Shown: one piece after another, positions 1-64,000 of the stretch | Position numbering within the stretch: position 1 is the first letter of the stretch | How the letters are laid out: each line of letters begins with the position of its first letter | The notes under the pieces: generated by a model | The model's database searches: none | Told to the model about the DNA's origin: nothing | Seen by the model: the letters and a program-made list of their open reading frames with translations, nothing else | Program-made: the position numbers and the translations under genes | Assembly: GCA_016699695.1 (NCBI GenBank) | Contig: CP065006.1 | Coordinates: forward strand, 3,229,435-3,293,434 | Direction of reading: 5' to 3' | DNA from: Bacteroidota bacterium | GTDB taxonomy: Bacteria; Bacteroidota; Bacteroidia; Bacteroidales; UBA10428 | Length of the DNA stretch: 64,000 nt

Positions 1-292
1 GCTGCAGGTATTGATCTTTTTGAATTTGAAGTTCTTTAATTTCCTTGAAAATTTTTAAACCATCCAACTCTTTTAGTTCCTTGGCTGGTTCAATTTGTCG
101 TTTTTGTAGAAATGATACAAGCTGATTGTATTGCTGTATTTGTGAGAATTTTTCTCTTAAAGCTACATCTTCAATCTCTCCCGTTTTTTTTTCAATCACA
201 TGCAATACGCCTAGTTCCTGAAGTTCGCTTAGGAAATCCAAGTAATCCTTGTGATAAACCAGGAAAGCATATTTTTTCATTGGCACAATCAT
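1..292 (-). CDS. V-type ATP synthase subunit I, N-terminal fragment (runs off the window start)
   Basis: Hand translation of the minus strand from the ATG at 292..290 gives MIVPMKKYAFLVYHKDYLDFLSELQELGVLHVIEKKTGEIEDV..., open to position 1. It has an ATGA start/stop overlap with the subunit D stop (289..291). Its position after D fits the usual bacterial V-ATPase order. It is missing from the ORF track because it is truncated. MKKYAF at 280 is an alternative start. Confidence 0.75.
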   Translation of the reverse strand, partial: MIVPMKKYAFLVYHKDYLDFLSELQELGVLHVIEKKTGEIEDVALREKFSQIQQYNQLVSFLQKRQIEPAKELKELDGLKIFKEIKELQIQKDQYLQ

Positions 293-888
293 GCTTCAGC
301 CTCCTCTTGTTGACGGGTTTTTACAATTTTCTGAGACGATTTGGAGAGGTTATCCTCGTCTTCCATAAAGCGCTTTATTTTTCGAATGGCATCCTGGTAT
401 CCCGGTATCTGAACTTTCTCGAAAAGATTCACTTTCTGGGTGGTTTTTTTTCGTGCATGATCCAGTAGCTGCATCTTACGCAGAAACACCTCCTGTTCAA
501 TGGATATCTTCACCATGTTCTTCACAATGGCTATACCATCGAGGTACCATTTGGGGGCATTGAATACGCTGAAAACAGCCTGCTCAAATTCAATTTTATT
601 CAAAACAGGAGTTTTTACGCCGGCAATCTTTTTCACATCGAGTTTAACATCCACTACTTTAAGCAAGGTGTTGTCGAATTCGCCCCAAAGCGCCACCATG
701 TTGCTGTAAGATTCGATGGCAGCATTCAATTCATCTTCAAGACGTTTGCTTTCATCTTTTGCCCTTTTCACTTCGATGCGCAATGCCGACTCTTTGTTCT
801 TTATGGTTGGCAAGGCTCTTACACGCACCTTAAGCTGTTTCTCGAGGCCCTGTAACGAAGTTTTGTTATATTGAAATGATATTGCCAT
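289..888 (-). CDS. atpD: V-type ATP synthase subunit D
   Basis: 199-aa ORF with a coiled-coil-rich sequence (MAISFQYNKTSLQGLEKQLKVRVRALPTIKNKESALR...) typical of V/A-ATPase subunit D. It lies directly downstream of subunits A and B. Confidence 0.9.
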   Translation of the reverse strand: MAISFQYNKTSLQGLEKQLKVRVRALPTIKNKESALRIEVKRAKDESKRLEDELNAAIESYSNMVALWGEFDNTLLKVVDVKLDVKKIAGVKTPVLNKIEFEQAVFSVFNAPKWYLDGIAIVKNMVKISIEQEVFLRKMQLLDHARKKTTQKVNLFEKVQIPGYQDAIRKIKRFMEDEDNLSKSSQKIVKTRQQEEAEA

Positions 889-938
889 CTATTCTTTTTG
901 TAAGTTCAAAGTTTAAAGTTCAAGGTTTAAACTTTAAA

Positions 939-2258
939 CTATTTAGGCCAATATTGATCTACCAATTCTTGTTTAATACCTACTTCCTCTGGTTTAAAGT
1001 GTTTGCTGAATAAACTCCATCCTGTATCGAGCATCTCGTTTACTTCGATGTTTACATCAATGGCCAGCAGTTTATTGGAATAATCTTTGGCAAACTGAAG
1101 GCTCCTTTGGTCGTAATCAGTAAGGTCGAAACCGTTTTCGAGTTTGGTTTTGGCATTCGCTGCATCGGCAAAAAGGCGCACCGCAGCGTTCATCACTTGA
1201 GGGTGGTCGGCCCGGGTTTTTTTACCTATAACCAGCTGCTTTAAACGCGAGAGGGACCGGAAAGGGTCAACAATTACTTTTCCAATATCCGAATCGCGGC
1301 GTAAAAAGAGCTGTCCTTCGGTAATGTATCCGGTGTTATCCGGAATAGCATGGGTAATATCTCCACCAGAAAGGGTTGTTACGGCGATGATAGTTATTGA
1401 ACCTCCTTCGGGAAATTGAACGGCTTTTTCATATATTTTTGCCAGATCGGAATATAGCGATCCGGGCATAGAATCTTTCGATGGAATCTGGTCCATACGA
1501 TTCGAAACAATACTCAAGGCATCAGCATAAAGAGTCATGTCGGTGAGCAATACCAATACCGATTCGTTTTTCTTCACGGCAAAATATTCTGCTGCTGTAA
1601 GGGCCATATCAGGCACCAACAAGCGCTCCACAGGTGGATTATCGGTTGTATTTACAAAGCTTATAATGCGGTCGAGGGCACCTGCATTGTCGAAAACATT
1701 TTTATAATAGAGGTAATCGTCGTTGGTAAGCCCCATTCCTCCAAGAATAATTTTATCGGCTTTTGCACGCAAAGCTACACTTGCCATCACCTGGTTGTAA
1801 GGCTGATCGGGGTCGGCAAAGAAAGGAATTTTTTGTCCGGAAACCAGGGTATTGTTTAAGTCGATACCAGCAATACCGGTTGCAATGAGCTCAGAGGGTT
1901 GTTTGCGCCTTACAGGATTTACCGACGGGCCGCCAATTTCAACTTCCACTCCTTCTAAGGCAGGGCCACCATCGATAGGGTCGCCAAAGGCATTGAAAAA
2001 TCTTCCGGCCAGGTCATCGCTTACTTTTAAGCTTGGAGCTTTACCAAGGAAAGTTACTTCGGCATTAGTTGGGATTCCCTCTGTACCACCAAAAATCTGA
2101 AGGGTAACGTTATCACCGACAAGTTTTACCACCTGTGCCAGCTTGCCATGCACAATGGCCAGCTCTTCGTTACCTATGCCAGTGGCTTTTAGCGAGCAGG
2201 TTGCCTTTGTGATTTGCGAAATTTTTGTGTATATTTTCTGAAAAGCCTTGTTTTCCAT
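939..2258 (-). CDS. atpB: V-type ATP synthase subunit B
   Basis: 439-aa ORF with the non-catalytic nucleotide-binding subunit pattern (GQKIPFFADPDQPYNQV, TDMTLYADALSIVS, PGSLYSDLAKIYE). It is adjacent to subunit A. Confidence 0.95.
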   Translation of the reverse strand: MENKAFQKIYTKISQITKATCSLKATGIGNEELAIVHGKLAQVVKLVGDNVTLQIFGGTEGIPTNAEVTFLGKAPSLKVSDDLAGRFFNAFGDPIDGGPALEGVEVEIGGPSVNPVRRKQPSELIATGIAGIDLNNTLVSGQKIPFFADPDQPYNQVMASVALRAKADKIILGGMGLTNDDYLYYKNVFDNAGALDRIISFVNTTDNPPVERLLVPDMALTAAEYFAVKKNESVLVLLTDMTLYADALSIVSNRMDQIPSKDSMPGSLYSDLAKIYEKAVQFPEGGSITIIAVTTLSGGDITHAIPDNTGYITEGQLFLRRDSDIGKVIVDPFRSLSRLKQLVIGKKTRADHPQVMNAAVRLFADAANAKTKLENGFDLTDYDQRSLQFAKDYSNKLLAIDVNIEVNEMLDTGWSLFSKHFKPEEVGIKQELVDQYWPK

Positions 2259-2287
2259 GCTTTATTTATTTACTGTTTCGTATTTTA

Positions 2288-4045
2288 TCAGGCAGCCTGT
2301 TTCTCTTTTACCAACTCTTTGAGTTCATTTTCGAACTTGTTGAATTTTTCCGATTTAAACTCAGAATAATTCATTTGCCTACAGGTATTAATCATCTTCT
2401 TAAAATGAGCGTTTACTTCGTTAAATGAATCGAAACTAAACTCTGTGTGGCAAATATCCAATATGCTTTTCAGCATATACTCCTGGCGTTCGATAGGGGT
2501 CGACTGGTCGATCTTGTCAAAGGCATCTTGTTGAAGGATTACAAAGTCTATTAACTCCGATTTCCAATAATTAACATGGTATTCGACCGGCACGCCGTCA
2601 TCCCCAAGGATGTTGATTTGCTCATAGGTTTCTTTTCCGCGTAGTAAGATTGTTTTGGTGGTATTGACCATTTCCAGCCAATCTTCGGAAATAACACCGT
2701 TGATGTATTCAGCAAACTCGGGGTATTCGAGGTATTTCGAATAACTGTCAATTGGGTCAACCGCAGGGTAGCGTTTGCTATCGGCACGTCCCTGGGCCAA
2801 AGCATAAAAACAGCGGGCTGCCTTTTTGGTCGATTCGGTTACAGGTTCTTTGAGGTTACCACCTGCCGGAGATACTGTTCCAAGGAAGGTGATTGAACCT
2901 GATTCTCCATTATTCAAATATACATATCCTGCTCGTGCGTAAAAATTCGAAATAATCGCAGGTAAATCCATAGGGAAGGCATCCGGACCAGGGAGCTCTT
3001 CGAGCCGGTTCGACATTTCGCGCAGAGCTTGAGCCCAACGAGAAGTAGAATCGGCCAACATCAATACTCGAAGACCCATGGCACGGTAATATTCGCCGAG
3101 GGTCATAGCAGTATAAACCGAAGCTTCGCGGGCAGCAACAGGCATGTTGGAAGTGTTGGCAATGATGGTGGTACGCTCAATAAGTTTACGTCCTGTGCGG
3201 GCATCTTCCAATTCCGGAAACTCGGTAAAAATCTCTACTACTTCGTTGGCACGTTCGCCACAGGCTGCGATAATCACAATATCGGCTTCTGCTTGTTTTG
3301 AAATAGCATGCTGCAATACAGTTTTTCCTGCACCAAAGGGACCGGGAATAAAACCTGTTCCACCTTCTACAATCGGATTAAGTGTATCGATGGTACGCAC
3401 CCCTGTTTCGAGCAGTTTAAACGGACGAGGTTTTTCTTTGTAATTGGTAATGGCTACTTTTACAGGCCATTTCTGCATCATGTTGATTTTTGTCTCGTTG
3501 CCTTCTTTGTCTTCGATTACAGCAATTGTTTCCTCGATGGTATATTTTCCTGCTGCAGCTAGGCTTTTTAACTTAAAGCTTCCCTTTAGTTTAAAGGGTA
3601 CCATAATTTTGTGAGGCATGCTGTTTTCGTCTACTTCTCCTAACCAGTCGCCTGCCTGAACTGTATCGCCTACTTTTGCAAGAACCTTAAAATCCCATTT
3701 CTTTTCTATGTCCAAAGGGTGAGTATATTCGCCACGTTTCAGAAATACTCCCTTCATTTTATCGAGGTCGTTCTGAAGCCCGTCGTAGTTTTTTGAAAGG
3801 ATACCAGGTCCCAGTGTTACCTCGAGCATGTGCCCGGCAAATTCTACCTCGAACCCAATTTTTACTCCCCGTGTACTTTCAAATACCTGCACATAAGTGT
3901 TGGAACCGTTTATTTTAATTACCTCGGCCATCAGTTTCGTTTCGCCAGTAAGAATGTAGCAGATTTCGTTCTGCGAAACAGGACCATCGGCCTCCACGAT
4001 TACGAGGTTGGCAATAATACCTTTTACTTTACCTTGTGTTGACAT
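2288..4045 (-). CDS. atpA: V-type ATP synthase catalytic subunit A
   Basis: 585-aa ORF with Walker A GPFGAGKT, LADSTSRWAQALREMS and PPGDAFP-like (PGPDAFPMDL) motifs characteristic of the V/A-type A subunit. Confidence 0.95.
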   Translation of the reverse strand: MSTQGKVKGIIANLVIVEADGPVSQNEICYILTGETKLMAEVIKINGSNTYVQVFESTRGVKIGFEVEFAGHMLEVTLGPGILSKNYDGLQNDLDKMKGVFLKRGEYTHPLDIEKKWDFKVLAKVGDTVQAGDWLGEVDENSMPHKIMVPFKLKGSFKLKSLAAAGKYTIEETIAVIEDKEGNETKINMMQKWPVKVAITNYKEKPRPFKLLETGVRTIDTLNPIVEGGTGFIPGPFGAGKTVLQHAISKQAEADIVIIAACGERANEVVEIFTEFPELEDARTGRKLIERTTIIANTSNMPVAAREASVYTAMTLGEYYRAMGLRVLMLADSTSRWAQALREMSNRLEELPGPDAFPMDLPAIISNFYARAGYVYLNNGESGSITFLGTVSPAGGNLKEPVTESTKKAARCFYALAQGRADSKRYPAVDPIDSYSKYLEYPEFAEYINGVISEDWLEMVNTTKTILLRGKETYEQINILGDDGVPVEYHVNYWKSELIDFVILQQDAFDKIDQSTPIERQEYMLKSILDICHTEFSFDSFNEVNAHFKKMINTCRQMNYSEFKSEKFNKFENELKELVKEKQAA

Positions 4046-4055
4046 GTTTGTTGAC

Positions 4056-4913
4056 TTATTTTAAACTAAAATCGGCAGGAAACTCATAGCTGGTTTCGAG
4101 CTTTTTCAGCATATCTTTAAAAAATTCTAATCCTGTATTTTTATCCAAACGCATCCAGCGCTCTATGATAGCCAGTTTAATTAAAAACGTAAATAGTTTT
4201 TCTACACTGAAATAGTGAAAAAACGATTGTTCATCAAGAAGTTCCCAACGAATGGTATCAATTCGTTTTTCCTGTTCGAAAAGCTCATTTGTTTCCAAAG
4301 CCCTGAATATGGCTTCGGAATAAGGAAGCTCATCGGAATCTAATCCAAAATCACGGGCAGAGCTTCGAATGAGCTTATCTTGTATTTCATCATTGCCTAC
4401 TAACTGAGTTTCGATTGTTAGGCTGTTCTCTCGGCATTTGTATGCTGTGAGCACATTTCCGAGCTTTTGTTCAAAGAGGATCCAGGCTTGTACAAACTTG
4501 TTGGGCACTTGCAAAGCATGCTGGAAATAGAGTTCGGTAAGTTGTAAATCCCAACTTTTGTTGGGTATTATTGCCTGCTCGGCCTTGTAGGCATCGATAA
4601 AAAGCGGCAGGTAAGAAGGGCACTTAAAGGGCAGTGAATCGTATGATGCATCTTTTGCAGCAGCCAACAATTGCTCCAGCATTTCGGCACTCAGGTTACC
4701 CGATTCTGCATGGGGTTCGTCGGATCCTTTTAACCTGTTCAGAAGGTTCTGATGATCAAATGGCCAGAAGTACAGACGGATCAAATCAAAATCTTCTACT
4801 GGCAAGTGCTCCGCCAAAAATGACCGGTATTCGACTGGCGAAAGGATCATTTTTGTGTCATCCAGCAATATATCTGGTAATCCGGCAACCAGGTAATAGT
4901 ATTGTCGGCTCAT
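4056..4913 (-). CDS. DUF2764-family protein occupying the subunit C slot of the V-ATPase operon
   Basis: 285-aa ORF between subunits E and A with 8-10 nt gaps. The start MSRQYYYLVAGLPDI is the conserved N-terminus I associate with DUF2764 in Bacteroidota V-ATPase operons. Confidence 0.75.
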   Translation of the reverse strand: MSRQYYYLVAGLPDILLDDTKMILSPVEYRSFLAEHLPVEDFDLIRLYFWPFDHQNLLNRLKGSDEPHAESGNLSAEMLEQLLAAAKDASYDSLPFKCPSYLPLFIDAYKAEQAIIPNKSWDLQLTELYFQHALQVPNKFVQAWILFEQKLGNVLTAYKCRENSLTIETQLVGNDEIQDKLIRSSARDFGLDSDELPYSEAIFRALETNELFEQEKRIDTIRWELLDEQSFFHYFSVEKLFTFLIKLAIIERWMRLDKNTGLEFFKDMLKKLETSYEFPADFSLK

Positions 4914-4923
4914 AGATACTGTT

Positions 4924-5529
4924 TTACGCTTCGTATAAAAATTGAATTAGCTTAGGACGAAGGTACTGTCTGAAGAAGTTATTAAAATCTTCGTCAGTAA
5001 AGCTGATTTTGTAGCTTCCGTCCTTGGCAGTAATCTGGAATCCGGCTTTTACCGAAGCATCGTTGCTTATGGTCAGGCCTTTTTCGAACAAATCTTTTAC
5101 CGATTTTTTCAGGTGTTCGGTCAGCTCTTTTTCCTGTGCTTTGGGTATTACGAGGTTCAGGTCTGCAACCTGGCTACCTGCCCAGTTTTTTAAAGTCGAC
5201 TCAATCAGTTGCTTGGCAAACTCGGCATCGAAGGCTTTTCCTGTTGCAGAGGCGATAACTTTGCTGTTCACAGCATCGGTAATTTGTTGTTTCAAAGCAT
5301 TCAAGGCTTGTCTTGCCGAAAGCTTAATTTCCGATTCGGTGTTCTTTTTTGTTTCGGCTGCCTGTTTTTGCGCCTCTGCGAGTATGGTACCGGCTTCTTT
5401 TTTCGCATTCGCAATAATTTCCGAAGCTTCTTTTTTAGCCTTGTCAACCAGGGCGCGGCCTTCTTCATTCCCTTTGGCAAGACCTTCCTGGTATATCTTC
5501 TCGGTGAGTTCTTGAAGTTTACTTTGCAT
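4924..5529 (-). CDS. atpE: V-type ATP synthase subunit E
   Basis: 201-aa ORF and the first gene of the operon. It has a long Ala/Lys/Glu-rich N-terminal helix (KKEASEIIANAKKEAGTILAEAQKQAAETKK) followed by a globular C-terminus, the peripheral-stalk subunit E pattern. Confidence 0.85.
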   Translation of the reverse strand: MQSKLQELTEKIYQEGLAKGNEEGRALVDKAKKEASEIIANAKKEAGTILAEAQKQAAETKKNTESEIKLSARQALNALKQQITDAVNSKVIASATGKAFDAEFAKQLIESTLKNWAGSQVADLNLVIPKAQEKELTEHLKKSVKDLFEKGLTISNDASVKAGFQITAKDGSYKISFTDEDFNNFFRQYLRPKLIQFLYEA

Positions 5530-5761
5530 TTCTATATCAATTTCTTTTTCAGTTACTTATAATATTATTGTTATCCGAATAACAAAACGACCGCAATTTA
5601 ATCAAAGTTTTAATATGTAAAAGGAGTTTTTACTGATCAGGACGGATAAAAATACTTTAATTGCTTGATACTTGTTTATTAAATTGAATTAAAAATTCTT
5701 TCATTCACCCATTCAATTATTCCATCATTCACCACTTCACTCATTCATTCAAATTCTGAAC

Positions 5762-5953
5762 TTACAAGGTACGATGTTTTTTATATTGATTCGAAGGGGC
5801 CTTTTGTTTTTTAGAGCAATCGCAATCTTTGGATTTATGTCTTAGTTCCCGAGAATACTTCGAGGAAGCACATCCGGCTGAAAGAAAACCAATCATTAAC
5901 AATACAAGTATAGGGCGCATGGATAAAATTAATAAGTAGTTTTGTTGTCGCAT
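5762..5953 (-). CDS. small lysine-rich lipoprotein (hypothetical)
   Basis: The 63-aa ORF contains a canonical lipoprotein signal MRPILVLLMIGFLSAGC. If the internal ATG at 5920 is used, the product is 52 aa. The mature part is basic and carries a CDC motif. No family was recognised. Confidence 0.4.
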   Translation of the reverse strand: MRQQNYLLILSMRPILVLLMIGFLSAGCASSKYSRELRHKSKDCDCSKKQKAPSNQYKKHRTL

Positions 5954-5990
5954 CTAAGTTAAAAAGATTTAGCGTACAGGAGGAGTTTGG

Positions 5991-6719
5991 ATGAATACAA
6001 GATATACCGAAAACTTAAAAAGACATATCTGGCGAACCATACGAAAACAGGAATTGCTTTCTGAAGGCGACCGTCTGATGGTTGCTCTATCGGGAGGTAA
6101 AGATTCTCTCGTGTTATTGGAAGCAATTGCGGACCATTCCAAACGCCTGCCTTTCAAGATAGATGTGCTGGCTGTGCATGTGTTAATCGAAGAAATTGGT
6201 TATCAAACCGATATTGAATATCTCCGAACTATTTGCAACAACCTGAAAATACCATTTATGTTGGTGAGGCCCGGTTTTGAAACAAATAGTTCCGTTGAAA
6301 AATCAATGTGTTTTATCTGTTCATGGCATCGCAGAAAAGTTTTTTTTTCAATTAACCGCGAACAAGGTTATAATAAGCTTGCCTTTGGACACCATATGGA
6401 CGATGCCATTGAAACTCTTTTTATGAATATGATATACCATGGTTCCATGAGTTCCATGCCTTATAAGTTCGATATGTTCAATGGCAGGTTAACAGTAATC
6501 AGACCCATGCTGGAAGTAACTGAGGAGCAGTTAGAGCTTTATGCTTTGGAGCGAAATTTTAAAAAAGAAGTAAAGCAATGTCCCTTCGAAAACAGCAAGC
6601 GGAAAACATTGAAACATAAAATTGATTTGCTGAGCGATAATTCTAACAATGCCCGGAAGAATATTTTCAGATCGATGGAAAACATCTTCACTGAATATTT
6701 GCCTCAAAGGAAAGAGTGA
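5991..6719 (+). CDS. ttcA: PP-loop ATPase, TtcA-like tRNA 2-thiocytidine biosynthesis protein
   Basis: 242-aa ORF with the PP-loop motif SGGKDS (VALSGGKDSLVLL), Cys motifs CFICSWHRR and QCPF, and a GHHMDD motif, as in the TtcA/TilS superfamily. Confidence 0.75.
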   Translation: MNTRYTENLKRHIWRTIRKQELLSEGDRLMVALSGGKDSLVLLEAIADHSKRLPFKIDVLAVHVLIEEIGYQTDIEYLRTICNNLKIPFMLVRPGFETNSSVEKSMCFICSWHRRKVFFSINREQGYNKLAFGHHMDDAIETLFMNMIYHGSMSSMPYKFDMFNGRLTVIRPMLEVTEEQLELYALERNFKKEVKQCPFENSKRKTLKHKIDLLSDNSNNARKNIFRSMENIFTEYLPQRKE

Positions 6720-6863
6720 ACATTGTTTTTACACTTTTTTTATTACTTTTATAATAGTGCAATTTTTTTAAGATAGAATGCACCTGAAGGGAAGCATATC
6801 AGTAAAATATTTAGCAGGGAAGGGGAAGTTCTACCAGATTAAAAATATATAACATTTATAAGG

Positions 6864-7640
6864 ATGAAAACACCTAATTTGTTGGCCTTTGTCTTTTCGA
6901 TGCTTGTTACAGGCAGCCTGCTTCAGGCACAAATACCAAAAACAAGTCTCGCTGATTTTTCCGGCACCGATTGGAAGCTTGTGAAAGCTGCCAAATCGAA
7001 TATAGAGAACCTGCAAGGTCTTGCGATGCCCGAATTAGTTAAAATGCTCGATAATACGGAGAAAAAGAAGCTTGAAAATACTGGTAGCCTGATTTATCCC
7101 GGAGCCGAGAAATTTTTTGGACACGGCCAGATTATTGATTACGACATCGATTATCTTTCCATCAGAGCAGGTTGGCTTATTGAAGAGATTTCTTTTAATA
7201 ATTTCGGTTTTTCAGGCATTCATCTGCCAAAAGACGAGCTAATTACACACATCAAAGTAACCTTTCCGGCGTATTACAACAATACAACCAACCGAAAAAA
7301 ACTCGAAACAGCTACCGAAGCAATGTTGCGCGAAATAGCCCAGGCATTGGCTGTAAAAGCTGCCAAAGCCTGGTGGGAAGAGTATGGTAAAAATTTTACT
7401 CGCCTTCAATCGTTGGTCGATGCCCTTAAGAGTTTCGATGAAAAAAGACAGGTGAAAGCATTGTTTTATTTACGCAATGGCACAACAAAATGCGACGATC
7501 TTACTCGTGATTATTATTACGAAGAAATATCGAAAGAGATTGTTCGCCTGAGTGGTTCCGATGTACAACGGATTTCTGAGAATGCCAAGTTAATATTGCT
7601 CGATAGCAAACTCGAGTGGCTGAGCCTTAAAACAGAATAG
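6864..7640 (+). CDS. hypothetical exported protein
   Basis: 258-aa ORF with an N-terminal signal peptide (MKTPNLLAFVFSMLVTGSLLQAQ). No family was recognised. Confidence 0.6.
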   Translation: MKTPNLLAFVFSMLVTGSLLQAQIPKTSLADFSGTDWKLVKAAKSNIENLQGLAMPELVKMLDNTEKKKLENTGSLIYPGAEKFFGHGQIIDYDIDYLSIRAGWLIEEISFNNFGFSGIHLPKDELITHIKVTFPAYYNNTTNRKKLETATEAMLREIAQALAVKAAKAWWEEYGKNFTRLQSLVDALKSFDEKRQVKALFYLRNGTTKCDDLTRDYYYEEISKEIVRLSGSDVQRISENAKLILLDSKLEWLSLKTE

Positions 7641-7714
7641 AATTGTTTAAAATTTGTTTTTTACCTCTCCCCATTTGCATATAGCTTTATAGTGAAGACT
7701 AAATCGTGAAAATC

Positions 7715-8110
7715 ATGAAATCGTTCAAAGCCATAAGTGTAATACTCTTTTTAAGCATTGCAGCCCATCAGTCTGCTTTTGCGCAGAAAGAATTGTTTAT
7801 TAAACAGATTGAGTTTAATCTTGAGGTTGTTAGCGATATCGACTATGAGAATGAGTATTTCATCACCCTCAAACTCAATAAAGGTTCGCGCTATATTTTT
7901 GCAGTAACAAACAATGTGAACGATAAACCTGGCAAAGCTATTATCGAGCTGCTCGATGCCGATAACCTTATTATGACCAATGGAATAGGTGAGAAGTATT
8001 TTGATAAATTAAGTTTTGAATGCAATAAAACAGGCTTTTACGATCTGCTGGTACGCTTTAAGGATAATCAGGTTGGACATTCCATGGTGGATGTATCACT
8101 TATTCAATAG
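7715..8110 (+). CDS. hypothetical small exported protein
   Basis: The ORF track starts at a GTG at 7706. The ATG at 7715 gives MKSFKAISVILFLSIAAHQSAFAQ, a clean signal peptide. A rho-independent terminator follows. Confidence 0.6.
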   Translation: MKSFKAISVILFLSIAAHQSAFAQKELFIKQIEFNLEVVSDIDYENEYFITLKLNKGSRYIFAVTNNVNDKPGKAIIELLDADNLIMTNGIGEKYFDKLSFECNKTGFYDLLVRFKDNQVGHSMVDVSLIQ

Positions 8111-8131
8111 ATTTTTCTGACTAATGATAAG

Positions 8132-8156
8132 AACCCGGTATGGCCGGGTTTTTTTA
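8132..8156 (+). terminator. rho-independent terminator
   Basis: The stem is aacccgg (8132..8138) paired with ccgggtt (8144..8150), with loop tatgg and a following T-run (tttttt). It lies 22 nt after the stop at 8110. Confidence 0.8.
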
Positions 8157-8270
8157 TGGAAGTCTGTATAAATCACTAGTGCAATTTTTTCGGAAATAGC
8201 TACTTTAATGCGATTTGCCGGTAAATATAGGATCTGTGTTTTAGTAAGGTTAACTTCGCAATGATGTACT

Positions 8271-8278
8271 TAACTTTG
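8271..8278 (+). promoter_or_regulatory. Bacteroidota sigma-A -7 box (TAnnTTTG)
   Basis: TAACTTTG matches the consensus exactly and sits 26 nt upstream of the ATG at 8305. Confidence 0.5.
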
Positions 8279-8304
8279 ACCGCAAGCAAACCAATTTGCT
8301 TTTA

Positions 8305-8721
8305 ATGAAAAATCAGCCTATAATATACCTGGTCGATGCCAATGAGGCTTACCGCAAAAGAACTGTGAATTTGCTAAAATCAAAGCATTACCATAGAATT
8401 GTGGAGTTTAGCTCAGGTGAGGATTGCTATTCAACACAAATGGATGCAGCAGATATTGTGATCACTGAGAGTAATTTTGGGTTAGAATCCTGGAGTGGCC
8501 TGGAGTTTATGCTGGAATACAAACGCTTATTTGAAAATACTCAGTTTCTTTTTCTTACCTCTGAGTCAGATTTAAAAAAGGCAACACTTTGTATTCGAAG
8601 CGGTGCAAGAGATTATATTCTGAAAAGTAAAACCGGTCAGCATCGTATAGCCGACTTGGTATCTAAAATACCCATCCAACTGTCCGAACAGTCAATTTTG
8701 CCAGATTCTTTTTCAGATTAA
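8305..8721 (+). CDS. stand-alone receiver (CheY-like) domain protein with an atypical phospho-acceptor site
   Basis: The receiver layout is IIYLVDANEAY (beta1), ADIVITESNFG (beta3), FLFLTSESD (beta4 Thr/Ser) and DYILKS (beta5 Lys). Glu occupies the position normally held by the phospho-accepting Asp. The ATG at 8305 is preferred over the TTG at 8296 in the track. Confidence 0.65.
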   Translation: MKNQPIIYLVDANEAYRKRTVNLLKSKHYHRIVEFSSGEDCYSTQMDAADIVITESNFGLESWSGLEFMLEYKRLFENTQFLFLTSESDLKKATLCIRSGARDYILKSKTGQHRIADLVSKIPIQLSEQSILPDSFSD

Positions 8722-8748
8722 TTAAATCAGTGTAGAAGATATTTTCCC

Positions 8749-10746
8749 TTAAGGTTTTGAAGGTTTATAGCTGGCAGGCAACTGAGGCGAATCCATGTTT
8801 TTTTTGCTGTTCATTTCCTGCAGCGATTCGAAACTAATCCTTTCAACCTCATAGCTGGTGTTGTAATTGATAAAATTAATAGAGGTGTTGGCGAATCCCT
8901 TGTCCTGAATCAGTTTAAATTGATATTGCGATTGTGGCATATTGCCTTTTACCTGGCACACACAATTTAGAAGGCTGGGACCATATTGGCTAAAGACATC
9001 CATAAACAACAGTCCCGATTCGTAACCGAGAAAGGTAAAATTGTATGGAATATTTGAATTGAGCACTTGTTGTGGTTCGTAGCCAAGAGTTTTGCGGCAA
9101 TTTTTTATAAATGATTGCGTATGCAGGTTTTTATAATCGATAAAAAATGGAGAATAAATAACTGTGTTTAACTGATGTAAAAGTTCGATACGCAAGTTTT
9201 CAAAGGTCAACCATTCTGGAATACCGATAACATCTATATCCATTCCCCGGCTTTGATAAATGTTCAAAATACCTATCAGGTTGCTCACATTGGCTTCACG
9301 GTTCGATAGAATAACCACAATATTCCCCTTTGTTGATACAAGTTCTTTCCTTAAACCTTTTTCAAGAGTATCATTAATCGCTATTTCTTTATAGTCGATG
9401 GTTTCGTAAAAGCCACGGGCCAGTGAATAAGCAAAAATGTTTTCTTTCAACTCTTTCACCTGCAAGCTATCTGCAGATAGTTGATGATGCAGAATGATAA
9501 TTTTTTTCTCTTTAAATTGTGAAAGGTAATCGGCACAGTTTTCAATTTCCGATTTCCGGTCTGGGATCATATACAGGCTAAATGGGCTGGTCCGGATGTT
9601 GTTGTCGCTTACCTTATAGAACGGAAGCACAAGAGGTATTTTATTGGTTTCGGAATATTCCGATACAAGTTTAACGTTCTCACTGATCAACGGGCCAAAG
9701 ATTATTTCTGGTTTTATGATATCGAGTTCGGTAAGTATACTTTTTACTCTTTGTGTATCCGATTTGGTATCGTAGGTGAAGATGCTCACGGAAACACCTT
9801 TTCTTTTTAAGGAATCGACCGCTAAAAGAAAACCTTGATAATACTCGCTGGCACCATTGCTTCGGGCTTTAAACCGATAGGAGGGGTTTTTTCGCTTTAA
9901 AGAATCGGCAGGCTCAGATTCAAGGGCGATCATTTCCTCGGCATGAAAGGGCAACAAGAGGGCTATTTTTATAGTTTTAACTTTGGAGGCTTTTTGGATG
10001 GAGTCGCAAACCGGACTCTTGTATTGCCTGATAGAATGATCAACTAACAGGCTGCTGTCAGGCTCAGCCATAGCAATAAGACTGTCGGCAGACGAAATAT
10101 AGATGACCATGCCCGGTTTTAAACCCCAACGTAGGGCTGGGTTAATTTTTACCAATTCATCCATTTCAATCTCAAAACGTTGGGCAATCAGAAACAAACT
10201 ATCCCCGTCCTGAACCAAATATTGATTGCTACCTATAGTGGGTAGAGTACTGGAAGTAATTACATTCCTGGTTATTGGTATTTTTAATACCTGATTGATC
10301 TGAATACTGGTTTCACTCCCCGGATTATGGAGATAGATTGCTTCTTTCGAAACCCCATAATTCTTTGCAATGGTATGTACGGTTTCTTTTTTGCTTACCC
10401 TGTGGTAGAGAAAATTACTATCTGCCGGAATTGTTTGCGGAGCTGTAGCTTCGCTTTTCATAGTAGTTGTTTGATCAGGAATGCGCAAAACCTGTCCGGT
10501 GGATAGTACATCCAGGTTTGCTTCGGGGTTGGCTGTTTTTATGAGTTGAATATCGGTTTCGTATGCCTTACTGATCGAATAGAGGGTTTGTCCGGCCTTT
10601 ACTGTATGCATATAATAAACTTTGCCTTGCAGCAAAATCTTTTCGTTCGATTTTTCAACAGGGGCTGGCTGGAACTGTGCATGTGCAGTTTCAGGCTGGA
10701 GAAAAAATGACAGGACACTTAGAATGATCAGGAAAAGGTACCTCAT
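8749..10746 (-). CDS. exported LysM-repeat protein fused to a periplasmic-binding-protein-like domain
   Basis: 665-aa ORF with a signal peptide and three LysM-like repeats (HTVKAGQTLYSISKAY...GQVLRIP; HRVSKKETVHTIAKNY...NQVLKIP; YLVQDGDSLFLIAQRF...PGMVIYI). A roughly 400-aa type-1 PBP-like C-terminal region follows. Confidence 0.7.
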   Translation of the reverse strand: MRYLFLIILSVLSFFLQPETAHAQFQPAPVEKSNEKILLQGKVYYMHTVKAGQTLYSISKAYETDIQLIKTANPEANLDVLSTGQVLRIPDQTTTMKSEATAPQTIPADSNFLYHRVSKKETVHTIAKNYGVSKEAIYLHNPGSETSIQINQVLKIPITRNVITSSTLPTIGSNQYLVQDGDSLFLIAQRFEIEMDELVKINPALRWGLKPGMVIYISSADSLIAMAEPDSSLLVDHSIRQYKSPVCDSIQKASKVKTIKIALLLPFHAEEMIALESEPADSLKRKNPSYRFKARSNGASEYYQGFLLAVDSLKRKGVSVSIFTYDTKSDTQRVKSILTELDIIKPEIIFGPLISENVKLVSEYSETNKIPLVLPFYKVSDNNIRTSPFSLYMIPDRKSEIENCADYLSQFKEKKIIILHHQLSADSLQVKELKENIFAYSLARGFYETIDYKEIAINDTLEKGLRKELVSTKGNIVVILSNREANVSNLIGILNIYQSRGMDIDVIGIPEWLTFENLRIELLHQLNTVIYSPFFIDYKNLHTQSFIKNCRKTLGYEPQQVLNSNIPYNFTFLGYESGLLFMDVFSQYGPSLLNCVCQVKGNMPQSQYQFKLIQDKGFANTSINFINYNTSYEVERISFESLQEMNSKKNMDSPQLPASYKPSKP

Positions 10747-10850
10747 GAAACAAGTTTTTACGGAGTCGAAGTTAACATTTACACCATGATAAACGATGGA
10801 TTGATAAATGGCTTTTATTTTTCTGAACTATGCTTTGAAACTATTAAAAG

Positions 10851-10889
10851 TGGCATCCGGGTTTGGGTTTTTAACTCCTCCGGATGCCA
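10851..10889 (-). terminator. candidate terminator hairpin downstream of purC
   Basis: A 10-bp stem pairs tggcatccgg (10851..10860) with ccggatgcca (10880..10889). On the minus strand it is followed by CTTTT. The loop is long (about 19 nt), so confidence is modest. Confidence 0.4.
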
Positions 10890-10915
10890 TATTTTCTTAA
10901 TTCAATACCAATTTA

Positions 10916-11863
10916 TTATTTCGATTTTAACAAAAAGTTATTCACGTTCTGGTTAATCCTTTTTTCGAGTTGCGACAAATCGGCCCGTTCAAATTCATCT
11001 CCTGTTATGTTTTCGTAGAGCTCGATGTAACGTTCGCTGACTTGTTCAACAAATTCTTGGTTCATCTCAGGTACTTTTTGTCCTTCTTTTCCTTGAAAAC
11101 CATTGCTGATAAGCCATTCTCGCACAAATTCTTTGGAAAGCTGCTTCTGGGGCTCATTTTTCTTGAGGCGAATTTCATACCCCTCTTTGTAAAAATAACG
11201 AGATGAGTCGGGTGTATGAATTTCGTCAATCAGATAGATTTTGCCATCTTTTTTACCAAATTCATATTTGGTGTCGACCAGAATCAGGCCCATTTGTGCG
11301 GCCATTTCTGTACCACGGGCAAAAAGTTTTTGGGTATAATCTTCCATGAGCAGGTAATCGGCTTCGCTTACAAGCCCGCTTGAAATAATATCTTCTTTCG
11401 AAATGTCTTCGTCATGCCCCTCTGATGCTTTGGTGGTGGGAGTTACAATGGGGTGAGGAAATTTCTGGTGCTCTTTCAAACCTTCGGGTAGGGGAACACC
11501 GCAAAGACTTCTTTTGCCCGCTTTGTATTCGCGCCAGGCATGCCCTGTCAGGTAACCTCTTATCACCATCTCTACTTTATAAGGCTCTGCAAAATGACCG
11601 ATGGTCACCATAGGGTCGGGGGTGGCTATTTTCCAGTTCGGAACAATATCTTGTGTGGCATCCAGAAATTTCGAGGCAATCTGGTTTAAAACCTGACCTT
11701 TGTAGGGTATTCCTTCTGGCAATACCACATCAAATGCCGAAATGCGGTCGGTTACTACCATCACCAAATACTGGTCGCGGATGTTGTAGACATCGCGTAC
11801 TTTTCCGTGGTAAACACTTTTTTGACCCGGAAAACTGAAGTTAGTGTTGCTTAATGCCTGCAT
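10916..11863 (-). CDS. purC: phosphoribosylaminoimidazole-succinocarboxamide (SAICAR) synthase
   Basis: 315-aa ORF with [20 protein letters not shown] and [12 protein letters not shown] motifs of the long-form PurC. Confidence 0.9.
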
Positions 11864-11864
11864 A

Positions 11865-12830
11865 TTAATTTGTATTTATGGATTGTTTATCGGATTTATC
11901 ATAAGCTTCTATGATCTTCTTCACCAGTTTATGCCTTACTACATCGCGTACATCGAAATGGATAATGGCAATATCCGTAAGGTCCTTTAAAATTTCAAGC
12001 GCTCTTATCAGTCCGGAAGCACTTTTGCGGGGAAGGTCAATTTGAGTGGTATCGCCGGTAACAATGAATTTGGCGTTTTTACCCATGCGCGTTAAAAACA
12101 TTTTCATTTGGTTGAGAGTGGTATTCTGACCCTCATCGAGAATAACAAATGCATAATCAAGCGTTCGTCCGCGCATAAAGGCGAGAGGAGCTATTTCAAT
12201 GGTGCCGTCTTCGATATAGCTTTGCAGTTTTTTTGCCGGAATCATGTCGCGCAGTGCATCGTAAAGGGGTTGAAGATAGGGGTCGAGCTTCTCTTTCAGG
12301 TCGCCGGGTAAAAAACCAAGGTTTTCTCCTGCTTCCACGGCAGGCCGTGTTAAGATAATGCGTTTTACTTCTTTGTTGCGCAAAGCCCTCACTGCCAGAG
12401 CAATGGCGGTATATGTTTTTCCTGTACCGGCAGGCCCCAGGGCAAACAACAAATCGTTCGAATCGTACTCCTTTACAAGTGCCAACTGATTAATGGTTTT
12501 GGCTTTTATTATCTTGCCATGGTTGCCATAAAGTAAAATTCCGTCTGGATTTGGGGTTTCTCCTGTCCAAAGGGGTTCATCGCCAGAAAATACCTGTTCG
12601 ATGTCCGAAGCATTAATTTGGTTATAGCGGTGGAAATGGTTTATCAGTAGATCAATTTTCTTTTCAAAATTTCTGATCTCCGATTCTTCGCCAATAGTTA
12701 TCATCTCATTACCGCGGGCAACAATCTTAATTTTCGGAAAATAGGAAACAATCTTATCGAGCAGAACATTGTTGGTACCATAGAGATGAAGCGGGTCGAT
12801 TCCCTCTAAATATATCGACTTTTCTATCAT
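11865..12830 (-). CDS. phoH: PhoH-family ATPase
   Basis: 321-aa ORF with Walker [17 protein letters not shown] and Walker [10 protein letters not shown], plus the PhoH signature [10 protein letters not shown]. Confidence 0.9.
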
Positions 12831-12851
12831 AAATTATTGGCCAAGAATACT

Positions 12852-12859
12852 TACATTTG
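12852..12859 (+). promoter_or_regulatory. Bacteroidota sigma-A -7 box (TAnnTTTG)
   Basis: TACATTTG lies 62 nt upstream of the ATG at 12922. Confidence 0.4.
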
Positions 12860-12921
12860 AAGCCTGCAAAGTAACTCAAATTTTCAAGAAATTCAATTAA
12901 AAACAAGTGTAGAGTAGTTTC

Positions 12922-13737
12922 ATGGCCCTAATAACTCTTACAACCGATTGGCGCAAAAGCGACTATTACATAGGTGCTATAAAAGGAAAAATTCTCAGCC
13001 ATGATGCATCAACGGTTGTTGTCGATATTAACCACTTGGTGGCTCCTTATAACATGATGCAGGCAGCTTTTATTCTTCGAAACTGCTTCCACTATTTTCC
13101 TTCGGGAACGGTGCACATTGTTGGAGTAAACCCTGTGCTTTCGCGGAAAAATTCTCTGCTTATACTCGAAAAAGAAGGACATTTTTTTTTGTCTTCCGAT
13201 ACTGGTTTTCCAGGCCTGATTTTTCCTGAGCAGAATGTGAAGGTTTATCGGTTGAACCTGTCAAAAACGCCAGTGCATAGCCTGGAAAGTCTTGATTTTT
13301 TTGTGGAAACTGCATTTAGATTGATTACCGGCGAAGCACCCGCTGATTTTGCAGAAGAAACTTCGAAATATGTATTGCAATTGCCCTTAAAACCAGTAAT
13401 CGACAATAATCTTATCAATGGCAATGTGGTCTACATCGATTCTTATTCAAATGCCATTACCAACATTACACGCGAAACTTTTAACCGTGTTGGTAATGGA
13501 ATGGATTTTAAAATTTATGTCCAAAGCAACCATTATGTTATCGATAAAATAAGTCATTCATATCAGGAAGTAGCCAGTGGTGAATTGCTTGCTTTGTTTA
13601 ATTCTGCAGATGTTCTGGAAATTGCCATTTCCAATGCTCCTGCCGCTGAGCTGCTTAATCTTGACGTAAATTCAACTATTAGGGTTAAGTTTGCCCATGC
13701 CAATCAGTCGAATAAACTTTTATTAAGCGGAGAATAA
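12922..13737 (+). CDS. SAM hydrolase / SAM-dependent halogenase family protein (DUF62)
   Basis: 271-aa ORF. The N-terminus ITLTTDWRKSDYYIGAIKGKILS and the overall length fit the S-adenosyl-L-methionine hydroxide adenosyltransferase (DUF62) family. Confidence 0.7.
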   Translation: MALITLTTDWRKSDYYIGAIKGKILSHDASTVVVDINHLVAPYNMMQAAFILRNCFHYFPSGTVHIVGVNPVLSRKNSLLILEKEGHFFLSSDTGFPGLIFPEQNVKVYRLNLSKTPVHSLESLDFFVETAFRLITGEAPADFAEETSKYVLQLPLKPVIDNNLINGNVVYIDSYSNAITNITRETFNRVGNGMDFKIYVQSNHYVIDKISHSYQEVASGELLALFNSADVLEIAISNAPAAELLNLDVNSTIRVKFAHANQSNKLLLSGE

Positions 13738-13743
13738 AACTTT

Positions 13744-14520
13744 ATGGAAGAAAAATTAGAATCGTTCAGAAAATTGCTCGAAATAATGGACGACCTGCGT
13801 GTCAAATGTCCATGGGATAGGGAGCAAACCATGGAGAGTATACGCAACCTTACCATAGAAGAAACTTATGAACTGGCCGATGCAATTTTGCAGGGTGATT
13901 ATCAGCACATAAAAAAGGAGTTGGGCGATTTGCTTTTGCATATTGTGTTTTATTCGAAAATAGCCTCTGAAACGGATAAATTCGACATTAAAGATGTCAT
14001 CGATTCATTGTGTCAGAAGCTAATCTTCAGGCATCCTCATGTGTTTGGCGATGTCGATGTGCAGAACGACAGTCGCCGGGTGGTAGAAAATTGGGAAGAA
14101 CTTAAACAAAAAGAAGGAAATAAATCTGTCCTGAGCGGAGTTCCGGGCAATCTTCCTGCTTTAATAAAAGCCAACCGTATTCAGGAAAAAGTACGCGCCG
14201 TTGGTTTCGATTGGGAAAAACGTGAGCAAATATGGGAAAAGGTTCACGAAGAATTGAACGAGCTGATGGCTGAGATTAAGGTCAATAATCAGGAAAATAT
14301 TGAAAAGGAATTTGGCGATTTACTTTTTTCGGTAGTAAACGCTGCCAGACTTTACAAAGTCGATCCCGAAACAGCTCTCGAACGCACCAACCTGAAGTTT
14401 ATGGACCGCTTTAATTACCTCGAACAACATACCATTAAAAAGGGTCGTTCTTTAAAGAAAATGTCGCTTGACGAAATGAACCTTATTTGGGAAGATGCTA
14501 AAAAGTATGATAAGCAGTAG
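13744..14520 (+). CDS. mazG: nucleoside triphosphate pyrophosphohydrolase MazG
   Basis: 258-aa ORF with tandem MazG domains carrying EETYELADAI / ELGDLLLHIVF and EELNELMAEI / EFGDLLFSVVN motifs. Confidence 0.9.
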   Translation: MEEKLESFRKLLEIMDDLRVKCPWDREQTMESIRNLTIEETYELADAILQGDYQHIKKELGDLLLHIVFYSKIASETDKFDIKDVIDSLCQKLIFRHPHVFGDVDVQNDSRRVVENWEELKQKEGNKSVLSGVPGNLPALIKANRIQEKVRAVGFDWEKREQIWEKVHEELNELMAEIKVNNQENIEKEFGDLLFSVVNAARLYKVDPETALERTNLKFMDRFNYLEQHTIKKGRSLKKMSLDEMNLIWEDAKKYDKQ

Positions 14521-14610
14521 TTTTCAAAGCTTGCAATGCCTTAAATAAAATGTTCAGTTGTTTTGTTACAAGAAAACGCCAATATAAAAATTCAGAAATA
14601 TTCTAATTGA

Positions 14611-15126
14611 ATGAAAAAAAATCTTCTATCCATTGCATTCCTGGCTATTATGTTGTTTCCACTTCAAGCCCAGATAATTCAATCGAAACTCGATTTTGTC
14701 GCTGGCCTTAGTGCCCGCGAATACTTTCATGCAGGGTTTCGCTATCAATATTCCGATATAACTCAGCTGGGAATTTCGATAGGCAGCGACCTGGAGTTAC
14801 GCACCGAAAAAATTACTACTTATAGCATCGATCACATGATCCATTTCGGCACATTGTCCATGTATACCAACAGGCCAGCTTGGTATGCCCGCCAGGGATT
14901 TACGTATTCAGTCAACCTTGAAACTGTCGATAGAACCAGAAAATTTTCTTACCTGAATTTTTCACTCGGCCGCGAATTTGCAGTGAATACCTGGCTAGGT
15001 TTTAATGCCGATATGGGCATAATCTGGCAGGTAAAATCGTTAACAATAGAGAACCAGGCAGAAATTCACGACAATCTGAGGTACATTATGCCCCTTGCAC
15101 GAGTACAGGCTTTTATATCTTTTTAA
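14611..15126 (+). CDS. hypothetical outer-membrane beta-barrel-like protein
   Basis: 171-aa ORF with a signal peptide (MKKNLLSIAFLAIMLFPLQAQ), alternating aromatic/hydrophobic beta-strand pattern and a C-terminal F. Confidence 0.55.
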   Translation: MKKNLLSIAFLAIMLFPLQAQIIQSKLDFVAGLSAREYFHAGFRYQYSDITQLGISIGSDLELRTEKITTYSIDHMIHFGTLSMYTNRPAWYARQGFTYSVNLETVDRTRKFSYLNFSLGREFAVNTWLGFNADMGIIWQVKSLTIENQAEIHDNLRYIMPLARVQAFISF

Positions 15127-15189
15127 CTTTTTTTTAAATACTTGCAAACCATTATTGTAGTATTTTCGTTTTAGAATAAAAACTTGTAT

Positions 15190-15555
15190 ATGAAAAGTTT
15201 CGTTTTTATCAGCCTTGCTTCTATTATGCTACTTTCATTCAGTAGCCCGAATGCTTCGATTGAGTGGGGTTTTACAGAATACAATTTCGGTATGATTGAT
15301 CGAAATAAGCCTGTTACTGTTGAATTTACCTTTAAAAATCCTGGAATGATTCCATTGGTAATTCTTGATGTCAAATCATCCTGTGGATGTACTGTTCCTG
15401 AATATCCCAAACAGCCTCTTGCGCCTGGTGCTGAAGGTAAAATTGTAGTAACCTACGATGCCAAGTTATCGGGATATTTCAGCAAAACAGTCACTGTGCA
15501 AACCAATACATCTGAGGGTATCACACAACTTTATATAAAGGGCGAAGTCAATTAA
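15190..15555 (+). CDS. DUF1573 domain protein
   Basis: It has a signal peptide followed by FGMIDRNKPVTVEFTFKNPGMIPLVILDVKSSCGCTVPEYPKQPLAPGAEGKIVV, the DUF1573 pattern with the SCGCT motif. The ATG at 15190 is preferred over the TTG at 15184 in the track. Confidence 0.8.
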   Translation: MKSFVFISLASIMLLSFSSPNASIEWGFTEYNFGMIDRNKPVTVEFTFKNPGMIPLVILDVKSSCGCTVPEYPKQPLAPGAEGKIVVTYDAKLSGYFSKTVTVQTNTSEGITQLYIKGEVN

Positions 15556-15575
15556 TTGCCTTGGTATTCAATAAA

Positions 15576-15612
15576 AAGACCGTTTCAAAAGTTACAACTT
15601 GAAACGGTCTTT
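15576..15612. terminator. bidirectional rho-independent terminator between convergent genes
   Basis: A 13-bp stem pairs aagaccgtttcaa with ttgaaacggtctt. An A-run lies on the left and a T-run (ttttttttt) on the right. Confidence 0.85.
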
Positions 15613-15630
15613 TTTTTTTGTAAAATCATC

Positions 15631-16134
15631 TTATTTCTTTTTCGCAGGGGCCTTTTTGACTGCAGAAGGTTTTTTTGGTTTTTCCTTCTCTACAATCTCT
15701 GCAACTGGTTCTTCAGGAGTTTCATCTTTTGGGTTTTCTTCCGGTGTTTCATTCGGATCAAAAAGATTCAATTCAATTAAAGTATTGTACCAGCTTATCA
15801 CTTTCTTAATATCCGAAACATAAACCCTGTCGGCATCGTAATCGGGTATGACTTCTTCGAAGCGTTTTTTTAATTTATCGTTGGCTTGTTTAGCTTCGAT
15901 GGTTTGTTTTCCTTCTTCTTTTTCGTAGAATTTTTTAAAAACTTCGCGCAAAGGCAGGTCTTCAGTTGTTGTATAAATGGCAATATCTTCAAGGGAACTT
16001 ACCTTGGTTGCCGCACTCACAGCCATGCGCTTTTTTGTGATAAAACTCTCTACAATAATTCCATTTCTTCCTTGAGAAATGAATTGGTATAATCCGGGTT
16101 TACCAGAAATCGATAATATATCTTTTAACTTCAT
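15631..16134 (-). CDS. conserved Bacteroidota protein (DUF5606-like) with a Lys/Pro/Glu-rich tail
   Basis: 167-aa ORF. The N-terminus MKLKDILSISGKPGLYQFISQGRNGIIVES resembles a conserved family seen next to nusB. The C-terminus PEEPVAEIVEKEKPKKPSAVKKAPAKKK is histone-H1-like low complexity. The family name is from memory. Confidence 0.55.
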   Translation of the reverse strand: MKLKDILSISGKPGLYQFISQGRNGIIVESFITKKRMAVSAATKVSSLEDIAIYTTTEDLPLREVFKKFYEKEEGKQTIEAKQANDKLKKRFEEVIPDYDADRVYVSDIKKVISWYNTLIELNLFDPNETPEENPKDETPEEPVAEIVEKEKPKKPSAVKKAPAKKK

Positions 16135-16154
16135 AAAACGTTTATTTCAGTTTG

Positions 16155-16162
16155 CAAAATTA
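16155..16162 (-). promoter_or_regulatory. Bacteroidota sigma-A -7 box (TAnnTTTG)
   Basis: The minus strand reads TAATTTTG, 20 nt upstream of the start at 16134. Confidence 0.5.
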
Positions 16163-16198
16163 CAATTATGAATGAATGTAAAAAATGTTGTTTGCGTA

Positions 16199-17152
16199 TT
16201 ATAGATCACCAATTAAGCCTCGTCCGGTTTTATGTATCTGATTGTTTTCTCTGAAATGCTGAATGATTTTATCGAGTAAACCATTGATAAAGACATTGCT
16301 TCGGTTTGTGCTGTAATATTTCGATAATTCGATGTATTCGTTAAATGTTACTTTAACCGGAATACTTTCGAAATCGAGTACCTCAATAATGGCCATATTA
16401 ATTAGAAGTATATCCATAAAAGCAATGCGTTCGAGTTCCCAGTTTTTTGAATAACTCTGGATAAGCCCCTCGTATTTCTCTTTTTTGAGAATTACTTTTC
16501 TGAAAAGGTTCTTTGTGAATTCCTCATCATCGGTACTTTTATAAAGAGGTAAAAGTGGCTGATCGGGGTCGCTCTGTTCTTTGAACTTTTTAATCGTTTT
16601 TAGAATGGCACTGATAATAAATTCAACTTCATCGTTCCAATAGATGCTCTGCTCTTCCAATTCGGCAAATAGTGGTTCGTACACAGAAATAATCTGGCTG
16701 TAAAGGGCAGTTATAAAATTTTTGTCGTTTTTATATGAATCTTCCTCTGAGCTCATATATTGCTGATAGAGCTTGCTGGCCAGTATTTCGTCGAGTAAAG
16801 ATTTGATCAGTTCGGGTTGGTTCACCCAGGAAACTTTCTTTAATTCGAGATACCTTAAAAGCTGATTGTTGGTGCGTAAATCCTGTATAACCCGATTTTG
16901 AATAAATCTGAAATTAGGATTTAAGTCGGAAGGAGAGGGAAGTTTTTTCTTTTGGGCTAATTCCAACCTTTTTTCGGCCAGTTTTGCAAGTTCAACAGGA
17001 AGTATAAGCAGGTAATGATACAAATCGTAAGCCTTGTTAATGCTGAAAAAAAGCTCTTTTTCAACCTGATTTATAGAGGCCGTGCCTGAATTTTTGTAAA
17101 AGGCATAAAGAGCCTGCATGACTTTGATCCGAAGTATTCTTCTGCTTATCAT
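16199..17152 (-). CDS. nusB: transcription antitermination factor NusB (long Bacteroidota form)
   Basis: 317-aa ORF. The N-terminal RRILRIKVMQALYAF and the C-terminal NusB fold motif (ERIAFMDILLINMAIIEV...VFINGLLDKI) support the call. Confidence 0.85.
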   Translation of the reverse strand: MISRRILRIKVMQALYAFYKNSGTASINQVEKELFFSINKAYDLYHYLLILPVELAKLAEKRLELAQKKKLPSPSDLNPNFRFIQNRVIQDLRTNNQLLRYLELKKVSWVNQPELIKSLLDEILASKLYQQYMSSEEDSYKNDKNFITALYSQIISVYEPLFAELEEQSIYWNDEVEFIISAILKTIKKFKEQSDPDQPLLPLYKSTDDEEFTKNLFRKVILKKEKYEGLIQSYSKNWELERIAFMDILLINMAIIEVLDFESIPVKVTFNEYIELSKYYSTNRSNVFINGLLDKIIQHFRENNQIHKTGRGLIGDL

Positions 17153-17326
17153 CGTTTAAAAGAACCTGTTGTATAATTATTTGTGCCTGCAAAATAAACG
17201 TTTTTTTTTGTAAAAACATAATCTGCTTCAAGCCTTGATCTTTTTATTACGAAGTTGCAAGGATTATTAAAGGTAAAATAAGGTTATATTAATACACAAT
17301 CGATTAGGACTTCTAAAAATATTTTT

Positions 17327-17334
17327 TATTTTTG
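17327..17334 (+). promoter_or_regulatory. Bacteroidota sigma-A -7 box (TAnnTTTG)
   Basis: TATTTTTG lies 30 nt upstream of the ATG at 17365. Confidence 0.5.
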
Positions 17335-17364
17335 ACTACCATCAACCTGATAATACATTGAATA

Positions 17365-17766
17365 ATGGCAGAAGACAAAGATTTTGTTTTACCAGAAAGC
17401 GACTCTGAGCGGGATGAAGTTTTCTCCAAATCGGTAAGGGCTGGAAAGCGTACTTACTTCTTCGATGTGAAAGCAACCCGTAGAAATGAGTATTACATTA
17501 CCGTTACTGAAAGCAAAAAACGTTTTCATGACGATGGAAGGTTCTATTTCGAAAAGCATAAGATCTTCCTTTACAAGGAAGATTTTGAAAAGTTTAAGGA
17601 TGGTCTGGATGAAGTTTTGCAATTCATTCAAAATGCTGGCTACAATTCACTTTCTGAGCATGAAGCGATCAATGAACTTCAACCCGATGTTAATCAAGAC
17701 TATTTAAACATTAATTTTGAAGATTTAGAACTGGAAGTTTCTGCCGAACAAAAAACAGCGGAATAA
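17365..17766 (+). CDS. PUR-alpha-like nucleic-acid-binding protein (DUF3276)
   Basis: 133-aa ORF. VFSKSVRAGKRTYFFDVKATRRNEYYITVTESKKRF...KIFLYKEDFEKF matches the PUR repeat pattern of DUF3276 proteins. Confidence 0.75.
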   Translation: MAEDKDFVLPESDSERDEVFSKSVRAGKRTYFFDVKATRRNEYYITVTESKKRFHDDGRFYFEKHKIFLYKEDFEKFKDGLDEVLQFIQNAGYNSLSEHEAINELQPDVNQDYLNINFEDLELEVSAEQKTAE

Positions 17767-17794
17767 TGTTTCTAACTTCTTCTTCAATGCCTGT

Positions 17795-18085
17795 TTAGTA
17801 TTTTTCCATTTTATCTTCGATAAAAACATCCTTGTTTTTTGCTATTTGCATCTTTACATTGGCAAAAATACTTTCAGCACCCTCTTGCATGCATGTAATG
17901 TGCACTTGCTTAATCACTTCCATTATTTTGTCATACGGACCTTCCATGACTGTTTCAAACGGGCATACCTGGTATTTTAGTCCGGAGGCTTGGATGACTG
18001 CAATTGCCTTGTCAACAATTTCATAAGGATGAACTGAAGAAGAGGTTGGAAGAATTTGAAGAGAAATGTTTACAAAGTGGTTCAT
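17795..18085 (-). CDS. MTH1187/YkoF-family (UPF0045) thiamine-binding-like protein
   Basis: 96-aa ORF. VNISLQILPTSSSVHPYEIVDKAIAVIQASGLKYQVCPFETVMEG is the typical ferredoxin-like UPF0045 pattern. Confidence 0.75.
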   Translation of the reverse strand: MNHFVNISLQILPTSSSVHPYEIVDKAIAVIQASGLKYQVCPFETVMEGPYDKIMEVIKQVHITCMQEGAESIFANVKMQIAKNKDVFIEDKMEKY

Positions 18086-18107
18086 ACCGAAAAAGATTTC
18101 GGCAAAA

Positions 18108-18836
18108 CTAATAAATGTTGTTAAGAATTAACATCTCTCTGATTTCTTTGTTGCTAAGTGCTTTTACATTAGTAACAATAAAATCGTTGTAGAGAAAATT
18201 TCCAAGTTGGTTGCATTCGCAAATTATGGATTTAAACAACTGCTGAAGCGGGATATTAAGCGGGATTAAGCAAAGGAGAGAGGCAAATTCCCCTTCAAAA
18301 ACTGAATCTTCAAGTTCAGCATTGTATTGCGAGAGAGCATAATTCACTTCTTTATGAATAATCAACTGTTGAATTGGATCAAGACTTTTACCATAAGGAG
18401 TAAAAAGCACAATGAAATAGCGAAGTTTAAGGCCTTTTCCTCCTAAAGCACTTGTTATTAATACTTTACTTTCGTTGAGTAAATCACTCTCTAGGTGTAA
18501 ACGGCTTTGTTGCAAGGCCAGGCAAGCCCAGTGATACAGTTTAATATTGGGTTGTTTCGAATATTTTTCTATTGTTCTATAGGCCTCAATACTGCTAATC
18601 GAGGCTAACTCGATAAGTTTACGCTTTTTTTTGTCCAATGACATTTCGAGGTCAAAGAGATTGTCTTTGTCCCGCAGAATTTCTTCTTCCGATTTGAATT
18701 TGCTTATTTTCCTCGAACACTCGAAATATTCCATCTGAAGGTCTGAGTCGATGTTTTCTTCCAGAATGCTGATGTCCATTTGATCCATTCCCAGGAAATC
18801 ATGCAGGTGGTCATATATGTTTTCATGCGTGCTCAC
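18108..18836 (-). CDS. hypothetical protein
   Basis: 242-aa uninterrupted ORF lying 22 nt upstream of the YkoF-like gene on the same strand. It has no signal peptide and I recognised no motif. Confidence 0.5.
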   Translation of the reverse strand: MSTHENIYDHLHDFLGMDQMDISILEENIDSDLQMEYFECSRKISKFKSEEEILRDKDNLFDLEMSLDKKKRKLIELASISSIEAYRTIEKYSKQPNIKLYHWACLALQQSRLHLESDLLNESKVLITSALGGKGLKLRYFIVLFTPYGKSLDPIQQLIIHKEVNYALSQYNAELEDSVFEGEFASLLCLIPLNIPLQQLFKSIICECNQLGNFLYNDFIVTNVKALSNKEIREMLILNNIY

Positions 18837-19187
18837 TGTACTTCCATAAAAATAATAAATTGATTTACTTATAATTAAATATAGAAAAACTTTGTTTTTA
18901 TGTCAAGGTGCTGAACAAAAAAAAGAGGATTATTTCACTATTTAACACTTTTTTAGTAAACCAATAGTATACAAGTAAGTGAAACCTGCATTCAGAAGGA
19001 CTTTGAAGACTTTTTTAATATATAGAGGAATAGAGTTAGATGAGTTTTGCATAGAAGCATGAAACCCTATCGATAGATTAACGGATTAGAAAGCAAAAGG
19101 AGTTCTTAGAGTAAAATGCCTATATTTACAAAAACCTTTTTCCTTAACAACTGCCTTGCAAGTCAGATGGCATCTCATTTATAACGA

Positions 19188-19760
19188 TTGGTGGAAAGTA
19201 AAAAGCACGAACTGCTGCTGCGAGGGATAAAAAACCGCGATACACAAACTCTTAAGGCAGTGTACAAAGAGTTTTACCCTAAAGTTGCCGGTTTTATTGC
19301 CGGTAAAGGTGGGAGTGCAGACGATGCTAAAGATATCTTTCAGGAATCGCTCATGGTAATTTACAAACTTAGCTTAACAGATCAATTTACCATTGAAACC
19401 GATTTTGGAAGTTACCTGATAGGCATAGCCAAACGAATATATTTCAAACAATTACGACAAAAAGAAATTCATCATCGCTTTGTGGATGGATCGGAGAAAA
19501 CTTTTTCTGAGGATCATCCGTCTGATGTGGAAATTGAGAATGAGATTGAGCAGCATTTAATGCGTAAGTACCTTTTAGAGTTGGGCGAAATTTGTCGAAA
19601 AATACTGCTTTGGTCAGCCAGTGGAGTAAATAATGATGAAATTGCTGAGAAATTAGGGTATAAGAGCGAAAAAATTGTGCGTACAAAAAAACACAAATGC
19701 AAGAGCAGTTTAATTTCCTTAATTAAAGCCGATCCTTATTTTAAGGGTAAAAAGAGTTAA
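19188..19760 (+). CDS. ECF-type RNA polymerase sigma-70 family factor
   Basis: 190-aa ORF with region 2 (TLKAVYKEFYPKVAGFI...DAKDIFQESLMVIY...SYLIGIAKRIYFKQLR) and a region 4 HTH (CRKILLWSASGVNNDEIAEKLGYKSEKIVRTKKHKC). Only TTG (19188) or GTG (19191) start codons are available. Confidence 0.8.
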   Translation: MVESKKHELLLRGIKNRDTQTLKAVYKEFYPKVAGFIAGKGGSADDAKDIFQESLMVIYKLSLTDQFTIETDFGSYLIGIAKRIYFKQLRQKEIHHRFVDGSEKTFSEDHPSDVEIENEIEQHLMRKYLLELGEICRKILLWSASGVNNDEIAEKLGYKSEKIVRTKKHKCKSSLISLIKADPYFKGKKS

Positions 19761-19773
19761 TAGAGTCTTCTCT

Positions 19774-22548
19774 TTAATTTCTTTTTATCTTGAAGAATAA
19801 AAATCCTGCAAAAAGTATCATCGTAATGCCTCCGAAAATCCACCATGGTGACCGATAAACCGGATCTGCATTACCGATTAAGATGTAAGAAGACCAAAAA
19901 AATGGATGCTTGTATTGCTCCTGAGCGCTTTTTAGAAAATTGAGCTTTGCAAGACGCAAAGCCTCTGATTTGGATTTGCTTTTTAAAAGGTTTTTATAAA
20001 AATAATGCATCAAAGTTTTTCCCGATTCATCTTCTACTCTCCACAAGGTTATAACCAGACTTGGGCATCCGGCATAAAAAAATCCACGCGACAGACTCAT
20101 CACTCCTTCACCATTTTTAAGCTCTCCATGCCCCGAATTGCATGCGCTTAATACGGTGAGCTGTGCTTGCAGTTTTAATGAAAAAAGTTCGTTAGTATTC
20201 AAAAATCCATTGTCGTTGGTCAAGTTATTGTCTGCAAAAACCAATTTCGAAAACAATGGGTTTTTATCGTCGATAAGAGTGTGCATGGCCAAATGCAGAA
20301 TATCATAATTATTGGCAATCTCCAGGAAATTTTCTTTGGTTGCATCTTTTCCTAATGAACTGTTACCTCGTGTAAGTTTGCATACCATCAAAGCCTCTTC
20401 GAGGGCAAACGGCAATGGGAGCAGGTAATTTCGATAGTTTCTCACCTTATATTCATCGGTATTTTTTGCTTGCTGGCTAATTCTGGCAGAATAATCGGGC
20501 GCAACAGACAGGGTCTTATTCCATAATTTCTTACCTCCTCTGCCTAGCATTTCGGAATAAATCGAGGATGAATAGGCATAAGATATGGTATAATTGTAAA
20601 CCAGATAATTGAGGTTGTTAAAAGATTTGATGGGTAAGGCACTAGGTTTATCGACAAGCGCTTCAAAAGGAATATAGGAGATAAGTCCATCCGGAATTAT
20701 TACCAGGTTTTTTTTCAGCTTATCTTGATTCACTTTACTTAAAAGCTGTTGATATAGAAAAAACGCTCTTTTGTAGTACAAGCTATAAGTTGAATGGTTT
20801 TGACCTGAAAAATCAAAATTTTTAAACTCGTTGATATAGTTTCTAAGGCTGTCTTTTAGTGCATTGTTTAACTGGGTGCGATAAAAATATACCTCTTTTC
20901 GATTAATCACAAAGAGAAACAAACTCGTGTCGCTCAGGCTATATTCAAGCAAGGTTGTATTCCTATCGAGAGACGATTGCAGCGAGGGAATTGTAGAAAG
21001 ATTGGTTTTGTATTTTAGTGAGTAATATTCCGGAAAGTCTGAATCGAGTGTGTTTTTGAGCAATTCATATTGTCTGCTGAAGTTAAAGAGGTAGCTTTTC
21101 CACACATCAAGTTTAACCTGATCAGGCTTTAATTGTATGCTTTCTTCATATACTTTCTCGTTGTAAAATGCGATTTCACGTTTCAACCTGCTTTCTTTTT
21201 CTATTAGTGAATCGGGTATTCCTGCAAATTTTTTGGCTTTTTCTTCGCTCAATACTCCCAACAGCACCGAAGATTTACTTTGTTCAGCAAAATAGAATGC
21301 CTCTTCGAGGTATTGATATTGCCCGGTTACTGAGTATAATCTTTCAGCACAATCGAGACCCTTACTGTATACTTGACTTTCTTTGTCAGACAGGTATAGC
21401 TTGCTTTCTACCGATAAATACCCCTGCCTGATTTGGTGAATGACAAGCGCCAGCTCATGAAGGTTTTTGAGTGCAAATTCGAGGTATAAAAAATTCTTTT
21501 TCTGGGCGTACCAGGCAATATAGGTATCAGATAAAGTATTCAGTAAGCTTATTGTGTGAAGCAATGATCGATGCTGAATTTTAAGGGTATCGTTACCATT
21601 TTGATCCTGCAGGTATTTAAGTGCCATTTGATAATATGAAACTGCTTTTTCAAAATCATTCCTCACTTTCCAATAATTGCCATTAAGAACCATTATATCG
21701 AAGTAATACTTTGAATCGATGGACGATTGAATGTAAATAGATTCCGCTGACCTGATCGCTTTAAGAGCCAGTTCAGGCTGGTTAGTGCTCAAGTAATACT
21801 CAGCTAAGTGCTTGTATGAATCGCAATGTAGCTGAGGAGAATGATAATTGTGTTTATCGAATAATAAGAGACTTTGTTGGATAAAAAAGAAACTGCTATC
21901 TGCCATTTTTCGATTTTTAAAGCTTATTGCGGCCGTAATGTAGATATCATGCAGGGTTATGTACTGCTGAAGGTTGTGTCGCGAGAATTCACTAATGGCC
22001 AGGTTACTGAGCCGGGAGGCTTCTGAGTAATTCTTCCGGCTGTTTTCGAGCAATGCAAAGCGATTCAAGGTTTCTATTTTACGAAGGATGGCTTCTGTGG
22101 AATTCAAATTACCAAGTAGCTTCAAAGCCTCATCAAAGTATTCCACAGCCAGCGTAAAGTCACCCTTATGGCGGTATGCATTTCCCATGTTCGAATAAAG
22201 GTTAGCCATAGATAAGGCCGGGGCATCATTTAACATATAAATTTTCCTGGCACGGTTGAAATAATCTAATCCATTGTCGAAATGCCATTGATTTATGCAT
22301 AAAACGCCAAGGTTATTTAAATCGTGGGCAATATTTAAATGATTGGGTGGATAGAGTTGGAGCGATAATTCTAGTGTTTGCTTCAGAAGTGCTTCCGCTG
22401 TTATAAAATCGCCCGTGATAAATGCTTCCACACCTCTGTTGTTAAGAGTTTTGTTAGAATCTTCCAACGCACTAACTGGATTATCAGCTGGCTGACTTTT
22501 TAAACACTCGGCTGCAAAAAGTATCAAAATGATTAAGTGCAATTTCAT
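19774..22548 (-). CDS. exported TPR-repeat CHAT-domain (caspase-like) protease with a C-terminal membrane anchor
   Basis: 924-aa ORF with a signal peptide MKLHLIILILFAAECLKS. About 400 aa are TPR-like repeats (for example NLYSNMGNAYRHKGDFTLAVEYFDEALKL). The C-terminal CHAT domain carries His (ILHLAMHT) and Cys (LTVLSACNSGHG) dyad motifs. A terminal hydrophobic helix WWIFGGITMILFAGFLFF is followed by KIKRN. Confidence 0.85.
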   Translation of the reverse strand: MKLHLIILILFAAECLKSQPADNPVSALEDSNKTLNNRGVEAFITGDFITAEALLKQTLELSLQLYPPNHLNIAHDLNNLGVLCINQWHFDNGLDYFNRARKIYMLNDAPALSMANLYSNMGNAYRHKGDFTLAVEYFDEALKLLGNLNSTEAILRKIETLNRFALLENSRKNYSEASRLSNLAISEFSRHNLQQYITLHDIYITAAISFKNRKMADSSFFFIQQSLLLFDKHNYHSPQLHCDSYKHLAEYYLSTNQPELALKAIRSAESIYIQSSIDSKYYFDIMVLNGNYWKVRNDFEKAVSYYQMALKYLQDQNGNDTLKIQHRSLLHTISLLNTLSDTYIAWYAQKKNFLYLEFALKNLHELALVIHQIRQGYLSVESKLYLSDKESQVYSKGLDCAERLYSVTGQYQYLEEAFYFAEQSKSSVLLGVLSEEKAKKFAGIPDSLIEKESRLKREIAFYNEKVYEESIQLKPDQVKLDVWKSYLFNFSRQYELLKNTLDSDFPEYYSLKYKTNLSTIPSLQSSLDRNTTLLEYSLSDTSLFLFVINRKEVYFYRTQLNNALKDSLRNYINEFKNFDFSGQNHSTYSLYYKRAFFLYQQLLSKVNQDKLKKNLVIIPDGLISYIPFEALVDKPSALPIKSFNNLNYLVYNYTISYAYSSSIYSEMLGRGGKKLWNKTLSVAPDYSARISQQAKNTDEYKVRNYRNYLLPLPFALEEALMVCKLTRGNSSLGKDATKENFLEIANNYDILHLAMHTLIDDKNPLFSKLVFADNNLTNDNGFLNTNELFSLKLQAQLTVLSACNSGHGELKNGEGVMSLSRGFFYAGCPSLVITLWRVEDESGKTLMHYFYKNLLKSKSKSEALRLAKLNFLKSAQEQYKHPFFWSSYILIGNADPVYRSPWWIFGGITMILFAGFLFFKIKRN

Positions 22549-22742
22549 TCTGAAGAAATGAATAGGTAGATGAATAACATGAAAGTACTAAAATTTATTC
22601 AATTTAATATTCTAATAATCAACAAATTAATAAATAGGTGTTGTTTTTTTTTATTTTTTTCATTAGAAACCGGTGACATTTTAGTGTCCAGTGGTACTTA
22701 ATAGTAAAACAATGAATTATTATTCACTTATACATAAAAGCA

Positions 22743-22877
22743 ATGAAACTTTTTAACAAATCTTCAGAAAGAAAAAGCAGCGATTTTAATCTGGCTCAAA
22801 AGCAAGTATTAAGTGTAAAAGAATTAATGACTATACGCGGTGGCGATGAGCACGGTGGTATGATCATAAGAAAATAA
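22743..22877 (+). CDS. 44-aa peptide precursor with a double-glycine (bacteriocin/pheromone-type) leader
   Basis: Hand translation gives MKLFNKSSERKSSDFNLAQKQVLSVKELMTIRGG-DEHGGMIIRK, with stop TAA at 22875..22877. Residues LSVKELMTIRGG match the GG-leader consensus LSxxELxxIxGG at every position. It is too short for the supplied ORF track. Confidence 0.6.
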   Translation: MKLFNKSSERKSSDFNLAQKQVLSVKELMTIRGGDEHGGMIIRK

Positions 22878-22894
22878 TATCCAAATAGGCATTC

Positions 22895-22980
22895 AAATAT
22901 CCCAAAGCGGGTTTAATTTAACCTGGTTTTAACGGCACTCATTCCCTTAGAATATAATGTACCCCGCTTTGGTGATATTT
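22895..22980 (+). repeat. structured element A: 17-bp stem enclosing the conserved 18-mer TGGTTTTAACGGCACTCA
   Basis: The left arm aaatatcccaaagcggg (22895..22911) pairs with the right arm cccgctttgg(t)gatattt (about 22963..22980) with one bulge. The loop carries the 18-mer at 22924..22941. It starts 18 nt after the peptide stop codon. Confidence 0.55.
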
Positions 22981-23126
22981 GGAAAAATGGTCCAACTTTT
23001 TTTTGAGAAAGTTTGACTTAAAAAGTGGGATCAAATAACTTGGGAAACCAATTTGGCGGTTGTAAGCATTAAAGTTTAATACGTAATAGTTAGTAAAAAA
23101 ATGGAAAAATAAATTCCAACCTTCCC

Positions 23127-23195
23127 GGGCGGGACAAAGCTCTTTTGGTTTTGACGGCACTCAATATACCTCTCTTATCTTCTTTTGTTCCGCCC
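23127..23195 (+). repeat. structured element B: 13-bp stem enclosing the conserved 18-mer TGGTTTTGACGGCACTCA
   Basis: The left arm gggcgggacaaag (23127..23139) pairs with the right arm cttttgttccgccc (23182..23195), including two G-T wobbles that work only on the plus strand. The 18-mer at 23146..23163 differs from copy A at one base. In both copies the spacer from the 18-mer to the right arm is 20-21 nt (21 nt in A, 20 nt in B). Confidence 0.55.
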
Positions 23196-23378
23196 ACTTT
23201 TTTATACTTCTGAATATAGCATACAGATATAAAAGATACATAGATATTATTGTCTACTGAAACCTTAACCTTCTATTCTTTTACTGGTAACCCCAGGTAA
23301 TACGTGGATATATTTCTTTATTTTGCTCCCGAAAAATTTTTATGGGGTGCATTGGTGAATAACTGAACCCAAATTATT

Positions 23379-24140
23379 ATGGCTAAAGAACTGGATTACA
23401 CTCAATTTATTGAGCGATACCTGCAACAAGAAATGAGCCCAGCTGAAAAAGTATGGTTTGAAAAGGAATTGCAGGGAAACTCATTGTTACAGGATGAATT
23501 GCTCTTTTACCGAAAGGTAAACCAGGTGCTTGCTGAAAAAGAACTGGTCGATTTTAAGTTGCAGCTGGATGCAATTCACAGAGAAATTATACAAACTTCA
23601 GTTGGAGGTCAGCACTATATCAGACAATACAGAAAAAAGATTAACCTGCTGGCCGGAAGTGTGATGGCAGCTTCTGTCGTATTGAGTTTATATTTTCCAA
23701 ACCGTAAGATATCCGATCAGAATCTTTACAATCGCTATTTTGAACCAGCTTCCTTTTCAGTAAGTTACCGCGATGCCAGCGAGCAAGACAGAATGCTGAA
23801 GGAGGCTATGCAGTTGTACGAAAGTAAGCAGTATTCAGAAGCAATCAGTCATTTCGAAAAAATCATGATCATTGAACCTAACAAATATGGGATAAATCTT
23901 TATGCTGGGATAGCCCATATGGAATTGGCACAATACCCCCAGGCTATTCTTCGGTTCAACACGATTTTAACTCAGGATTATGGCCCATTTTCCGAATCGG
24001 CTAGCTGGTATTTGGGGCTTTGTTATTTGTATTCCAACGAGAAAACAAAGGCAAAAAATCTGTTCGAAGGTTTGATGCAATCCGACGGATATTACAAGCG
24101 CGATGCCCACCGTATACTTAAGCATATGAAAGGTAAATAG
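23379..24140 (+). CDS. single-pass membrane TPR protein, anti-sigma-factor-like
   Basis: 253-aa ORF with a soluble helical N-domain (YTQFIERYLQQEMSPAEKVWFEKELQGNSLLQDELLFYRKV) and one TM segment (LLAGSVMAASVVLSLYF). The C-terminus has TPRs (EAMQLYESKQYSEAISHFEKIM; YAGIAHMELAQYPQAILRFNTIL; WYLGLCYLYSNEKTKAKNLFEGL). There is no zf-HC2 motif, so the anti-sigma role is inferred from architecture and context. Confidence 0.6.
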   Translation: MAKELDYTQFIERYLQQEMSPAEKVWFEKELQGNSLLQDELLFYRKVNQVLAEKELVDFKLQLDAIHREIIQTSVGGQHYIRQYRKKINLLAGSVMAASVVLSLYFPNRKISDQNLYNRYFEPASFSVSYRDASEQDRMLKEAMQLYESKQYSEAISHFEKIMIIEPNKYGINLYAGIAHMELAQYPQAILRFNTILTQDYGPFSESASWYLGLCYLYSNEKTKAKNLFEGLMQSDGYYKRDAHRILKHMKGK

Positions 24141-24230
24141 TTTGATTGGAATTAGCCTTATACCAGATATTTATTAACGGGACAAATGTCTATTGCTTTA
24201 AATTGAAACAATTCTCAAAAATGATGTGAG

Positions 24231-25148
24231 ATGAACCCTATAAGGATGATCCAGGAATGGATCAAGGCATTTATGCCAAAACATCGGATTATAAGCGATT
24301 ACAATCAAATGGTAAGCCGGTTAAAACAACTTGAAATGCAAGTTGCACAAAGTTCACAGCAATTGGAGCTGGCAAAGGCAAGCTTCCTGAAAAACATCTA
24401 CCATGAAATTCGCACGCCCCTTAATTCCATAATAGGGTTTACAAATCTGCTTGATAATAAACACCTACTTGCTCCTGAAGAAAGAGAAGAATATACTAAC
24501 CTTATCAATGTAAATAGCCGTAAGTTTTTAAGCCTACTTGACGACATTATTCAAGCATCTCTGCTTGAAGCCGGTATGATAAAGATTAAGCCCGAACCTG
24601 TTTGTTTGGGCGAATTCTTTGATGAAAACCATAGTTTTTATTCTATCCGCCGACATACCCAGGAAAAGAATGCCATTGCACTTTTGCTAACGGTAGAAGA
24701 AGACATAAAGCAAAAAAGCTTTGTTTTTGACCGTTACCGAATAGCACAAGTGCTTACTCAATTAGTCGATAATGCGCTGAAGTATACTGATAAAGGAGTG
24801 GTGGAATATGGTTGCACAATTCAGAATGAACGTCTGGAGTTCTTCGTGAAAGACAATGCAATACCTATACTAATGCCTCAAAAGAGATTGCTGTTTAAAA
24901 AGTTCTCGAAATTAGAGGTATCAAAAACAAATGATGGCGGCTTAGGTTTAGGTTTGTCTATTTGCAAAGATTTGCTCCAATTAATGGAAGGAGATATTCT
25001 TGTAGAATCAAATCATGGACATGGAAACACCTTTATTTTTTCTATACCTGCCATTATCTCGAAGGATGAGAACAATTTGATAACTGAGCCAATAAAAGAA
25101 TCACGCATACATTTTTTTCAAAGAGCAACTACATATCGGGCTGTGTAA
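24231..25148 (+). CDS. cytoplasmic histidine kinase lacking a sensor domain (degenerate G1 box)
   Basis: 305-aa ORF with an N-terminal coiled coil, H-box FLKNIYHEIRTPLNSIIGF, N-box LVDNALKYT and G2 GGLGLGLSICK. Where DxGxG is expected the sequence reads VKDNAIPI. Confidence 0.75.
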   Translation: MNPIRMIQEWIKAFMPKHRIISDYNQMVSRLKQLEMQVAQSSQQLELAKASFLKNIYHEIRTPLNSIIGFTNLLDNKHLLAPEEREEYTNLINVNSRKFLSLLDDIIQASLLEAGMIKIKPEPVCLGEFFDENHSFYSIRRHTQEKNAIALLLTVEEDIKQKSFVFDRYRIAQVLTQLVDNALKYTDKGVVEYGCTIQNERLEFFVKDNAIPILMPQKRLLFKKFSKLEVSKTNDGGLGLGLSICKDLLQLMEGDILVESNHGHGNTFIFSIPAIISKDENNLITEPIKESRIHFFQRATTYRAV

Positions 25149-25160
25149 TTTGTATAATAA

Positions 25161-28100
25161 TTAACCAAGCGAATGCTCTTTTCTTGGCAACGTGAAAGAG
25201 AATGTAGTTCCCTTTCCCAGTTCACTATCGACCATTAACTCGCCTTGGTTTTTTTCAATAAACTCTTTGCAGATTATTAAACCTAAGCCAGTACCGTTTT
25301 CGCCTGCGGTACCGGTGGTAGAGAAATATTCGTCGATTCGGAAAAGTTTTTTGATATTTTCCTGCGATATTCCAATTCCGGTATCTCTTATTGCAATCAG
25401 GCATTTATCCTGCGAGATATCTGAGCAACTAATCGTGACAATTCCATTGTTTGCTGTAAATTTTATAGCATTACTCACAAGGTTACGAATAATAAGATTT
25501 ACCATATTGAAATCGGCCCATGCCTTTCCACTGCATTCCATTTTTGTTTTGATGGCAATGCTTTTTTTCTCAGCATTGCCAGTACTTAGAATAACAATCT
25601 GTTGAATTATTTCGTGCAATTGTATGTGGTCTGGTGTATACTTGATACGCTCAGTTTGGGTGCGAGCCCATTGAAGGAGATTCTCTAGCAGGTTATATGC
25701 ACTCTCTGAAGAAGTTTTAATCATACCCAAGAGATCAAGGCGCTGTTTCTCTTCAAAATCTTCAAAATTCCGCATGAGCAATTCCGAGAAGCCAAAAATG
25801 GCCTGGAATGGATTTTTTAAATCATGGGCAATTATAGAAAAGAATTTATTTTTTGTTGCATTTAGTTCCTCCAGTCGGGCATTTGTTTTTTTCAAGATAT
25901 CAGACTGCCGGTTTAACTCTTCGGCCTGTATCTGAATTTTTTCCTGCCTTTCCTCCAGTAATGTATTTACTTCTTTCAAACTTTCCGCTTGCTCAATTAA
26001 TTGCTTTTCAGTGTTTTTTTGCTTAGTAATATCCCGGCCAATGCCCACAATACCCATAATTTTACCATCGACATCTTTAAAAGGTACTTTGGTTGTTGAA
26101 ACTACTTTTTCCCTTCTTTCTTCATCAAAGCCAATTTCTTCTTTGTTAATCATGGCTTTACCCGTGCGCATAATCCTAACCTCGTCGTTGAAGTATTCTT
26201 GGGCTGCTTCTTTTGAAGGTGCAAGGTCAAAATCGGTTTTCCCAATGATATCGTCAAGGTTGTCGGTTTGCATAGTATCGAGCATTCGCTTATTCACAGT
26301 AATAAAGCGGCTTTCGGCATCTTTTATATAGATAAAGTCAGGCATGTTATCGATCAGGGTACGTAAAAGCGAACGTTCCTTTTCAATCATTTTATTTTGT
26401 TCTTCCAGCCATTCCGATTGTTTAAGTATTTCTTCCGAACGTTCCTCCAGCAATTGGTTGACTTCTTTAAGGTCTTCGGCTTGCTGTTCGAGCTGCTGTT
26501 GGTAATTTTTAAGTTCGGTGATGTCTTTTGTAATACCAACCAGTCCTAATATTCGCCCATCTTCGTCGAAATAGGGTACCTTGGTTACCGTCCGGAATAT
26601 CTTTTCTCCATCGTCAAGAACACGCAATTCTTCTTTGTTTATTACTGCCTTTTTTTGTGCAATAATTTGTTTTTCCAATTCGATGAACCTTTGCGCCTGG
26701 TCCTTTGGATAGAAGTCAAGATCGCTTTTTCCTTCAAGTTCATAGGACGAGTTAATTCCAAGTTTTTCCATCAGTGACTTGTTGGCCAGTACAAAGCGGC
26801 TTTGGGTGTCTTTGATGTAAATAGAATCGGGGATATTGTCGATAAGCACTCTTAGGAGGTTTCTTTCGTTTTCAACTATTTTATTCTGGGTTGCCAGTTC
26901 TGAGGATTGCTGTTGAATTTCTTCCTGACGTTCTTCTAGTACTACATTCACCTCTTTGAGGTAATCGGCCTGCTCCTGTAGTTTGATTTCGGTTTCTTTC
27001 AGAGATGTAATGTCTTTTCCAATTCCTACAATACCTTCTATTTCCCCATCGGCATTTCTGTATGGCACTTTGCTTGTTAGCAAATACATGAGGTTCCCGT
27101 TTTTATCCAGACTAGTTTCCTCAATGCCAATCATTGGGCTGCCTTTCGAAATAATCCGCTGATCGTCGGAAAAAAATTTCTTGGCCATTTCTTTCGGATA
27201 GATGTCAAAATCAGATTTTCCTTTAATTTCTTCCTCCGAAGCGATGTTCAAGGAATCGAGCATGTACTGATTGGCTGTAATAAAGGTGCTGTTTTTATCT
27301 TTGATGTAAACAAAATCAGGCAGGTTGTCGATCAGGGTGCGCAGCAGTTTTCGCTCACTTTCCAGTATTTTATTTTGTTCGCCTAATTCATCGGCCTGTT
27401 GGTTAATTTCTTCCTGTCTTTCTTCGAGCAATACATTAACCTCTTGCAGGTTTTGTGCCTGTTCAATTAACTTTTCTTCAGTTTCCTTAAGCTTGGTAAT
27501 ATCACGGCCAATGCCTACCAATCCTAGAATTTTTCCGTTTTCATCTTTAAATGGCACTTTAGTTGTAGAGCGAACCCTGATATTTCCTTCTTTGTCGAAG
27601 CCTATTTCTTCTTTATTAATCACCGACTGGCCGGTGTCCATTATAAATTTATCGTCCTTATAAAAGATATCAGCAATTTCTTTTGGATAGTAATCGAAAT
27701 CGGATTTTCCGAGAATTTCACTTCTCGATTTGGCTTTGGTAATCTCAATCTGTGCGATATTGGCATCTAAAAAGCAACATTCGCTATCTTTTATATAGAT
27801 GGCATCCGGCATATTATCTATCAAGGTACGTAGCAAAAGTCTTTCTTTTTCAATTTCCTCATTTTTCTGTGTCAACAACTCGTTGTAAAGATTTTGCTGA
27901 GTAGTGTCAGAAATTATTCCTAAAAGGCCTATTAATTTGCCATTTCTATTTTTAAGAGGGTATTTTCTTGTAACTGTGAATTTGAGTATTCCGTTGTTCT
28001 CGCTTCGCTGTTCCCGAAGCAATTCAGGCACATCATTGTATAGTATTTGCTGGTCTTCGTAATTGTATTTGGCAGCAATACTTTCTTCGTAAAGGTCCGA

Positions 28101-28403
28101 ATCGTGCTTACCTATTAATTCTTTCGGTGATGATTTTTTCAGTAAGCTGGCAAACTTTTCGTTTACCACGATATACTTTCCATAGGGGTCCTTAATAAAA
28201 ATGCTATCGGGAAGGTTGTTTAATAAGGTAATGAAGGGTACTGTTTCCTCGGGATTCAATTCGCTAAGGTCGCGTAGAATGCCCATTGGACCTTTGAAAT
28301 ATTTTAAATACAAGTAAATTCCAAGTGCTGTAATCAGCGCACCTGTCATAAAAGGAATAACGAATTGAAAGCTCAGGGTTGAAAAATAGGTAAGTGAAAT
28401 CAC
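25161..28403 (-). CDS. membrane-anchored multi-PAS sensor histidine kinase
   Basis: 1080-aa ORF with an N-terminal TM helix and five PAS modules separated by coiled-coil linkers. It then has H-box FFSIIAHDLKNPFQAI, N-box LVSNAIKFT, G1 IRDTGIGI and G2 GTGLGLIICKEF. Confidence 0.9.
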   Translation of the reverse strand: MISLTYFSTLSFQFVIPFMTGALITALGIYLYLKYFKGPMGILRDLSELNPEETVPFITLLNNLPDSIFIKDPYGKYIVVNEKFASLLKKSSPKELIGKHDSDLYEESIAAKYNYEDQQILYNDVPELLREQRSENNGILKFTVTRKYPLKNRNGKLIGLLGIISDTTQQNLYNELLTQKNEEIEKERLLLRTLIDNMPDAIYIKDSECCFLDANIAQIEITKAKSRSEILGKSDFDYYPKEIADIFYKDDKFIMDTGQSVINKEEIGFDKEGNIRVRSTTKVPFKDENGKILGLVGIGRDITKLKETEEKLIEQAQNLQEVNVLLEERQEEINQQADELGEQNKILESERKLLRTLIDNLPDFVYIKDKNSTFITANQYMLDSLNIASEEEIKGKSDFDIYPKEMAKKFFSDDQRIISKGSPMIGIEETSLDKNGNLMYLLTSKVPYRNADGEIEGIVGIGKDITSLKETEIKLQEQADYLKEVNVVLEERQEEIQQQSSELATQNKIVENERNLLRVLIDNIPDSIYIKDTQSRFVLANKSLMEKLGINSSYELEGKSDLDFYPKDQAQRFIELEKQIIAQKKAVINKEELRVLDDGEKIFRTVTKVPYFDEDGRILGLVGITKDITELKNYQQQLEQQAEDLKEVNQLLEERSEEILKQSEWLEEQNKMIEKERSLLRTLIDNMPDFIYIKDAESRFITVNKRMLDTMQTDNLDDIIGKTDFDLAPSKEAAQEYFNDEVRIMRTGKAMINKEEIGFDEERREKVVSTTKVPFKDVDGKIMGIVGIGRDITKQKNTEKQLIEQAESLKEVNTLLEERQEKIQIQAEELNRQSDILKKTNARLEELNATKNKFFSIIAHDLKNPFQAIFGFSELLMRNFEDFEEKQRLDLLGMIKTSSESAYNLLENLLQWARTQTERIKYTPDHIQLHEIIQQIVILSTGNAEKKSIAIKTKMECSGKAWADFNMVNLIIRNLVSNAIKFTANNGIVTISCSDISQDKCLIAIRDTGIGISQENIKKLFRIDEYFSTTGTAGENGTGLGLIICKEFIEKNQGELMVDSELGKGTTFSFTLPRKEHSLG
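25886..27845 (-). repeat. intragenic tandem array of four roughly 490-nt PAS plus coiled-coil modules
   Basis: Protein repeats begin at about aa 187, 351, 514 and 677 with ER(L/K/N/S)LLR(T/V)LIDN(M/L/I)PD..YIKD. Each ends in (E/D)IT.LK..E..L.EQA..L.EVN.LLEER.EEI. The units are also recognisably similar at DNA level. Confidence 0.8.
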
Positions 28404-28615
28404 AGGAATTATTATTAGTTGGATCAGGTTTTCGTAAGTCTACATACGTATTTATCAGAAAATTGTTTTTTCTTTCGTGGTATTTTGTTTTAACTTTTCA
28501 TGCGAAGGATTAGAGTAGTTGTTTTAGATTGAAAAGAACCCATTAGGTATCACAAAGCCTAATATGTTTAGTTTTATTAAACAAAGCTTAATTTATTATA
28601 AATTTTACAATATCC

Positions 28616-29089
28616 ATGAGTCTCATGCAAGAAATTTTCGGTTCGGCATTCGAACTGTACGGTTTTTTAAGTCAGAAATCGAAATCGAGAAACGCCACTA
28701 AGCGCATGCTCCTGCGCGAGATCCGGAACAATATAAAACGACTGGAGCATCGAAATCGCAAAGGGGTGAATAGACACATACTTATTCAAAAACTGGAAAA
28801 TGCCAGTTTGATTGCTGCCTTGGATCAAGATTTTTCTTTTAATAAACTATGCCCGGGGCAAAAAGTGAATCCGGCGATGCTCACTCAATTTGCTCCTGCG
28901 GAAAAGTATGCCGGATGGGATGCTAACCGTTTGATGAATAGCATTGACGAAAAGATAGTTCAGCTTAAAGAACTTTCGGAATTGTATTCCCCCGAAGGAA
29001 TTAAAGCCATTAACCTGACTCAAAGGTTAAACAACCTTTTTGCACAGCTATTACTCGTATCGGTGCTTATTAAGCAGGCTGAGTCATAA
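28616..29089 (+). CDS. hypothetical protein
   Basis: 157-aa ORF that is basic and helical (RMLLREIRNNIKRLEHRNRKGVNRH). No family was recognised and there is no signal peptide. Confidence 0.45.
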   Translation: MSLMQEIFGSAFELYGFLSQKSKSRNATKRMLLREIRNNIKRLEHRNRKGVNRHILIQKLENASLIAALDQDFSFNKLCPGQKVNPAMLTQFAPAEKYAGWDANRLMNSIDEKIVQLKELSELYSPEGIKAINLTQRLNNLFAQLLLVSVLIKQAES

Positions 29090-29170
29090 TTTTGGTACTA
29101 TTGGGATTGTTTGACTGTGTGTGAAACACATTTGATTAATTATAGAATAATAACTTCAATCAATTTTAGC

Positions 29171-30301
29171 ATGAAAATTATTGCCGATAAAGATATTCCA
29201 TTTCTTTTCGGAGTATTCGAGCCTTTTTGCGATATAGAGTATTTTCACCATTCCAAAATAAATAACCAGATCGTACTTGGGGCGGATGTGCTTATCATTC
29301 GAACCCGCACAATTTGTAACGCAGAACTTCTGAAAGGGTCTAAGGTAAAATTCATTGCAAGTGCCACTATAGGTTTTGATCACATTGATGTGGACTATTG
29401 CAAAAAAGAAGGCATTAGTTGGAAGAATTCCCCAGGCTGCAATTCCGGGGCTGTAAAGCAATGGTTTATGTCGGCTATTTTTGCTCTGATTGCGAAACAA
29501 AACATGAATATCAGAGATATTACCCTTGGAGTGGTAGGGGTGGGACATGTAGGTAGTAAGGTGGCCAGTTTTGCCGAAGCAATTGGTCTTCGAGTATTAT
29601 TGAACGACCCACCACGCGAAAGGGTTGAGGGCAATTGCAACTTTCGGGTAATGCAATCCATAATTCGCGAGTGCAATCTAATAAGTTTTCATGTGCCATT
29701 AATCCACAACGGACCAGATAAAACTTTTCATCTGGTGAATCAGTCGTTTATTGAATCTTTGCAGCCAGGCACAATGCTTATCAACTGCTCACGCGGCGAA
29801 GTGATAGATACCAATGCTTTTTTATCGGTTGGAAAAAAGAAAAAGCTAAAAGCTGTACTCGATGTGTTCGAAAACGAGCCAAGCATCTCTCAGGAACTTG
29901 CTAGCATGGCCTCGATTATAACCCCACATATAGCAGGCTATTCGATAGAAGGAAAGGCAAATGCTACGACGCAGGTGGTACAAAGGGTGGCAGAATATTT
30001 AGAGATTCCACTCAATGATTGGCAGCCAGATTATGAATTGCCCGGGTACCTAAACCAGTTGGTGGTTGATGCTAAAAACAAAGAAAATGACGAAGTTATG
30101 GCAGAGGTTATTTGTCGCACCTATGCCGTTGAGAAGGATGATGCTTTGTTGAGGAAAAATTTGAATAATTTTGAGAATATACGCTCCAGTTATGTCTATC
30201 GATATGAGCCACAGGATTGGACAATTGGTTTATTGAATGGTGGAGCCGAAATTATTCAGAGCCTAAAGGCAATTGGCTTTCAAGTAAAGGCAGTTGGCTA
30301 G
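29171..30301 (+). CDS. pdxB: erythronate-4-phosphate dehydrogenase
   Basis: MKIIADKDIPFLFGVFEPF... is the typical PdxB N-terminus. It has the NAD-binding GVVGVGHVGSKV, the catalytic region INCSRGEVID and HIAGYS. The ATG at 29171 is preferred over the extended track start at 29111. Confidence 0.85.
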   Translation: MKIIADKDIPFLFGVFEPFCDIEYFHHSKINNQIVLGADVLIIRTRTICNAELLKGSKVKFIASATIGFDHIDVDYCKKEGISWKNSPGCNSGAVKQWFMSAIFALIAKQNMNIRDITLGVVGVGHVGSKVASFAEAIGLRVLLNDPPRERVEGNCNFRVMQSIIRECNLISFHVPLIHNGPDKTFHLVNQSFIESLQPGTMLINCSRGEVIDTNAFLSVGKKKKLKAVLDVFENEPSISQELASMASIITPHIAGYSIEGKANATTQVVQRVAEYLEIPLNDWQPDYELPGYLNQLVVDAKNKENDEVMAEVICRTYAVEKDDALLRKNLNNFENIRSSYVYRYEPQDWTIGLLNGGAEIIQSLKAIGFQVKAVG

Positions 30302-30576
30302 TGCCAATGTGGATTCTCTAGTTGAAGCTTTTGAGCCATTCTTAAAAAGTGGGCTTTGTATTTTATGAAGTGATTGCCTTTTTCAAATTCCCAATACACA
30401 TTGTGTGCTTTGTGGATTTTACCTATGCATGATTCAAAAATCAAAATATAACTTATCCCTGTAATTTTTTCGGCCTGGAGAATGGAATTAAATCGAATGC
30501 TTTTATCTGCAAAGTGACCAATAACCGGGATGTTATATCTTCTTTTGGCTCTTTTCTCAGCGACGGTTTGTGCCAT
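30298..30576 (-). CDS. small NUMOD1-like DNA-binding domain protein (orphan)
   Basis: 92-aa ORF. VIGHFADKSIRFNSILQAEKITGISYILIFESCIGKIHKAHNVYWEF resembles the NUMOD1/IENR-type helix-turn-helix module of homing endonucleases and phage proteins. Its stop codon overlaps the pdxB stop within CTAG. Confidence 0.45.
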   Translation of the reverse strand: MAQTVAEKRAKRRYNIPVIGHFADKSIRFNSILQAEKITGISYILIFESCIGKIHKAHNVYWEFEKGNHFIKYKAHFLRMAQKLQLENPHWH

Positions 30577-30744
30577 AGGTAAAAATTTGGTTGGTAGAAT
30601 GTTGAAATAATATTGGAAGTTTCAATAAAAATACAATAAAAAATCAATTATAAGCAAACGGGCTATTTTTGGTATATTAACTTTTTCCTTTTCATGCTCA
30701 ATTCCTCTTTTTTAGTTTCTTGGGATATTTAGCTTTTACCGTGA

Positions 30745-32082
30745 TTATTTGGAGTTAGTCATTTGTTTTGGTTGACCAGTTGTTTCAAGCACATTCGACC
30801 AGAGTTCGCCCTCAATAGAAATTCTTTTGCGGGTTCTTACAGCGGTGTGTATCGGTATGGTTGTAAACTGCGAATTCCAATAACCCACAACAAATCCAGT
30901 GCGGCCAGCCATGGCTGCATGAACGGCATTTTGAGCCAAAAGGTTGCAAAACAGGCTGTCGTTGGCATTGGCCTCTGCACTGCGAATGATATAACTTGGG
31001 TCGATGTATTTTAAGGTAAAGGGAAAATTGATGGATTTGAAATTTTCTTCAATTTTTTCTTTCAGGAGTATACCAATGTCCTGATATTTTATATTTCCCG
31101 ACTTGTCTCGTTCCATGTCTTTCTTGTCAAATAAATTCTGTCCGGCACCTTCAGCCACGGCAATGAGAGCATGTTGTTTACGCTCCAGTCGACGTTTTAA
31201 TATGCTAAGAAATCCATTGGGCCCTTCGAGTTCTATTTCCATTTCCGGAATAATCACAAAATTTACCTCTTGAACCGCAAGCGAGGCATTGGCGGCAATA
31301 AACCCTGAATCGCGTCCCATAAGTTTTACCAGGGCAATTCCATTAAAAGCTCCTTTGGCTTCGTTGTGGGCACCTCGTAGTATTCTTGAGGCTACTGTAA
31401 AGGAGGTTTCGAAACCAAATGACTTTTCGATAAAATTGATATCATTGTCAATGGTTTTGGGTATTCCTGCAACGGAAATTTTAAGCCCTCGTTTAGTAAT
31501 TTCCTCTTTAATGGCATTGGCACCTCGCAGGGTCCCATCTCCACCTATGGCAAAAAGGATATTTACATTCATTCTTTCAAGGGCATCTACAATTTCTTCT
31601 ACATTCTGATCTCCCCGTGATGAACCTAGTATCGAGCCTCCCTGGTTATGAATATCTTCCACCAATTGTGGGTTTAATTCGATAATATCGTGGTTGTATT
31701 TAGGAATAAAACCCTCGTAACCATAACGTATTCCAATGGTTCTGGTAACTTTATAACGGCTATGCAGCTGCATTATGATACCCCTGATTACATTGTTTAA
31801 TCCGGGACATAATCCACCGCAGGTTACTATAGCAGCTCGAATTTTCGATGGGTCATAGTAAATAAACTCTTTTGGTCCTGCTTTTTCGAAAGTAATAGGT
31901 TCAATGCCATTTTGTTGATGTTCCTGAAAGCTTCTTAAGGAACTATCGAAAAGTACCCTCTCTTTATCGTCGATGTAATTGAATACATTGTCATCGTACT
32001 TTTTTGATAAATCAAGCGGCGAAGGAATTTTACAAGAGCCTAACCTTTCCACTAAAAAATCAGAGGCCAGAAAATTTTCCAT
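30745..32082 (-). CDS. pfkA: 6-phosphofructokinase (long form; ATP- or PPi-dependent not resolved)
   Basis: 445-aa ORF with GGLCPGLNNVIRG, GGDGTLRGA, GIPKTIDNDI and MGRDSGFIA motifs. Confidence 0.85.
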   Translation of the reverse strand: MENFLASDFLVERLGSCKIPSPLDLSKKYDDNVFNYIDDKERVLFDSSLRSFQEHQQNGIEPITFEKAGPKEFIYYDPSKIRAAIVTCGGLCPGLNNVIRGIIMQLHSRYKVTRTIGIRYGYEGFIPKYNHDIIELNPQLVEDIHNQGGSILGSSRGDQNVEEIVDALERMNVNILFAIGGDGTLRGANAIKEEITKRGLKISVAGIPKTIDNDINFIEKSFGFETSFTVASRILRGAHNEAKGAFNGIALVKLMGRDSGFIAANASLAVQEVNFVIIPEMEIELEGPNGFLSILKRRLERKQHALIAVAEGAGQNLFDKKDMERDKSGNIKYQDIGILLKEKIEENFKSINFPFTLKYIDPSYIIRSAEANANDSLFCNLLAQNAVHAAMAGRTGFVVGYWNSQFTTIPIHTAVRTRKRISIEGELWSNVLETTGQPKQMTNSK

Positions 32083-32102
32083 GAGTTCTTTTTAAGTAAA
32101 CA

Positions 32103-32110
32103 CAAATATA
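32103..32110 (-). promoter_or_regulatory. Bacteroidota sigma-A -7 box (TAnnTTTG)
   Basis: The minus strand reads TATATTTG, 20 nt upstream of the pfk start at 32082. Confidence 0.5.
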
Positions 32111-32141
32111 AAAAATGCTCGTTGTCGGTTGCTGAAATATT

Positions 32142-33215
32142 CTATTTTTTAAGCAATCGTTCTATGATAATACTGTATTTCTCTGAAATATGGCTCCATT
32201 GATACTCTTCTATAGCAATATTCTTGGCCTTTTGGGTTAATGCTGTGTTGGGCAATGGGTTTTTCTCCCGGTGCCTTAACAGTTCGTCGGCACTACAAAA
32301 GAACAAGGCTGCTTCTTGCGTAGTTGCAAGGTTAAACTCATTGCGATGACACAGCAAAGGTTTGTTGAGCCACATGGCTGCGGTAAGGGTTGGATTCGTG
32401 CCTCCTGCACTGTGTCCGTGAATATAACCTTTGCAAGCATTCAGGTGTTTTTCGAGAAAGACTTTGGAGTAATCTGCCTGTAAAAATTGAATATTCTCCA
32501 CATTGCCAAATCGCTCATAAAGCTTTTGTCCATAGGAGGTTTGACTGTAATTGCTAATTAGCTTCCAATGTTCAGTAGGTCTGCCAAGAAACGATTGTGC
32601 AATCATTTCAAGGTTGTTTTCAGGCTCAGCCCGCGCAATGGTAAGCCAATAATCTTCGTTATCAGTTGGGATATCTGAGAGTTCAAACTGGTTGCCACCA
32701 TAAGTGCAAAATTCTAATTTCGCACTAAATTGACGGTAATAGGGAAGGAGCGCTTTGTTATCGATAACAATACTGTCTGCAATTCGGCATAGTAACTGAA
32801 TGGAATAGCGCAGGTATCTGTTTGTAAACCAATTCCATTTCTTTCTTTTCCACTCAAGGCCATCGGGGTGAAAGAGAATTTTTTTCTTTCTGTAGATCAG
32901 TTGAGATAAATACAAAAAAACTCCTGCTCCTCCACCTAAAAGAATTATTATATCGGAACTTTTCAAGGCTTTTCTAAAGCTAATGGCATCGTAAAAGATG
33001 CTTTGTACACCGTTGGCTTTAAATGGAATATAATAGTAACTAAGCGTTTTGTTCCCCGAGATTCTTTCAGGTTTTGAATAAACCGCCTTACTGCAAAATA
33101 CCTTGATGTTGTAATGATGCTGAAGTTGTTTTGATAATTCTTCTACCAAAGTTTCGAACCCTCCATAACGTGCGGGTATACCAACACTTCCGACGAATGA
33201 TATCGTTTTTTTCAT
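32142..33215 (-). CDS. glycosyltransferase with an N-terminal DUF1972-like domain (GT4-like)
   Basis: 357-aa ORF. MKKTISFVGSVGIPARYGGFETLVEELSKQL is the DUF1972 N-terminal pattern, and the C-terminal half is GT1/GT4-like (GHSAGGTNPTL). Confidence 0.7.
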   Translation of the reverse strand: MKKTISFVGSVGIPARYGGFETLVEELSKQLQHHYNIKVFCSKAVYSKPERISGNKTLSYYYIPFKANGVQSIFYDAISFRKALKSSDIIILLGGGAGVFLYLSQLIYRKKKILFHPDGLEWKRKKWNWFTNRYLRYSIQLLCRIADSIVIDNKALLPYYRQFSAKLEFCTYGGNQFELSDIPTDNEDYWLTIARAEPENNLEMIAQSFLGRPTEHWKLISNYSQTSYGQKLYERFGNVENIQFLQADYSKVFLEKHLNACKGYIHGHSAGGTNPTLTAAMWLNKPLLCHRNEFNLATTQEAALFFCSADELLRHREKNPLPNTALTQKAKNIAIEEYQWSHISEKYSIIIERLLKK

Positions 33216-33230
33216 AGATATTTAAAGCTT

Positions 33231-33238
33231 CAAAGTTA
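33231..33238 (-). promoter_or_regulatory. Bacteroidota sigma-A -7 box (TAnnTTTG)
   Basis: The minus strand reads TAACTTTG, 15 nt upstream of the start at 33215. Confidence 0.45.
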
Positions 33239-33588
33239 TTAACATTCCACAATACCCAGATTACTATGCCTGTTAGCCAAAGGAGTTTGAATGTAGAATA
33301 TTTTTCTGTTTAATAAGAGTTACGGTTAACGTTTAATTAAGTTAGAATAAACATTGAATTAACTCTCTGAGGTTCTTGAAGTTCGTGTAATACGCTTATA
33401 ATCAATGTAATAAATAATTTTTATTTTTTTTTGAATTTTAATAAGCTGATAATAAACCAGGTATATTATTATTGAATTTATCAATAGCCAGAGGTCTTTT
33501 TTTTTATCTTTTTTTTCACAAAATTGCTCCTCTGTTTAATTAACAACGCCGTTCAAACTAAAAGCTTTATACCTAATACAATACAACA

Positions 33589-35010
33589 ATGCATCGGGAG
33601 GTTTGGAGTAATTGCCTAAAAGTAATAAAAGATAACGTGCCCTCAATTAGTTATCGGACTTGGTTTGAGCCTATCATACCCTTGAGGCTTGAGAATAACA
33701 TTCTGACAATTCAGGTACCTAGTCCATTTTTCTATGAATACCTCGAAGAAAAGTACATTGAAATTATCAGCAAAACCTTACGTAAAGAGCTTGGTTATGA
33801 TGCCAAACTTGAATACAGTGTTGTAATGGAATACAACCCTGTTGAAGTAAGCAGTTCAACCTTTCTTAAGTTACCAGCGCAGAACCAAAAAGAAATTAAG
33901 AACAGACCTGTTTCAGTTCCGCTGAACGATGAAGAGAAATCCATTAAGAATCCCTTCATTATTCCAGGATTAAAGAAACTCGATATTGACCCACATTTAA
34001 ATCCAGAGAATTCATTTGCCAATTTTGTGGAAGGCGAATGTAACCGACTGGCCCGTTCGGCAGGTATTGCAGTTGCCAACAGCCCGGGTGGAACTGCATT
34101 TAATCCCTTATTAATTTATGGCGATTCGGGTTTAGGAAAAACCCACCTTGTTCAGGCAGTTGGAATTGAAGTGAAAGATCGTTTCCCCGATAAAACGGTA
34201 TTGTATGTCAATGCCAATAAGTTTCAGACTCAGTTTGTCGAATCGATTCGCAACAATAACCGCAACGACTTTTTGCATTTTTACCAGATGATTGATGTGC
34301 TGATCATTGACGATGTGCATGAATTTTCGGGAAAAGAAAAAACTCAGGATACTTTCTTTCACATTTTCAATCATCTGCATCAATCGGGCAAACAACTGAT
34401 TCTAACTTCGGATAAACCACCTGTAGAATTGCAGGGAATGGAACAACGCTTACTTTCGCGGTTTAAATGGGGGCTTTCGGCAGATCTACAGACTCCTGAT
34501 TTCGAAACCCGAATTGCAATTCTCAACCAAAAAACCTATAAAGATGGCATTCAAATGCCCGACGAGGTAATTGAATACATCGCCACACATATAACCGAAA
34601 ACATTCGTGAACTCGAGGGTGCCCTTATCTCTCTTTTGGCCCAATCGACCCTAAACCGGAAAGAGATTACCCTCGACCTGGCCAAAGAGATGATTGATAA
34701 ACTCATTAAAAATACGAAACGTGAGGTTTCAATCGATTACATACAGAAGGTGGTATGCAATTACTTCGATATAGGAGTAGAGATGCTTCAATCACGTACG
34801 CGTAAGCGCGAAATTGTTCAGGCCCGTCAAGTGGCTATGTATTTTAGCAAATGCCTGACAAAATCGTCATTGGCTACAATAGGAGCGCAGATAGGAGGCA
34901 AAGACCATGCAACAGTGCTTCATGCCTGTAAAACGGTAAATAATTTGCTCGATACCGACAAACATTTCAAAAATCAGATTGAAGACATTGAAAAAAAATT
35001 GAAATTCTAA
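33589..35010 (+). CDS. dnaA: chromosomal replication initiator protein DnaA
   Basis: 473-aa ORF with Walker A GDSGLGKTHL, Walker B LIIDDVHEF, sensor motifs and the C-terminal DNA-binding helix (REIVQARQVAMYFSKCLT...IGGKDHATVLHA). Confidence 0.97.
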   Translation: MHREVWSNCLKVIKDNVPSISYRTWFEPIIPLRLENNILTIQVPSPFFYEYLEEKYIEIISKTLRKELGYDAKLEYSVVMEYNPVEVSSSTFLKLPAQNQKEIKNRPVSVPLNDEEKSIKNPFIIPGLKKLDIDPHLNPENSFANFVEGECNRLARSAGIAVANSPGGTAFNPLLIYGDSGLGKTHLVQAVGIEVKDRFPDKTVLYVNANKFQTQFVESIRNNNRNDFLHFYQMIDVLIIDDVHEFSGKEKTQDTFFHIFNHLHQSGKQLILTSDKPPVELQGMEQRLLSRFKWGLSADLQTPDFETRIAILNQKTYKDGIQMPDEVIEYIATHITENIRELEGALISLLAQSTLNRKEITLDLAKEMIDKLIKNTKREVSIDYIQKVVCNYFDIGVEMLQSRTRKREIVQARQVAMYFSKCLTKSSLATIGAQIGGKDHATVLHACKTVNNLLDTDKHFKNQIEDIEKKLKF

Positions 35011-35037
35011 TTCATTAAAACAGGTTGCTTTAAACCT
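35009..35037 (+). terminator. rho-independent terminator of dnaA
   Basis: The stem pairs aacaggtt with aacctgtt (8 bp), with loop gcttta and a following T-run (ttttttttt). Confidence 0.8.
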
Positions 35038-35182
35038 GTTTTTTTTTGCTTTATAAGTTCTATTTCCTAAAAACCGAATGTATTATCTGCATCAACCAGA
35101 GGAATGTATAAGCCCGCAATAGTTAAAGACCTGCATTCAATCATATATTTTATTTTAAGAATATATTTCTTTTAAGCTATCT

Positions 35183-35782
35183 ATGAGTTACGATGCTTAC
35201 AATACTATCACTGCTCCCTCGCAAGGTTTATTCAAAGACAAGGGAAGCCGATTTCTGGCTTTTGCTTATCCTGTTGCGCAGGAAGACGAGGTAAAGGAAC
35301 ATATTGTTCACCTAAAGAAAGAATACAACGATGCCAGACATCATTGCTATGCATACCGTTTAGGAATAATCGACGAAAAATATCGGGTAAGCGACGATGG
35401 TGAACCTTCAGGTACTGCAGGCAAACCTATTTATGGTCAATTCATCTCACGTAACTTGTCTGATTTGATGGTTGTAGTGGTGCGCTATTTTGGAGGAACA
35501 CTGCTTGGCACAGGAGGCCTCATCAATGCCTATAAAATGGCTACTTCAGAATGCCTCGATGCCGCTGAAATTGTTCCCAGGTTTGTGAAGCGTACTTTTC
35601 GTGTCGAATTCCCCTATGAGTTATCGGGGCCGGTATTAAAACTCGTGAAAGAAGAAGGAATAGAGATAATACGTCAGGATTTTAGCCAGATATGCCAGCT
35701 AACTCTTAATGTACGATTGCTCGATTACAACAGAGTTGTTTCGAGGTTTGAGCAACTTTATGGTGCTGTAATGCACACATAA
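35183..35782 (+). CDS. yigZ: YigZ / IMPACT-family protein
   Basis: 199-aa ORF. GSRFLAFAYPV...DARHHCYAYRLG...DDGEPSGTAGKPI matches the UPF0029 signature. Confidence 0.85.
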   Translation: MSYDAYNTITAPSQGLFKDKGSRFLAFAYPVAQEDEVKEHIVHLKKEYNDARHHCYAYRLGIIDEKYRVSDDGEPSGTAGKPIYGQFISRNLSDLMVVVVRYFGGTLLGTGGLINAYKMATSECLDAAEIVPRFVKRTFRVEFPYELSGPVLKLVKEEGIEIIRQDFSQICQLTLNVRLLDYNRVVSRFEQLYGAVMHT

Positions 35783-35854
35783 GTGCTGAATGATTTTAAC
35801 AAGGATTGATGTAACAATGAATTTAACTATCTTTAAAATAAACACTTTTACCGA

Positions 35855-36763
35855 ATGAAGAATAAAAGTTTAGTGTCGATTACCGATTATTCGAAAGACG
35901 ACTATCTGAAAATTATGGAGGTCGCTTCGCAGTTCGAAAGCAAATCATACCAAAATCTGCTAAACGGAAAAGTTATTTCCACCCTGTTTTTTGAGCCTTC
36001 TACACGTACCCGGTTGAGTTTCGAAAGTGCCATTAACCGACTTGGAGGAAAAGTAATTGGTTTTAGCGATTCAAGTAGTTCTTCGGTAACCAAAGGCGAA
36101 ACTCTTTACGATACAATAAGGGTAGTAGCCAATTATGCCGAACTTATTGTGATGCGACATCCACTCGAAGGAAGTGCCCGGTATGCCAGTGAAAACTCAA
36201 AGGTTCCTGTTGTCAATGCAGGCGACGGTGCCAATCAGCATCCTACTCAAACTCTTCTCGATCTTTATTCCATTCTTAAAACCCAGAAAACCCTCGAAAA
36301 TCTAAACATTTTTATGGTTGGCGACCTGAAATATGGCCGCACGGTGCACTCTCTTTTAATGGCTCTTTCTGAATTTAATGCTACCTTCTGTTTTATCTCG
36401 CCAGACGAACTGAAAATGCCAAAGGAATATAAAGATTATCTTATGAAAAGAGGCTTAAAATTTTCAGAACAGAAAGACATTGATAAACACGTTCAGAAGG
36501 CAGACATTATTTACATGACCCGTGTACAAAAAGAGCGATTCAGCGATCCGATTGAATATGAGCGTACGAAAAATGCTTATGTTCTCAAACGCGAAATGCT
36601 GGATGGATGCAAGAATAGCATGAAGGTACTGCACCCACTGCCACGTGTTAATGAAATTGATACCGATGTCGATGACAGTCCGTATGCCTATTATTTCGAA
36701 CAAACTGAAAATGGTGTTTATGTGCGCCAGGCTATTATTTCGCTCATTTTAGGACTTCAATAA
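35855..36763 (+). CDS. pyrB: aspartate carbamoyltransferase catalytic subunit
   Basis: 302-aa ORF with [21 protein letters not shown] and LHPLPR motifs. Confidence 0.95.
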
Positions 36764-36773
36764 AATCAAAACG

Positions 36774-37229
36774 ATGATAAACAAGAAACTGGAAGTAAGC
36801 GCCATTAAAGATGGTACGGTGATTGACCATATTCCGGCAGACCACCTGTTTATGGTAATTAATATACTTAAGCTCAATGAAATTGATAATACCATTACTT
36901 TTGGTACCAATTTCGAAAGTAAAAAACTGGGCCGCAAAGCTATTATTAAACTCTCGGATGTATTTTTTAAGGAAAAAGACATCAACAGAATTGCCCTTTT
37001 TGCTCCGCAGGCCAAGCTCAACATTATTAAAGACTATAAAGTTGTTGAGAAGAAGACAGTTGAACTACCCGATGAAATTTTTGGTATTATTCGCTGTGTG
37101 AATCCTAAATGCATCACAAACCACGAGAAAATTAAGACTCATTTTAAAGTGATAGACAAACAGGCACGTATGCTTCTTTGTCATTTCTGCGAAAAGGTAA
37201 CCGATCCCGAAAAAGTTGATGCATTATAA
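36774..37229 (+). CDS. pyrI: aspartate carbamoyltransferase regulatory subunit
   Basis: 151-aa ORF. LEVSAIKDGTVIDHIPA is the typical N-terminus, and the C-terminal Zn cluster is CVNPKCITN...CHFCE. Confidence 0.93.
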   Translation: MINKKLEVSAIKDGTVIDHIPADHLFMVINILKLNEIDNTITFGTNFESKKLGRKAIIKLSDVFFKEKDINRIALFAPQAKLNIIKDYKVVEKKTVELPDEIFGIIRCVNPKCITNHEKIKTHFKVIDKQARMLLCHFCEKVTDPEKVDAL

Positions 37230-37239
37230 GAAGAAAACT

Positions 37240-37265
37240 GCAATCAACCGATTGCGTTTTTTTTC
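37240..37265 (+). terminator. candidate rho-independent terminator of pyrBI
   Basis: A short stem pairs gcaatc with gattgc, with loop aacc and a following g plus T8. Confidence 0.55.
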
Positions 37266-37286
37266 TTAAATAAGACAAGTTTATAG

Positions 37287-37748
37287 CTATCGCAGGCGGT
37301 GATAGGCCTTTACGAGCAGTTCATCTTTTCTGATTCCCCTAAAGGCAAGATATAATAGGATGGCATTGGCAACCGGAATAACAAGTGCGAGCTTGTAGGA
37401 ATGTGATTCTGGTTGGAAATTCCCGTTAAAACTATTCATAAAGAAAAGGATTAAGCCTATTTCACCAATATTTAAAAGCAAACTGTAAATGCAAAACCGT
37501 ATTTGCAGCATTCGTTTTTTGTATAAAAACAAAGATACAGCTGTTAAAAACAGAATAACCCAACTAAGTATGGCCAGAGTGAAAGTGGAAAAAATCTTTT
37601 CTGCTTTTTCGGGTTGAACATAAAATCCCATTGCATAAAAGTCGACAACTTTGTTTGAAATAAAATACTGTGCAAGCGAAGCTTTCAGAAACACTACCTG
37701 CAAAACAGCAGAGACCAGAATAAAAATAGATTGTATTCGCTGTATCAT
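37287..37748 (-). CDS. DUF4293-family integral membrane protein
   Basis: 153-aa ORF with four predicted TM helices. The N-terminus MIQRIQSIFILVSAVL is typical of DUF4293. Confidence 0.7.
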   Translation of the reverse strand: MIQRIQSIFILVSAVLQVVFLKASLAQYFISNKVVDFYAMGFYVQPEKAEKIFSTFTLAILSWVILFLTAVSLFLYKKRMLQIRFCIYSLLLNIGEIGLILFFMNSFNGNFQPESHSYKLALVIPVANAILLYLAFRGIRKDELLVKAYHRLR

Positions 37749-37760
37749 GGGTTTTTATTT

Positions 37761-37768
37761 CAAAAATA
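37761..37768 (-). promoter_or_regulatory. Bacteroidota sigma-A -7 box (TAnnTTTG)
   Basis: The minus strand reads TATTTTTG, 12 nt upstream of the start at 37748. It is embedded in a gggttttt/aaaaaccc hairpin that may also terminate the upstream epimerase gene. Confidence 0.4.
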
Positions 37769-37794
37769 TTAAAAAACCCCGAGCAGTATGAATT

Positions 37795-38781
37795 TTATTG
37801 GCAATGTTTTTTAATTCCCCATTCCACTTCGTGAATTGAACCAGGAGGTAAATCGAGAAATTCTGAGTTTATGTTGAAAGCATTCGGCAGACAGGTCATA
37901 GGTTCAATGGCAATGGATTGCCTGTGATCGGGTGTATATAGCTGCAGGTAATTGTATTGGTTGTGTCCGGTATTTTGCCATACTTTTATCCCGCCTTTCA
38001 GGTTTGAATTGTACAGAATTGTCTCAGCCTGGCCGGAATTAGCGGCCACTTTAAAACACGTGTCAAACCGATTGTTCCCAATTTGCTTCAGGTTAGAAAA
38101 ATCGTTGTAGGCATCATGCTCACCTGTTGGGAGCATACGCTGATTGGTGATGTATTTTTCTGCAGCCGGAAAGCTTATTCTCAGATGATCGATCTGGCAA
38201 CCTAGTGTAAAATAAGGATGCCAACCAATACCTGCTGGTAAATTCTGGTTTCCGGTATTGGTAATGCGCGTGCAGATACTCAGCTCACTTTGCTCATTAA
38301 GCGTATATGCAATATCAATTTGAAAGGCAAATGGATAGCCAGGAAGATTCTTATCGGAATGGCTTAACACAAGGCTGCAGTGATGCTCATCGATGGTTTG
38401 TGAAATTTTTACAAATTTTTTATCGAATAACAGGCCGTGGATGGCGTTGTTTTCATTCGAAAAGTTCACATTTAGCTGATACTGCTTTCCTTTAAACTGA
38501 TATTTTCCTCCATCGATGCGATTAGGAAAAGGAAATAGAAGACAACCTTTAAAACTGTTGCCTATGGTTTCCAATAATTCAGTTTCAGTCCGATAATTTT
38601 CTAAAATAGAAATTAATTGATGGTTAACCAGAAGTCTATATCCCAGCAACATGCCTCCCATATCGGGCAATATAACCAATTGCTCTCGGGTATGCTTATT
38701 TGTTATTTCTATTGCTTTTAATCTGCCAAAACATGTTTCGGCGATTTCAAACCTGGTTGCATCCATCATTTCTGGTTGCAT
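37795..38781 (-). CDS. aldose 1-epimerase (galactose mutarotase-like) family protein
   Basis: 328-aa ORF. FPFPNRIDGGKYQFKGKQYQL...NAIHGLLF...GWHPYF...IAIEPMT matches the aldose epimerase superfamily pattern. Confidence 0.75.
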   Translation of the reverse strand: MQPEMMDATRFEIAETCFGRLKAIEITNKHTREQLVILPDMGGMLLGYRLLVNHQLISILENYRTETELLETIGNSFKGCLLFPFPNRIDGGKYQFKGKQYQLNVNFSNENNAIHGLLFDKKFVKISQTIDEHHCSLVLSHSDKNLPGYPFAFQIDIAYTLNEQSELSICTRITNTGNQNLPAGIGWHPYFTLGCQIDHLRISFPAAEKYITNQRMLPTGEHDAYNDFSNLKQIGNNRFDTCFKVAANSGQAETILYNSNLKGGIKVWQNTGHNQYNYLQLYTPDHRQSIAIEPMTCLPNAFNINSEFLDLPPGSIHEVEWGIKKHCQ

Positions 38782-39011
38782 TTAATTCTACTTCCTGGTA
38801 ATTATCGAAGCACTAACAAATGCCTTTTTGGCGAATTACTTTGCTGGTATGAAATTTCGACCCTACTGGAAATCGTACTTTCTAATTTAACAGGATTTTT
38901 TGAGTTTGCCTAATGTTTGTATCTGATATAACGCAATTGTTTCAGCAAGAATTTTAATTATGATGAGCGGAATTGTTTATAAGTTAGAAGTGAACCTGTT
39001 TAATCGTACAA

Positions 39012-39019
39012 TATATTTG
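39012..39019 (+). promoter_or_regulatory. Bacteroidota sigma-A -7 box (TAnnTTTG)
   Basis: TATATTTG lies 30 nt upstream of the ATG at 39050. Confidence 0.5.
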
Positions 39020-39049
39020 TTTCAAGCATTTAATTCTTGACATTGAATA

Positions 39050-39925
39050 ATGAGAAAGCCAATTCAGTCTTTGATATCGCTACTTGACGATAAGGATTTG
39101 GAAGTAAACAAGGCTGTAACGGCCGAATTGATGAAGCACGGACTGAAGATTATACCCCAGCTCGAAAAGGTGTGGGAATCTACCTTAGATGGGGACCTTC
39201 AGCAGCGGATTGAAAGCCTGATCCATTTTATTCAGGTTTCGCATACACATCAGCAGATAAAAGAATGGTTAGACACAGGTGCCACTAATTTGCTCGAAGG
39301 GGCTGTCACACTCGCACAAATACAATATCCGAATATTTCACTGGAGTCCATCAGTTCCGAAGTGGAACGTATAGCCTCTGATGTAAATTTTGATTCGGGC
39401 ACAAGCCTTACGGCCTATGAAAAGATAAACCTACTGAACTATGTTATTTTCGATTTGAACCACTTTACACGCAATTCTGCCAATTTTTATTCACCTTCCA
39501 ATTCTTTTATCAATTATGTTCTGGAAACCCGCAAGGGTAATCCGGTTTCGCTGGGTATTTTGTATTTGTCTATAGCCCGTAAACTTAAATTGCCGGTTTA
39601 CGGAGTAAACTTACCCAAAGCCTTTGTATTAGCCTATATCAACGAATACCGGCATGTGGAAGCCCGCGATAAATCGAACGACATTTTATTCTACATAAAC
39701 CCCTATAACAATGGAGCAATTTTAACCCGCTTCGATGTAGAACGTTTTATTGTAGCTGAAAAATTGGAACCTAAGGCAGAATATTTTCTTCCATGCAATA
39801 ACGAGATTATTATGGAAAGGCTAATTGTAAACCTTATAATAGCCTATGAAAAAATTGGTTACAACGAAAAAGTAAAGCCTCTGCAGCAATTGCTTAAAAC
39901 CATTAACAAGCAGATTGTGCGATAA
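39050..39925 (+). CDS. transglutaminase-like / SirB1-family protein
   Basis: 291-aa ORF. YSPSNSFINYVLETRKGNPVSLGILYLSIARKLKLPVYGVNLPKAFVL matches the SirB1 N-terminal transglutaminase-like region, and a TPR-like C-terminus follows. Confidence 0.65.
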   Translation: MRKPIQSLISLLDDKDLEVNKAVTAELMKHGLKIIPQLEKVWESTLDGDLQQRIESLIHFIQVSHTHQQIKEWLDTGATNLLEGAVTLAQIQYPNISLESISSEVERIASDVNFDSGTSLTAYEKINLLNYVIFDLNHFTRNSANFYSPSNSFINYVLETRKGNPVSLGILYLSIARKLKLPVYGVNLPKAFVLAYINEYRHVEARDKSNDILFYINPYNNGAILTRFDVERFIVAEKLEPKAEYFLPCNNEIIMERLIVNLIIAYEKIGYNEKVKPLQQLLKTINKQIVR

Positions 39926-39930
39926 AAAAA

Positions 39931-39953
39931 ACGCCTCCCAAGTCAGGAGGCGT
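39931..39953. terminator. bidirectional rho-independent terminator between convergent genes
   Basis: The stem pairs acgcctcc with ggaggcgt (8 bp, GC-rich) with loop caagtca. A8 lies on the left and TTTT on the right. Confidence 0.85.
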
Positions 39954-39979
39954 TTTCGCTATAAATAAGGTTAAATCTG

Positions 39980-41551
39980 CTATTTTGCATAGCTTACCGC
40001 GCGTGTTTCGCGAATGACGGTAATTTTTACTTGTCCCGGGTAAGTCATCTCGTCCTGGATACGTTTTGCAATTTCGTACGACAAGGCATCGGCCTCTTTG
40101 TCGCTTACTTTGTCACTTCCAACAATAACCCTGAGTTCGCGACCAGCTTGGATGGCATAGGTTTTTGTAACGCCGGGATATGCCAAAGCCAGATTTTCAA
40201 GATCCTTCAATCGCTTGATATAAGCCTCTACTACTTCCCTGCGGGCACCGGGTCTGGCTCCTGAAATGGCATCGCAAACCTGAACAATTGGAGAAATAAG
40301 ACTGGTCATTTCAATCTCATCGTGGTGAGCTCCTATGGCATTCACAATATCTGGCTTTTCTTTGCAACGTTCGGCCATTTTCATTCCGTAAATGGCGTGT
40401 GGCAATTCTGGTTCCTCGTCAGATACTTTTCCAATATCGTGTAATAGTCCAGCTCGTTTGGCAGTTTTCGGGTTTAAACCCAACTCCGATGCCATGATGG
40501 CACAAAGATTTGCTACTTCGCGGGAGTGCTGCAGCAGGTTCTGTCCGTAAGAGGAACGGTATTTCATTTTACCTACAAGTCGAATGAGTTCAGGATGTAA
40601 TCCATGCACACCAAGGTCAATGGCAGTGCGTTTACCAACCTCGATAATTTCTTCTTCAATTTGTTTTTTCGTTTTGGCTACCACCTCTTCAATACGTGCC
40701 GGGTGAATCCGGCCATCGGTTACCAGTTGGTGAAGCGCAAGGCGGGCAATTTCCCTGCGAACAGGGTCGAATGCAGATAGTATAATGGCTTCGGGAGTAT
40801 CGTCCACGATAATTTCTACACCAGTGGCGGCCTCGAGGGCACGAATGTTTCTACCTTCGCGTCCAATGATACGGCCTTTTATTTCGTCACTTTCGATGTT
40901 AAATACGGTTACAGCGTTCTCGATGGCAGTTTCAGTAGCTACACGCTGTATGGTTTCTATTACTACTTTTTTTGCTTCACGATTGGCAGTCATCTTAGCT
41001 TCGTCCATAATTTCGTTGATGTACGAAATCGCTTCTGTCTTGGCTTCGTCTTTGAGCGATTCTATCAATTGGTTTTTTGCTTCTTCGCCTGATAAACCAG
41101 AAATAGTCTCCAACTGCTCAACTTGTTGTTTGTGTAATTTGCTCAGTTCCTGACTTTTTTTCTCGACTAGTTCAAGTTGAACATTTAGATTTTCGCGAAT
41201 GGCATCCTGTTCGTTTTTAAGGCGTTGAAGCTCTTCGTATTTGTGAGAGAGTTGGGATTCGCGCTGGTTAAATTTCGATTCAGCCTGGGCCAGCTTGCTG
41301 TTACGTTCGTTGATGTGCTTTTCGTGTTCCGATTTAAGCTGAAGAAATCTTTCTTTAGCCTGTAACATTTTATCCTTTTTTATTACTTCGGCTTCTGCAT
41401 TGGCATCGTTAATTATGCTTTCTCTCTTCTTTTTCAGGGCAAAATTGTAGAGCACGAATGCCAACCCTCCGCCAACCAGAAAGGCAATGCTGCCTATTAC
41501 AATTCCTTGCAAAAGGAATGTCTGGCTTGCTATTGTGTTTGTTGCGTCCAT
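39980..41551 (-). CDS. rny: ribonuclease Y
   Basis: 523-aa ORF with an N-terminal TM helix, a long coiled coil, a KH domain ([15 protein letters not shown]) and an HD domain (LLHDIGK...GAHHDE). Confidence 0.95.
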
Positions 41552-41574
41552 TGGTTAATTTGAATTATATATAA

Positions 41575-41780
41575 ATAAAAATGCCCGCATATTTCCTCAA
41601 GATTTATTGAAACCCCATTCTGTCAGGGGTGAAGCCGCCGTACCATGTCGAACTTCCAATGATCTTTTACGATTCCCGACGAATCGGGATATGGCCTGTT
41701 CTTGATGACCCGAGCGATGCTTCAATGTAGAAAGTGTTGAGTTTCACAAATATTTGAAGAAACAATGCGGGCAATATCGT
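41575..41780 (-). ncRNA. ssrS: 6S RNA candidate (rod-like structured RNA between zapA and rny)
   Basis: On the minus strand, 5' UGCCCGCAU..UUUCUUCAA..UGAAACUC pairs with 3' GGGGUUUCA..UUGAGGAAA..AUGCGGGCA, closing about 190 nt. The interior holds UCCCGA-UUCG-UCGGGA and GAAGC/GCUUC helices with unpaired central stretches. A U-run follows the 3' arm. There is no ORF. Its location just downstream of zapA matches E. coli zapA-ssrS synteny. Confidence 0.55.
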
Positions 41781-41801
41781 TGCTATATGTAAAGAACCTA
41801 A

Positions 41802-42092
41802 TTACTCTCCTTTTATGTATTCGTCCAATTCTTCAGTAATATCCTTAATGTTTTCAATTACTGTGTTTACATCGTGTTTTTCTTCCAACTCCACCATTCT
41901 GGTGGTATTTTGCAAGGCTGTCATGGCAAGAAAATCAAGAACATCTTTTTCAACGTATTTCTGCTTATACTGCAGAAGTCTTTCGTTTATTAGTCTTGCG
42001 GCTTTCCTTATTCTTTCCTCTTCGTTTTTATCAATCTTTAAAGGATAAAACTTGTCGGCTATGTTTACTTTTATGGAAAGCTTTTCCTCCAT
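41802..42092 (-). CDS. zapA: cell division protein ZapA
   Basis: 96-aa ORF. KVNIADKFYPLKIDKNEEERIRKAARLINERLLQYKQKY is the ZapA pattern. Confidence 0.85.
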   Translation of the reverse strand: MEEKLSIKVNIADKFYPLKIDKNEEERIRKAARLINERLLQYKQKYVEKDVLDFLAMTALQNTTRMVELEEKHDVNTVIENIKDITEELDEYIKGE

Positions 42093-42098
42093 TCACAG

Positions 42099-42392
42099 CT
42101 ACTTATTTAAAAGAGCAATACATTTGTCAATCTCCCGCACAATTCTGTTCACTTTCAACTTCGCATCGTGTGTGTTTTCAAACGATACTTCCAGTTGTTT
42201 AGCTAATTTTAAATTGTTATATTTTGATTCAAAGTCTTCTTTTTCTCTATACAAATTTGCAACATTTTGTTCCAGCTTTTTCTTTTCTGCCTCTAAAATG
42301 CTGTTTTTTTCTTTTTCTCTTTCATGTAATTGAATGACTTTTTTTATTCTATCGCGCAGTAAAAGAATAAGTTGGTCATTACTCTGTTCCAT
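42099..42392 (-). CDS. hypothetical coiled-coil protein upstream of zapA
   Basis: 97-aa ORF, highly charged with heptad-like sequence (EREKEKNSILEAEKKKLEQNVANLYREKEDFESKYNNLK). It lies 6 nt upstream of zapA. Confidence 0.55.
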   Translation of the reverse strand: MEQSNDQLILLLRDRIKKVIQLHEREKEKNSILEAEKKKLEQNVANLYREKEDFESKYNNLKLAKQLEVSFENTHDAKLKVNRIVREIDKCIALLNK

Positions 42393-42428
42393 GAAAATAT
42401 CTTGCTATAAATTTACATAATGCTTATA

Positions 42429-42436
42429 CAAATATA
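42429..42436 (-). promoter_or_regulatory. Bacteroidota sigma-A -7 box (TAnnTTTG)
   Basis: The minus strand reads TATATTTG, 36 nt upstream of the start at 42392. Confidence 0.45.
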
Positions 42437-42510
42437 AAAAAATCTTTAAGTTATTTTTACCTCATATTAATTTATAATCTGTTTTTTACACGGCATTTAA
42501 TCTTTATTTT

Positions 42511-44223
42511 ATGGGCATTTCTTTTCAAATTCAATTTGTATTTCTGTTATTCTCTATAATAACTGCTTCACCTGTTTTTTCCCAAACATTTCAATTGGTG
42601 CCCCCTCTCGATTTGCCATTGTATTTGTCTGGTAATTTTGGAGAATTGAGGAGTACCCATTTTCATGCAGGAATCGACATTAAAACAAATGGTACTATTG
42701 GTAAGCCTGTTTATGCCGTGCAATCGGGCTATGTATCGCGTGTTAAGGTGCAGTCTGGAGGCTATGGTCATGCGGTTTATATTACGCATGCCAACGGGTA
42801 TACCTCGGTTTATGCCCATATGGAAGAGTTTTATCCGGAATTGGAAGCTTACCTGCAAAACGAACAGTACCGGCGAAAATCTTACGAGATCGACCTGAAC
42901 TTGCCCGCAGACCTATTTGTTGTGAATCAGGGGCAGAAAATAGGCTTATCAGGAAATACTGGTCGTTCGGGAGGACCCCATTTGCATTTTGAGTTGCGCG
43001 ATTCGAGACAGGTGCCTTTGAATGGACTAAAATTCAATCTTCCTGTGAAAGATTCAATTCCTCCGGTATTTATGCGTTTGGCTGTTTACAGCCAGTTAGA
43101 TACCCTTACTTTTATCCCTGCCGACAAGCGCATGTATTCGGTTGCCGGATCAAACGGGACTTACTACACTTCCGGCACTATAAAAGTCGGAAGTGCCTCA
43201 GCGTTTGGAGTAGAAGTATATGATTATCTGAATGGTTCAAACAATAAATGTGGTATTTACGAACTTGAGTTTTTGCTGGATGATACCTTAATCTATTCTT
43301 TTACAATCGACAAGATCAGCTTTGATGAGTCGCGTTTTATCAAATCTCACCTCGATTACGCTGAGAAAATGTTGAACGACCGATACGTTCACCGATTATT
43401 CTCCGAAACCAATAACCAACTTTCGATTTACAATAAAGTTCGGGATGGCGGAGTTGTAAGACTTAATAAAGACAGAACCTACAAGGCAAAGGTGCGTGTT
43501 ACCGATGTGTACCAAAACAAATCGGAACTCAATTTTAAATTGGCACTGGCTGACGATATCCCTAATACACCTTCCGATACAGGCAATGTTTATATCAGTT
43601 GTAAGCAGGAAAAGACTTATCAAAATGAATATTTCTCGCTGTATTTTCCTTCAAATGCACTTTTTTCAGATAAATGGGTATCCTTTATCAGCATTCCATA
43701 CCCCACTCAGTCTTTCTCCGATATTATTGTGGTAGGCGATGAGCTCGTTGCCTTAAATAAACAACCAGAATTATCGCTTTCTGTAACACGGCCGCTCAAT
43801 GGTATGTTGCCAGAGAAACTTTTGTTGGCACAAATTGACGAGAAAGGAGAGCTGGAATCCCTTGGAGGAAGGTATCAGTCAGGTAGGGTAATAGCTTCCA
43901 TAAGCAAGTTCGGCAAATACCTTGTGGTCTGCGATACCTTGTCGCCAGAGATTATTCCACTTTCATTCATCAACGGGGGCCGTTACAAGGCTGGCGATAT
44001 GCTGTCGTTTATTATATCCGACAACCTATCGGGAATTAAAACCTACAATGCCTATGTCGATGGGAATTGGGTCTTATTCCGTTTCGATGCAAAAACAGGT
44101 ACCTTTAGTTGCAAGCTGGACAAGAAAAGGATTGCTAACTTGAATGAACCTCATAAGCTCGAAATTTATGTGCTCGACGAGCGTAATAACCTGGCCAAGT
44201 ATTCAGCCTCTTTTTATTTCTAA
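42511..44223 (+). CDS. M23-family metallopeptidase (peptidoglycan endopeptidase-like)
   Basis: 570-aa ORF with a signal peptide. M23 motifs are HFHAGIDI, GYGHAVYITH and GGPHLHFELR, and a long C-terminal extension follows. Confidence 0.85.
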   Translation: MGISFQIQFVFLLFSIITASPVFSQTFQLVPPLDLPLYLSGNFGELRSTHFHAGIDIKTNGTIGKPVYAVQSGYVSRVKVQSGGYGHAVYITHANGYTSVYAHMEEFYPELEAYLQNEQYRRKSYEIDLNLPADLFVVNQGQKIGLSGNTGRSGGPHLHFELRDSRQVPLNGLKFNLPVKDSIPPVFMRLAVYSQLDTLTFIPADKRMYSVAGSNGTYYTSGTIKVGSASAFGVEVYDYLNGSNNKCGIYELEFLLDDTLIYSFTIDKISFDESRFIKSHLDYAEKMLNDRYVHRLFSETNNQLSIYNKVRDGGVVRLNKDRTYKAKVRVTDVYQNKSELNFKLALADDIPNTPSDTGNVYISCKQEKTYQNEYFSLYFPSNALFSDKWVSFISIPYPTQSFSDIIVVGDELVALNKQPELSLSVTRPLNGMLPEKLLLAQIDEKGELESLGGRYQSGRVIASISKFGKYLVVCDTLSPEIIPLSFINGGRYKAGDMLSFIISDNLSGIKTYNAYVDGNWVLFRFDAKTGTFSCKLDKKRIANLNEPHKLEIYVLDERNNLAKYSASFYF

Positions 44224-44226
44224 TTT

Positions 44227-45297
44227 ATGATTGCGAAAAAACATGATCACCGCGTTCTTGGCATGATGTCTGGTACCAGTCTTGACGGTCTGGACCTTGT
44301 AGTGTGTCATTTCGAAAGAAAAAGAAAAGGCTGGAAATACGAAACAATAGTTTCTAAAACAATTTCCTATCCGGTTGGAATACAAGCAGAACTTAAAAGT
44401 GTGTTTAATCAGGATGCAAACACCCTTGCCGCCTTGCACGCATCTCTTGGCAGGTTCATGGGACAGGAGGCTAAACGTTTTCTGTCTGATACCAAATCGC
44501 AGGTTGATTTTATTTCTTCTCACGGCCATACTATCTTTCATGCACCCGATAAGGGGTATACCCTGCAAATTGGCAACGGTGCTGAGATTGCGGTCGCTAC
44601 CGATAAAATCGTGGTTTGCGATTTCCGTTCGACTGATGTAGCAAGAGGCGGTCAAGGTGCTCCTTTGGTGCCTGTTGGCGATAAGCTTCTTTTTAGTGAA
44701 TTCGATGCCTGCCTCAACCTTGGTGGCTTTGCCAATGTTTCATACGACCGCTCCGATGGGGTAAGGATTGCTTTTGACATCTGCCCTGTGAATATTGTGC
44801 TGAACAAGCTGGCTAATTCCCTCGGCCATCCTTACGATTCGAATGGAGACCTTGCCCAAACGGGGCAATTATTGCCTGATCTGTTGGAGAAGCTAAATAA
44901 TCTGGACTATTACAAAGCAACATTTCCGAAATCACTCGGGCTCGAATGGGTTCATACCAACATCTTACCTTTGTTAATAGGAACTCATACTGCAAAAGAC
45001 CTGCTGCGAACATTTACTATGCATGCTGCGCAGCAGATTGCTCAAACTTTAAATGAAGGTCCCGGAAAAACTGTGCTTGTAACCGGAGGGGGAGCATACA
45101 ACGGTTTTTTGCTTGATCAGGTCAAACTCCTTTGCCATAAAGAACTGGTAATTCCGACGAATACCCTGATTGAAATGAAAGAAGCGGTAATTTTTGCTTT
45201 CCTAGGTCTTTTGCGCCTCGAAGGGAAGGTAAATACTTTGGCCAGTGTAACCGGTGCCTGGAACAATTCAGTATCAGGTGCTGTTTATTTACCATAA
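44227..45297 (+). CDS. anmK: anhydro-N-acetylmuramic acid kinase
   Basis: 356-aa ORF with GMMSGTSLDGLD at the N-terminus, plus GGQGAPLVP and TGGGAYN motifs. Confidence 0.92.
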   Translation: MIAKKHDHRVLGMMSGTSLDGLDLVVCHFERKRKGWKYETIVSKTISYPVGIQAELKSVFNQDANTLAALHASLGRFMGQEAKRFLSDTKSQVDFISSHGHTIFHAPDKGYTLQIGNGAEIAVATDKIVVCDFRSTDVARGGQGAPLVPVGDKLLFSEFDACLNLGGFANVSYDRSDGVRIAFDICPVNIVLNKLANSLGHPYDSNGDLAQTGQLLPDLLEKLNNLDYYKATFPKSLGLEWVHTNILPLLIGTHTAKDLLRTFTMHAAQQIAQTLNEGPGKTVLVTGGGAYNGFLLDQVKLLCHKELVIPTNTLIEMKEAVIFAFLGLLRLEGKVNTLASVTGAWNNSVSGAVYLP

Positions 45298-45413
45298 ATT
45301 AAACACAGTAAAATTCAAGTTGTATGAATGCCGGTATATGACGATTATTAGCATTTTTGCAATGCAAATAGTTTTTTTTTGCCATATTCAGATATAACTT
45401 AAATTACCATAGA

Positions 45414-47048
45414 ATGAAAAGAATAATAATTATTGCCTTGCTGTTTGCGGGATATGCAACAACAAAGGCATGTACTAACTTTTTAGTTACAAAAGGAGCT
45501 TCTTCCGATGGATCAACCATGATAACCTATGCAGCTGACTCGCATGTATTGTTTGGTGAATTGTACTTTTACCCTGCAGCCAAATACGGTGCCACGGATT
45601 CGCTCGAGATTTACGAATGGGATACAGGAAAATATTTAGGTAAAATTAAACAGGCTCCTGAAACATACAAGGTAGTTGGCAACATCAACGAACACCAGCT
45701 TGCTATTGGCGAAACGACTTATGGCGGCAGACCTGAACTGATTGACACAACCGGGGTAATCGACTACGGAAGTCTGATGTACATTACCCTTCAACGAGCC
45801 AAAACAGCACGCGAGGCCATTCAGATTATTGGTGAATTGCTTGCGACCTATGGTTATTACAGCAGTGGGGAGTCATTCTCTATTGCCGACCCTAACGAGG
45901 TATGGATTATGGAAATGATAGGAAAAGGTGTAGGAAACAAAGGTGCTGTTTGGGTGGCACAACGCATTCCGGATGGTTATATCAGCGGTCATGCGAACCA
46001 GGCACGTATTACCCAGTTTCCTATCAATGACCCTGAAAACTGTTTGTATGCACCCGATGTAATTAGCTTTGCAAAAGAAAAAGCTTATTACCAGGGTCCT
46101 GATAGTTTGTTTAGTTTCTCCGATGCTTATGCTCCGGTTGATTTTGGCGGTGCACGTTTTTGCGATGCGCGCGTTTATGCAGGTTTTAATAAAGTAAATT
46201 CCGGCATGAAAGCTTATGAGGATTATGCCATGGGGCACAACCTCCAAAACCGTATGCCACTTTGGGTAAAGCCGGACAAAAAACTTAACGTGAGCGATGT
46301 AATGGGCATGATGCGCGATTATTACCAGGGAACTCCTATGGACATGACCCAGGATATCGGTGCCGGTGCCAATGCCTGCATCGTGCGCTGGCGCCCTCTT
46401 ACCTGGGAGGTTGATGGTAAAACATATTTCAATGAAAGAGCCATTTCAACACAACAAACAGGATTTTCTTTTGTGGCACAAATGCGCAGTTGGTTACCCA
46501 ATCCAGTGGGTGGCATTTTATGGTTTGGTGTAGACGATACTTATAGCACGGTTTACACACCTGTTTATTGCGGAACCAATGGGGTGCCTCATGCATTTGC
46601 AGTAGGAAATGGCTCTATGATGAAATTCAGCGATGAATCGGCGTTTTGGATTTTTAACATGGTATCGAATCTGGCTTACACACGCTACAACCTGATGTTG
46701 CCTTTTATTCAGGACAAACAATCGAGGCTCGAACAAAGCTTTATCGAAAGTGTGAAAGTAATGGATGCCCGTTATCTGGCAACCAAAAAGGAAAAAGAAC
46801 AAGCCGAATTGCTAACAAACTTCACGCTCGAAGCTGGAAACCAAACGCTTAACGAATGGAAATCGCTTTACCAGTTTTTATTTGTGCGATTTATGGATGG
46901 CAATGTTAAGAGTGAAGTGCCAGTTCCGGAAGGTTATAAATATGTAACACCTAAACTAGAACAACCCGGATACAGCGAGGCCTGGTACAAGAAAGTAGCC
47001 GAAGATACCGGCGAACGTCTGAAAGTACCGGAAGGCAGCGGACATTAA
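45414..47048 (+). CDS. C69-family dipeptidase
   Basis: 544-aa ORF with a signal peptide ending at ...TKA followed by CTNFLVTKGAS, the N-terminal nucleophile Cys pattern of peptidase family C69. Confidence 0.8.
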   Translation: MKRIIIIALLFAGYATTKACTNFLVTKGASSDGSTMITYAADSHVLFGELYFYPAAKYGATDSLEIYEWDTGKYLGKIKQAPETYKVVGNINEHQLAIGETTYGGRPELIDTTGVIDYGSLMYITLQRAKTAREAIQIIGELLATYGYYSSGESFSIADPNEVWIMEMIGKGVGNKGAVWVAQRIPDGYISGHANQARITQFPINDPENCLYAPDVISFAKEKAYYQGPDSLFSFSDAYAPVDFGGARFCDARVYAGFNKVNSGMKAYEDYAMGHNLQNRMPLWVKPDKKLNVSDVMGMMRDYYQGTPMDMTQDIGAGANACIVRWRPLTWEVDGKTYFNERAISTQQTGFSFVAQMRSWLPNPVGGILWFGVDDTYSTVYTPVYCGTNGVPHAFAVGNGSMMKFSDESAFWIFNMVSNLAYTRYNLMLPFIQDKQSRLEQSFIESVKVMDARYLATKKEKEQAELLTNFTLEAGNQTLNEWKSLYQFLFVRFMDGNVKSEVPVPEGYKYVTPKLEQPGYSEAWYKKVAEDTGERLKVPEGSGH

Positions 47049-47173
47049 AACAAGGGTTGGATCGAAAATAAAAAAAACAAAAGATTTAAGCTTCGCAGCG
47101 ATACATTATTGAAAATATTTTACTAATATTGCGACCTGAAAAATCGGGGTGTAACCAATAAATATCTATTCAG

Positions 47174-47533
47174 ATGGATTTACTTAAAGTAGCTGAGAGT
47201 CATTTTACTGTTGAAAAAGAGGTTCCGGAATTTGCAGCCGGCGATACCATAACTGTTCATTACAAAATTAAAGAAGGTAATAAAGAACGCGTGCAGCAAT
47301 ATCGTGGCGTTGTTATTCAACGTAAAGGTACTGGCATTAAAGAAACATTTACCGTTCGGAAGATGTCAGGCAATATTGGTGTAGAGCGTATTTTTCCTCT
47401 TGCTTCACCTTTTATCGACAAAATTGAGGTGAATAAACACGGACGTGTACGGAGGGCCAGAATTTTCTATTTCCGCGAACTTACTGGTAAAAAGGCCCGT
47501 ATTCAGGAACGTAAAGTGGTTAAAAAAGCTTAA
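47174..47533 (+). CDS. rplS: 50S ribosomal protein L19
   Basis: 119-aa [47 protein letters not shown] is the L19 signature. Confidence 0.97.
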
Positions 47534-47554
47534 TCTAATCTCACAACATAGAAA

Positions 47555-47586
47555 AAGCCGTTCGGTATCCGAACGGCTTTTTTTGT
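47555..47586 (+). terminator. rho-independent terminator of rplS
   Basis: An 11-bp stem pairs aagccgttcgg with ccgaacggctt, with loop tat and a T-run. An A-run on the left makes it potentially bidirectional for the convergent AsmA gene. Confidence 0.85.
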
Positions 47587-47631
47587 TACATCGCCTAAGG
47601 ATAAGCTCCTAGCGAATCTTATTCCGGGGGC

Positions 47632-50400
47632 TTATTTCAGCAATTGATCTGCTTTTGCCTGAGCCTCGTCAAGCACTTTCTGGGCCTTCGTGTCGGCCTC
47701 TGACTCTATTTGCTGGGCTTTTTTCTCTCCTTCAGACTTAATTTTTGTTGCCGAGGCTTCTGCTGCTTTTTTCGCAATTGGGTTGGTTGCTTGTTTTACA
47801 AGCTTATCGGCATTAGCGTTGGATTCGGCTCTCACCAAATCTGCTGCTTTTTTTGCTTCGCTGCGAATAGTAGCAGCCTGGGTCTCCGCTTGTTTCATGA
47901 TTTTGTCGGCTTCTGCTTTTGCCTGTGCTTTAGCTTCGTCCTTTTTGGTGTCGAGCTCCTTGGTAGCAGCTGCTTTTAAAGCCTCTTTAGTGCCTCCAAG
48001 CATTTCTTTCATATCAATTTTTACATTGGGCTTAGCCATATCACCTGTAAGGCGAGCAACCAGATTAACCTCTTCGGAGGTGGCCAGGTCGATTCCTTTG
48101 TCAGCTGCGAGATTGCTTACGGCAGCATTGCTGGTACCCAGCAAAGACCTTGGAATAGCCATGCTAATGCCATAGTTGATAGTTTTGTCAATGCCCTGTT
48201 CGCCGGCAATAATTAATTTGGATTTTCCCAGCTTGGTTTCGAAGGGGTTGACAAACAATTTTCCTGCTCTGATCTCGAAATCGAATAAAAGGTCGGTTAA
48301 CTCCATGTTGTTAAAGGCATCGGAGTTGAGTTGTTTGCCAATTGCATTGAAGGCATTGGAGCTTTTAATGCCAATTTTGTTCGATCCCAGATTTCCGCTT
48401 GCTACGATGGAGTTCATTACGGGGTTCATAGTTTTGTCGAGGAAACTGCTCATTTCCATATCCACAGATATATTGCCAGTAGCCTTTGAAGCAATAGGGG
48501 CAATAACTCCAATAAAATCGAAAGCAGCAAAAGTTTTTGGAATGTCGATCTGTTTTGCCTGGAATTTAAAATCGAATAGTGGGTTGGCTATATCTTGTGT
48601 GCTGTATTCGCCACTTAATAAGAGCGATCCTCCCAGGGTATTCATCTGGAGCTTTTCCATCACAACTTTTCCGTCGCGAATGTAAATACTTCCAATAAGC
48701 TGATCGATTTCAAGTTTGTCGTAATAAACTTTGTTGATTACTGAGGCAAATGTAAAATTGATGTTGGTTGGTACTTCGAATACCTCCATGGCTGCTGTAT
48801 CTTCCAATTCAGCACTTTCTTCTGTGGTTTCGGTACCCATCAGCTCGTTGAGGTCGAGTGTATTGGATTGCAACGAAAGATTGCCACTGATTATCCCGTC
48901 GTTAAGTACATAGGGCAGGTAATTGCTCACCTTTCCCTGCAGAGCAAAATCGCTTTTGCCCATGGTGGCGTTAAAACTATTCAAAGCCATGAATTGTGGA
49001 GAGAACTCGAGGTTGGCTGTTGCTATGCCAAAGGCTTTGGGTAAATCGGACGAATTGTATTTAAAATCATTGATGAGCACTTTACCCTGAGCTTTGAAAT
49101 CTTCGTATTTTTCTTGTTCCAGTAGTGAGAGATTTCCCATCATGTCCAAATCGATATCTACTTTTCCTTTCAACTCTGTATCTTCCAAGGGTATCAGATC
49201 AGAGAATGATTCTAAATCAAGTTTGGCAATCATTCGGGCATTGATAAAGGGATCGCTGATGGGTGTTCGGAGGTTTAGTGTCATATCAATTGGATTGCCC
49301 CCAAATTCGATATGAAAACGGTTTACATCCACAGTGGTATTGTCCATCTGCCGGCCATCGTAGAAATAGTCCACATCGATATGGATGTTGTCGGCTGCTT
49401 TGGGCAGGTCGGGGTAACGAAACATGGCATTTTGCACGGTAAGTTTACCCTTTACATCGGGTGTAACCTCTTCGCCCAGCGGTCCACTGATGCTTCCGTT
49501 GAGGGCGAGTTTACCACTGGTTTGAAGCTCGGCATAGTCGCGCATGTAAATAGCAGGAACCAGTGAAAGTAGAGTTTTAAAGTCGGTGTTACTGGTAGCA
49601 TAAGTCATGTCGAGGAGCATGTCGCTGCTGTCTGGCATTTCCACACGCCCGTCGAGTGTAAGCACAAAGTCGTTGAGTGCGAAACTATTTTGTTGAAGCA
49701 CATAAATGTTTTCGGTAAGGTTTGCATCCACATTCATATCAATGTTTAGAGCTACATCGCGCAGGTAACGAATGCCGTCCATTACAAAGCAGAGTTTTTT
49801 TGTTTTTGATTGAATCAGCAGGGTGGAGAATTGTTGCGAAAAATCACCCTTCAGGTTAAAGTTGAAATCTTCCAGAGAGGCCATCATCTTGGCTTCATGG
49901 TCGTTGTAAATAATCCTGGCGTGGTTGATTTGAAAACTTTTTAGCGATATTTTGGCATTGAACTCTGTTGCTGAAGTATCGATAACTTCAGGCTCTTCGG
50001 TAGTTTCTTTGGCTATATCCCAGTTGGCTTGCCCATTTTCCAACACAAGCGCCTGCACAAAAGGCTGGTTGATGGCTATCTTTTTTACTTCGATGTTTTC
50101 CATCTTTATGGCACTGATCACATGCACAGCCACGTCGAAGGATTCGATATAAATTAAAGTGTCGCCTTCAAATGGTTCGATGCCTACTACGCATAAATCT
50201 TGGATGCTGGCGCTCAGGTATGGAAACTGTTTGAAAAAAGAGAGCTTAATATCACTAAATGATCCCTTTGCATTGATGTTGGCATTAATCTGTTCGTGCG
50301 CAACTTTAATGATTTTACCCTTGAACAATACTGGTGATACCAACATCACCAATAGAACGAAAAGCACAAAATAAAAGAGGAATTTTAAGATTTTTTTCAT
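47632..50400 (-). CDS. AsmA-family outer-membrane biogenesis protein with an Ala/Lys/Glu-rich C-terminal tail
   Basis: 922-aa ORF with an N-terminal TM anchor (ILKFLFYFVLFVLLVMLVSPVLF) and a long beta-rich AsmA-like body. The last roughly 120 aa are amphipathic low complexity (KAQAKAEADKIMKQAETQAATIRSEAKKAADL...). Confidence 0.75.
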   Translation of the reverse strand: MKKILKFLFYFVLFVLLVMLVSPVLFKGKIIKVAHEQINANINAKGSFSDIKLSFFKQFPYLSASIQDLCVVGIEPFEGDTLIYIESFDVAVHVISAIKMENIEVKKIAINQPFVQALVLENGQANWDIAKETTEEPEVIDTSATEFNAKISLKSFQINHARIIYNDHEAKMMASLEDFNFNLKGDFSQQFSTLLIQSKTKKLCFVMDGIRYLRDVALNIDMNVDANLTENIYVLQQNSFALNDFVLTLDGRVEMPDSSDMLLDMTYATSNTDFKTLLSLVPAIYMRDYAELQTSGKLALNGSISGPLGEEVTPDVKGKLTVQNAMFRYPDLPKAADNIHIDVDYFYDGRQMDNTTVDVNRFHIEFGGNPIDMTLNLRTPISDPFINARMIAKLDLESFSDLIPLEDTELKGKVDIDLDMMGNLSLLEQEKYEDFKAQGKVLINDFKYNSSDLPKAFGIATANLEFSPQFMALNSFNATMGKSDFALQGKVSNYLPYVLNDGIISGNLSLQSNTLDLNELMGTETTEESAELEDTAAMEVFEVPTNINFTFASVINKVYYDKLEIDQLIGSIYIRDGKVVMEKLQMNTLGGSLLLSGEYSTQDIANPLFDFKFQAKQIDIPKTFAAFDFIGVIAPIASKATGNISVDMEMSSFLDKTMNPVMNSIVASGNLGSNKIGIKSSNAFNAIGKQLNSDAFNNMELTDLLFDFEIRAGKLFVNPFETKLGKSKLIIAGEQGIDKTINYGISMAIPRSLLGTSNAAVSNLAADKGIDLATSEEVNLVARLTGDMAKPNVKIDMKEMLGGTKEALKAAATKELDTKKDEAKAQAKAEADKIMKQAETQAATIRSEAKKAADLVRAESNANADKLVKQATNPIAKKAAEASATKIKSEGEKKAQQIESEADTKAQKVLDEAQAKADQLLK

Positions 50401-50433
50401 GGTGTCAGGCTTGTTATGTTTTTTCGAACAAGT

Positions 50434-50441
50434 TAAGTTTG
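50434..50441 (+). promoter_or_regulatory. Bacteroidota sigma-A -7 box (TAnnTTTG)
   Basis: TAAGTTTG lies 154 nt upstream of the ATG at 50596. This implies a long CA-rich leader, so confidence is low. Confidence 0.3.
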
Positions 50442-50595
50442 CTAACTTTCAATTGTGTTGAGAAATATATCCTTAAAAATACCAAATCGGCAGATACTAT
50501 CGTTAAATTAATGTAAAAAAGTTAAAATATGTACCAATAGCTATAACATTTTCAAAACCAACCACGTAACTACCACTAACAAACCAAACTACTCC

Positions 50596-52194
50596 ATGCC
50601 TCAGAGTCAAACCACACGTCTCGACCTGCTTACACATTTAAGCGAGGAAGAATTGTTATTCAAAGGAATTATTGAAATTTCCGACGAAGCCATTTTCATT
50701 ATCAATCTGGAAAAATTTGTGATTGCCGATTGCAACCAGGCAGCCCTTAAGTTGTTTGAGGCTGAATCAAAGAACGAACTGGTTGATCTGGCAATTAACC
50801 GACTTTACAATCATGAGCCTCTGAATCTGGGCAACCATCGCCTTAAAGATGAGCTTGTTAATAATTCCAATTACTCGCACGAATTATCCTTTAAAACCCG
50901 AAAACAAAATGTGTTTTGGGGAAGGATGACGCAGAAAATCTTGCCATTCTCACATCCAGACTATGCTCTCATAAAAATCGCAAAATCGGCCAATTATCTT
51001 CGCGAAGAAGATTGGTTAGGTGAAGTGTTGCGGGTTACTTCCAAGGTAACAGGCCGACAGTTTTTTAAGGAGCTTACCAAGTTTTTATGCCACACTTTTA
51101 ATGCCAAAGCCGCTTTTATTGCCCGTCGGGTGGCCGAAAATGACTCTCAACTTAAAGTTTTTTATTGGTATGGCGAAGATATTAAAACCTATTTTATTAC
51201 AATCAAAGACTCGGTAATTGAAAATATTCTAAGGGGTTATACTTCTTTTTATCCGCAAGCCTTAGAGAAATTATTTCCTAACGATTCGTTGGTAAAGGAG
51301 ACTTCGGCCAGAAGCTTTATCGGGGCTCCTGTTTTCGATATCAGTGGCCAGGCTTTTGGTGTGATTGGGGTGTTGAGCCAGGATAGTATGGAAGAATTAC
51401 CAAATTCGCGCTATATGCTCAGTATACTCTCTTCAAGGGCAGCTTCTGAGATACAGCGAATTCGTTCCAAAGAATTACTCAGGCAGCAGACGCGTGAATT
51501 GGCAGAAATTAACCTGATGAAGGATAAACTTATTTCGGTTATTACCACCGACCTGCATGCCCCGCTGAGTACAATATTGGGTTATTCGGAAATGCTTCGA
51601 AACAAATCGCACCAGTATTCGGCTTCCGAGATGGCAGTTAAGATGAAGGCGATGGACAGCACTTTGCGTAACCTTTATGTGTTTCTTGAAAATCTGGCCG
51701 ATTGGAATAATCTTCAGCAAAACGAAATTCGTTGTCGTTTATCGACCAACAACCTGGCGAATATCTTTTCCGATACCAAGCCTTATTACGACTATTTGGC
51801 CGGTGTAAAAAGGGTAGCACTGCAGAACAAGGTTCCTTCGGCAATGAATATTATGGCCGACAGCAACCTGGTGCGCATTGCCATTCGAAATATTGCGGTT
51901 TACCTGATAAAAAACACCATGCATAAAGCATCTGTTATTTTCGATGCACGTGTGCAGGACGGCAAATGGTTTGTGGTATTGCAATCGGATAATTTTACTG
52001 CAGAACCCGAAGATGTGGAGTTTTGCCTGAATGCCAGGCCTCAGGAACTTTATAATGCCTCAAAAGCGTCCAGCGTGCCCGTGTTGGGTTTGTTTATTGC
52101 GCGAGAGTTTATAGCGCTTCAGGGAAGCCAGCTTAATTATAGATTCGATAAGAACAAGCTGGAAATCTATTTCGAGATCCATAAGTCCTTGTAG
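50596..52194 (+). CDS. PAS-GAF histidine-kinase-like protein with a degenerate ATP-binding domain
   Basis: 532-aa ORF with a PAS-like N-terminus (IIEISDEAIFIINLEKFVIADCNQAALKLF) and a GAF-like middle (FIGAPVFDISGQAFGVIGVLS). The H-box is TTDLHAPLSTILGYSEML. The C-terminal domain keeps an N-box-like IRNIAVYLIKNT but has no recognisable DxGxG or GxGxG boxes. Confidence 0.7.
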   Translation: MPQSQTTRLDLLTHLSEEELLFKGIIEISDEAIFIINLEKFVIADCNQAALKLFEAESKNELVDLAINRLYNHEPLNLGNHRLKDELVNNSNYSHELSFKTRKQNVFWGRMTQKILPFSHPDYALIKIAKSANYLREEDWLGEVLRVTSKVTGRQFFKELTKFLCHTFNAKAAFIARRVAENDSQLKVFYWYGEDIKTYFITIKDSVIENILRGYTSFYPQALEKLFPNDSLVKETSARSFIGAPVFDISGQAFGVIGVLSQDSMEELPNSRYMLSILSSRAASEIQRIRSKELLRQQTRELAEINLMKDKLISVITTDLHAPLSTILGYSEMLRNKSHQYSASEMAVKMKAMDSTLRNLYVFLENLADWNNLQQNEIRCRLSTNNLANIFSDTKPYYDYLAGVKRVALQNKVPSAMNIMADSNLVRIAIRNIAVYLIKNTMHKASVIFDARVQDGKWFVVLQSDNFTAEPEDVEFCLNARPQELYNASKASSVPVLGLFIAREFIALQGSQLNYRFDKNKLEIYFEIHKSL

Positions 52195-52297
52195 ACACTC
52201 TGCTCTGCTATGGATTGCATGAGTTAAAATTGTTTTATTGAGAGGTTTTTCTTGTTGAATAATCAACAATTGGGTTTACCATATCCAAAAAATAATT

Positions 52298-52305
52298 TAT
52301 ATTTG
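52298..52305 (+). promoter_or_regulatory. Bacteroidota sigma-A -7 box (TAnnTTTG) for the tRNA gene
   Basis: TATATTTG lies 12 nt upstream of tRNA position 1. Confidence 0.55.
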
Positions 52306-52317
52306 CACTCCCAATTT

Positions 52318-52391
52318 GGACCTGTAGCTTAATTGGATAGAGCATCTGACTACGGATCAGAAGGTTAGGGGTTCGACTCCCTTCAGGTTCA
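52318..52391 (+). tRNA. tRNA-Arg (anticodon ACG)
   Basis: The manual cloverleaf is: acceptor GGACCUG/CAGGUUC, D-arm GCUU-AAUUGGAUA-GAGC, anticodon arm UCUGA-CUACGGA-UCAGA (anticodon ACG), variable AGGUU, T-arm AGGGG-UUCGACU-CCCUU, discriminator A. It is 74 nt with no encoded CCA. Confidence 0.93.
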
Positions 52392-52397
52392 CATAAA

Positions 52398-52435
52398 AAA
52401 AGGTTAATCGTTTACCGGTTAACCTTTTGTTTTTC
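52398..52435 (+). terminator. rho-independent terminator after the tRNA
   Basis: The stem pairs aaaaggttaa with ttaacctttt around an 11-12 nt loop (12 by coordinates), followed by ttttgttttt. Confidence 0.6.
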
Positions 52436-52484
52436 ACCATTTTTCTCCTGTTAAAGGAACCCCATTCTCTGTAAATGATTGGTG

Positions 52485-52868
52485 TTAGGATTGTTTTGGT
52501 TGATTCAGAGCAATTTCAATTGCTTCACTTATCTCTTTCATATTGAACGGTTTTCGGAAGTATTGATGGATTAGTTTACTTTCCAGTGCATGTGAAATTT
52601 CAAAAGTGATGTCATAACCCGTAAGAATAAAAAAAGCCAGGTTGAAATGTTTATCTCGTGCCTTTCGTATAAATTCCAGCCCATCCATACCTGGCATTCT
52701 CATGTCGCTAACTACAACTGTGATGCTCGGGTCGAGTTCGAGTATTTCCAGTGCCAGTTCTCCGGAAAGAGCAGTGACTACCCTGTAATTCTTCCTGAAA
52801 TTGATTTCAAAAATCTGAAGATTCAGAAGTTCATCGTCGACATAAAGGATGGTAGATTTTTCAGACAT
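52485..52868 (-). CDS. stand-alone response regulator receiver protein (canonical)
   Basis: 127-aa ORF with ILYVDDE (acidic pair), VVVSDMRMPGMDG (phospho-acceptor Asp), FILTGY and YFRKPF (Lys). It lies 10 nt downstream of the kinase gene. Confidence 0.9.
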   Translation of the reverse strand: MSEKSTILYVDDELLNLQIFEINFRKNYRVVTALSGELALEILELDPSITVVVSDMRMPGMDGLEFIRKARDKHFNLAFFILTGYDITFEISHALESKLIHQYFRKPFNMKEISEAIEIALNQPKQS

Positions 52869-52878
52869 AAATTTTGAT

Positions 52879-54675
52879 TTAAACTTGTATTAAAGGTAAT
52901 ACAATTGTGACATCAGTGCCTTTACTTTTTTCAGAATTAAATGCCAATTTTCCATCTAGTTCTGTAATAATGTTGTAGGTAATGGATAAACCAAGGCCTG
53001 TACCTTTTCCGGGCTCTTTGGTAGTAAAAAATGGTTCTGTAATGCGATTTATAATTTGTTTGTCAATGCCCTCGCCGCTATCTGCAAAGAGAATATGAAG
53101 AGAATTGCCTATGATTAACGTTTTAATGGAAATTATTCCTTTTGTCGAAATTGCTTGCTCTGCATTGATTAGGATATTTAAAAATGCCTGGTGCAGTTTA
53201 CCACTGTTACCATAAATTACAGGGTTGGGGCTGCAATATTCTTTTTTTATTTCTATTTTGTTTTTAAACTGGCTTTGTAAAATTTGTAGGCAATTCTCAA
53301 TGATGGCATGTACCTGGCATTTTTCTTTTATCGAATTGCTTTGCCTGCTGAATTGGTTGAGACTCGTAACAATCGCCGAGGCTCTGTCAATACCCTCGCG
53401 GATAGCTTGCAATAAGGTAGTTGATTCATTATTTTTAAGTTCAGGTTGTTCGTTGAAGAATTCCTCGAGACCTGTTAAACCACCCTGAATAAAATTAAGA
53501 GGATTGTTGATTTCATGTGCCACTCCAGCGCTTAAAACTCCAAGTGAAGCCATTTTTTCGGCCTGCATCAGTTGCTCTTGAGCATCTTTGAGTTGCTTGA
53601 GTGTCGATTGTAATTCTTCATTCTGTGCTATGAGCTGTGTATGGCTAAAAGTTAACTGTTGGTTGGCAAGTTCTAATTTTTCGGTACGCTCAGATACCAA
53701 TTGCTCTAATTGGTTCTTGTATAGTTCGAGTTGAAGGGCTGTTTTTTTCTTTTCATCGATGTCGGTGATTACTGCGAGAATTCTGTCCTTACCTAAAATA
53801 AAGGTACGCTTTAACGATATCTCAACCCAGAAAACTCTACCGTTTTTAGCCTGTAACTTCCAATCGGTTTTTTTATTTCCTTTATCGCGAGCGTCTTTTA
53901 TGTGAGTGAGAGCCAATTCCTGAGTGTATCCTTCATTAGCTGCACTGATTGAATGGATAGAAAGGTCCTTAATTTCATTTTGTTCGTATCCAAGGTTCTG
54001 AATCATAGTTTGGTTAACTTCCAGAATGTTTCCTTCCAGATCGTACAGAATAATGGCATCAGCCGTGGCATTAAATATCTCCCGGTAACTTTGTTCGCTT
54101 TCTGCAAGTTCAATATTCTTTCTCTTTAAACTGTCGATAAAAGAAAGAAAGGATTCGTGAAAATTTTTTTCGATAATCAGAATTAAAAATGCCACCATAG
54201 TAGTAATGGTGAGATGTATAAGCCACACATCAAACTGAGTTACGCGATGATTTAAATCGGTTTTAATTTGTAAGGATTCCGTAGAAAAGAAATAGCCAAT
54301 TAGTGTGATGATAATTATACTTAAAAGGTATATAATAACAGTTTTACGTAACCCAAAGATCAGGAAGCAAAAAAAGGGAATAAGCACCATAAGGCGCACA
54401 TTGGCTGCATAAATTCCCGAATGAAAGATGTCTGTAAAAATTAGAGCAAACAAGAGTGTCAACACGGTGACCGATTTTACATACCTGCTTATTTTCTTCC
54501 GGAAAATGGTAATGCCAATCATAATAGCCAATACAAGGCTATCGCTGTAAAAGACCATGCCATATTCAGTTTCCAGATTTATTAAATAGCTCAGGATAAA
54601 AGAGATAATCCCCATTAAACTACCGAATATCAGCAGGGAGTTAATTACCCGATCTATGAGCCGGTCTTCTTCCAA
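52879..54675 (-). CDS. polytopic-membrane PAS sensor histidine kinase
   Basis: 598-aa ORF with about six N-terminal TM helices and a PAS domain ([26 protein letters not shown]). It has H-box [13 protein letters not shown]-box ILINAEQA, G1 DSGEGI and G2 GTGLGLSI. Confidence 0.9.
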
Positions 54676-54836
54676 GTGTTGAGGGATTTGTGTTATTTAA
54701 ATATAATAATAATAAAGTTATTCTGTTACCCTTTTTACCAAAGGATAGTGGATATACTATTTAATTCTGTTGTTGAAAAGGAACCTTATTCTAAAGGTTT
54801 TTATTCAATCTAGATGTTATTTCGTGATACATGCCT

Positions 54837-54844
54837 TACATTTG
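54837..54844 (+). promoter_or_regulatory. Bacteroidota sigma-A -7 box (TAnnTTTG)
   Basis: TACATTTG lies 32 nt upstream of the ATG at 54877. It falls inside the 5' extension of the track ORF, which argues for the shorter start. Confidence 0.5.
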
Positions 54845-54876
54845 CGGCTTTAAAAAAAAGAATAAATAAAAAAACA

Positions 54877-55956
54877 ATGACAGAAAGGAGAATTGAAAAC
54901 CACCATATTGTTTCTGAGACACCTATAATTGCTCCAAATCATTTAAAGGAATTATATCCATTAAACGAAAAGATTATTCATACAGTTTTCAAGGGACAGC
55001 TTGCAGTAAAAGATATTCTCGACCGCAAAGACAAACGTTTGTTAATGGTTGTGGGTCCTTGTTCTATACACGACATTAGTGCAGCAAAAGAATATGCCAG
55101 CAGGTTAAAAAAATTAGCCGATGAACTTGGGGATACGCTTTTGCTCGTGATGCGTGTTTATTTCGAAAAGCCTCGCACTACGGTGGGCTGGTCCGGACTT
55201 ATCAATGATCCGTACCTCGACAACAGTGGTAAAATTGAAGAGGGGCTGAAGCAAGCTCGTGAACTACTCTCATACATTGCCAATCTTGGACTTCCTGCAG
55301 CTGGCGAAGCCCTCGATATTGTTACCCCGCAATACATCCAGGATTTGATTTCGTGGACCGCAATCGGGGCACGTACCACCGAATCGCACAGCCACAGGAA
55401 AATGGCCAGTGGGCTTACTTCGGCAGTAGGGTTTAAAAATGGCACCGATGGAAACATCAATGTGGCTATCAATGCCTTGGAATCGGTGGCTGCCCCGCAT
55501 AGTTTTGTCAGTATCGATCCCGATGGGCATGTGGCTGTGGTGCAAACCAAAGGCAACCCCTATGGACATATTATTTTGCGCGGTGGAAAGTCACCCAACT
55601 ATGCGGCTGCGTTTATTTCGGAATACGAAACCCTTTTATCGCGCTGCGGGCTTGCGGTGAATATTATGGTCGATTGCAGTCATGCCAATAGCAGAAAAAA
55701 AGCAAGTAACCAGTGCGAGGTGCTCGACGATATTGCCGGACAGATTGAAACCGGAAACCAATCTATAATTGGCGTGATGATAGAAAGCAACCTGAAGGCC
55801 GGCAAACAACTCATTCCTGCCGATTTATCGATGCTACAATATGGTGTATCGGTAACCGACGAATGCATCGACTGGGAAACAACGGAATCAATACTTCGTA
55901 GTTTTGCGGCCAGGGTAAAGCCTTACCTTCCTGGTAGAATAGAATTGGAGAGCTAA
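54877..55956 (+). CDS. aroG: 3-deoxy-7-phosphoheptulonate (DAHP) synthase, class I
   Basis: 359 aa from the ATG at 54877. LLMVVGPCSIHD, KPRTTVGWSGLINDP and IMVDCSHANS motifs are class I-alpha signatures. The paralogue type (F/G/H) is not resolvable by eye. Confidence 0.9.
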   Translation: MTERRIENHHIVSETPIIAPNHLKELYPLNEKIIHTVFKGQLAVKDILDRKDKRLLMVVGPCSIHDISAAKEYASRLKKLADELGDTLLLVMRVYFEKPRTTVGWSGLINDPYLDNSGKIEEGLKQARELLSYIANLGLPAAGEALDIVTPQYIQDLISWTAIGARTTESHSHRKMASGLTSAVGFKNGTDGNINVAINALESVAAPHSFVSIDPDGHVAVVQTKGNPYGHIILRGGKSPNYAAAFISEYETLLSRCGLAVNIMVDCSHANSRKKASNQCEVLDDIAGQIETGNQSIIGVMIESNLKAGKQLIPADLSMLQYGVSVTDECIDWETTESILRSFAARVKPYLPGRIELES

Positions 55957-56050
55957 TCGTTCAGGCGGATAGGGTGTTTTTATTTTTTTGCATGAACACT
56001 AAAGCCAACCGGGTGTTTATATTTCGTTTTGCATCCAAGCTATTTCGTGA

Positions 56051-57826
56051 ATGAATTCAGAAACTCCCAGGAAAAAAATTAGTCTTTCGGGACTAAAAGA
56101 ACTCTTTAAACTATATCGCTTTATACGGCCCTACCGCAGGGAATATGCCCTTGGCATGCTTCTGCTGCTGATTAGTAGCGCGGCTAGTCTTGCTTTTCCT
56201 AAATTGCTTGGCGATCTGGTGGACATCGGTCAGGCCGGCATGATCAAGGAGCAGATTAACCGAATAGGATTGTTGTTGGTTGTAGTGTTGCTTTTACAGG
56301 CAACGGCTTCTTACTTCAGGATATTATTGTTTGTAAGGGTAACAGAAAAAACCCTCGCCGATTTACGGCGCAAGGTTTATAACCATTTAATTCGTTTACC
56401 GCTTAAATTTTTTCAGGGACGAAGGGTGGGCGAGCTGAATAGTCGCCTATCGGCTGATATTTCCCTGCTTCAGGATGCTATGACCACTACTCTGGCAGAA
56501 TTTATCAGGCAGATTTTGATTATTGTGGGTGGCATAAGCCTGTTGATGTTTACTTCTATGAAGCTTACCCTTTTTATGTTGGCGGTTTTGCCAGTGGTAA
56601 TGGTGCTGGTGATATTTTTTGGACGCTACATACGAAAGTTGTCGAAAGAAGCCCAGAACCAGGTGGCCGAATCGAATGTGGTGGTGGAAGAAACTCTACA
56701 AGGTATTCAATCGGTAAAATCATTTACCAACGAATATCACGAAATGGATCGCTATCGGGAAATAACCGGAAAGATTGCCCAAACCGGTATACAGAACGGA
56801 CGCATGCAGGGTGCTTTTTCGTCCTTCATCATACTAGGTCTCTTCGGGGCCATGGTGGCAGTTATCTGGAAAGGAGCTGACCTCTTAGGAAAAGGAGAAC
56901 TGCAAACCGGAGAGCTGTTTTCGTTTATTATCTATTCAGGCTTTATTGGTGGCACCATTGGTGGCCTGGCAAGTGTATTGGGTCGTGTGCAGAAATTTGT
57001 GGGAGCCACAGAAAATTTACTCGAAATCTTGGATGAAAAGGAAGAAACGGTTCAGGAAAATCTTGCATTGGTTCCCGAGCAAACCATCAAAGGTCGTATA
57101 CGTTTTGATAACCTGCGTTTCGAATACCCTTCGCGCTTAGGTACGGATGTGTTAACTGAAATTAGTTTTTCTGTCGAGCCCAATAACCTTATTGCCCTGG
57201 TAGGGCCCAGTGGTGCCGGCAAATCGACTCTTGTTTCGCTATTGATGCGCCTTTACGAACCCAGTTCGGGCCGTATTCTGTTTGATGGGAAAGAGTCGAC
57301 ACAGTATTCCTTAACGGCATTGCGTTCGCAAATGGCTGTAGTGCCTCAAGATATCTTTTTGTTTGGAGGTACCATTGCCGAAAACATTGCCTATGGACGA
57401 TGGGGAGCCAGCCATGATGAGATTGTAGAGGCTGCTAAGCAGGCTAATGCCTGGCAATTTATTTCGGAAATGAAGGATGGACTGGAAACCCTTGTAGGCG
57501 AGCGGGGTACGCAATTATCCGGAGGTCAGAGGCAACGCATTGCCATTGCCCGTGCTTTGTTGAAAAACCCGCAGATACTCATTCTCGATGAGGCCACCTC
57601 CTCGCTCGATTCTGAATCGGAACGTCTGGTTCAGGAAGCTCTGGAAAAATTGATGCAGGGACGCACTTCTATTGTCATTGCGCACAGGCTGGCAACCATT
57701 CGCAGAGCCGATAATATTATTGTGCTCGACAAAGGTCGCATAGTTGAACAGGGTACCCACGAACACCTCATGAAGCTAGACAAGGGCGTTTACCGAGGTT
57801 TAAGTGAGCTCCAGTTTGCAGTGTAG
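56051..57826 (+). CDS. ABC transporter, fused permease/ATPase (MsbA/multidrug-exporter type)
   Basis: 591-aa ORF with a six-helix type-I exporter TMD. It has Walker A GPSGAGKST, signature LSGGQRQR and Walker B ILILDEATS. There is no N-terminal C39 peptidase domain. Confidence 0.9.
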   Translation: MNSETPRKKISLSGLKELFKLYRFIRPYRREYALGMLLLLISSAASLAFPKLLGDLVDIGQAGMIKEQINRIGLLLVVVLLLQATASYFRILLFVRVTEKTLADLRRKVYNHLIRLPLKFFQGRRVGELNSRLSADISLLQDAMTTTLAEFIRQILIIVGGISLLMFTSMKLTLFMLAVLPVVMVLVIFFGRYIRKLSKEAQNQVAESNVVVEETLQGIQSVKSFTNEYHEMDRYREITGKIAQTGIQNGRMQGAFSSFIILGLFGAMVAVIWKGADLLGKGELQTGELFSFIIYSGFIGGTIGGLASVLGRVQKFVGATENLLEILDEKEETVQENLALVPEQTIKGRIRFDNLRFEYPSRLGTDVLTEISFSVEPNNLIALVGPSGAGKSTLVSLLMRLYEPSSGRILFDGKESTQYSLTALRSQMAVVPQDIFLFGGTIAENIAYGRWGASHDEIVEAAKQANAWQFISEMKDGLETLVGERGTQLSGGQRQRIAIARALLKNPQILILDEATSSLDSESERLVQEALEKLMQGRTSIVIAHRLATIRRADNIIVLDKGRIVEQGTHEHLMKLDKGVYRGLSELQFAV

Positions 57827-57834
57827 AAAAATGC

Positions 57835-59817
57835 CTAATACTCGCATTTAGTATTGTAGTAGGTAAACGAGTTTTTCGGAGCCAGACTTAAATCGCTCCA
57901 AACATTGTAAAAATTAAAAAATCCCTTTTCATTCAGCATAACCTCCTGGGCCTCGGCAGTGCCCAATAACCTCAATTGCTTACCAGAAGAAGTGTAAATG
58001 CCAAATGCCATCTTGAAGCCGGGAGCTACGCCTGTCCACTTATAATTGAGCAACAATCCCTGCTCGGTGCGCTTGTATGAATAATGCAGTACCGGTAAAT
58101 CGGTTTCGTAAAGGAATTTTGCAAAGAAAGCAGAGTAATCATCTTTTGCGTAATGATTGACAAACTGGATAAAAGTTTCAGTATCTACTATCTTTGATTG
58201 GTAGGTCAGATAAAAATCTTTGATAAGGGCTTTAAACAGCGAATCGTTATGCATGGTAGCTCTTAGGCTATGTAAAACTGTGGCACCTTTTACATAAATA
58301 TCTCCTCCGGCAAAGGCATCTTCGTTAACACCTCGGTTTTGCACCATGGGCCAGAAATTAAATATTCCTTGAATATGATGCTGCAATTCTTTTTCGGCTT
58401 CGGTATACCCCAGTTTTTCTTCCAGAAACAGATATTCGGCATAGGTGGCAAAGCCTTCGTGTATCCAGGCATCGGCCATATCACCTGCAGTAACCGAATT
58501 ACCCCACCACTCGTGGGCAGCTTCGTGCACAATAATGTAGTCATAGGATTTGCACAAATAGGCCGAAGCATTTTTTTCGTTGCTATAGGCATTGCCATAG
58601 GCAATGGCGGTTTGGTGCTCCATTCCTTCGTAAGGGGCTTCTATCATGCGAAAATTGTCTTTCCAGAAGGGAAATGGGCCGAATGCACGGTTATAAAAAT
58701 CAACTACCTCACGTGCCTGCGTAAAATGTGCTTTTGCAATTTCGAGGTTCTTTGGCAAAACATGGTAACGGGCCACCAAAGTATCATTCAGACTCAATAT
58801 GGTATCGGTAAACTCAGCAAAACGACCCATGTAAAAAGTGGCGTTATAATTGTTAATGGGGTACTGCACAAACCATTCGTATCGGGTATAGCCATCTCCG
58901 GCATCGACCACTTGCCGTAGTGTGCCGTTGCATACTGCCTGGTATTTGTCGGGTACTTCGATATGAATAGCCATTGAGTCGGGCCGGTCGGTCAGATGGT
59001 CTTTAGTGGGCCACCACACACTGGCGCCAAGATGTTCGCAGGCTACCCCAACAAAGTAATTGAATAAGCTGTCGCGCTTCCAGACAAACCCACCATCCCA
59101 CGGTGGTTTGGGCGCTATGCGAGGCTTCCCATGATAGTAGACACGAATTTTATGGTTGGAAGCAAGTTTCAATTCATTGGGGAATTCGATCCATATAGCA
59201 TCGTATTCGCGGGAAAAACCCAACTTTTTTTTGCCATACACAATGCTGTCGATCACCATATTCTCGAACAAGTCGAGCTGGATACGCCGGGAAGGGTTGA
59301 GTATTCTAAAGTGAATTTCATTGTAGCCTCTAATACTTCTACTCGGAGGCAAAATTCTTATTTGTAGCTTATAGTAAGTCACATCAAAACAAGTACGCTC
59401 AGGTCTTAGTGCGCCTCGCAGGGTATCCTTTCTGGTATAATAGGGCCGGTAGGAATTTTCAGAATCAAGGGGTACTTTTGTGTAAAAATGTTTTTTTAGC
59501 AGATCGTACTTATAGTCTTCGTTGCAATAATAGTTAAGCAGTCCTTTGTTTACCTTATAACCAAGTCTGTTTGCCTCAGTAAAACTCTCGCATGCCCCCT
59601 CCATGTCGCCCAGTTGAAACAAGGCCAGTCCTTTGTTGTAATGCAGATTCTCATTCTCTGGATAGGATTTTAACAAATTACTTGTTACCTCAAGTCCAGT
59701 ATGCCAATCGCCCTCCTTCAGTGCTTGTACGCTTAGTTCAAACGCACTGTTTATACTGGTTTGGCCAAAAACAGGGCTCAGCGCGAGCAGACAAAAAACT
59801 ATACTTAAGTACTTCAT
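57835..59817 (-). CDS. M1-family zinc metallopeptidase with an N-terminal TPR-like module
   Basis: 660-aa ORF with a signal peptide and an N-terminal TPR-like segment (NENLHYNKGLALFQLGDMEGACESFTEA). It has HEXXH (HEAAHEWWGN) plus the downstream Glu motif WIHEGFATY. Confidence 0.85.
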   Translation of the reverse strand: MKYLSIVFCLLALSPVFGQTSINSAFELSVQALKEGDWHTGLEVTSNLLKSYPENENLHYNKGLALFQLGDMEGACESFTEANRLGYKVNKGLLNYYCNEDYKYDLLKKHFYTKVPLDSENSYRPYYTRKDTLRGALRPERTCFDVTYYKLQIRILPPSRSIRGYNEIHFRILNPSRRIQLDLFENMVIDSIVYGKKKLGFSREYDAIWIEFPNELKLASNHKIRVYYHGKPRIAPKPPWDGGFVWKRDSLFNYFVGVACEHLGASVWWPTKDHLTDRPDSMAIHIEVPDKYQAVCNGTLRQVVDAGDGYTRYEWFVQYPINNYNATFYMGRFAEFTDTILSLNDTLVARYHVLPKNLEIAKAHFTQAREVVDFYNRAFGPFPFWKDNFRMIEAPYEGMEHQTAIAYGNAYSNEKNASAYLCKSYDYIIVHEAAHEWWGNSVTAGDMADAWIHEGFATYAEYLFLEEKLGYTEAEKELQHHIQGIFNFWPMVQNRGVNEDAFAGGDIYVKGATVLHSLRATMHNDSLFKALIKDFYLTYQSKIVDTETFIQFVNHYAKDDYSAFFAKFLYETDLPVLHYSYKRTEQGLLLNYKWTGVAPGFKMAFGIYTSSGKQLRLLGTAEAQEVMLNEKGFFNFYNVWSDLSLAPKNSFTYYNTKCEY

Positions 59818-59898
59818 GTAAAGGTGTTTGATTAGAATAAACCAGTTTTAATTTTTATCCCAACCCGATTTGAAATCAAATTGAGCCAATATCCTTTA

Positions 59899-61290
59899 TT
59901 AAAGGTTTCCCTTAACAGGCAAGGTAAAGCTCATTGTACTGCCCTTGCCAGGAATACTTTTGATATGGATAACTCCATTGTTTTTCTCGATAAACTCTTT
60001 ACAGATTACCAATCCCAATCCGGTGCCTTTTTCTTTTTCGGTTCCAAGTTTTAACAATCCCTTTTCTACCCTGAAAAGCCTGCTGATTTCTTCCCCGGTC
60101 ATCCCCGTACCTGTGTCTGTAATGCTTAGTTCGATTTCGTTGTTGTTTTTGTCGGTACAATGTATACTTACTTTTCCTTTTCGGGGTGTAAATTTAAGTG
60201 CATTCGAGATAAGGTTGCGTAAGACGATTGAGAGGAGGTGTTTGTCGGCAAAAACCTGTATTTCTTTATGGAGCGTGTTGTACAGCTCGATTTGTTTTTT
60301 ATCGCGCAGAAATTCATTGAATTGAAATGCTTCTTCGACCATGGAATAAAGGTTAAGGTATTCTGGACAAACCTTCAGGTGACCTGTTTGTGCTCGCGAC
60401 CATTCCAGAAGGTTCTCGAGCAAAACAGAGGTATTTTGCGATGTGCTGAACAAACTTGAAATGTAGGATTCCAGTTGATCTTTTGGAATGTCTGATGTAT
60501 CATTCATCATTAATTTCAGGAGGGCATTCATACTGGTAATGGGGCTTCTGAGGTCGTGGGCTATCACCGAGTAAATTTTTCCTTTAATGAGGTTCGAATT
60601 ATTTATTTCGTTTTGTTGAAGGCGAAGTTCTTCCAGTTGCTGGGCCAGTTGCTGGTTTAGTTGAAGCAATTCAGTTTTTTGCTGTTCAATCTGAAAGTTG
60701 GTTTGCTGAAGTTGGTATTCTTTTTTCTCTGCCAGCCGGTGAAAGATAATTATAGAGATTGTAGCTCCTATATAGCTTATCAGTATGGTAAAGCCAATGG
60801 TGATGGCATTAAATTCATCGGGGAGTGTATTGTCGGGTTTTGTTGAGAATTCGAAAAAATGAAAAAAAACAAACAAAAAGAGGTTAAGCAGATAAAAAAG
60901 AATGATCAGGTATTTTTCTTTTACCGACCAGATATAAATGGGAATAATGGCAAACAGCAAAAAAAGGATGTGAGAACCGTTTTCAGTTCCACCTTTTTTT
61001 AAAATCAATAGAAGCATGATTAGGGTATCAAAAGAAGCCACATAAAACTTTGCCAAATGATGCAATTTCAGCCTGTTCAATAAAACGGGAGTCAGGCTTA
61101 GGATGGTAAATATTGCCAGCATCAGATTCCGTTGGAGCATTAACTCAAAATCGATAAGGCTGTAATAAACAATAAAACCAGCTAATGAAAAGCCTGAAAT
61201 AATACTGATGGAATTGCTCAGCCTTATTCTTCGCTGTTCGTTCTGTGAGCTTAAATCGTTCAGACTTTTATTTTCGATATCAGGTTTCAT
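59899..61290 (-). CDS. polytopic-membrane sensor histidine kinase
   Basis: 463-aa ORF with about six TM helices and a coiled coil. It has H-box IAHDLRSPITSM, N-box LISNALKFT, G1 DTGTGM and G2 GTGLGLVICKEF. Confidence 0.9.
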   Translation of the reverse strand: MKPDIENKSLNDLSSQNEQRRIRLSNSISIISGFSLAGFIVYYSLIDFELMLQRNLMLAIFTILSLTPVLLNRLKLHHLAKFYVASFDTLIMLLLILKKGGTENGSHILFLLFAIIPIYIWSVKEKYLIILFYLLNLFLFVFFHFFEFSTKPDNTLPDEFNAITIGFTILISYIGATISIIIFHRLAEKKEYQLQQTNFQIEQQKTELLQLNQQLAQQLEELRLQQNEINNSNLIKGKIYSVIAHDLRSPITSMNALLKLMMNDTSDIPKDQLESYISSLFSTSQNTSVLLENLLEWSRAQTGHLKVCPEYLNLYSMVEEAFQFNEFLRDKKQIELYNTLHKEIQVFADKHLLSIVLRNLISNALKFTPRKGKVSIHCTDKNNNEIELSITDTGTGMTGEEISRLFRVEKGLLKLGTEKEKGTGLGLVICKEFIEKNNGVIHIKSIPGKGSTMSFTLPVKGNL

Positions 61291-61489
61291 GGTTCTCTTG
61301 CCTTTTCACTAATCAACTTTGTACTATCTGAAAACGTATCTTCCGTTTATTCTGCTTGCTGATTCACTCACATTATGTGAAAGTACATTTTAAATATACA
61401 CATTCTGCTTACAAATTAAAACCTGTGATTAAAAAATTACCCTGCTGATGGATTTTATTTACTATGGAAAGGGTTATTTTATCAAGGCA

Positions 61490-61497
61490 TAACTTTG
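61490..61497 (+). promoter_or_regulatory. Bacteroidota sigma-A -7 box (TAnnTTTG), distal
   Basis: TAACTTTG lies 152 nt upstream of the ATG at 61650. Confidence 0.3.
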
Positions 61498-61528
61498 ATA
61501 TTCCAATCCCTTTCATTCGGAAATGTGC

Positions 61529-61536
61529 TATATTTG
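61529..61536 (+). promoter_or_regulatory. Bacteroidota sigma-A -7 box (TAnnTTTG), proximal
   Basis: TATATTTG lies 113 nt upstream of the ATG at 61650. The implied leader contains two small hairpins (aacga-gcatgat-tcgtt; gatga-aaat-tcatc). Confidence 0.35.
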
Positions 61537-61649
61537 ATAAAAATCTAATTCACCATTTTTTATGAAACGAGCATGATTCGTTAAACACAAACAAGGATGA
61601 AAATTCATCATGCGAGTTCCATCCGACCCTATTAAATAATTATTTACGG

Positions 61650-62741
61650 ATGAAAACATATTCTTTGTTAAGCCTGCTTTTTTTCTCTTTGTTGTTATCG
61701 TGCAAATCTACCACAGAGGGTTTTAAAATCGAAGGCGAAATACAGGGTTTGAAACCCAGTGAAATAGTTTATCTATATGACAATAGCAGTAAAACTTATA
61801 TCGATTCCACTACTTCAGAAAAGAGTAAGTTTGAATTTACAGGAACAGTGGCAGAACCATCGCTCTATTATGTAATTGTAAAGCGACCAGCTGGCGATGT
61901 GAGATATAAAGCTTTTTGGGTCGAAAACAACCTTATTTCTATTTCGGGTGATATTGCGAAGCTCAACGATGCCATAGTTTCTGGTTCTGAAATGCAGCGG
62001 CAGGAAGATATTTATCTTGCGCAGGTAAAATACATCTACAACGAACTTGCCCGTCTCGAAGCCATCTATAATCCGGATGATATTGCCTTGGCCGAAAAGC
62101 TCGATGCCCAGTTCGATTCACTTCTCGCACTCGAAGACAAGGAAAAAGTGAAGTATATCCGGCAGTTTCCCGATTATATTTATTCTGCTTACCTTGCCAA
62201 GCGGGTTGTCCGAAGCTTGAACCACACCGAGGGTGAGGCTCTTTATGCCAGCCTATCGGCTGATATGCAGACAAGTAAATATGGTGTAAATGTAAAGGAG
62301 TATCTGGAGCTAAGTAAGGACCTGGGCATAGGAAGCCAGTCCGTTGAATTAAGTTTGCCAGATGCGAGCGGTAACATGGTGAACCTTTCTTCACTTGCGG
62401 GTAAATATGTGTTAATCGATTTCTGGGCTTCGTGGTGTGGTCCCTGCCGCAGGGAAAGTCCATTTTTACGGGCAGCCTATGAGCAATTTCAGGACAAAGG
62501 ATTTGAAATATATGGTGTGTCTATTGACAACGATACTACCAAATGGAAAGAAGCAATGGCACAGGACCAAATGACCTGGATTGGTGTACATGCCACAGGA
62601 GCATTCGACAGCCAGGCTGCTATGATGTACGGAGTGAAATACATCCCATTTAATTACCTGATCGATCGTGAAGGAAAAGTAATAGCCATGCACCTGCGAG
62701 GGGAGAAACTCATTGAAACCTTGGATAATTTGCTAAAATAG
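61650..62741 (+). CDS. TlpA-family thiol-disulfide oxidoreductase lipoprotein (DUF4369-like N-domain plus thioredoxin fold)
   Basis: 363-aa ORF with a lipoprotein signal (LLFFSLLLSC). The C-terminal thioredoxin-like domain carries the WASWCGPC active site. Confidence 0.85.
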   Translation: MKTYSLLSLLFFSLLLSCKSTTEGFKIEGEIQGLKPSEIVYLYDNSSKTYIDSTTSEKSKFEFTGTVAEPSLYYVIVKRPAGDVRYKAFWVENNLISISGDIAKLNDAIVSGSEMQRQEDIYLAQVKYIYNELARLEAIYNPDDIALAEKLDAQFDSLLALEDKEKVKYIRQFPDYIYSAYLAKRVVRSLNHTEGEALYASLSADMQTSKYGVNVKEYLELSKDLGIGSQSVELSLPDASGNMVNLSSLAGKYVLIDFWASWCGPCRRESPFLRAAYEQFQDKGFEIYGVSIDNDTTKWKEAMAQDQMTWIGVHATGAFDSQAAMMYGVKYIPFNYLIDREGKVIAMHLRGEKLIETLDNLLK

Positions 62742-62811
62742 GCTTCGCATTTCCCAATAAATACTGGCTCGGTTGGTTGCTATTTTCTCAAAAATATAAA
62801 AATAGGTAATG

Positions 62812-62835
62812 ACACTGTAAAAATCAGTGTTTTTC
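62812..62835 (+). terminator. candidate rho-independent terminator
   Basis: The stem pairs acactg with cagtgt, with loop taaaaat and a following ttttt. Confidence 0.5.
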
Positions 62836-62873
62836 ATTCCTGTCTATGCTAGCTTCGTTTAAAAGCCTATCCG

Positions 62874-64000
62874 ATGGAATCGATTAAAGCGATATATAAA
62901 ACCGGGCATGGCCCATCGAGCAGCCATACTATGGGGCCACGATTGGCAGCCAAACAGTTTCTGACAAAAAACTCCCAGGCAGCGCGTTTCGAAGTTAGTC
63001 TTTATGGCAGCCTTGCTGCTACAGGGCTTGGTCATTTGACCTTTCAAACAATCGAAGAAATTTTTGCAGGTAAGAAGCTAGCTATCGAGGGTAAGCCCAA
63101 TGAGTTTCTTAAAAAGCATTCCAATGCCATGCGCTTTAAAGCGTTTGATAAGCAGGAAAACTTGCTGCAGGAGTGGGTGGCTTACAGTGTAGGGGGTGGT
63201 AACATTATCGACGACGATACACGGCTCGAAGAGAAGATGATTTACCCGCTCCGGTCGATGGAGAAAATTCTGGAATGGTGCTACGAAAATGGCAAGAGCA
63301 TATGGGAGTATGCAGAGAAATATGAGGATAGCGATTTATGGGATTACCTGCGCGACGCCTGGGAGGTGATGAAAGACTCTATTGCCAGGGGCTTGGATTC
63401 TGAAGGTGCATTGCCAGGTAAACTTAAGCTGCCACGCAAAGCCGGGAGTGTATACCTGAAGGCACAAAACTTTAAAGACTATATTCGACGTCGAAGCATG
63501 CTTTACGCATATGCCTTGGCTGTTTCGGAAGAAAATGCCTCGGGAGGTAAAATTGTGACAGCTCCAACCTGTGGTGCCTGTGGTGTTATGCCTGCTATTT
63601 TGTATTATCACCAGAAAAACTATAAAACCTTCGACAGTAAAATTCTCAAGGCTATGGCTACGGCAGGCATTATCGGCAACCTGGTAAAAACCAATGCCTC
63701 CATTTCGGGAGCCGAAGTAGGTTGCCAGGGCGAAGTAGGCACTGCCTGTGCGATGGCTTCGGGCGCACTGACCCAATTGCACGGTGGCAGTATTTTTCAG
63801 ATTGAATATGCTGCTGAAATGGGTTTAGAGCACCATCTTGGCCTTACCTGCGATCCGGTTTTTGGGTTGGTGCAAATACCCTGTATTGAGCGGAATGCCT
63901 TTGCTGCTGCCCGGGCATTGAACCATAAAGATTATGCTATGCTTTCTGATGGAAGGCACCTCATTGGTTTCGATAAAGTAGTGGCTACCATGAACCAAAC
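62874..64000 (+). CDS. sdaA: L-serine ammonia-lyase (iron-sulfur-dependent, single-chain), 3'-truncated by the window end
   Basis: Hand translation from the ATG at 62874 is open to 64000. It reads MESIKAIYKTGHGPSSSHTMGP..., APTCGACGVMPA, GAEVGCQGEVGTACAMA and IPCIERNAFAA, which are the beta- and alpha-domain motifs. It is not in the ORF track because it has no stop in the window. Confidence 0.88.
   Translation, partial: MESIKAIYKTGHGPSSSHTMGPRLAAKQFLTKNSQAARFEVSLYGSLAATGLGHLTFQTIEEIFAGKKLAIEGKPNEFLKKHSNAMRFKAFDKQENLLQEWVAYSVGGGNIIDDDTRLEEKMIYPLRSMEKILEWCYENGKSIWEYAEKYEDSDLWDYLRDAWEVMKDSIARGLDSEGALPGKLKLPRKAGSVYLKAQNFKDYIRRRSMLYAYALAVSEENASGGKIVTAPTCGACGVMPAILYYHQKNYKTFDSKILKAMATAGIIGNLVKTNASISGAEVGCQGEVGTACAMASGALTQLHGGSIFQIEYAAEMGLEHHLGLTCDPVFGLVQIPCIERNAFAAARALNHKDYAMLSDGRHLIGFDKVVATMNQ

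Follow-up and report, generated by a model that had tools for sequence, protein, structure and literature searches.

A peptide-linked TPR-CHAT protease and ECF sigma locus as a candidate signalling module in Bacteroidota

The notion that a CHAT protease located in the cell envelope could gate an ECF sigma factor is not a new one, since DdvA has been studied experimentally. This Myxococcus xanthus protein combines, as a fusion, a transmembrane anti-sigma factor and a periplasmic TPR-CHAT region, and CHAT-mediated site-1 autoproteolysis of this protein has been put forward as a proposal, not as a demonstrated reaction (PMC11506125). A TPR-CHAT protease is likewise linked to ECF sigma control in the Csx29-Csx30-RpoE system (PMC10028731). 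The locus described here, found in a 64-kb stretch of Bacteroidota DNA (the window), differs from its closest known relative, the Myxococcus DdvA-DdvS pair, in that anti-sigma and TPR-CHAT are not fused but split, and linked to a peptide. No description of this split, peptide-linked form was found in the literature, and the arrangement is new. The statement in a preliminary description, whose author knew of no experimentally described system with such an architecture, must thus be narrowed, as DdvA is a precedent for all but the split, peptide-linked form.

That description, as a whole, was partly supported: the computational tests came out in its favor, while its points on novelty and on the peptide receptor had to be corrected, and the cutting of anti-sigma by CHAT that it put forward is kept here as putative. 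The elements it had listed (sigma factor, TPR-CHAT protein, double-glycine peptide, two structured repeats, 253-residue protein and kinase) were all found in place, and the lack of a CRISPR context was confirmed, because the 64 kb contained no CRISPR-like array in an array search, no match to the PADLOC defence models and no Cas7-11, the largest open reading frames being those of a PAS kinase, the CHAT protein and a DUF748 protein. We read the region as one copy of a widely conserved Bacteroidota signalling module, so far undescribed, in which information would pass from peptide to CHAT protein, anti-sigma and sigma, a joint reading to which we give an about even chance of being right.

Conservation of the locus and its three core proteins

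The comparison drew on genomes and metagenomes for about 70 related loci. In 36 of 45 loci, the CHAT gene is upstream of the anti-sigma gene and divergent from it, and gene order and orientation are kept down to 24-30% protein identity, with flanking genes that vary by lineage. The genes are therefore syntenic even among distant relatives, as the preliminary description had anticipated, and their grouping is not accidental.

The first gene (19188..19760, plus strand), convergent with the CHAT gene, encodes a divergent ECF (group 4) sigma factor of 190 residues. It scores 47.8 bits against NCBIfam TIGR02937 (sigma70-ECF; cut-off, 42.9 bits), and its match to Pfam Sigma70_r2 is weak (21 bits, under the gathering score). 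A profile built from four orthologues retrieved SigW from the PDB at 1e-12, as well as SigE and SigH, and a sigma factor of the same clade is encoded in 25 of the 27 related loci with enough flanking sequence.

The CHAT gene (19774..22548, minus strand) encodes an exported, membrane-anchored, caspase-like protease of 924 residues, an assignment based on Pfam, AlphaFold2, Foldseek and synteny. From the N-terminus, it is made of a signal peptide, about 500 residues of TPR and other helical repeats, the CHAT domain and a C-terminal transmembrane anchor. Pfam TPR families cover approximately residues 35-190, and the CHAT domain (E = 2e-59) has an envelope of residues 598-893 (19870..20757, minus strand). 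The AlphaFold2 model (pLDDT 88.9, pTM 0.86) has helical repeats at 24-526, then a protease fold and, at the C-terminus, a helix (902-923), and its top Foldseek matches were Csx29 (3e-15), DdvA (3e-13) and separases. Together with these structural matches, the invariance across 55 homologues of His756 (within LHLAMHT; nt 20281-20283) and Cys803 (within LSACNSG; nt 20140-20142, both on the minus strand) bears out the earlier observation that the catalytic motifs are intact. Hydropathy analysis places the anchor at residues 901-922 (19783..19848, minus strand), before a basic KIKRN tail. A C-terminal segment above the hydropathy threshold was present in 26 of the 32 full-length CHAT sequences inspected, almost all of which are encoded beside a sigma/anti-sigma pair, and by the same analysis it is missing in L006 and L007, the two CHAT homologues without a sigma factor. 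The signal-like hydrophobic segment at the N-terminus is kept among homologues. Since the catalytic domain adjoins the anchor, it would be placed at the membrane surface, close to the linker of the anti-sigma protein.

The latter is an anti-sigma-like, single-pass membrane protein of 253 residues (23379..24140, plus strand), for which synteny, profiles and an AlphaFold2 model were considered. It consists of an N-terminal region (1-85) that resembles an anti-sigma domain but is zinc-less, a transmembrane segment (88-106), a linker and three periplasmic TPRs (135-251). Arg131, in the linker (nt 23769-23771), is invariant in 42 sequences. As the preliminary description had stated, predictions place the TPR half of this protein, like the protease, outside the cytoplasm. 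The N-domain profile matches specifically anti-sigma domains, namely those of RslA (E = 0.017), RsrA and DdvA, and these matches are weak, the sequence similarity to known anti-sigma domains falling under significance; the zinc ligands are missing, and zf-HC2 matches three of 15 family members. The anti-sigma-like character postulated earlier is nonetheless favored by the position of the family behind sigma genes in sigma/anti-sigma operons: orthologues are found directly 3' of the sigma gene in L004, L005, L013, L074 and L076, and that of L004 carries a canonical HxxxCxxC anti-sigma motif.

The peptide gene and a candidate specificity cassette

Between the CHAT and anti-sigma genes lies a gene for a double-glycine leader peptide precursor of 44 residues (22743..22877, plus strand) with a predicted mature core DEHGGMIIRK. 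It is absent from the GenBank annotation, where accession QQS50599 is followed at once by QQS50600, which leaves no entry for a peptide protein between the two. The leader matches the double-glycine consensus (L-12, E-8, L-7, I-4, GG), the gene is kept in the related locus L001 with synonymous changes in the core, and a homologous gene occupies the same position in 48 of 66 loci, as a single copy per locus. The cores span 9-22 residues, are mostly acidic and proline-rich and, in the related loci, have neither cysteines nor amphipathic character; many finish in Lys or Arg and many others have no basic residue. A peptidase-containing ABC exporter of the type that cleaves such leaders (PCAT) adjoins the module in 23 loci, and an HlyD-like protein does so in 14. 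No PCAT is encoded within reach of the locus in the window or in its closest relatives, and export is therefore assumed here, presumably through PCAT/HlyD-like proteins encoded elsewhere in the genome.

The peptide gene is preceded, 46 nt before its start codon, by a conserved bipartite promoter- or operator-like motif, GGTGAC-N14-GGTAC (22672..22697, plus strand), which has a single match in the 64 kb and occurs at the equivalent position in most sub-clade A1 loci. Its counterpart in sub-clade A2 is TGTCAC-N15-GACATGT. The conserved motif precedes the peptide gene only and, in some loci, the RNA element too; it is not clearly of the ECF type, and the palindromic A2 version would better suit a dimeric regulator. 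Downstream of the peptide gene are two structured repeats, each with a long stem around TGGTTTTRACGGCACTCA, the motif being located at 22925 and 23147. Copy A (22896..22983, plus strand), whose outer stem surrounds the conserved TGGTTTTAACGGCAC, has a fold z-score of -3.7 and a covariance-model match of 61.9 bits, and presents a compensatory change with respect to L001. Copy B (23118..23209, plus strand), with the same motif and a stem followed by a T-run, matches the model at 80.4 bits; compensatory changes are found at five of nine stem pairs among 18 copies.

A clue to the role of the peptide came from closely related loci. L008 and L010 are 99-100% identical across 14.7 kb outside one sharply bounded block, which takes in the peptide gene, the TPR-coding part of the CHAT gene and the intergenic region that joins them; within the CHAT protein, the N-terminal TPR region is 24-56% identical, and the remainder 100%. 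In L034 versus L035, only the peptide core differs (about 17 changes in 42 nt), the 3.2 kb in which it lies being otherwise identical. The cassette is thus pherotype-like, clearly so in one strain pair, with one additional peptide-only pair, and it resembles the pheromone specificity cassettes of agr and comCD. Moreover, no part of the CHAT protein evolves faster than the TPR array, for which mean identity among 22 orthologues is 17-26%, versus 45-60% for the catalytic core. This low conservation and the L008/L010 divergence led us to propose the N-terminal 400 residues or so (signal peptide and TPR array; 21349..22548, minus strand) as the peptide-specificity domain. As the peptide co-varies with the CHAT TPRs and not with those of the anti-sigma protein, the CHAT protein is the likelier receptor.

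Co-diversification points to an interaction of peptide and CHAT TPRs, yet gives no sign to it, and the peptide could instead hold CHAT in its off state, as a pseudosubstrate or inhibitor in the manner of securin, or be a substrate that CHAT destroys, with sigma being freed when the peptide is missing or non-cognate. Separase, a structural relative, is silenced by the binding of a peptide-like inhibitor, and the basic ends of many cores recall the frequent cutting of clan CD proteases after Lys or Arg. We consider this option unlikely, because the cores are so short, many lack a basic residue, and a dedicated promoter motif and export genes better fit a signal that is produced.

The kinases and other readings of the locus

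Directly downstream of the anti-sigma gene, co-oriented with it in 42 of 50 loci and probably co-transcribed, is the gene for a cytoplasmic histidine kinase of 305 residues (24231..25148, plus strand; HisKA and HATPase_c), in which neither a transmembrane segment nor a sensor domain was detected by Pfam or hydropathy. In the window clade, the anti-sigma gene is located apart from sigma and is paired with this kinase, to which its product might therefore signal. The 253-residue protein could then be the sensor partner of a kinase devoid of its own input domain, in a three-component arrangement where anti-sigma stays uncleaved and sigma and CHAT belong to a separate or downstream branch; the palindromic A2 motif, suggestive of a dimeric DNA-binding regulator, would agree with this. 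However, clade-B relatives of the 253-residue protein are encoded directly 3' of the sigma gene without any kinase, its N-domain resembles anti-sigma domains, the loci have no conserved response regulator, and the ATP-binding motifs of the kinase are degenerate in several lineages (in the window, the H-box is kept and the G1 box reads DNAIP), all of which makes a kinase-centered arrangement quite improbable. A second histidine kinase, with five PAS domains in Pfam and 1080 residues (25161..28403, minus strand), is also convergent in L001, L008-L011, L015, L021, L026, L029, L033 and L035 and is missing from the sub-clade A2 loci; it is a frequent, non-universal neighbour whose membership in the module is uncertain.

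Double-glycine leaders and PCAT/HlyD exporters are well-known parts of bacteriocin systems, and bacteriocin families also show hypervariable cores. The peptide might hence be an antimicrobial or modified natural product with no role in cell-to-cell signalling, its production being regulated, or its processing or immunity supplied, by sigma/anti-sigma, kinase and CHAT. This is more doubtful still, given the size and composition of the cores, the single peptide gene per locus, the lack of a conserved immunity or modification gene and the fact that the peptide co-varies with periplasmic TPRs that belong to a protein of the producer itself. Finally, most ECF sigmas regulate adjacent genes and anti-sigma proteolysis is inferred here, but a conventional stress-responsive sigma/anti-sigma pair, with CHAT, peptide and kinase as regulon members or mere neighbours, is very improbable in view of the order and orientation kept amid different flanking genes, the association of the C-terminal anchor with sigma-linked CHAT proteins, and the independent links between TPR-CHAT and the regulation of ECF sigmas known from DdvA and type III-E systems.

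A proposed pathway

The peptide-to-sigma reading integrates gene content, topology predictions, catalytic dyad, protease fold, synteny and the co-diversification of peptide and CHAT TPRs. Briefly, a peptidase-containing ABC transporter, together with an HlyD-like partner, would cleave and export the double-glycine precursor, and the CHAT protein, anchored in the inner membrane, would recognise the mature peptide in the periplasm through its N-terminal TPR array. Peptide binding would turn on the membrane-proximal caspase-like domain, which we infer to cut the anti-sigma on its periplasmic side, possibly in the linker near Arg131; intramembrane proteolysis would come next, setting the ECF sigma free. 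Sigma, or a partner regulator, would then drive the conserved promoter before the peptide gene and the structured RNA, resulting in autoinduction, and the sensor-less kinase could add a second cytoplasmic input or output. The module would thus probably allow cells to perceive the short peptide that they secrete by means of an exported caspase-like protease that controls a sigma/anti-sigma pair and, if this is true, it would represent a cell-to-cell signalling pathway of a kind that is new for Gram-negative bacteria.

Conservation of the module and its putative sigma/anti-sigma pair

The preliminary description had named five linked elements, all of which were recovered from the list of open reading frames at the positions assigned to them, and had proposed that the sigma factor, the 253-aa protein and a small GG peptide should be sought together in related genomes. 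Around two distant CHAT homologues (L004 and L005; L numbers designate related loci from genomes and metagenomes), a sigma gene and a gene for a protein of about 253 aa were found to adjoin the CHAT gene. A search with the 253-aa protein itself retrieved a family of very uniform length, comprising 1,635 representatives at 50% identity (E <= 1e-30), and in loci L008-L012 the gene arrangement was that of the window. A metagenome scan with a 12-sequence anti-sigma alignment added 68 loci; all loci were annotated with HMMs whose seeds were window sequences and those of a few orthologues, and the counts refer to loci with enough flanking sequence. The kinase gene lay immediately 3' of the anti-sigma-like gene in 42 of 50 loci, the CHAT gene was divergent and upstream of the anti-sigma-like gene in 36 of 45, a sigma factor of the window clade was present in 25 of 27, and an ORF with a homologous GG leader occupied the CHAT/anti-sigma intergenic region in 48 of 66, so that the proposed co-occurrence is conserved. 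The exceptions belong mostly to clade B of the anti-sigma-like family (L004, L005, L013, L074, L076 and L079), where the anti-sigma gene comes after the sigma gene and the CHAT gene adjoins them, with neither kinase nor peptide. The genes flanking the related loci vary by lineage and, therefore, the conservation is not mere local collinearity.

The gene at 19188-19760 (forward strand) encodes what is, by its profile matches, a divergent ECF (group 4) sigma factor, a class defined here by the presence of sigma-2 and sigma-4 regions only, a length of about 170-200 aa and a match to an ECF profile. It scored 47.8 bits against NCBIfam TIGR02937 (cut-off 42.9; residues 22-168) and stayed under the gathering score of Pfam Sigma70_r2, and a profile of four orthologues retrieved SigW (1e-12), as well as SigE, SigH and SigL, from the PDB. 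CHAT is not mentioned in the main text of the 2021 ECF reclassification; CHAT neighbours have been reported for ECF54, yet that group is actinobacterial and lacks an anti-sigma factor. The sigma and CHAT genes are convergent, with 13 nt between them in the window (19760-19774), and their 3' ends overlap by 14-50 nt in most related loci (for example L008:3407-3420, L011:3450-3469 and L012:3356-3377), an arrangement in which transcriptional interference or antisense control would be possible.

The 253-aa anti-sigma-like protein (23379-24140, forward strand) is made of three N-terminal helices, a transmembrane segment (residues 88-106) flanked on its N side by RQYRKK, and three C-terminal TPRs, and is predicted to be a single-pass, N-in protein. 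Pfam recognized only the TPRs in the whole protein. A profile of the 85-residue N-domain gave only five weak matches in the PDB, three of them being anti-sigma domains, namely RslA (3hug_B, E=0.017, with the alignment falling exactly on HxxxCxxC), RsrA (0.66) and DdvA (8rlz_A, 0.72), and zf-HC2 matched 3 of 15 family members (best 2e-4). The window protein carries E30, N34 and L37 at the ligand positions of the zinc motif and is thus devoid of ligands, and the 254-aa homologue in L004, where the three genes form an operon, bears the canonical zinc anti-sigma motif HAAHCSLC. In the clade B loci L004, L005, L013, L074 and L076, the gene for the homologue immediately follows the sigma gene; loci of the window clade have the CHAT gene between the two. 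The weak N-domain matches, the zf-HC2 hits and this operon position in clade B support, short of proof, the assignment of the N-domain as a mostly zinc-less class I anti-sigma domain, with sigma binding as its putative function. Weak Pfam matches to Nif11, the leader-peptide domain of natural-product precursors, were also seen in 4 of 15 N-domains, and one PDB match was a Nif11 protein, which probably reflects a likeness of helical pattern only. Arg131, invariant in 42 sequences from both clades and placed by prediction in the unstructured periplasmic linker between the transmembrane helix and the TPRs, is a candidate cleavage position. A sub-family of the anti-sigma-like protein, with members of about 500 aa (P0214, P0218 and about 40 more), was observed to carry three tandem anti-sigma-like N-motifs, followed by a transmembrane helix and TPRs.

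The TPR-CHAT protein

The 924-aa protein encoded at 19774-22548 (reverse strand) matched Pfam CHAT over residues 598-893 (2e-59) and TPR families in its N-terminal part, and its His756/Cys803 dyad was invariant in an alignment of 55 CHAT homologues. The AlphaFold2 model (pLDDT 88.9, pTM 0.86) joins an N-terminal TPR superhelix to a caspase-like fold, and the best structural matches obtained with Foldseek were Csx29 (8eey_B, 3e-15), DdvA (8rot_A, 3e-13) and separases (about 1e-12). No match was found when the CHAT domain alone was searched by sequence against the PDB, and it is only by fold comparison that the domain is tied to Csx29, DdvA and separase. A short, signal-peptide-like hydrophobic segment at the N-terminus is conserved among homologues, and hydropathy places a transmembrane helix at residues 901-922, followed by KIKRN. 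Of 32 full-length CHAT proteins inspected for this C-terminal anchor, 26 exceeded the hydropathy threshold, nearly all being sigma-linked; the anchor was missing in homologues without a sigma neighbour (L006 and L007). By these features, the 924-aa protein is an exported, membrane-anchored TPR-CHAT protein with predicted proteolytic activity, and the topology and catalytic dyad given in the preliminary description agree with the transmembrane predictions and the 55-homologue alignment.

A scan of genome contigs with the CHAT protein yielded a single true relative, L001, together with two uninformative cyanobacterial CHAT proteins. The start of the CHAT gene in GenBank (record QQS50598-QQS50601) is 39 residues late and cuts off the conserved signal peptide (22432-22548 in the window). 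Two homologues differ in architecture or context. That of Ekhidna (L007:5048-9567), which has no sigma neighbour and no C-terminal anchor, lies beside genes for a membrane-embedded 288-aa LytTR protein, which has transmembrane helices at its N-terminus, and a 316-aa signal-peptide protein, and this locus may represent another pair of a secreted CHAT protease and a membrane-tethered regulator. The protein encoded at L004:6001-9387 appears to be circularly permuted, the order being signal peptide, catalytic half with His and Cys, transmembrane helices, TPRs and N-terminal CHAT half; the permutation could be real or an assembly artefact.

Peptide gene, probable specificity cassette and accessory elements

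The 44-aa peptide gene (22743-22877, forward strand) encodes a leader ending in LSVKELMTIRGG, with the residues of a double-glycine leader, that is, hydrophobic at -4, -7 and -12 and acidic at -8. The ORF is kept in the closest relative, L001 (a Bacteroidales MAG whose CHAT protein is 77% identical), with DEHGGIIRK as the core vs. DEHGGMIIRK in the window and four synonymous changes within this short stretch, and on such comparative grounds the gene is real. The accessions QQS50598-50601 run consecutively over the sigma factor, CHAT protein, TPR protein and kinase of the MAG that contains the window and, hence, the peptide gene is unannotated in GenBank, which makes the biology of the module invisible to standard pipelines. 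No Peptidase_C39 ABC transporter (PCAT, the type of exporter that cuts GG leaders) was found within the 64-kb window, and the ABC exporter at 56051-57826 was rejected as a candidate since it has no C39 domain. A transporter of this type adjoins the module in 23 related loci, its gene following that of the kinase or preceding that of the sigma factor, and an HlyD-like protein does so in 14.

A crucial clue to the role of the peptide was derived from pairs of nearly identical loci. L008 and L010, from two metagenomes, are 99-100% identical over 14.7 kb, save for one sharply bounded block of about 1.5 kb with 44-74% identity (L008:5050-6550, equivalent to about 21349-22877 in the window). The block comprises the first ~395 CHAT codons, which encode the signal peptide and the TPR array, together with the peptide gene and the divergent intergenic region between the two. 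The two CHAT proteins accordingly share 24-56% identity over residues 1-400 and 98-100% over residues 401-946, where a single substitution separates them; the anti-sigma proteins are 100%, the sigma factors 99% and the kinases 99% identical, and the peptide cores read GDGDGGIILK vs. NEEQGGMVRE. In a second pair, L034 and L035, 3.2 kb are identical except for ~17 substitutions within 42 nt, which cover the peptide core (GKIGDGGVELI vs. GKIGDDGHDLL) and the stop-codon region. In pairwise comparisons of 22 orthologues, mean identity along the CHAT protein was lowest in the TPR array (17-26%) and highest in the catalytic core (45-60%). At the sequence level, the pattern of both pairs is the signature of pheromone pherotypes, like those of agr and comCD, and points to the CHAT TPR array, and not to the TPRs of the anti-sigma protein, as the direct partner of the mature peptide. 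That the peptide would instead be an inhibitor or a substrate of the CHAT protease seems unlikely.

The intergenic region also contains conserved non-coding elements. A bipartite motif upstream of the peptide gene (22672-22697) has its sole match in the 64-kb window there and occurs essentially nowhere else in 608 kb of loci. In sub-clade A1 of the window-type loci it reads GGTGAC-N14-GG(T/A)AC, roughly 25-75 nt before the peptide start codon, and in sub-clade A2 the equivalent position carries TGTCAC-N15-GACATGT. Its identification as a classical ECF promoter (GGAAC-N16-CGT) was set aside, as the spacing and the -10 part fit poorly and sub-clade A2 has a palindrome. The two structured repeats claimed in the preliminary description (22896-22983 and 23118-23209, on the coding strand of the peptide) proved to be real by covarying stems and covariance-model matches. 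Each consists of an outer stem with the consensus GGCGAGATA / TATCTCGCC that surrounds a variable loop and the conserved TGGTTTTAACGGCAC, and a T-run usually comes after it; compensatory changes affect 5 of 9 stem pairs in an alignment of 18 copies. The covariance model found 23 copies in 617 kb, only in sub-clade A1 and all on the peptide coding strand between the peptide and anti-sigma genes; the 21 outside the window lie in L001, L008, L010, L011, L015, L016, L018-L023, L026, L029-L032, L034 and L035. Rfam holds no family for the element. The duplicated promoter motif was considered as a mark of extra tandem peptide genes, and this was rejected because the second copy precedes the structured element, 38-155 nt upstream of it, in L021, L016 and L015. 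We hypothesize from this placement that the element may be transcribed on its own, as a small RNA that shares the regulation of the peptide.

The kinase encoded at 24231-25148 (forward strand; 305 aa) is composed of HisKA and HATPase_c domains without any sensor domain or transmembrane segment. Its phospho-acceptor H-box is conserved throughout, and several lineages show degenerate ATP-binding motifs: sub-clade A2 in the G2 box, and the window kinase in the G1 box (residues about 205-215), which has DNAIP in place of DxGxG. No conserved response regulator was found in the related loci. A sensor pair centred on this kinase, whose gene is so regularly kept beside that of the anti-sigma-like protein, is thus a rather improbable account of a module with degenerate ATP-binding motifs and no partner regulator. 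A second kinase gene, encoding a 1080-aa protein with five PAS domains (25161-28403), is a recurrent convergent neighbour in sub-clade A1, lies beyond inserted PCAT and HlyD genes in some loci and is absent from sub-clade A2.

Regarding the wider neighbourhood, the window contains no CRISPR-like array, no ORF of more than 1080 aa, and hence nothing large enough for Cas7-11, and no match to the anti-phage defence models of PADLOC, in keeping with the CRISPR-independent context described at the outset. The neighbours are housekeeping genes, among them dnaA, pfk, nusB, purC and phoH, and, together with the lack of PADLOC matches, this led to the rejection of a defence-island role. Since dnaA (33589-35010) is about 9 kb away from the module, a location close to the chromosomal origin of replication is probable. 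The GG leader and the Peptidase_C39 transporters would also suit a bacteriocin locus, a reading that we hold to be improbable when weighed with the joint variation of peptide and TPR array. A conventional ECF pair, to which the CHAT, peptide and kinase genes would be bystanders, is very improbable beside the recurrent linkage of all these genes among lineages with varying flanks. The best-supported reading is that the module constitutes a peptide-signalling circuit.

Known systems and the proposed circuit

The closest known system is DdvA-DdvS of Myxococcus (PMC11506125). DdvA is a transmembrane anti-sigma factor fused to a periplasmic TPR-CHAT, for which CHAT autoproteolysis followed by RseP has been proposed, and the fused form has been reported only in Myxococcota and one Comamonas (PMC11506125). 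In DdvA-DdvS, and putatively in the window module, a single-pass anti-sigma restrains an ECF sigma factor by means of a small cytoplasmic anti-sigma domain. Each system has a periplasmic TPR-CHAT with a separase/craspase fold and a His-Cys dyad, CHAT cleavage being the proposed site-1 step before RseP; structural comparison of the window CHAT protein placed DdvA among its best matches, and the DdvA N-domain was one of the few weak matches of the N-domain profile. However, DdvA is one polypeptide, whereas the window has two genes on opposite strands (23379-24140 and 19774-22548), a split common to all related loci; the window anti-sigma has three TPRs of its own, and the TPR-CHAT its own signal peptide and C-terminal anchor. 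The anti-sigma domain of DdvA binds zinc, while the window protein has no ligands, and DdvA controls a CBASS/CRISPR defence island, whereas the module lies amid housekeeping genes without defence genes. DdvA has no associated peptide, PCAT or kinase, so that the GG peptide, the PCAT/HlyD exporter (in related loci), the kinase and the structured RNA are additions of the module. The original interpretation of a protease-gated sigma switch, with cleavage as its putative step, is in part supported by synteny, topology, dyad and fold, and it has a fused precedent in DdvA.

In the type III-E Craspase, Cas7-11 is encoded with the TPR-CHAT protease Csx29, Csx30, Csx31 and RpoE (PMC10028731). The protease gene likewise stands beside an ECF sigma gene, the protease cleaves a protein controlling that sigma factor, and the analogy drawn earlier is apt at the level of fold, Csx29 being the best structural match. 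However, Craspase is cytoplasmic and RNA-guided, triggered by target RNA on Cas7-11, whereas the protease of the window is predicted to be exported and membrane-anchored, with a peptide as its likely trigger; the window has no Cas7-11, array, cas gene or defence model.

Gram-positive bacteria possess pherotype circuits, such as ComC/ComAB/ComDE in streptococci and agrBDCA in staphylococci. The module resembles them in its GG-leader precursor, its PCAT exporter (in related loci), a probable autoinduction from a dedicated promoter, and a hypervariable cassette that joins the peptide to the known or, in the module, presumed ligand-binding part of the receptor in otherwise identical strains. In contrast, their receptor is a polytopic histidine kinase and their output a LytTR response regulator, and here a protease would act as the receptor through its periplasmic TPR array, with an ECF sigma factor freed from its anti-sigma as the output; the window kinase has no transmembrane segment or membrane sensor, no response regulator is conserved, and the Gram-negative host needs an HlyD-type partner. 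Regulated intramembrane proteolysis of ECF anti-sigma factors is known from RseA (with DegS and RseP), RsiV and FecR, where, as would be the case here, a site-1 protease must remove the extracytoplasmic part of a single-pass anti-sigma before site-2 cleavage. Site-1 enzymes elsewhere are a PDZ serine protease, signal peptidase or an autocleaving domain, whereas here a caspase-like enzyme of clan CD would take this role, its TPR array serving to bind the ligand. RRNPP systems rely on a cytoplasmic TPR receptor and a re-imported peptide, whereas both TPR domains of the module are predicted to be extracytoplasmic and it includes no HTH-TPR regulator. In Nostoc heterocyst patterning, HetF (the founding CHAT protease), HetC (a PCAT) and the PatS peptide act in one cell-cell signalling process, but their genes are unclustered, without a sigma/anti-sigma pair, and the HetC substrate is unknown (PMC10986499); the comparison is an analogy, not a homology of modules. 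A literature search that took in the main text of the ECF reclassification returned no description of a module of CHAT, ECF and GG peptide in Bacteroidota.

These observations can be integrated in a circuit in which PCAT/HlyD would export the precursor and cut it at the GG site, and the membrane-anchored CHAT protein would read the mature peptide through its rapidly evolving TPR array. Subsequently, the membrane-proximal protease domain would be switched on and would cut the periplasmic side of the anti-sigma, intramembrane proteolysis would follow and free the sigma factor, and feedback on the peptide promoter would close the loop. The first two steps are drawn from gene content and co-variation, and the later ones are inferred by analogy with DdvA and classical regulated intramembrane proteolysis. 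We tentatively suggest, at somewhat less than even confidence, that the module represents a first pathway of the peptide-pheromone (quorum-sensing-like) type in Bacteroidota and embodies an undescribed principle, whereby a caspase-like protease in the periplasm would sense a PCAT-exported linear peptide with its hypervariable TPR array and, gated by this ligand, would carry out site-1 cleavage of an anti-sigma and so release an ECF sigma factor, with pherotypes arising by a cassette swap of peptide gene and TPR array, and with the structured RNA and the sensor-less kinase as extra outputs.

Peptide cell-to-cell signalling is regarded as a Gram-positive speciality, and we know of no such system in Bacteroidota, a dominant phylum of guts, sediments and waters. 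The module is widespread, with about 1,600 anti-sigma-like representatives (50% identity, E <1e-30), and, if the proposal is true, it offers a concrete candidate open to testing: the peptide is defined and has 10 residues, allelic variation in nature singles out the receptor domain, and a catalytic cysteine and a promoter are at hand. It would also supply the still-missing ligand of DdvA-type systems and would join Craspase, DdvA and the window module, making TPR-CHAT proteases general gatekeepers of ECF sigma factors.

Follow-up and report, generated by a model that had tools for sequence, protein, structure and literature searches.

A candidate peptide-linked, protease-gated ECF sigma switch in Bacteroidia, a split variant of the DdvA/DdvS architecture

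The closest precedent for the locus considered here comes from Myxococcus xanthus. There, DdvA is a transmembrane anti-sigma factor that carries a periplasmic TPR-CHAT, and DdvS is its ECF sigma factor (PDB 8ROT; PMC11506125). Its authors propose, and do not show, that the CHAT domain cuts in the juxtamembrane linker and that RseP acts next. According to the same authors, DdvA-like fusions occur only in Myxococcota and one Comamonas (PMC11506125).

Other described systems share parts of this arrangement. The type III-E Craspase combines Cas7-11 with the TPR-CHAT Csx29, together with Csx30, Csx31 and RpoE (PMC10028731). Regulated proteolysis removes anti-sigma factors in other settings, exemplified by RseA, with DegS and RseP, and by cell-surface signalling, with Prc and RseP (PMC10392083). 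In Actinobacteria, CHAT-domain proteins are reported in the gene neighbourhood of ECF54 sigma factors, for which proteolytic control has been proposed (PMC8999054).

The DNA analysed here is a stretch of 64,000 nt, called the window throughout (CP065006.1 of GCA_016699695.1, positions 3,229,435 to 3,293,434, forward strand). A sequence-only reading of this DNA had placed five linked elements in it, and had been aware of no experimentally described system of such an architecture. All five are found among the window ORFs, at exactly the positions given. DdvA/DdvS is one such system (PMC11506125). The features, with the evidence for each, are as follows.

19188..19760, + strand: ECF-type sigma factor, 190 aa (TIGR02937 match; CHAT neighbour; predicted anti-sigma binding)
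19774..22548, - strand: exported, inner-membrane-anchored TPR-CHAT caspase-like protease, 924 aa (Pfam CHAT, predicted topology, fold)
22672..22697, + strand: ECF-type promoter, two hexamers 14 nt apart (46 nt 5' of the peptide start codon)
22743..22877, + strand: double-glycine-leader peptide precursor, 44 aa, with a 34-aa leader and a 10-aa core (positional equivalents, sister-species gene)
22894..22981, + strand: hairpin 1, 3' of the peptide gene; its loop carries a conserved motif (z -3.66 against shuffles)
23127..23203, + strand: hairpin 2, with the same loop motif, then a U-run, terminator-like (z -2.71)
23279..23328, + strand: 50-nt block preceding the anti-sigma gene (unchanged in the sister species)
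23379..24140, + strand: predicted zinc-less single-pass anti-sigma factor, 253 aa (complex score, model, topology, census)
24231..25148, + strand: soluble histidine kinase without a sensor domain (HisKA and HATPase_c only)

Chance is excluded as the reason why the sigma, 253-aa protein, TPR-CHAT, peptide and kinase genes lie side by side. The first three occur together in the majority of 80 related loci from Bacteroidia; the CHAT gene is flanked by a sigma homologue in 68 of 82 loci and by an anti-sigma homologue in 67 of 82. Two gene orders dominate (21 loci and 17 loci), and the window's own genome has the triad at a second place as well. A genus-level census sees this linkage in both directions. 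Going from CHAT to sigma, an ECF sigma gene lies within 3 kb in 18/150, 21/75 and 39/72 across three bands of likeness, against 6/300 at random places. Going from anti-sigma to CHAT, a CHAT gene lies within 5 kb in 42/225, and then in 54/75 genera in a closer band, against 3/300 at random. At close likeness, this form of the module is restricted to Bacteroidia. The synteny on which the sequence-only reading depended is therefore borne out, and locus comparison shows that the sigma, the predicted single-pass anti-sigma with its periplasmic TPR, and the TPR-CHAT make up one conserved, putative signalling module of Bacteroidia.

The sigma factor scores 47.8 bits against TIGR02937, the NCBIfam model of the ECF superfamily (cut-off 42.9), and 21.3 against Pfam Sigma70_r2, slightly under the cut-off of 24. 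Its presumed partner, the 253-aa protein, is labelled in public records only as a TPR protein. The predicted layout of that protein is a cytoplasmic helical domain (residues 1-72), a membrane helix (about 89-106) and a TPR domain (135-250) that would lie in the periplasm, tethered to the inner membrane. Binding of its N-domain to the sigma, as had been supposed, is predicted by modelling: the complex scores ipSAE 0.86 in three runs against 0.18 for the best control, a score for which likeness to solved sigma/anti-sigma complexes may partly account. Of solved complexes, 58 of 80 reach the mark of this pair, as do 2 of 110 mismatched pairs. At least 91% of contacts are common to the three runs, and the partner pLDDT is at least 77. 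In the predicted complex, anti-sigma residues 46-71 contact sigma residues 17-60 and 121-179, and the N-domain would clamp both sigma domains. An earlier comparison with RRNPP receptors does not fit: those receptors are cytoplasmic, whereas the predicted place of the TPR domains in this module is the periplasm.

The 924-aa protein matches Pfam CHAT at 201.8 bits, and several TPR models match it as well. Residues H756 and C803 are invariant across 74 homologues, and the census finds the His/Cys pair retained in 72/72 close genera. A structure model (pLDDT 86.7), searched with Foldseek, gives Csx29 as its best structural match (8eey_B, E 2.3e-15, TM 0.57 on the target), with DdvA at E 4.4e-13 and separase also matched. 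Thus, both the invariant residues and a fold common to known TPR-CHAT proteases support the placing of His and Cys at catalytic positions. The signal peptide and C-terminal anchor that had been read from the window's protein are likewise conserved as predicted topology: a signal-like hydrophobic N-terminal segment is present in 63/74 homologues, and a C-terminal membrane helix with a basic tail in 71/74. An internal membrane helix of that kind is found in 0/74. The whole TPR-CHAT is predicted to be periplasmic, tethered to the inner membrane.

The module is a split, peptide-linked variant of DdvA/DdvS. Common to both are an ECF sigma bound at both of its domains by a small helical anti-sigma domain in the cytoplasm (as predicted, for the module here), a single membrane helix, and a periplasmic TPR-CHAT with a His/Cys dyad. 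DdvA, however, is one protein, whereas anti-sigma and protease are here two genes, each product having its own membrane anchor. The anti-sigma domain here lacks zinc ligands, and the predicted regulon is secreted-peptide genes, not a CBASS-CRISPR island. The hosts are Bacteroidia, in contrast to the Myxococcota and the one Comamonas of the DdvA-like fusions. No similarity of the module to DdvA is detectable at the level of sequence, and no description of such a split, peptide-linked variant was found in the literature.

The Craspase also has a TPR-CHAT protease encoded beside an ECF sigma, and its protease cleaves a sigma regulator. It is the less close analogue because it is cytoplasmic and RNA-guided, being part of a CRISPR effector; the protease here is predicted to be exported, and its partner would be a membrane anti-sigma rather than Csx30. 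ECF54 resembles the module in the genomic association of an ECF sigma with a CHAT protein, but is described without an anti-sigma, in another phylum, and with no peptide genes reported (PMC8999054).

Since DdvA/DdvS and the type III-E system each link a CHAT protein to an ECF sigma in the context of defence (PMC11506125, PMC10028731), and since the fold found here resembles both Csx29 and DdvA, the module might be a defence-island regulator of either kind, or a relic of one, controlling antiviral genes. This is highly improbable. In agreement with the sequence-only reading, which saw no CRISPR array or cas gene, there is no CRISPR-like repeat in the window; there is also no RAMP protein in the whole genome. 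The sigma, CHAT and anti-sigma proteins match none of the PADLOC defence models, no defence gene is among the recurrent neighbours, and the predicted regulon is the peptide genes and the module itself.

The small peptide ORF is a real gene. The annotators of a sister species called the same gene there. Non-synonymous change amounts to 0.088 per codon for the leader against 0.326 for the core, which means that leader codons are under stronger constraint than those of the core. Double-glycine peptide genes lie divergently upstream of CHAT, in 1-5 copies, in 48 of the 61 loci with at least 1 kb of flank; none was found in the other 13, nor at the paralogous triad of the same genome. Positional equivalents amount to 83 ORFs in 53 loci, and a motif scan returns 89 ORFs against 9 in shuffled sequence. 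The window's copy matches no curated model; equivalent ORFs in relatives pass the curated bacteriocin-leader cut-off TIGR01847.

These peptide genes are preceded by a family of promoter motifs in ~30 loci, and the same motif stands directly 5' of the sigma gene in 9 loci; it occurs in 10 of 2000 random windows. The window's own copy has a low score on the family matrix (10.3) and is of a variant common to L008, L023 and L055. Between the window and the sister species both hexamers are kept and the spacer varies. No such promoter was found 5' of the window's own sigma or CHAT gene. That the adjacent peptide is part of the system, as had been guessed, is thus strongly borne out by the recurrent divergent genes and their shared promoter motif. 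The motif further suggests that the sigma transcribes the peptide genes and, in one gene order, its own sigma/anti-sigma operon. This, in turn, would close a feedback loop.

In the closest relatives, genes for a C39 peptidase ABC exporter (PCAT) and an HlyD protein lie within the operon. They are absent from the locus in the window and in the sister species; an orthologue of the exporter, 57.7% identical, lies at another locus of the window's genome. The kinase, whose only domains are HisKA and HATPase_c, as had been read, is placed by clustering 3' of a peptide or anti-sigma gene in 32 loci. Sensor-less histidine kinases are part of the module in many genomes. Because the exporter genes are absent and the ATP-binding G1 box of the window's kinase is degenerate, the window may hold a reduced version of the module.

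Gram-positive pheromone circuits also use double-glycine leaders, in ComC/ComAB-type competence and in the induction of class II bacteriocins. They share with the module a small double-glycine precursor, a C39-peptidase ABC exporter with an accessory protein, a histidine kinase gene in the locus, positive feedback on the peptide gene (predicted here), and fast diversification of the mature peptide. Here, however, an ECF sigma and an anti-sigma replace the response regulator, the kinase lacks a membrane sensor, the organism has an outer membrane, and the module includes a caspase-like protease.

It might be, of course, that the peptides are the product and not the signal. The locus would then make and export small peptides that act outside the cell, as antagonists or otherwise, and the sigma, anti-sigma and CHAT would only regulate it, cued by another envelope signal sensed by the periplasmic TPRs. 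Double-glycine leaders with PCAT/HlyD exporters are a hallmark of class II bacteriocin loci, and multiple gene copies, a fast-diversifying core and a place within the sigma's predicted regulon would all suit such a locus. The cores, however, are very short (median 13 aa, net charge -3) and net negative in 60/67, unlike typical cationic bacteriocins, and the recurrent neighbours include no gene of immunity-like or modification type. Further, the peptide genes, where present, always adjoin CHAT divergently, whichever the sigma/anti-sigma order, and promoter, peptide and anti-sigma were duplicated as one cassette in four loci. On balance, a product locus is unlikely.

The tight link between peptide genes and CHAT, which share a divergent spacer (median 182 nt from the nearest peptide start to the CHAT ORF start), allows a different thought: that CHAT acts on the peptides, maturing the exported precursors or destroying them to reset the signal, with the anti-sigma left to another site-1 protease or to direct ligand binding. 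The residue three before the leader end is always Lys or Arg, and several clan CD proteases (separase, gingipains, metacaspases) cut after basic residues. According to the matching curated models, however, Lys or Arg is common there in Bacteroidota double-glycine leaders generally, and the closest relatives have a dedicated C39 peptidase exporter. The peptide also lacks a Sec signal; export would therefore normally strip off the leader first, and only then would a periplasmic protease encounter the peptide. We consider this reading more doubtful still than that of a product locus.

The region between the peptide and anti-sigma genes is structured. The two repeats that had been noticed there, at 22894-22981 and 23127-23195, fold better than shuffles on the + strand (z -3.7 and -2.7 when rounded); hairpin 2 gives z -0.41 on the - strand. 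They have in common a 17-nt loop motif found nowhere else in the window, and score 72 bits (hairpin 1) and 78 bits (hairpin 2) with a covariance model. Relative to the sister species, hairpin 1 shows one compensatory base-pair swap with an identical loop, and hairpin 2 one G-C to A-U swap and G.U wobbles. Hairpin 2 is probably the remnant of a second peptide cassette. RNA-library contigs cover hairpin 1 in three runs, and the 50-nt block is possibly a separate promoter or 5' leader. Contig depth climbs from 30 to 302 from position 23248 onward; one metatranscriptome has a depth of 302 over the anti-sigma gene and 57 over the kinase gene, with the CHAT gene uncovered, in contigs from which neither transcript ends nor levels are derivable.

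The reading that we prefer, as somewhat the more probable, is that the module is a protease-gated sigma switch with feedback from its own peptides. Here, the anti-sigma N-domain would hold the sigma through both sigma domains, and sigma, once free, would transcribe the peptide genes and, in one gene order, the sigma/anti-sigma operon. By analogy with the DdvA model and with regulated anti-sigma proteolysis, the CHAT protease would perform the site-1 cleavage, clipping the anti-sigma in its short periplasmic linker, and RseP, which the window's genome encodes, would then free the sigma. The pathway would resemble that of RseA, in which a site-1 cut in the periplasm, followed by RseP, eliminates a single-pass anti-sigma. 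It would differ in that a dedicated clan CD cysteine protease, encoded within the module, is the candidate for the site-1 cut in place of a general serine protease, and in that the candidate input is a self-made peptide.

More speculatively, the exporter may release the short, mostly acidic core peptides, and these, on binding to one of the TPR domains in the periplasm, may control the protease, whether activating or inhibiting it. If the peptides do so, the module would be an autoinducing, quorum-sensing-like switch, and may represent an undescribed peptide-signalling pathway of Gram-negative bacteria.

The genes for the ECF sigma factor, for its predicted membrane anti-sigma factor (a 253-aa protein), and for the TPR-CHAT protein belong together. 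In the window, they lie with a small peptide gene and a gene for a sensor-less kinase. Listing and translating the open reading frames reproduced these five genes just where a sequence-only reading had placed them. The surrounding genome is complete (3.97 Mb), and DNA near-identical to the window is present in activated-sludge and wastewater metagenomes.

Features of the locus in the window
19188-19760, + strand: ECF sigma factor, matching TIGR02937
19774-22548, - strand: TPR-CHAT protein, 924 aa, its CHAT domain (201.8 bits) following TPR repeats
22672-22697, + strand: variant of the promoter motif, two blocks, upstream of the peptide gene
22743-22877, + strand: double-glycine-leader peptide ORF, 44 aa, the leader ending in a double-glycine motif
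22894-22981, + strand: hairpin 1, by its fold against shuffles and a common loop motif
23127-23195, + strand: hairpin 2, by its fold against shuffles and the common loop motif, then a U-run
23279-23328, + strand: conserved 50-nt block, identical throughout in the sister species
23379-24140, + strand: putative anti-sigma factor, 253 aa, C-terminal TPRs and an N-terminal domain of no recognised family
24231-25148, + strand: sensor-less kinase, 305 aa, HisKA and HATPase_c domains

The linkage was examined in two ways. First, relatives of the CHAT protein in species-representative genomes gave 80 loci, Bacteroidota throughout and many of them from Prolixibacteraceae, Marinifilum, Labilibaculum or Sunxiuqinia; adding two loci of the genome that contains the window gave 82. 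A sigma homologue is found in 68 of these and an anti-sigma homologue in 67, with contig ends cutting many of the loci where one is missing. The commonest gene orders are that of the window (anti-sigma divergent from CHAT, sigma convergent after CHAT; 21 loci) and a second order, where a sigma/anti-sigma operon is convergent with CHAT (17 loci). The window's own genome holds a paralogous triad in the second order (G000:C1:2496780-2501008), whose TPR-CHAT protein has 974 aa; here, the pattern scan found no double-glycine peptide gene, and the promoter pattern had no match.

Second, a census of one genome per genus asked for the linkage from both directions. An ECF sigma gene lies within 3 kb of the CHAT domain in 18/150 cases in the lowest band of likeness, 21/75 in the middle band, and 39/72 in the top band, as against 6/300 random places. 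These figures are probably undercounts, because the window's own sigma barely passes the model used in the neighbour search. Conversely, a CHAT gene lies within 5 kb of the anti-sigma gene in 42/225 cases in the lowest band and 54/75 in the middle band, as against 3/300 random places. The close bands contain the class Bacteroidia only (72 genera for CHAT, 111 for the anti-sigma). Thus, the synteny on which the sequence-only reading had staked its proposal is borne out both in the relatives and in the census. Two further protein clusters recur near the module and belong to no Pfam family, one of about 613 aa (L041:13616-15457 in one related locus; 20 loci) and one of about 245 aa (L078:10842-11579 in another; 16 loci).

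The sigma factor matches the NCBIfam ECF superfamily model TIGR02937 over residues 22-168 (47.8 bits, cut-off 42.9), and scores 21.3 with Pfam Sigma70_r2, slightly under the cut-off of 24. Its membership in the ECF group is indicated by this curated match, by the cognate anti-sigma encoded with it, and by an ECF-type promoter motif that nine loci with the second order have in front of sigma. Two cysteines in the region-4 half (residues 136 and 171), unusual for ECF sigmas, are invariant in 21/21 aligned module sigmas.

In the structural model of the anti-sigma, four helices are followed by a disordered stretch and then by the membrane helix (residues 81-105 here); its TPR domain begins at residue 135. 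Basic residues are concentrated on the N-terminal side of the membrane helix; the N-terminus is therefore predicted to lie inside. The N-domain, in turn, is predicted to capture the sigma. Complex prediction with anti-sigma residues 1-88 gave an ipSAE of 0.86 in 3/3 runs, as against 0.18 for the best control, a mark that 58/80 solved complexes and 2/110 mismatched pairs reach; as structures of sigma/anti-sigma complexes have already been solved, passing it signifies likeness to them, not proof of binding by this copy. The runs agreed in at least 91% of contacts, with a partner pLDDT of at least 77, and in the predicted complex residues 46-71 of the anti-sigma touch both sigma domains. The binding of sigma by this domain that had been suggested from sequence is, to this extent, upheld.

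The N-domain does not carry the zinc His/Cys motif of classical ZAS domains; in the alignment, other residues occupy the ligand positions. A Pfam search of residues 1-110 returned no match, zf-HC2 included, and one long relative has a faint zf-HC2 match (E 0.018). Zinc-less class I anti-sigmas do exist, of course, so the lack of the motif does not exclude a class I fold. A profile search with the anti-sigma against solved structures found TPR proteins only. Across the loci, the length of the anti-sigma is 250 or about 510 aa, and it has no CHAT domain; the longer form occurs in L050, L054, L078, L080, L065 and other Prolixibacteraceae loci, where some 280 residues of no known family stand between the membrane helix and the terminal TPRs. 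The short linker after the helix, residues 107-134, is predicted to be periplasmic. Within it, Arg131 is invariant in 21 close sequences and was considered as a possible cut site; in the census, figures for this position are swamped by unrelated TPR proteins.

What might cut there? The TPR-CHAT protein matches Pfam PF12770 with 201.8 bits, and the catalytic positions hold His756 and Cys803, invariant in 74 sequences and kept in 72/72 close genera, in agreement with the assignment made from sequence. With the profile match and the catalytic pair in place, it is a candidate clan CD caspase-like protease. The full-length model (pLDDT 86.7, pTM 0.83) was matched by Foldseek to Csx29 of Craspase (8eey_B, E 2.3e-15), to human separase (9hn0_B, E 3.6e-14), and to DdvA (8rot_A, E 4.4e-13); a sequence search against solved structures found TPR proteins only. 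Among the homologues, 63/74 have a signal-like N-terminus and 71/74 a C-terminal helix with a basic tail, and there is no internal helix. The whole TPR-CHAT protein is therefore predicted to be periplasmic and tethered to the inner membrane. The basic cytoplasmic tail has 14-23 residues in most homologues and a recurring terminal Leu-x-Glu/Asp-Pro-like motif (homologues P0007-P0017, for example); in the window (19774-19800) it has only 5 residues, without that motif.

To our knowledge, few bacterial caspase-like CHAT proteases have a known substrate. The membrane anti-sigma, conserved and encoded alongside, offers a specific candidate that can be tested as the substrate of a bacterial relative of the caspases.

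The nearest described system is DdvA/DdvS. DdvA combines a zinc anti-sigma domain, a membrane helix, and a periplasmic TPR-CHAT region in one polypeptide, and the authors describing it reported fusions of this kind from Myxococcota and a single Comamonas only (PMC11506125). The module is like it in having, beside an ECF sigma, a TPR-CHAT region that is predicted to be periplasmic and has a separase/Craspase-like fold. However, in the module anti-sigma and CHAT are two genes in 82/82 loci, each product with its own anchor; the anti-sigma lacks zinc ligands; the module is restricted to Bacteroidia; and its companions are genes for secreted peptides rather than a defence island.

Fold and sigma link are likewise common to the module and type III-E Craspase, but Craspase is cytoplasmic and RNA-guided. 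The independence from CRISPR that had been claimed from sequence held up: a search for the RAMP protein (Cas7-11/gRAMP) in the 99.7% complete genome found no match, and the window has no CRISPR-like repeats. A cas1-like ORF, unrelated to the locus, lies about 300 kb from the window (G000:C1:2928064-2928765; 67.6 bits, cut-off 71.7). That the module is a defence regulator is an unlikely alternative: the fold similarity to Csx29 and DdvA speaks for it, but the predicted regulon consists of the peptide genes and the module itself, and no PADLOC model matched the sigma, CHAT or anti-sigma proteins. The comparison with RRNPP receptors, also made in the sequence-only reading, is not sustained, as both TPR domains of the module are predicted to be periplasmic and neither protein has a DNA-binding or phosphatase domain.

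For ECF54 of Actinobacteria, CHAT neighbours have been reported, with no anti-sigma (PMC8999054). A description of the Bacteroidia module was not found in a literature covered mostly without subscription journals, and a listing in an ECF catalogue is possible. The sequence-only reading knew of no experimentally described system with this architecture; DdvA/DdvS, a fused counterpart, is one (PMC11506125).

The peptide gene was unexpected. A pattern scan of the 82 loci found 89 small ORFs with a double-glycine leader, compared with 9 in shuffled sequence. Most of them (83/89, from 53 loci) are encoded immediately upstream of CHAT on the other strand, with a median of 182 nt between the start of the CHAT ORF and the closest peptide start. 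Where at least 1 kb of flank is available, 48/61 loci have such a gene, in one to five copies. The cut-off of TIGR01847, a curated bacteriocin leader model, was reached by 5/9 of the relatives' peptides tested; the window's own peptide matched no curated model, its double-glycine motif being recognised by eye and by the pattern. The sister species, with an anti-sigma 85% identical, has the same peptide gene, annotated there, with a core one residue shorter.

The cores are short, with a median of 13 aa, and 60/67 distinct peptides carry a negative net charge there. The leader changes little between loci, while the core diversifies fast (0.088 and 0.326 non-synonymous changes per codon, respectively). 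Further, four of the Prolixibacteraceae loci with the long anti-sigma carry promoter, peptide, and anti-sigma as a tandemly duplicated unit beside one CHAT gene, which speaks for peptide and anti-sigma acting as partners. That the peptides are products rather than signals remains an alternative, to be weighed with the bacteriocin-type leaders on one side and this duplication on the other.

The peptide genes are preceded by a conserved motif of two blocks, spaced as in an ECF promoter. The matrix derived from it also matches directly before sigma in nine of the loci that have the second order, and never, in the related loci, before CHAT or anti-sigma genes; its background is 10/2000 random windows. 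ECF sigmas classically transcribe their own operons. The motif, standing before both sigma and peptide genes, is therefore taken as the cognate promoter, and this, in turn, places the peptide genes in the predicted regulon of the sigma. In the window, it is the peptide gene that has the motif in front of it, not the sigma gene. Its variant here (22672-22697) is common to the related loci L008, L023 and L055, and the sister species keeps both blocks while the spacer between them varies. Scans for sigma-70-type promoters and intrinsic terminators gave sites no more frequent than in shuffles.

Across the whole genome, the family matrix has one strong site (31 bits; G000:C1:183060-183927, + strand), about 300 nt before an unrelated ECF sigma/anti-sigma pair, with a terminator-like hairpin between; it may point to a short transcript that depends on the sigma, or to sigma systems talking across to one another. 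The window-variant pattern has one near-identical copy (G000:C1:1737168-1737193, - strand), upstream of an operon for predicted secreted proteins; in the first ORF of this operon, the signal-peptide region contains an 8-nt repeat six times in tandem, resembling a phase-variation tract.

In the closest relatives, the strand that begins with the peptide promoter runs through peptide, anti-sigma, sensor-less kinase, an ABC exporter with a C39 peptidase, and an HlyD protein. The kinase follows peptide or anti-sigma genes in 32 loci, and the C39 exporter lies near peptide genes in 10 related loci. The exporter pair is absent from the locus in the window and in the sister species. An orthologous pair (57.7% identity) lies elsewhere in the genome, 1.29 Mb away (G000:C1:1959106-1965688), adjoined by two further genes for double-glycine peptides. 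Ahead of it stand genes for a membrane kinase and for a regulator, which, judged from N-terminal sequence only, look like a two-component pair of the LytS/LytTR type. The window's sensor-less kinase has lost the glycines of the G1 ATP-binding box, which its relatives keep. The degenerate box and the missing exporter genes suggest that the window's copy may be trimmed, partly degenerate, or rewired. Convergent with this kinase is a 1080-aa membrane histidine kinase with five PAS domains (25161-28403, - strand); in L004, L005 and L008 the same flank holds a kinase on that strand, past the exporter genes.

The spacer between peptide and anti-sigma genes holds two long hairpins, downstream of the peptide gene on its strand, where the + strand folds better than shuffles. 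Their loops share a 17-nt motif that is unique to them within the window. Compared with the sister species, each stem shows one compensatory swap, together with wobble pairs workable only in + strand RNA, and the 5' half of each loop is identical. The loop motif recurs at the same place in L004, L005 and L008, but not in more distant loci; a covariance model found its training copies and one weak match in L023, so the loop hairpin is confined to the closest clade. An Rfam scan of the spacer gave nothing above chance (one match, 21.6 bits, gathering score 75.2). A sigma-54 or ECF promoter in the loop was considered and rejected, as the five copies lack conservation in the second element. Hairpin 2, with its U-run, looks like a terminator, and is probably the remnant of a decayed second peptide cassette.

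In a bioreactor metatranscriptome, contig depth is 30 over the hairpin region, 302 over the anti-sigma, and 57 over the kinase. The RNA contigs of run X18 leave the CHAT and sigma genes partly without coverage, which is no evidence of silence. There is a hint that the 23279-23328 block may give the anti-sigma a promoter or leader of its own, although contigs cannot fix transcript ends.

How, then, might the module work? The N-domain of the anti-sigma would capture the sigma, with both TPR domains predicted to be in the periplasm. The CHAT protease would cut within the short linker of the anti-sigma (residues 107-134) in the periplasm, and RseP, which the genome encodes, would then complete the release of sigma. 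We infer these last two steps because they follow the model proposed for DdvA, where CHAT cleavage followed by RseP is not yet demonstrated (PMC11506125). More speculatively, exported core peptides could bind a periplasmic TPR, tune the protease, and so close an autoinduction loop; a securin-like inhibitory role for the peptide would fit the data equally well. A further, less likely alternative is that CHAT acts on the peptides themselves. The protease-gated sigma switch that had been read from the sequence passed all the tests that could be computed, while having a fused precedent in DdvA/DdvS.

The boldest account goes further, and we think it less likely than not. It is a pheromone pathway in Bacteroidia, not described before, in which acidic double-glycine peptides, exported by a C39 transporter and sensed by a periplasmic TPR domain, control a caspase-like protease that cuts a zinc-less anti-sigma, the ECF sigma being the output of a quorum-sensing-like loop. 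Within this pheromone account, the fast-diversifying cores would play the part of pherotypes. The chance that the module is a new kind of peptide-signalling pathway is substantial.

The pairing of CHAT with ECF sigma may be broader still. CHAT genes occur in 7227/36145 genera of the census, and ECF sigma genes are enriched near them in all likeness bands, including well outside Bacteroidia; DdvA and Craspase may be special cases of this pairing. Public records name the anti-sigma family only as a TPR protein, and public annotation often misses the peptide genes; the module is thus invisible to current annotation. Peptide-based signalling between cells is considered rare in Gram-negative bacteria. 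A sigma-controlled double-glycine peptide and its exporter, beside periplasmic TPR domains, would make such signalling testable, and relatives of the module are found in the culturable genera Marinifilum, Labilibaculum, Sunxiuqinia, Prolixibacter and Gaoshiqia.

Follow-up and report, generated by a model that had tools for sequence, protein, structure and literature searches.

A Bacteroidales gene cassette with an ECF sigma factor, a predicted anti-sigma factor and an exported TPR-CHAT protease resembles an envelope signalling circuit

Proteases combining TPR repeats with a caspase-like CHAT domain are linked to ECF sigma factors in a family of CRISPR systems, and a locus in a sludge Bacteroidales genome raises the question of what such a pairing does where CRISPR is absent. 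Here we present an analysis of this locus within its window, the whole 64-kb stretch of DNA under study. The preliminary description, made from the sequence alone, had named five linked elements, and the ORF list and translations place every one of them at its reported position. Together with the signals between them, the features are:

19188..19760, + strand: ECF (group 4) sigma factor, 190 aa, matching TIGR02937
19774..22548, - strand: exported TPR-CHAT caspase-like protease, 924 aa (Pfam CHAT 2e-59)
22673..22697, + strand: promoter-like motif (GTGACA, 13 nt, TGGTAC), conserved, ending 46 nt before the peptide ATG
22743..22877, + strand: gene of a 44-aa double-glycine-leader peptide, its leader fitting LS..EL..I.GG
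22897..22980, + strand: structured element A, a long closing stem round the conserved core TGGTTTTAACGGCACTCA (fold, covariance model)
23119..23206, + strand: structured element B, a 12-13-bp closing stem, the same core as A, then a T-run (covariation)
23284..23304, + strand: short hairpin and TAATACG, conserved, about 75 nt before the anti-sigma start
23379..24140, + strand: single-pass anti-sigma-like protein, 253 aa, with a helical N-domain, one TM and C-terminal TPRs
24231..25148, + strand: soluble histidine kinase, 305 aa (Pfam HisKA 7e-14, HATPase_c 3e-19)

The cassette and its conserved core

Gene-neighbourhood conservation, which the preliminary description had proposed as a check, bears the grouping out. 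The full cassette, consisting of the sigma gene, a convergent TPR-CHAT gene, the GG-leader peptide gene, a TPR protein of ~250 aa and a short histidine kinase, remains syntenic in the related loci L006, L009/L010, L011, L012 and L013, over which anti-sigma identity falls from 85% to 29%. The arrangement recurs in distant genomes, and chance is excluded.

Using a profile of the ~250-aa anti-sigma as the sole criterion, 60 loci were picked out of a 400-genome sample of the phylum. An ECF sigma gene lies directly upstream of the anti-sigma homologue in 53 of these loci, and a TPR-CHAT gene is found at most 10 kb away in 50 and at most 100 nt away in 26. Since five of the sampled genomes have just 2-8 CHAT genes each, the chance of finding one in a random 20-kb stretch would be below ~5%. 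The other 10 of the 60 sigma/anti-sigma pairs (~17%) lack a CHAT gene inside 10 kb, and therefore this type of anti-sigma can function without an adjacent CHAT. The CHAT gene stands third on the same strand, after sigma and anti-sigma, in 8/60 loci (e.g. L028, L033, L044); in many loci it occupies a separate unit, convergent or divergent with respect to the sigma operon, in which genes of secreted PKD/DUF7849 proteins or S8 subtilases are often found too. In the same Bacteroidales genome the triad occurs once more, this time as an operon whose sigma and anti-sigma genes overlap by 14 nt. Gene order does not place CHAT before or after the sigma factor in the pathway; its presence, in many loci, in a divergent operon together with genes of secreted PKD-domain or subtilase proteins fits an output role.

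The locus had been described as free of any CRISPR link, and this holds: a search of the complete 3.97-Mb genome gave no RAMP-family match, and no CRISPR-like direct repeats occur within the 64-kb window. Our findings support the sigma factor, the 253-aa protein and TPR-CHAT as a conserved, CRISPR-independent functional unit. The suggested co-occurrence of these three proteins extends to the wider sigma/anti-sigma/TPR-CHAT module, while the GG peptide and the kinase are confined to the sub-type represented here and form no part of that module.

The sigma factor, its partner and the protease

The sigma protein passes the curated ECF superfamily model TIGR02937 with 47.8 bits against a cut-off of 42.9, and its match to Pfam Sigma70_r2 is weak (21 bits). 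Its gene meets the CHAT gene 3' end to 3' end, orthologues hold the same position in L006, L009, L011, L012 and L013, and a paralogue in the same genome, P0127, is 28% identical.

The 253-aa protein begins with a cytoplasmic helical N-domain (residues 1-75), crosses the membrane once (88-106) and continues through a linker into three periplasmic TPRs (135-250); its family is conserved along the full length. K/R residues precede the TM and the TPRs follow it, a topology which backs the earlier placement of the TPR half outside the cytoplasm. Binding of the N-domain to the sigma factor, which had been put forward for structure prediction, also found support: modelling of the sigma with residues 1-88 gave an ipSAE of 0.85 in three runs against 0.17 for the best control, although sigma/anti-sigma complexes are common among solved structures and the score may therefore partly mirror likeness to them. 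The mark for such scores was reached by 58/80 solved complexes versus 2/110 mismatched pairs. Partner pLDDT was at least 78 in the runs of this pair, at least 79% of contacts were common to them, and on the sigma side the modelled contacts involve residues 17-59 and 121-179. Because homologues of the 253-aa protein share an operon with sigma homologues in 53/60 loci, and because of the complex score, it is supported as the anti-sigma of the cassette sigma, with binding through the N-domain predicted by the models. An RNA contig of depth 302 spans its gene.

Between TM and TPRs, segment 121-134 is non-helical in the AF2 model. Within it, R131 does not vary among the 44 aligned relatives, and 82% of 66 wider sequences have it; one sub-clade lacks the Arg and has Met-Ser in its place. 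A weak search for a fused anti-sigma-CHAT form of the family found none.

The 924-aa protein, which several Pfam TPR models match in addition to CHAT, consists of a signal-type N-terminus (called from hydropathy and pattern alone), helical repeats (24-526), the CHAT domain (~531-892), a TM anchor (903-921) and a K/R tail. The repeat region thus covers ~500 aa, more than the ~400 aa of TPRs first estimated. Most aligned relatives share the signal-type N-terminus and the C-terminal TM with its K/R tail, and the N-termini often end in A/S-Q, typical of signal peptidase I substrates in Bacteroidota; anchor-less relatives, such as ~894-aa Ekhidna-type proteins, also exist. This topology agrees with the exported, anchored protein of the preliminary description, and TPR-CHAT is predicted to lie outside the cytoplasm, tethered to the inner membrane by its C-terminal helix. 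The His and Cys motifs, which had been called intact, contain residues invariant in 44 relatives (H752, H756 and C803). Foldseek searches with the AF2 model (P0002; pLDDT 87.5) gave as top matches Csx29 (8eey_B, 4e-17), separase and DdvA (chains 8rot and 8rw5, ~3e-13).

The peptide gene, structured elements and kinase

The small GG-leader gene proved to be real and conserved, occupying the same position in six related loci (L006, L009, two copies in L011, L012 and L013). Its predicted mature peptide is ~10 aa long, acidic and Gly-rich, and a search of curated families with the 44-aa peptide matched none. A C39 peptidase-ABC exporter adjoins the cassette in two relatives, L012 and L013; its orthologue in the present genome, 55% identical, lies elsewhere, beside two similar GG peptides and a LytTR-type two-component pair. 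Upstream of the peptide gene, GTGACA-N13-TGGTAC is kept in L006, L009 and L011 as well as in the window, and L012 has a variant of it. The exact pattern occurs 3 times in the genome, against 1 occurrence of a control pattern, and it was not found before the sigma, CHAT or anti-sigma genes. The motif is a candidate promoter and a putative target of the cassette sigma.

Two structured repeats had been reported after the peptide gene, and both are present, sharing a core and a long closing stem; they are the only two copies genome-wide. Element A folds with an energy of -32 kcal/mol, is detected by a covariance model built from B copies (E=0.004) and occurs also in L006, L009 and L011. RNA contigs from three metatranscriptome runs cover it and join it to the end of the peptide gene. 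Element B, terminator-like with its T-run, has ~46 nt near-identical in the window, L006, L009 and L011, where the flanking proteins are just 43-87% identical. Of the cells in the stem that closes it, 90% are paired, and compensatory changes are seen at 5/12 pairs; the stem score was equalled by 0/500 shuffles. The hairpin with TAATACG is kept in the window and the same three loci, with a variant in L012.

The co-transcribed kinase, whose gene follows immediately on the anti-sigma gene in every locus of the sub-type (L006, L009-L013), has a coiled-coil lead-in, HisKA and HATPase_c; Pfam and hydropathy reveal neither a sensor domain nor a TM or other hydrophobic segment, so that its description as sensor-less stands. 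H58 is invariant, the G1 box of the window copy is degenerate, and an RNA contig covers the gene.

Precedents, proposed mechanism and alternatives

The closest precedent for the module is DdvA/DdvS of Myxococcus xanthus (PMC11506125, PMC6061681): DdvA is a transmembrane anti-sigma that includes a periplasmic TPR-CHAT, and DdvS is the ECF sigma it pairs with. The TPR-CHAT of DdvA, proposed to self-cleave in the juxtamembrane linker before RseP acts, is the periplasmic domain of the anti-sigma, and therefore the concept has precedent; the original authors found DdvA-like proteins solely in Myxococcota and one Comamonas species (PMC11506125). The preliminary description knew of no comparable system, a view to be corrected for the envelope pairing of TPR-CHAT with an ECF sigma, which had already been studied experimentally in DdvA/DdvS (PMC11506125). 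Both systems have a single-pass anti-sigma holding an ECF sigma and a periplasmic TPR-CHAT of separase/craspase type with a His/Cys dyad, and in both a CHAT cut in the juxtamembrane linker, followed by RseP, is the proposed order. Unlike DdvA, the protease here is separate and brings a signal-type N-terminus and a C-terminal anchor of its own, and the anti-sigma carries just three TPRs and an N-domain without the CHCC zinc motif. Moreover, the regulon is not a CBASS/CRISPR island, the split form is common in Bacteroidia, and the sub-type adds the GG peptide, kinase and RNA hairpins.

Type III-E craspase comprises Cas7-11, the TPR-CHAT protein Csx29, Csx30, Csx31 and an RpoE-type sigma (PMC10028731). 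There too the gene of a TPR-CHAT protease is linked to those of an ECF sigma and a sigma-restraining protein, and Csx29 is the best structural match of P0002. Craspase, however, is cytoplasmic, RNA-guided and switched on when Cas7-11 binds target RNA, whereas the protease here is exported and membrane-tethered, in a genome without RAMP genes and a window without CRISPR-like repeats.

Regulated intramembrane proteolysis of sigma-E in Escherichia coli proceeds through RseA, DegS and RseP, and the present system is similar in its single-pass anti-sigma with a cytoplasmic sigma-binding domain and in the proposed sequence of a periplasmic site-1 cut and an M50 site-2 cut. DegS is a PDZ serine protease; the candidate site-1 enzyme here belongs to the clan-CD cysteine proteases and carries a TPR sensor. 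The ComC/ComAB, Blp and Plantaricin induction peptides of Firmicutes are double-glycine pheromone circuits with C39 peptidase-ABC exporters, and like this locus they combine a short GG-leader peptide beside sensing genes with a C39-ABC exporter and, possibly, an autoinduction loop. In the Firmicutes circuits a membrane histidine kinase detects the peptide and a LytTR regulator gives the response, whereas the kinase here has no membrane or sensor domain, the neighbours are sigma/anti-sigma and a protease, and the host is diderm. The analogy once drawn with RRNPP receptors is loose, these being cytoplasmic and the anti-sigma TPR domain periplasmic.

We infer that cutting of the anti-sigma linker by TPR-CHAT is the most likely mechanism, and we judge the chances about even that the module as a whole is a sigma switch in which the periplasmic protease cuts the anti-sigma, the sigma is freed and the peptide gene is driven. 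For the sigma/anti-sigma stage, support comes from the complex model and from the way the paralogous genes are arranged in operons. A periplasmic cue would then be read by the protease, the anti-sigma or both through their TPR surfaces, and CHAT would make the site-1 cut in the non-helical linker, at or near Arg131; the case for this cut draws on the model proposed for DdvA, on the compartment common to both proteins, on the invariance of the dyad and on conservation of the Arg. An RseP-type M50 protease, for which the genome has a gene, would clear the remnant together with cytoplasmic proteases, and, to judge from motif conservation, the freed sigma would transcribe the peptide gene from GTGACA-N13-TGGTAC. 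More speculatively, the C39 peptidase-ABC exporter might cleave and export the GG peptide, and its ~10-aa acidic product might serve as an autoinducer that acts back on the TPR domains in the periplasm.

A rather unlikely reading, though the strongest of the alternatives, is that sigma and anti-sigma work as an envelope sensor of the conventional kind, with release through conformational signalling or ordinary site-1 proteases, and that CHAT is an output of the sigma, processing or degrading other exported proteins or the GG peptide and not the anti-sigma. ECF sigmas often control adjacent operons, and this reading would suit the separate CHAT units beside the sigma operon with their PKD/DUF7849 or S8 subtilase genes, the 10/60 pairs without nearby CHAT and the anchor-less relatives. 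Against it, CHAT and anti-sigma are both tethered on the same membrane face, and in DdvA the two parts are one polypeptide (PMC11506125). The near one-to-one pairing of CHAT and anti-sigma across paralogues of one genome suggests specificity beyond a shared regulon, and the third-gene position of CHAT in 8/60 loci is the slot of pathway regulators in other ECF operons.

It is improbable that the GG peptide is a bacteriocin-like or RiPP product, not a signal, whose production or immunity the cassette regulates. Double-glycine leaders with C39-ABC exporters are classic for bacteriocins, and the leader weakly matches bacteriocin-type models (E 0.02-0.08), but the weakest of these matches is a bacteriocin induction factor, i.e. 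a pheromone. Across loci, mature peptides of 9-21 aa are predicted, which are acidic and Gly-rich and lack both Cys pairs and an amphipathic or hydrophobic core; the genes conserved across the cassette include neither a modification enzyme nor an immunity gene. Least probable of all is that TPR-CHAT acts as a co-receptor or shield on the anti-sigma's periplasmic TPRs, in the manner of RseB on RseA, with catalysis used for self-processing or unused: both proteins do present TPR surfaces in one compartment, and the DdvA active site was called incomplete by its authors (PMC11506125), but the invariance of the dyad and neighbouring motifs in 44/44 aligned relatives argues for retained catalysis.

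With cleavage of the anti-sigma linker by TPR-CHAT as the preferred mechanism, the gene set looks like an undescribed envelope signalling circuit. Its core triad is widespread in Bacteroidia, and the module described here is one sub-type of this widespread signalling module.

Conservation of the gene cassette

The conserved unit in this region reads as an ECF sigma factor, an anti-sigma and a tethered periplasmic TPR-CHAT protein, set within a larger cassette. The window's ORF list and translations reproduced every gene named in the preliminary description:

19188-19760 (+): ECF sigma factor, 190 aa
19774-22548 (-): TPR-CHAT protein, 924 aa (P0002)
22743-22877 (+): GG-leader peptide, 44 aa (P0003)
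22897-22980 and 23119-23206: hairpin elements A and B
23379-24140 (+): anti-sigma-like TPR protein, 253 aa (P0004)
24231-25148 (+): short histidine kinase, 305 aa

The linkage of these genes held up in relatives. On the contigs of four P0004-family members, 45, 43, 39 and 29% identical to P0004, the sigma, the TPR-CHAT protein, a 42-56-aa ORF, a 250-aa TPR protein and a ~300-aa kinase were encoded in the same order in all four cases, with the TPR-CHAT gene convergent with the sigma gene and the 3' ends overlapping by 4-22 nt. This gene order is also kept in an orthologous locus (77% identical) of a metagenome-assembled Bacteroidales genome. A search of genome contigs for related loci yielded no more than a single close orthologue and two CHAT proteins from cyanobacteria. 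The claim that the system is independent of CRISPR also stood: the source genome, which is complete (3.97 Mb), contains no RAMP-family gene and the window no CRISPR-like repeat, so that this is not a type III-E craspase locus, and the genes around the TPR-CHAT gene differ in kind from the neighbours of craspase.

The only Pfam domains matched by the short kinase are HisKA and HATPase_c. All of its orthologues have H58 and the N-box Asn, and the C-terminus is Ala-Val or Ala-Ile in five of six. In the window and in the related cassette locus L006 the G1 box is degenerate; it is altered in L009 and L011 and canonical in L012 and L013, and activity of the kinase may be reduced or altered. The gene tables of the related cassettes contain no response regulator.

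Two further genes flank the cassette. The 242-aa P0007 (window 18108-18836, -) has no Pfam or NCBIfam match; L006, L009 and L011 have a like-sized gene, also without a Pfam match, at the corresponding place before the sigma gene, and in L013 it does not belong to the cassette. At the other end, and convergent with the short kinase gene, window 25161-28403 (-) encodes a 1080-aa histidine kinase in which coiled-coil spacers part the five PAS units from one another. This five-PAS kinase also adjoins the cassette in L006, L009 and L011, is more distant in L012 and is absent from L013.

The core of the cassette recurs far more widely. The source genome itself has a second TPR-CHAT gene, convergent with a two-gene operon (14-nt gene overlap) whose products are a sigma with 28% identity to that of the window and a full-length P0004 homologue with 27% identity. 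When a P0004-family profile was searched against 400 Bacteroidota genomes, about 40, most of them in the same class, gave full-length matches, in many cases several each. Sixty matches were taken blind to their neighbours, and the ORFs in 20 kb around each were scored with profiles built in this analysis.

Neighbours of the P0004-family gene at the 60 loci
ECF sigma gene immediately upstream, same strand: 53/60
TPR-CHAT gene at most 10 kb away: 50/60
TPR-CHAT gene at most 100 nt from the sigma/anti-sigma pair: 26/60

Five of the genomes hold 2-8 CHAT genes each, mostly beside a sigma/anti-sigma pair, and with so few genes per genome adjacency by chance should stay below about 5%. The genes separating the pair from the CHAT gene differ among loci and include some for secreted PKD/DUF7849 proteins, S8 subtilases and a beta-lactamase-fold protein. 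At these 60 loci a regex scan found no GG-leader peptide and no kinase passed the kinase profile; the kinase and the GG peptide are thus confined to the sub-type represented by the window.

A divergent operon encoding ~99-aa, 326-aa and 650-aa proteins recurs ahead of the CHAT gene in L041, L045, L047, L052, L056, L059 and L066, standing between it and the sigma operon. The 650-aa protein, as scanned in L041, contains PKD, DUF7619 and DUF7849 domains. S8 subtilases take the position of this operon in other loci.

Predicted sigma/anti-sigma pairing and topology of the TPR-CHAT protein

Residues 22-168 of the window sigma match TIGR02937 at 47.8 bits (cut-off 42.9), which places it among the ECF (group 4) sigma-70 factors, and the same model matches 48/48 module sigmas with E-values up to 1e-5. 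None of the specific curated ECF sub-family cut-offs was reached by the window sigma. In nearly all paralogous modules a P0004-type gene directly follows the sigma gene.

The proposal that the N-terminal domain of P0004 holds the sigma gained support from controlled complex prediction, in which the sigma and P0004 residues 1-88 scored 0.85 in three runs vs 0.17 for the best control. The mark applied to this score was reached by 58/80 solved complexes vs 2/110 mismatched pairs, and the pass may partly reflect likeness because many sigma/anti-sigma complexes have already been solved. Partner pLDDT was at least 78, and at least 79% of the contacts were common to the runs. The modelling supports binding of the window sigma by residues 1-88 of P0004. 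Class I anti-sigma domains (ASD) are N-terminal helical domains that bind between sigma-2 and sigma-4 of their cognate ECF sigma; the predicted P0004 contacts lie on both sigma-2 (17-59) and sigma-4 (121-179). None of 44 P0004-family members matched a Pfam anti-sigma family. Membership of the zinc-binding (ZAS) class was rejected, as P0004 residues 1-85 contain no Cys and a single His (position 67), and none of the conserved columns of the family's N-domain is a Cys or His.

P0004-family proteins are ~250 aa long and conserved over their full length. Hydropathy indicated one transmembrane segment in P0004 (88-106) and none in the sigma or the kinase, and the only Pfam matches of P0004 are TPR models in its C-terminal half. 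The AF2 model (pLDDT 80) comprises three N-terminal helices, the transmembrane helix, a short helix and a non-helical stretch at 121-134, after which the TPR helices start at 135. Within the non-helical stretch, Arg131 is invariant in the 44-member alignment and kept in 82% of 66 wider members.

In one sub-clade (L028, L033, L042, L044, L046, L054 and L055) this linker Arg is replaced by Met-Ser (DPGL...Met-Ser), together with a same-strand order of sigma, anti-sigma and CHAT genes and longer CHAT proteins of ~1070-1090 aa; the sub-clade may have a different cleavage specificity. A third P0004-family match in the source genome, at G000:C1:865921-866286 (+), covers the N-terminal half only (profile 1-129) and lies in a 384-aa frame; a sigma-binding domain of the P0004 type may also occur with another kind of outer domain. 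A shared autoregulatory promoter before the sigma gene was considered and discarded, the conserved bases there being an upstream in-frame extension in L006.

The TPR-CHAT protein matches Pfam CHAT at 2e-59 over 289/289 profile positions, along with several TPR models. In the His and Cys motifs previously read as intact, H756, with H752, and C803 are retained by all 44 relatives. In the AF2 model of the protein (pLDDT 87.5, pTM 0.84) the helical repeats run to residue 526, the CHAT domain that follows is alpha/beta, and a final helix spans 902-923. In Foldseek the top match was the TPR-CHAT protein Csx29/craspase (4e-17), followed by separases and the Myxococcus anti-sigma DdvA (~3e-13); when solved structures were searched with a profile of the CHAT alignment, the outcome was dominated by TPR proteins and uninformative. 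By predicted fold and a putative His/Cys dyad, P0002 belongs with the CHAT, clan CD caspase-like cysteine peptidases. Most aligned relatives have a signal-type N-terminus, commonly ending A/S-Q, and a C-terminal transmembrane helix with a K/R-rich tail. This topology predicts that P0002 is tethered to the inner membrane on its periplasmic side, beside the TPR domain of the anti-sigma. Among relatives of P0004, no longer, fused anti-sigma-CHAT protein was found, which is weak evidence.

Peptide, promoter-like motif and hairpin elements

The peptide P0003 carries the leader pattern LS..EL..I.GG, which is shared by the equivalently placed peptide genes of related loci. The small ORFs of the related cassettes all encode double-glycine-leader peptides with short, mostly acidic, Gly-rich cores, and one locus has two tandem copies. 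Curated families gave no match for P0003; on its leader it is classed as a double-glycine leader peptide of the C39-ABC type, with predicted processing. In L012 and L013, the most distant of the loci, the cassette lies next to genes for a C39 peptidase-ABC exporter and an HlyD-like protein. The source genome has three C39-ABC genes, one ~55% identical to these exporters and the other two ~30%, and a GG-peptide locus elsewhere in this genome contains the orthologue:

L083 (G000:C1:1953000-1970000), 6107-12689: GG-peptide locus with the C39-ABC orthologue of the L012/L013 exporters

L083 also encodes a LytS-type membrane kinase, a LytTR regulator, an HlyD-like protein and two tandem GG-leader peptides, whose acidic cores are similar to those of the cassette peptides.

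The motif GTGACA, 13 nt, TGGTAC, then TTA lies 45-60 nt before the peptide start in 5/6 loci, and the exact motif occurs three times in the genome vs once for a control pattern. A near-identical copy was found at one other site:

L080 (G000:C1:1735668-1738692), locus 1501-1525 (-): near-identical motif copy upstream of a secreted-protein gene

The product of the L080 gene combines a chaperone segment of S74 type with a C-terminal domain of T9SS type. In the start region of the gene the 8-nt unit TTCTTTCA occurs five times in tandem, and the signal-peptide ORF is apparently out of frame with the main 352-aa ORF; the gene may be phase-variable and a second target of the sigma.

Between the peptide and anti-sigma genes lie the two hairpin copies, which have a core in common. 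Across loci with flanking proteins 43-87% identical, element B hardly varies; a T-run follows it. A MAFFT alignment of the nine copies misplaced the 3' arms, and no consensus structure emerged from it; it was replaced by a covariance model built from four B copies, which matched only elements A and B in the genome. The 12-bp closing stem of element B, in an alignment fitted to this model and hence biased towards structure, has 90% of cells paired and compensatory changes in five pairs; its score was reached by 0/500 shuffles, and all slid controls were lower. Over the window, only one tRNA scored above the Rfam gathering score, and the intergenic region gave chance-level matches only.

Metagenomes of activated sludge, wastewater and bioreactors, from 12 studies in all, contain near-identical DNA. 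In three metatranscriptome runs (two studies), contigs span the end of a variant peptide gene and element A. One RNA run gave a 1070-nt contig at depth 302 over the anti-sigma gene and a 721-nt contig at depth 57 over the kinase gene, vs a flat depth of about 20 in a DNA run across the same region; such contigs give neither transcript ends nor a ranking of genes. In run X18 there were no RNA contigs over the sigma or CHAT genes, which is no evidence of silence.

Proposed release of the sigma and known systems

The predicted topology would allow the periplasmic TPR-CHAT protein to cut the anti-sigma in trans, its likely substrate being a separate membrane protein on the same membrane face. We give trans-cleavage of the anti-sigma by the CHAT protease an even chance; its context includes the conserved Arg in a linker exposed in the model and an M50 protease encoded in the genome. 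The main rival is that the CHAT protein is an output enzyme of the sigma, an explanation that gene order does not discriminate from trans-cleavage and that we consider less likely.

Trans-cleavage could also be one step in a peptide-pheromone circuit. The C39-ABC exporter would export the GG-leader peptide, the TPR domains would sense it in the periplasm, and its binding would activate the tethered caspase-like CHAT, which would then cut the anti-sigma; the freed ECF sigma would transcribe the peptide gene and two sigma-dependent structured RNAs, giving autoinduction. More widely, a large and unstudied class of Bacteroidia ECF systems would normally rely on CHAT proteases for site-1 cleavage. 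The peptide as signal is the least supported step, and the circuit as a whole, with this wider claim, seems to us quite improbable. RRNPP receptors have a cytoplasmic TPR domain fused to an HTH or phosphatase effector and bind re-imported peptide; the likeness to them raised in the preliminary description falls away, since the TPRs here, following a transmembrane helix or a signal-type start, are predicted to be periplasmic and are joined to no HTH or phosphatase domain.

Among studied systems the nearest is DdvA/DdvS of Myxococcus, an anti-sigma and its ECF sigma. In DdvA the sigma-binding domain, the transmembrane helix and a periplasmic TPR-CHAT domain form one polypeptide, so that the TPR-CHAT belongs to the anti-sigma itself, whereas here the parts are divided between two genes on opposite strands. 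Self-cleavage of the DdvA linker ahead of RseP has been proposed, not proven. The N-domain of DdvA is of the zinc-binding class, unlike that of P0004, which has no zinc motif. By analogy, the window module reads as a split form of a DdvA-type system. Nothing in the literature searched linked CHAT proteins to sigma factors in Bacteroidetes/Bacteroidota or Flavobacterium; CHAT goes unmentioned in the main text of the ECF re-classification paper, whose ECF group context tables may already list this neighbour.

The activation mode of ECF sigmas is known for few of the many groups, and the Bacteroidota carry the most ECFs per genome (PMC7826278). If CHAT is the site-1 enzyme, a caspase-like protease would join the known modes of ECF sigma release, and this would apply to a module that roughly one-tenth or more of the 400 Bacteroidota genomes in the sample carry, frequently as several copies. 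As a natural split form, in which enzyme and substrate are separable, the module would make the unproven DdvA cleavage model directly testable. The GG-peptide sub-type hints at peptide signalling in Gram-negative sludge bacteria, of which, to our knowledge, few examples have been described. The pairing of TPR-CHAT and sigma in type III-E CRISPR loci would then be one case of a broader, CRISPR-independent regulatory theme.
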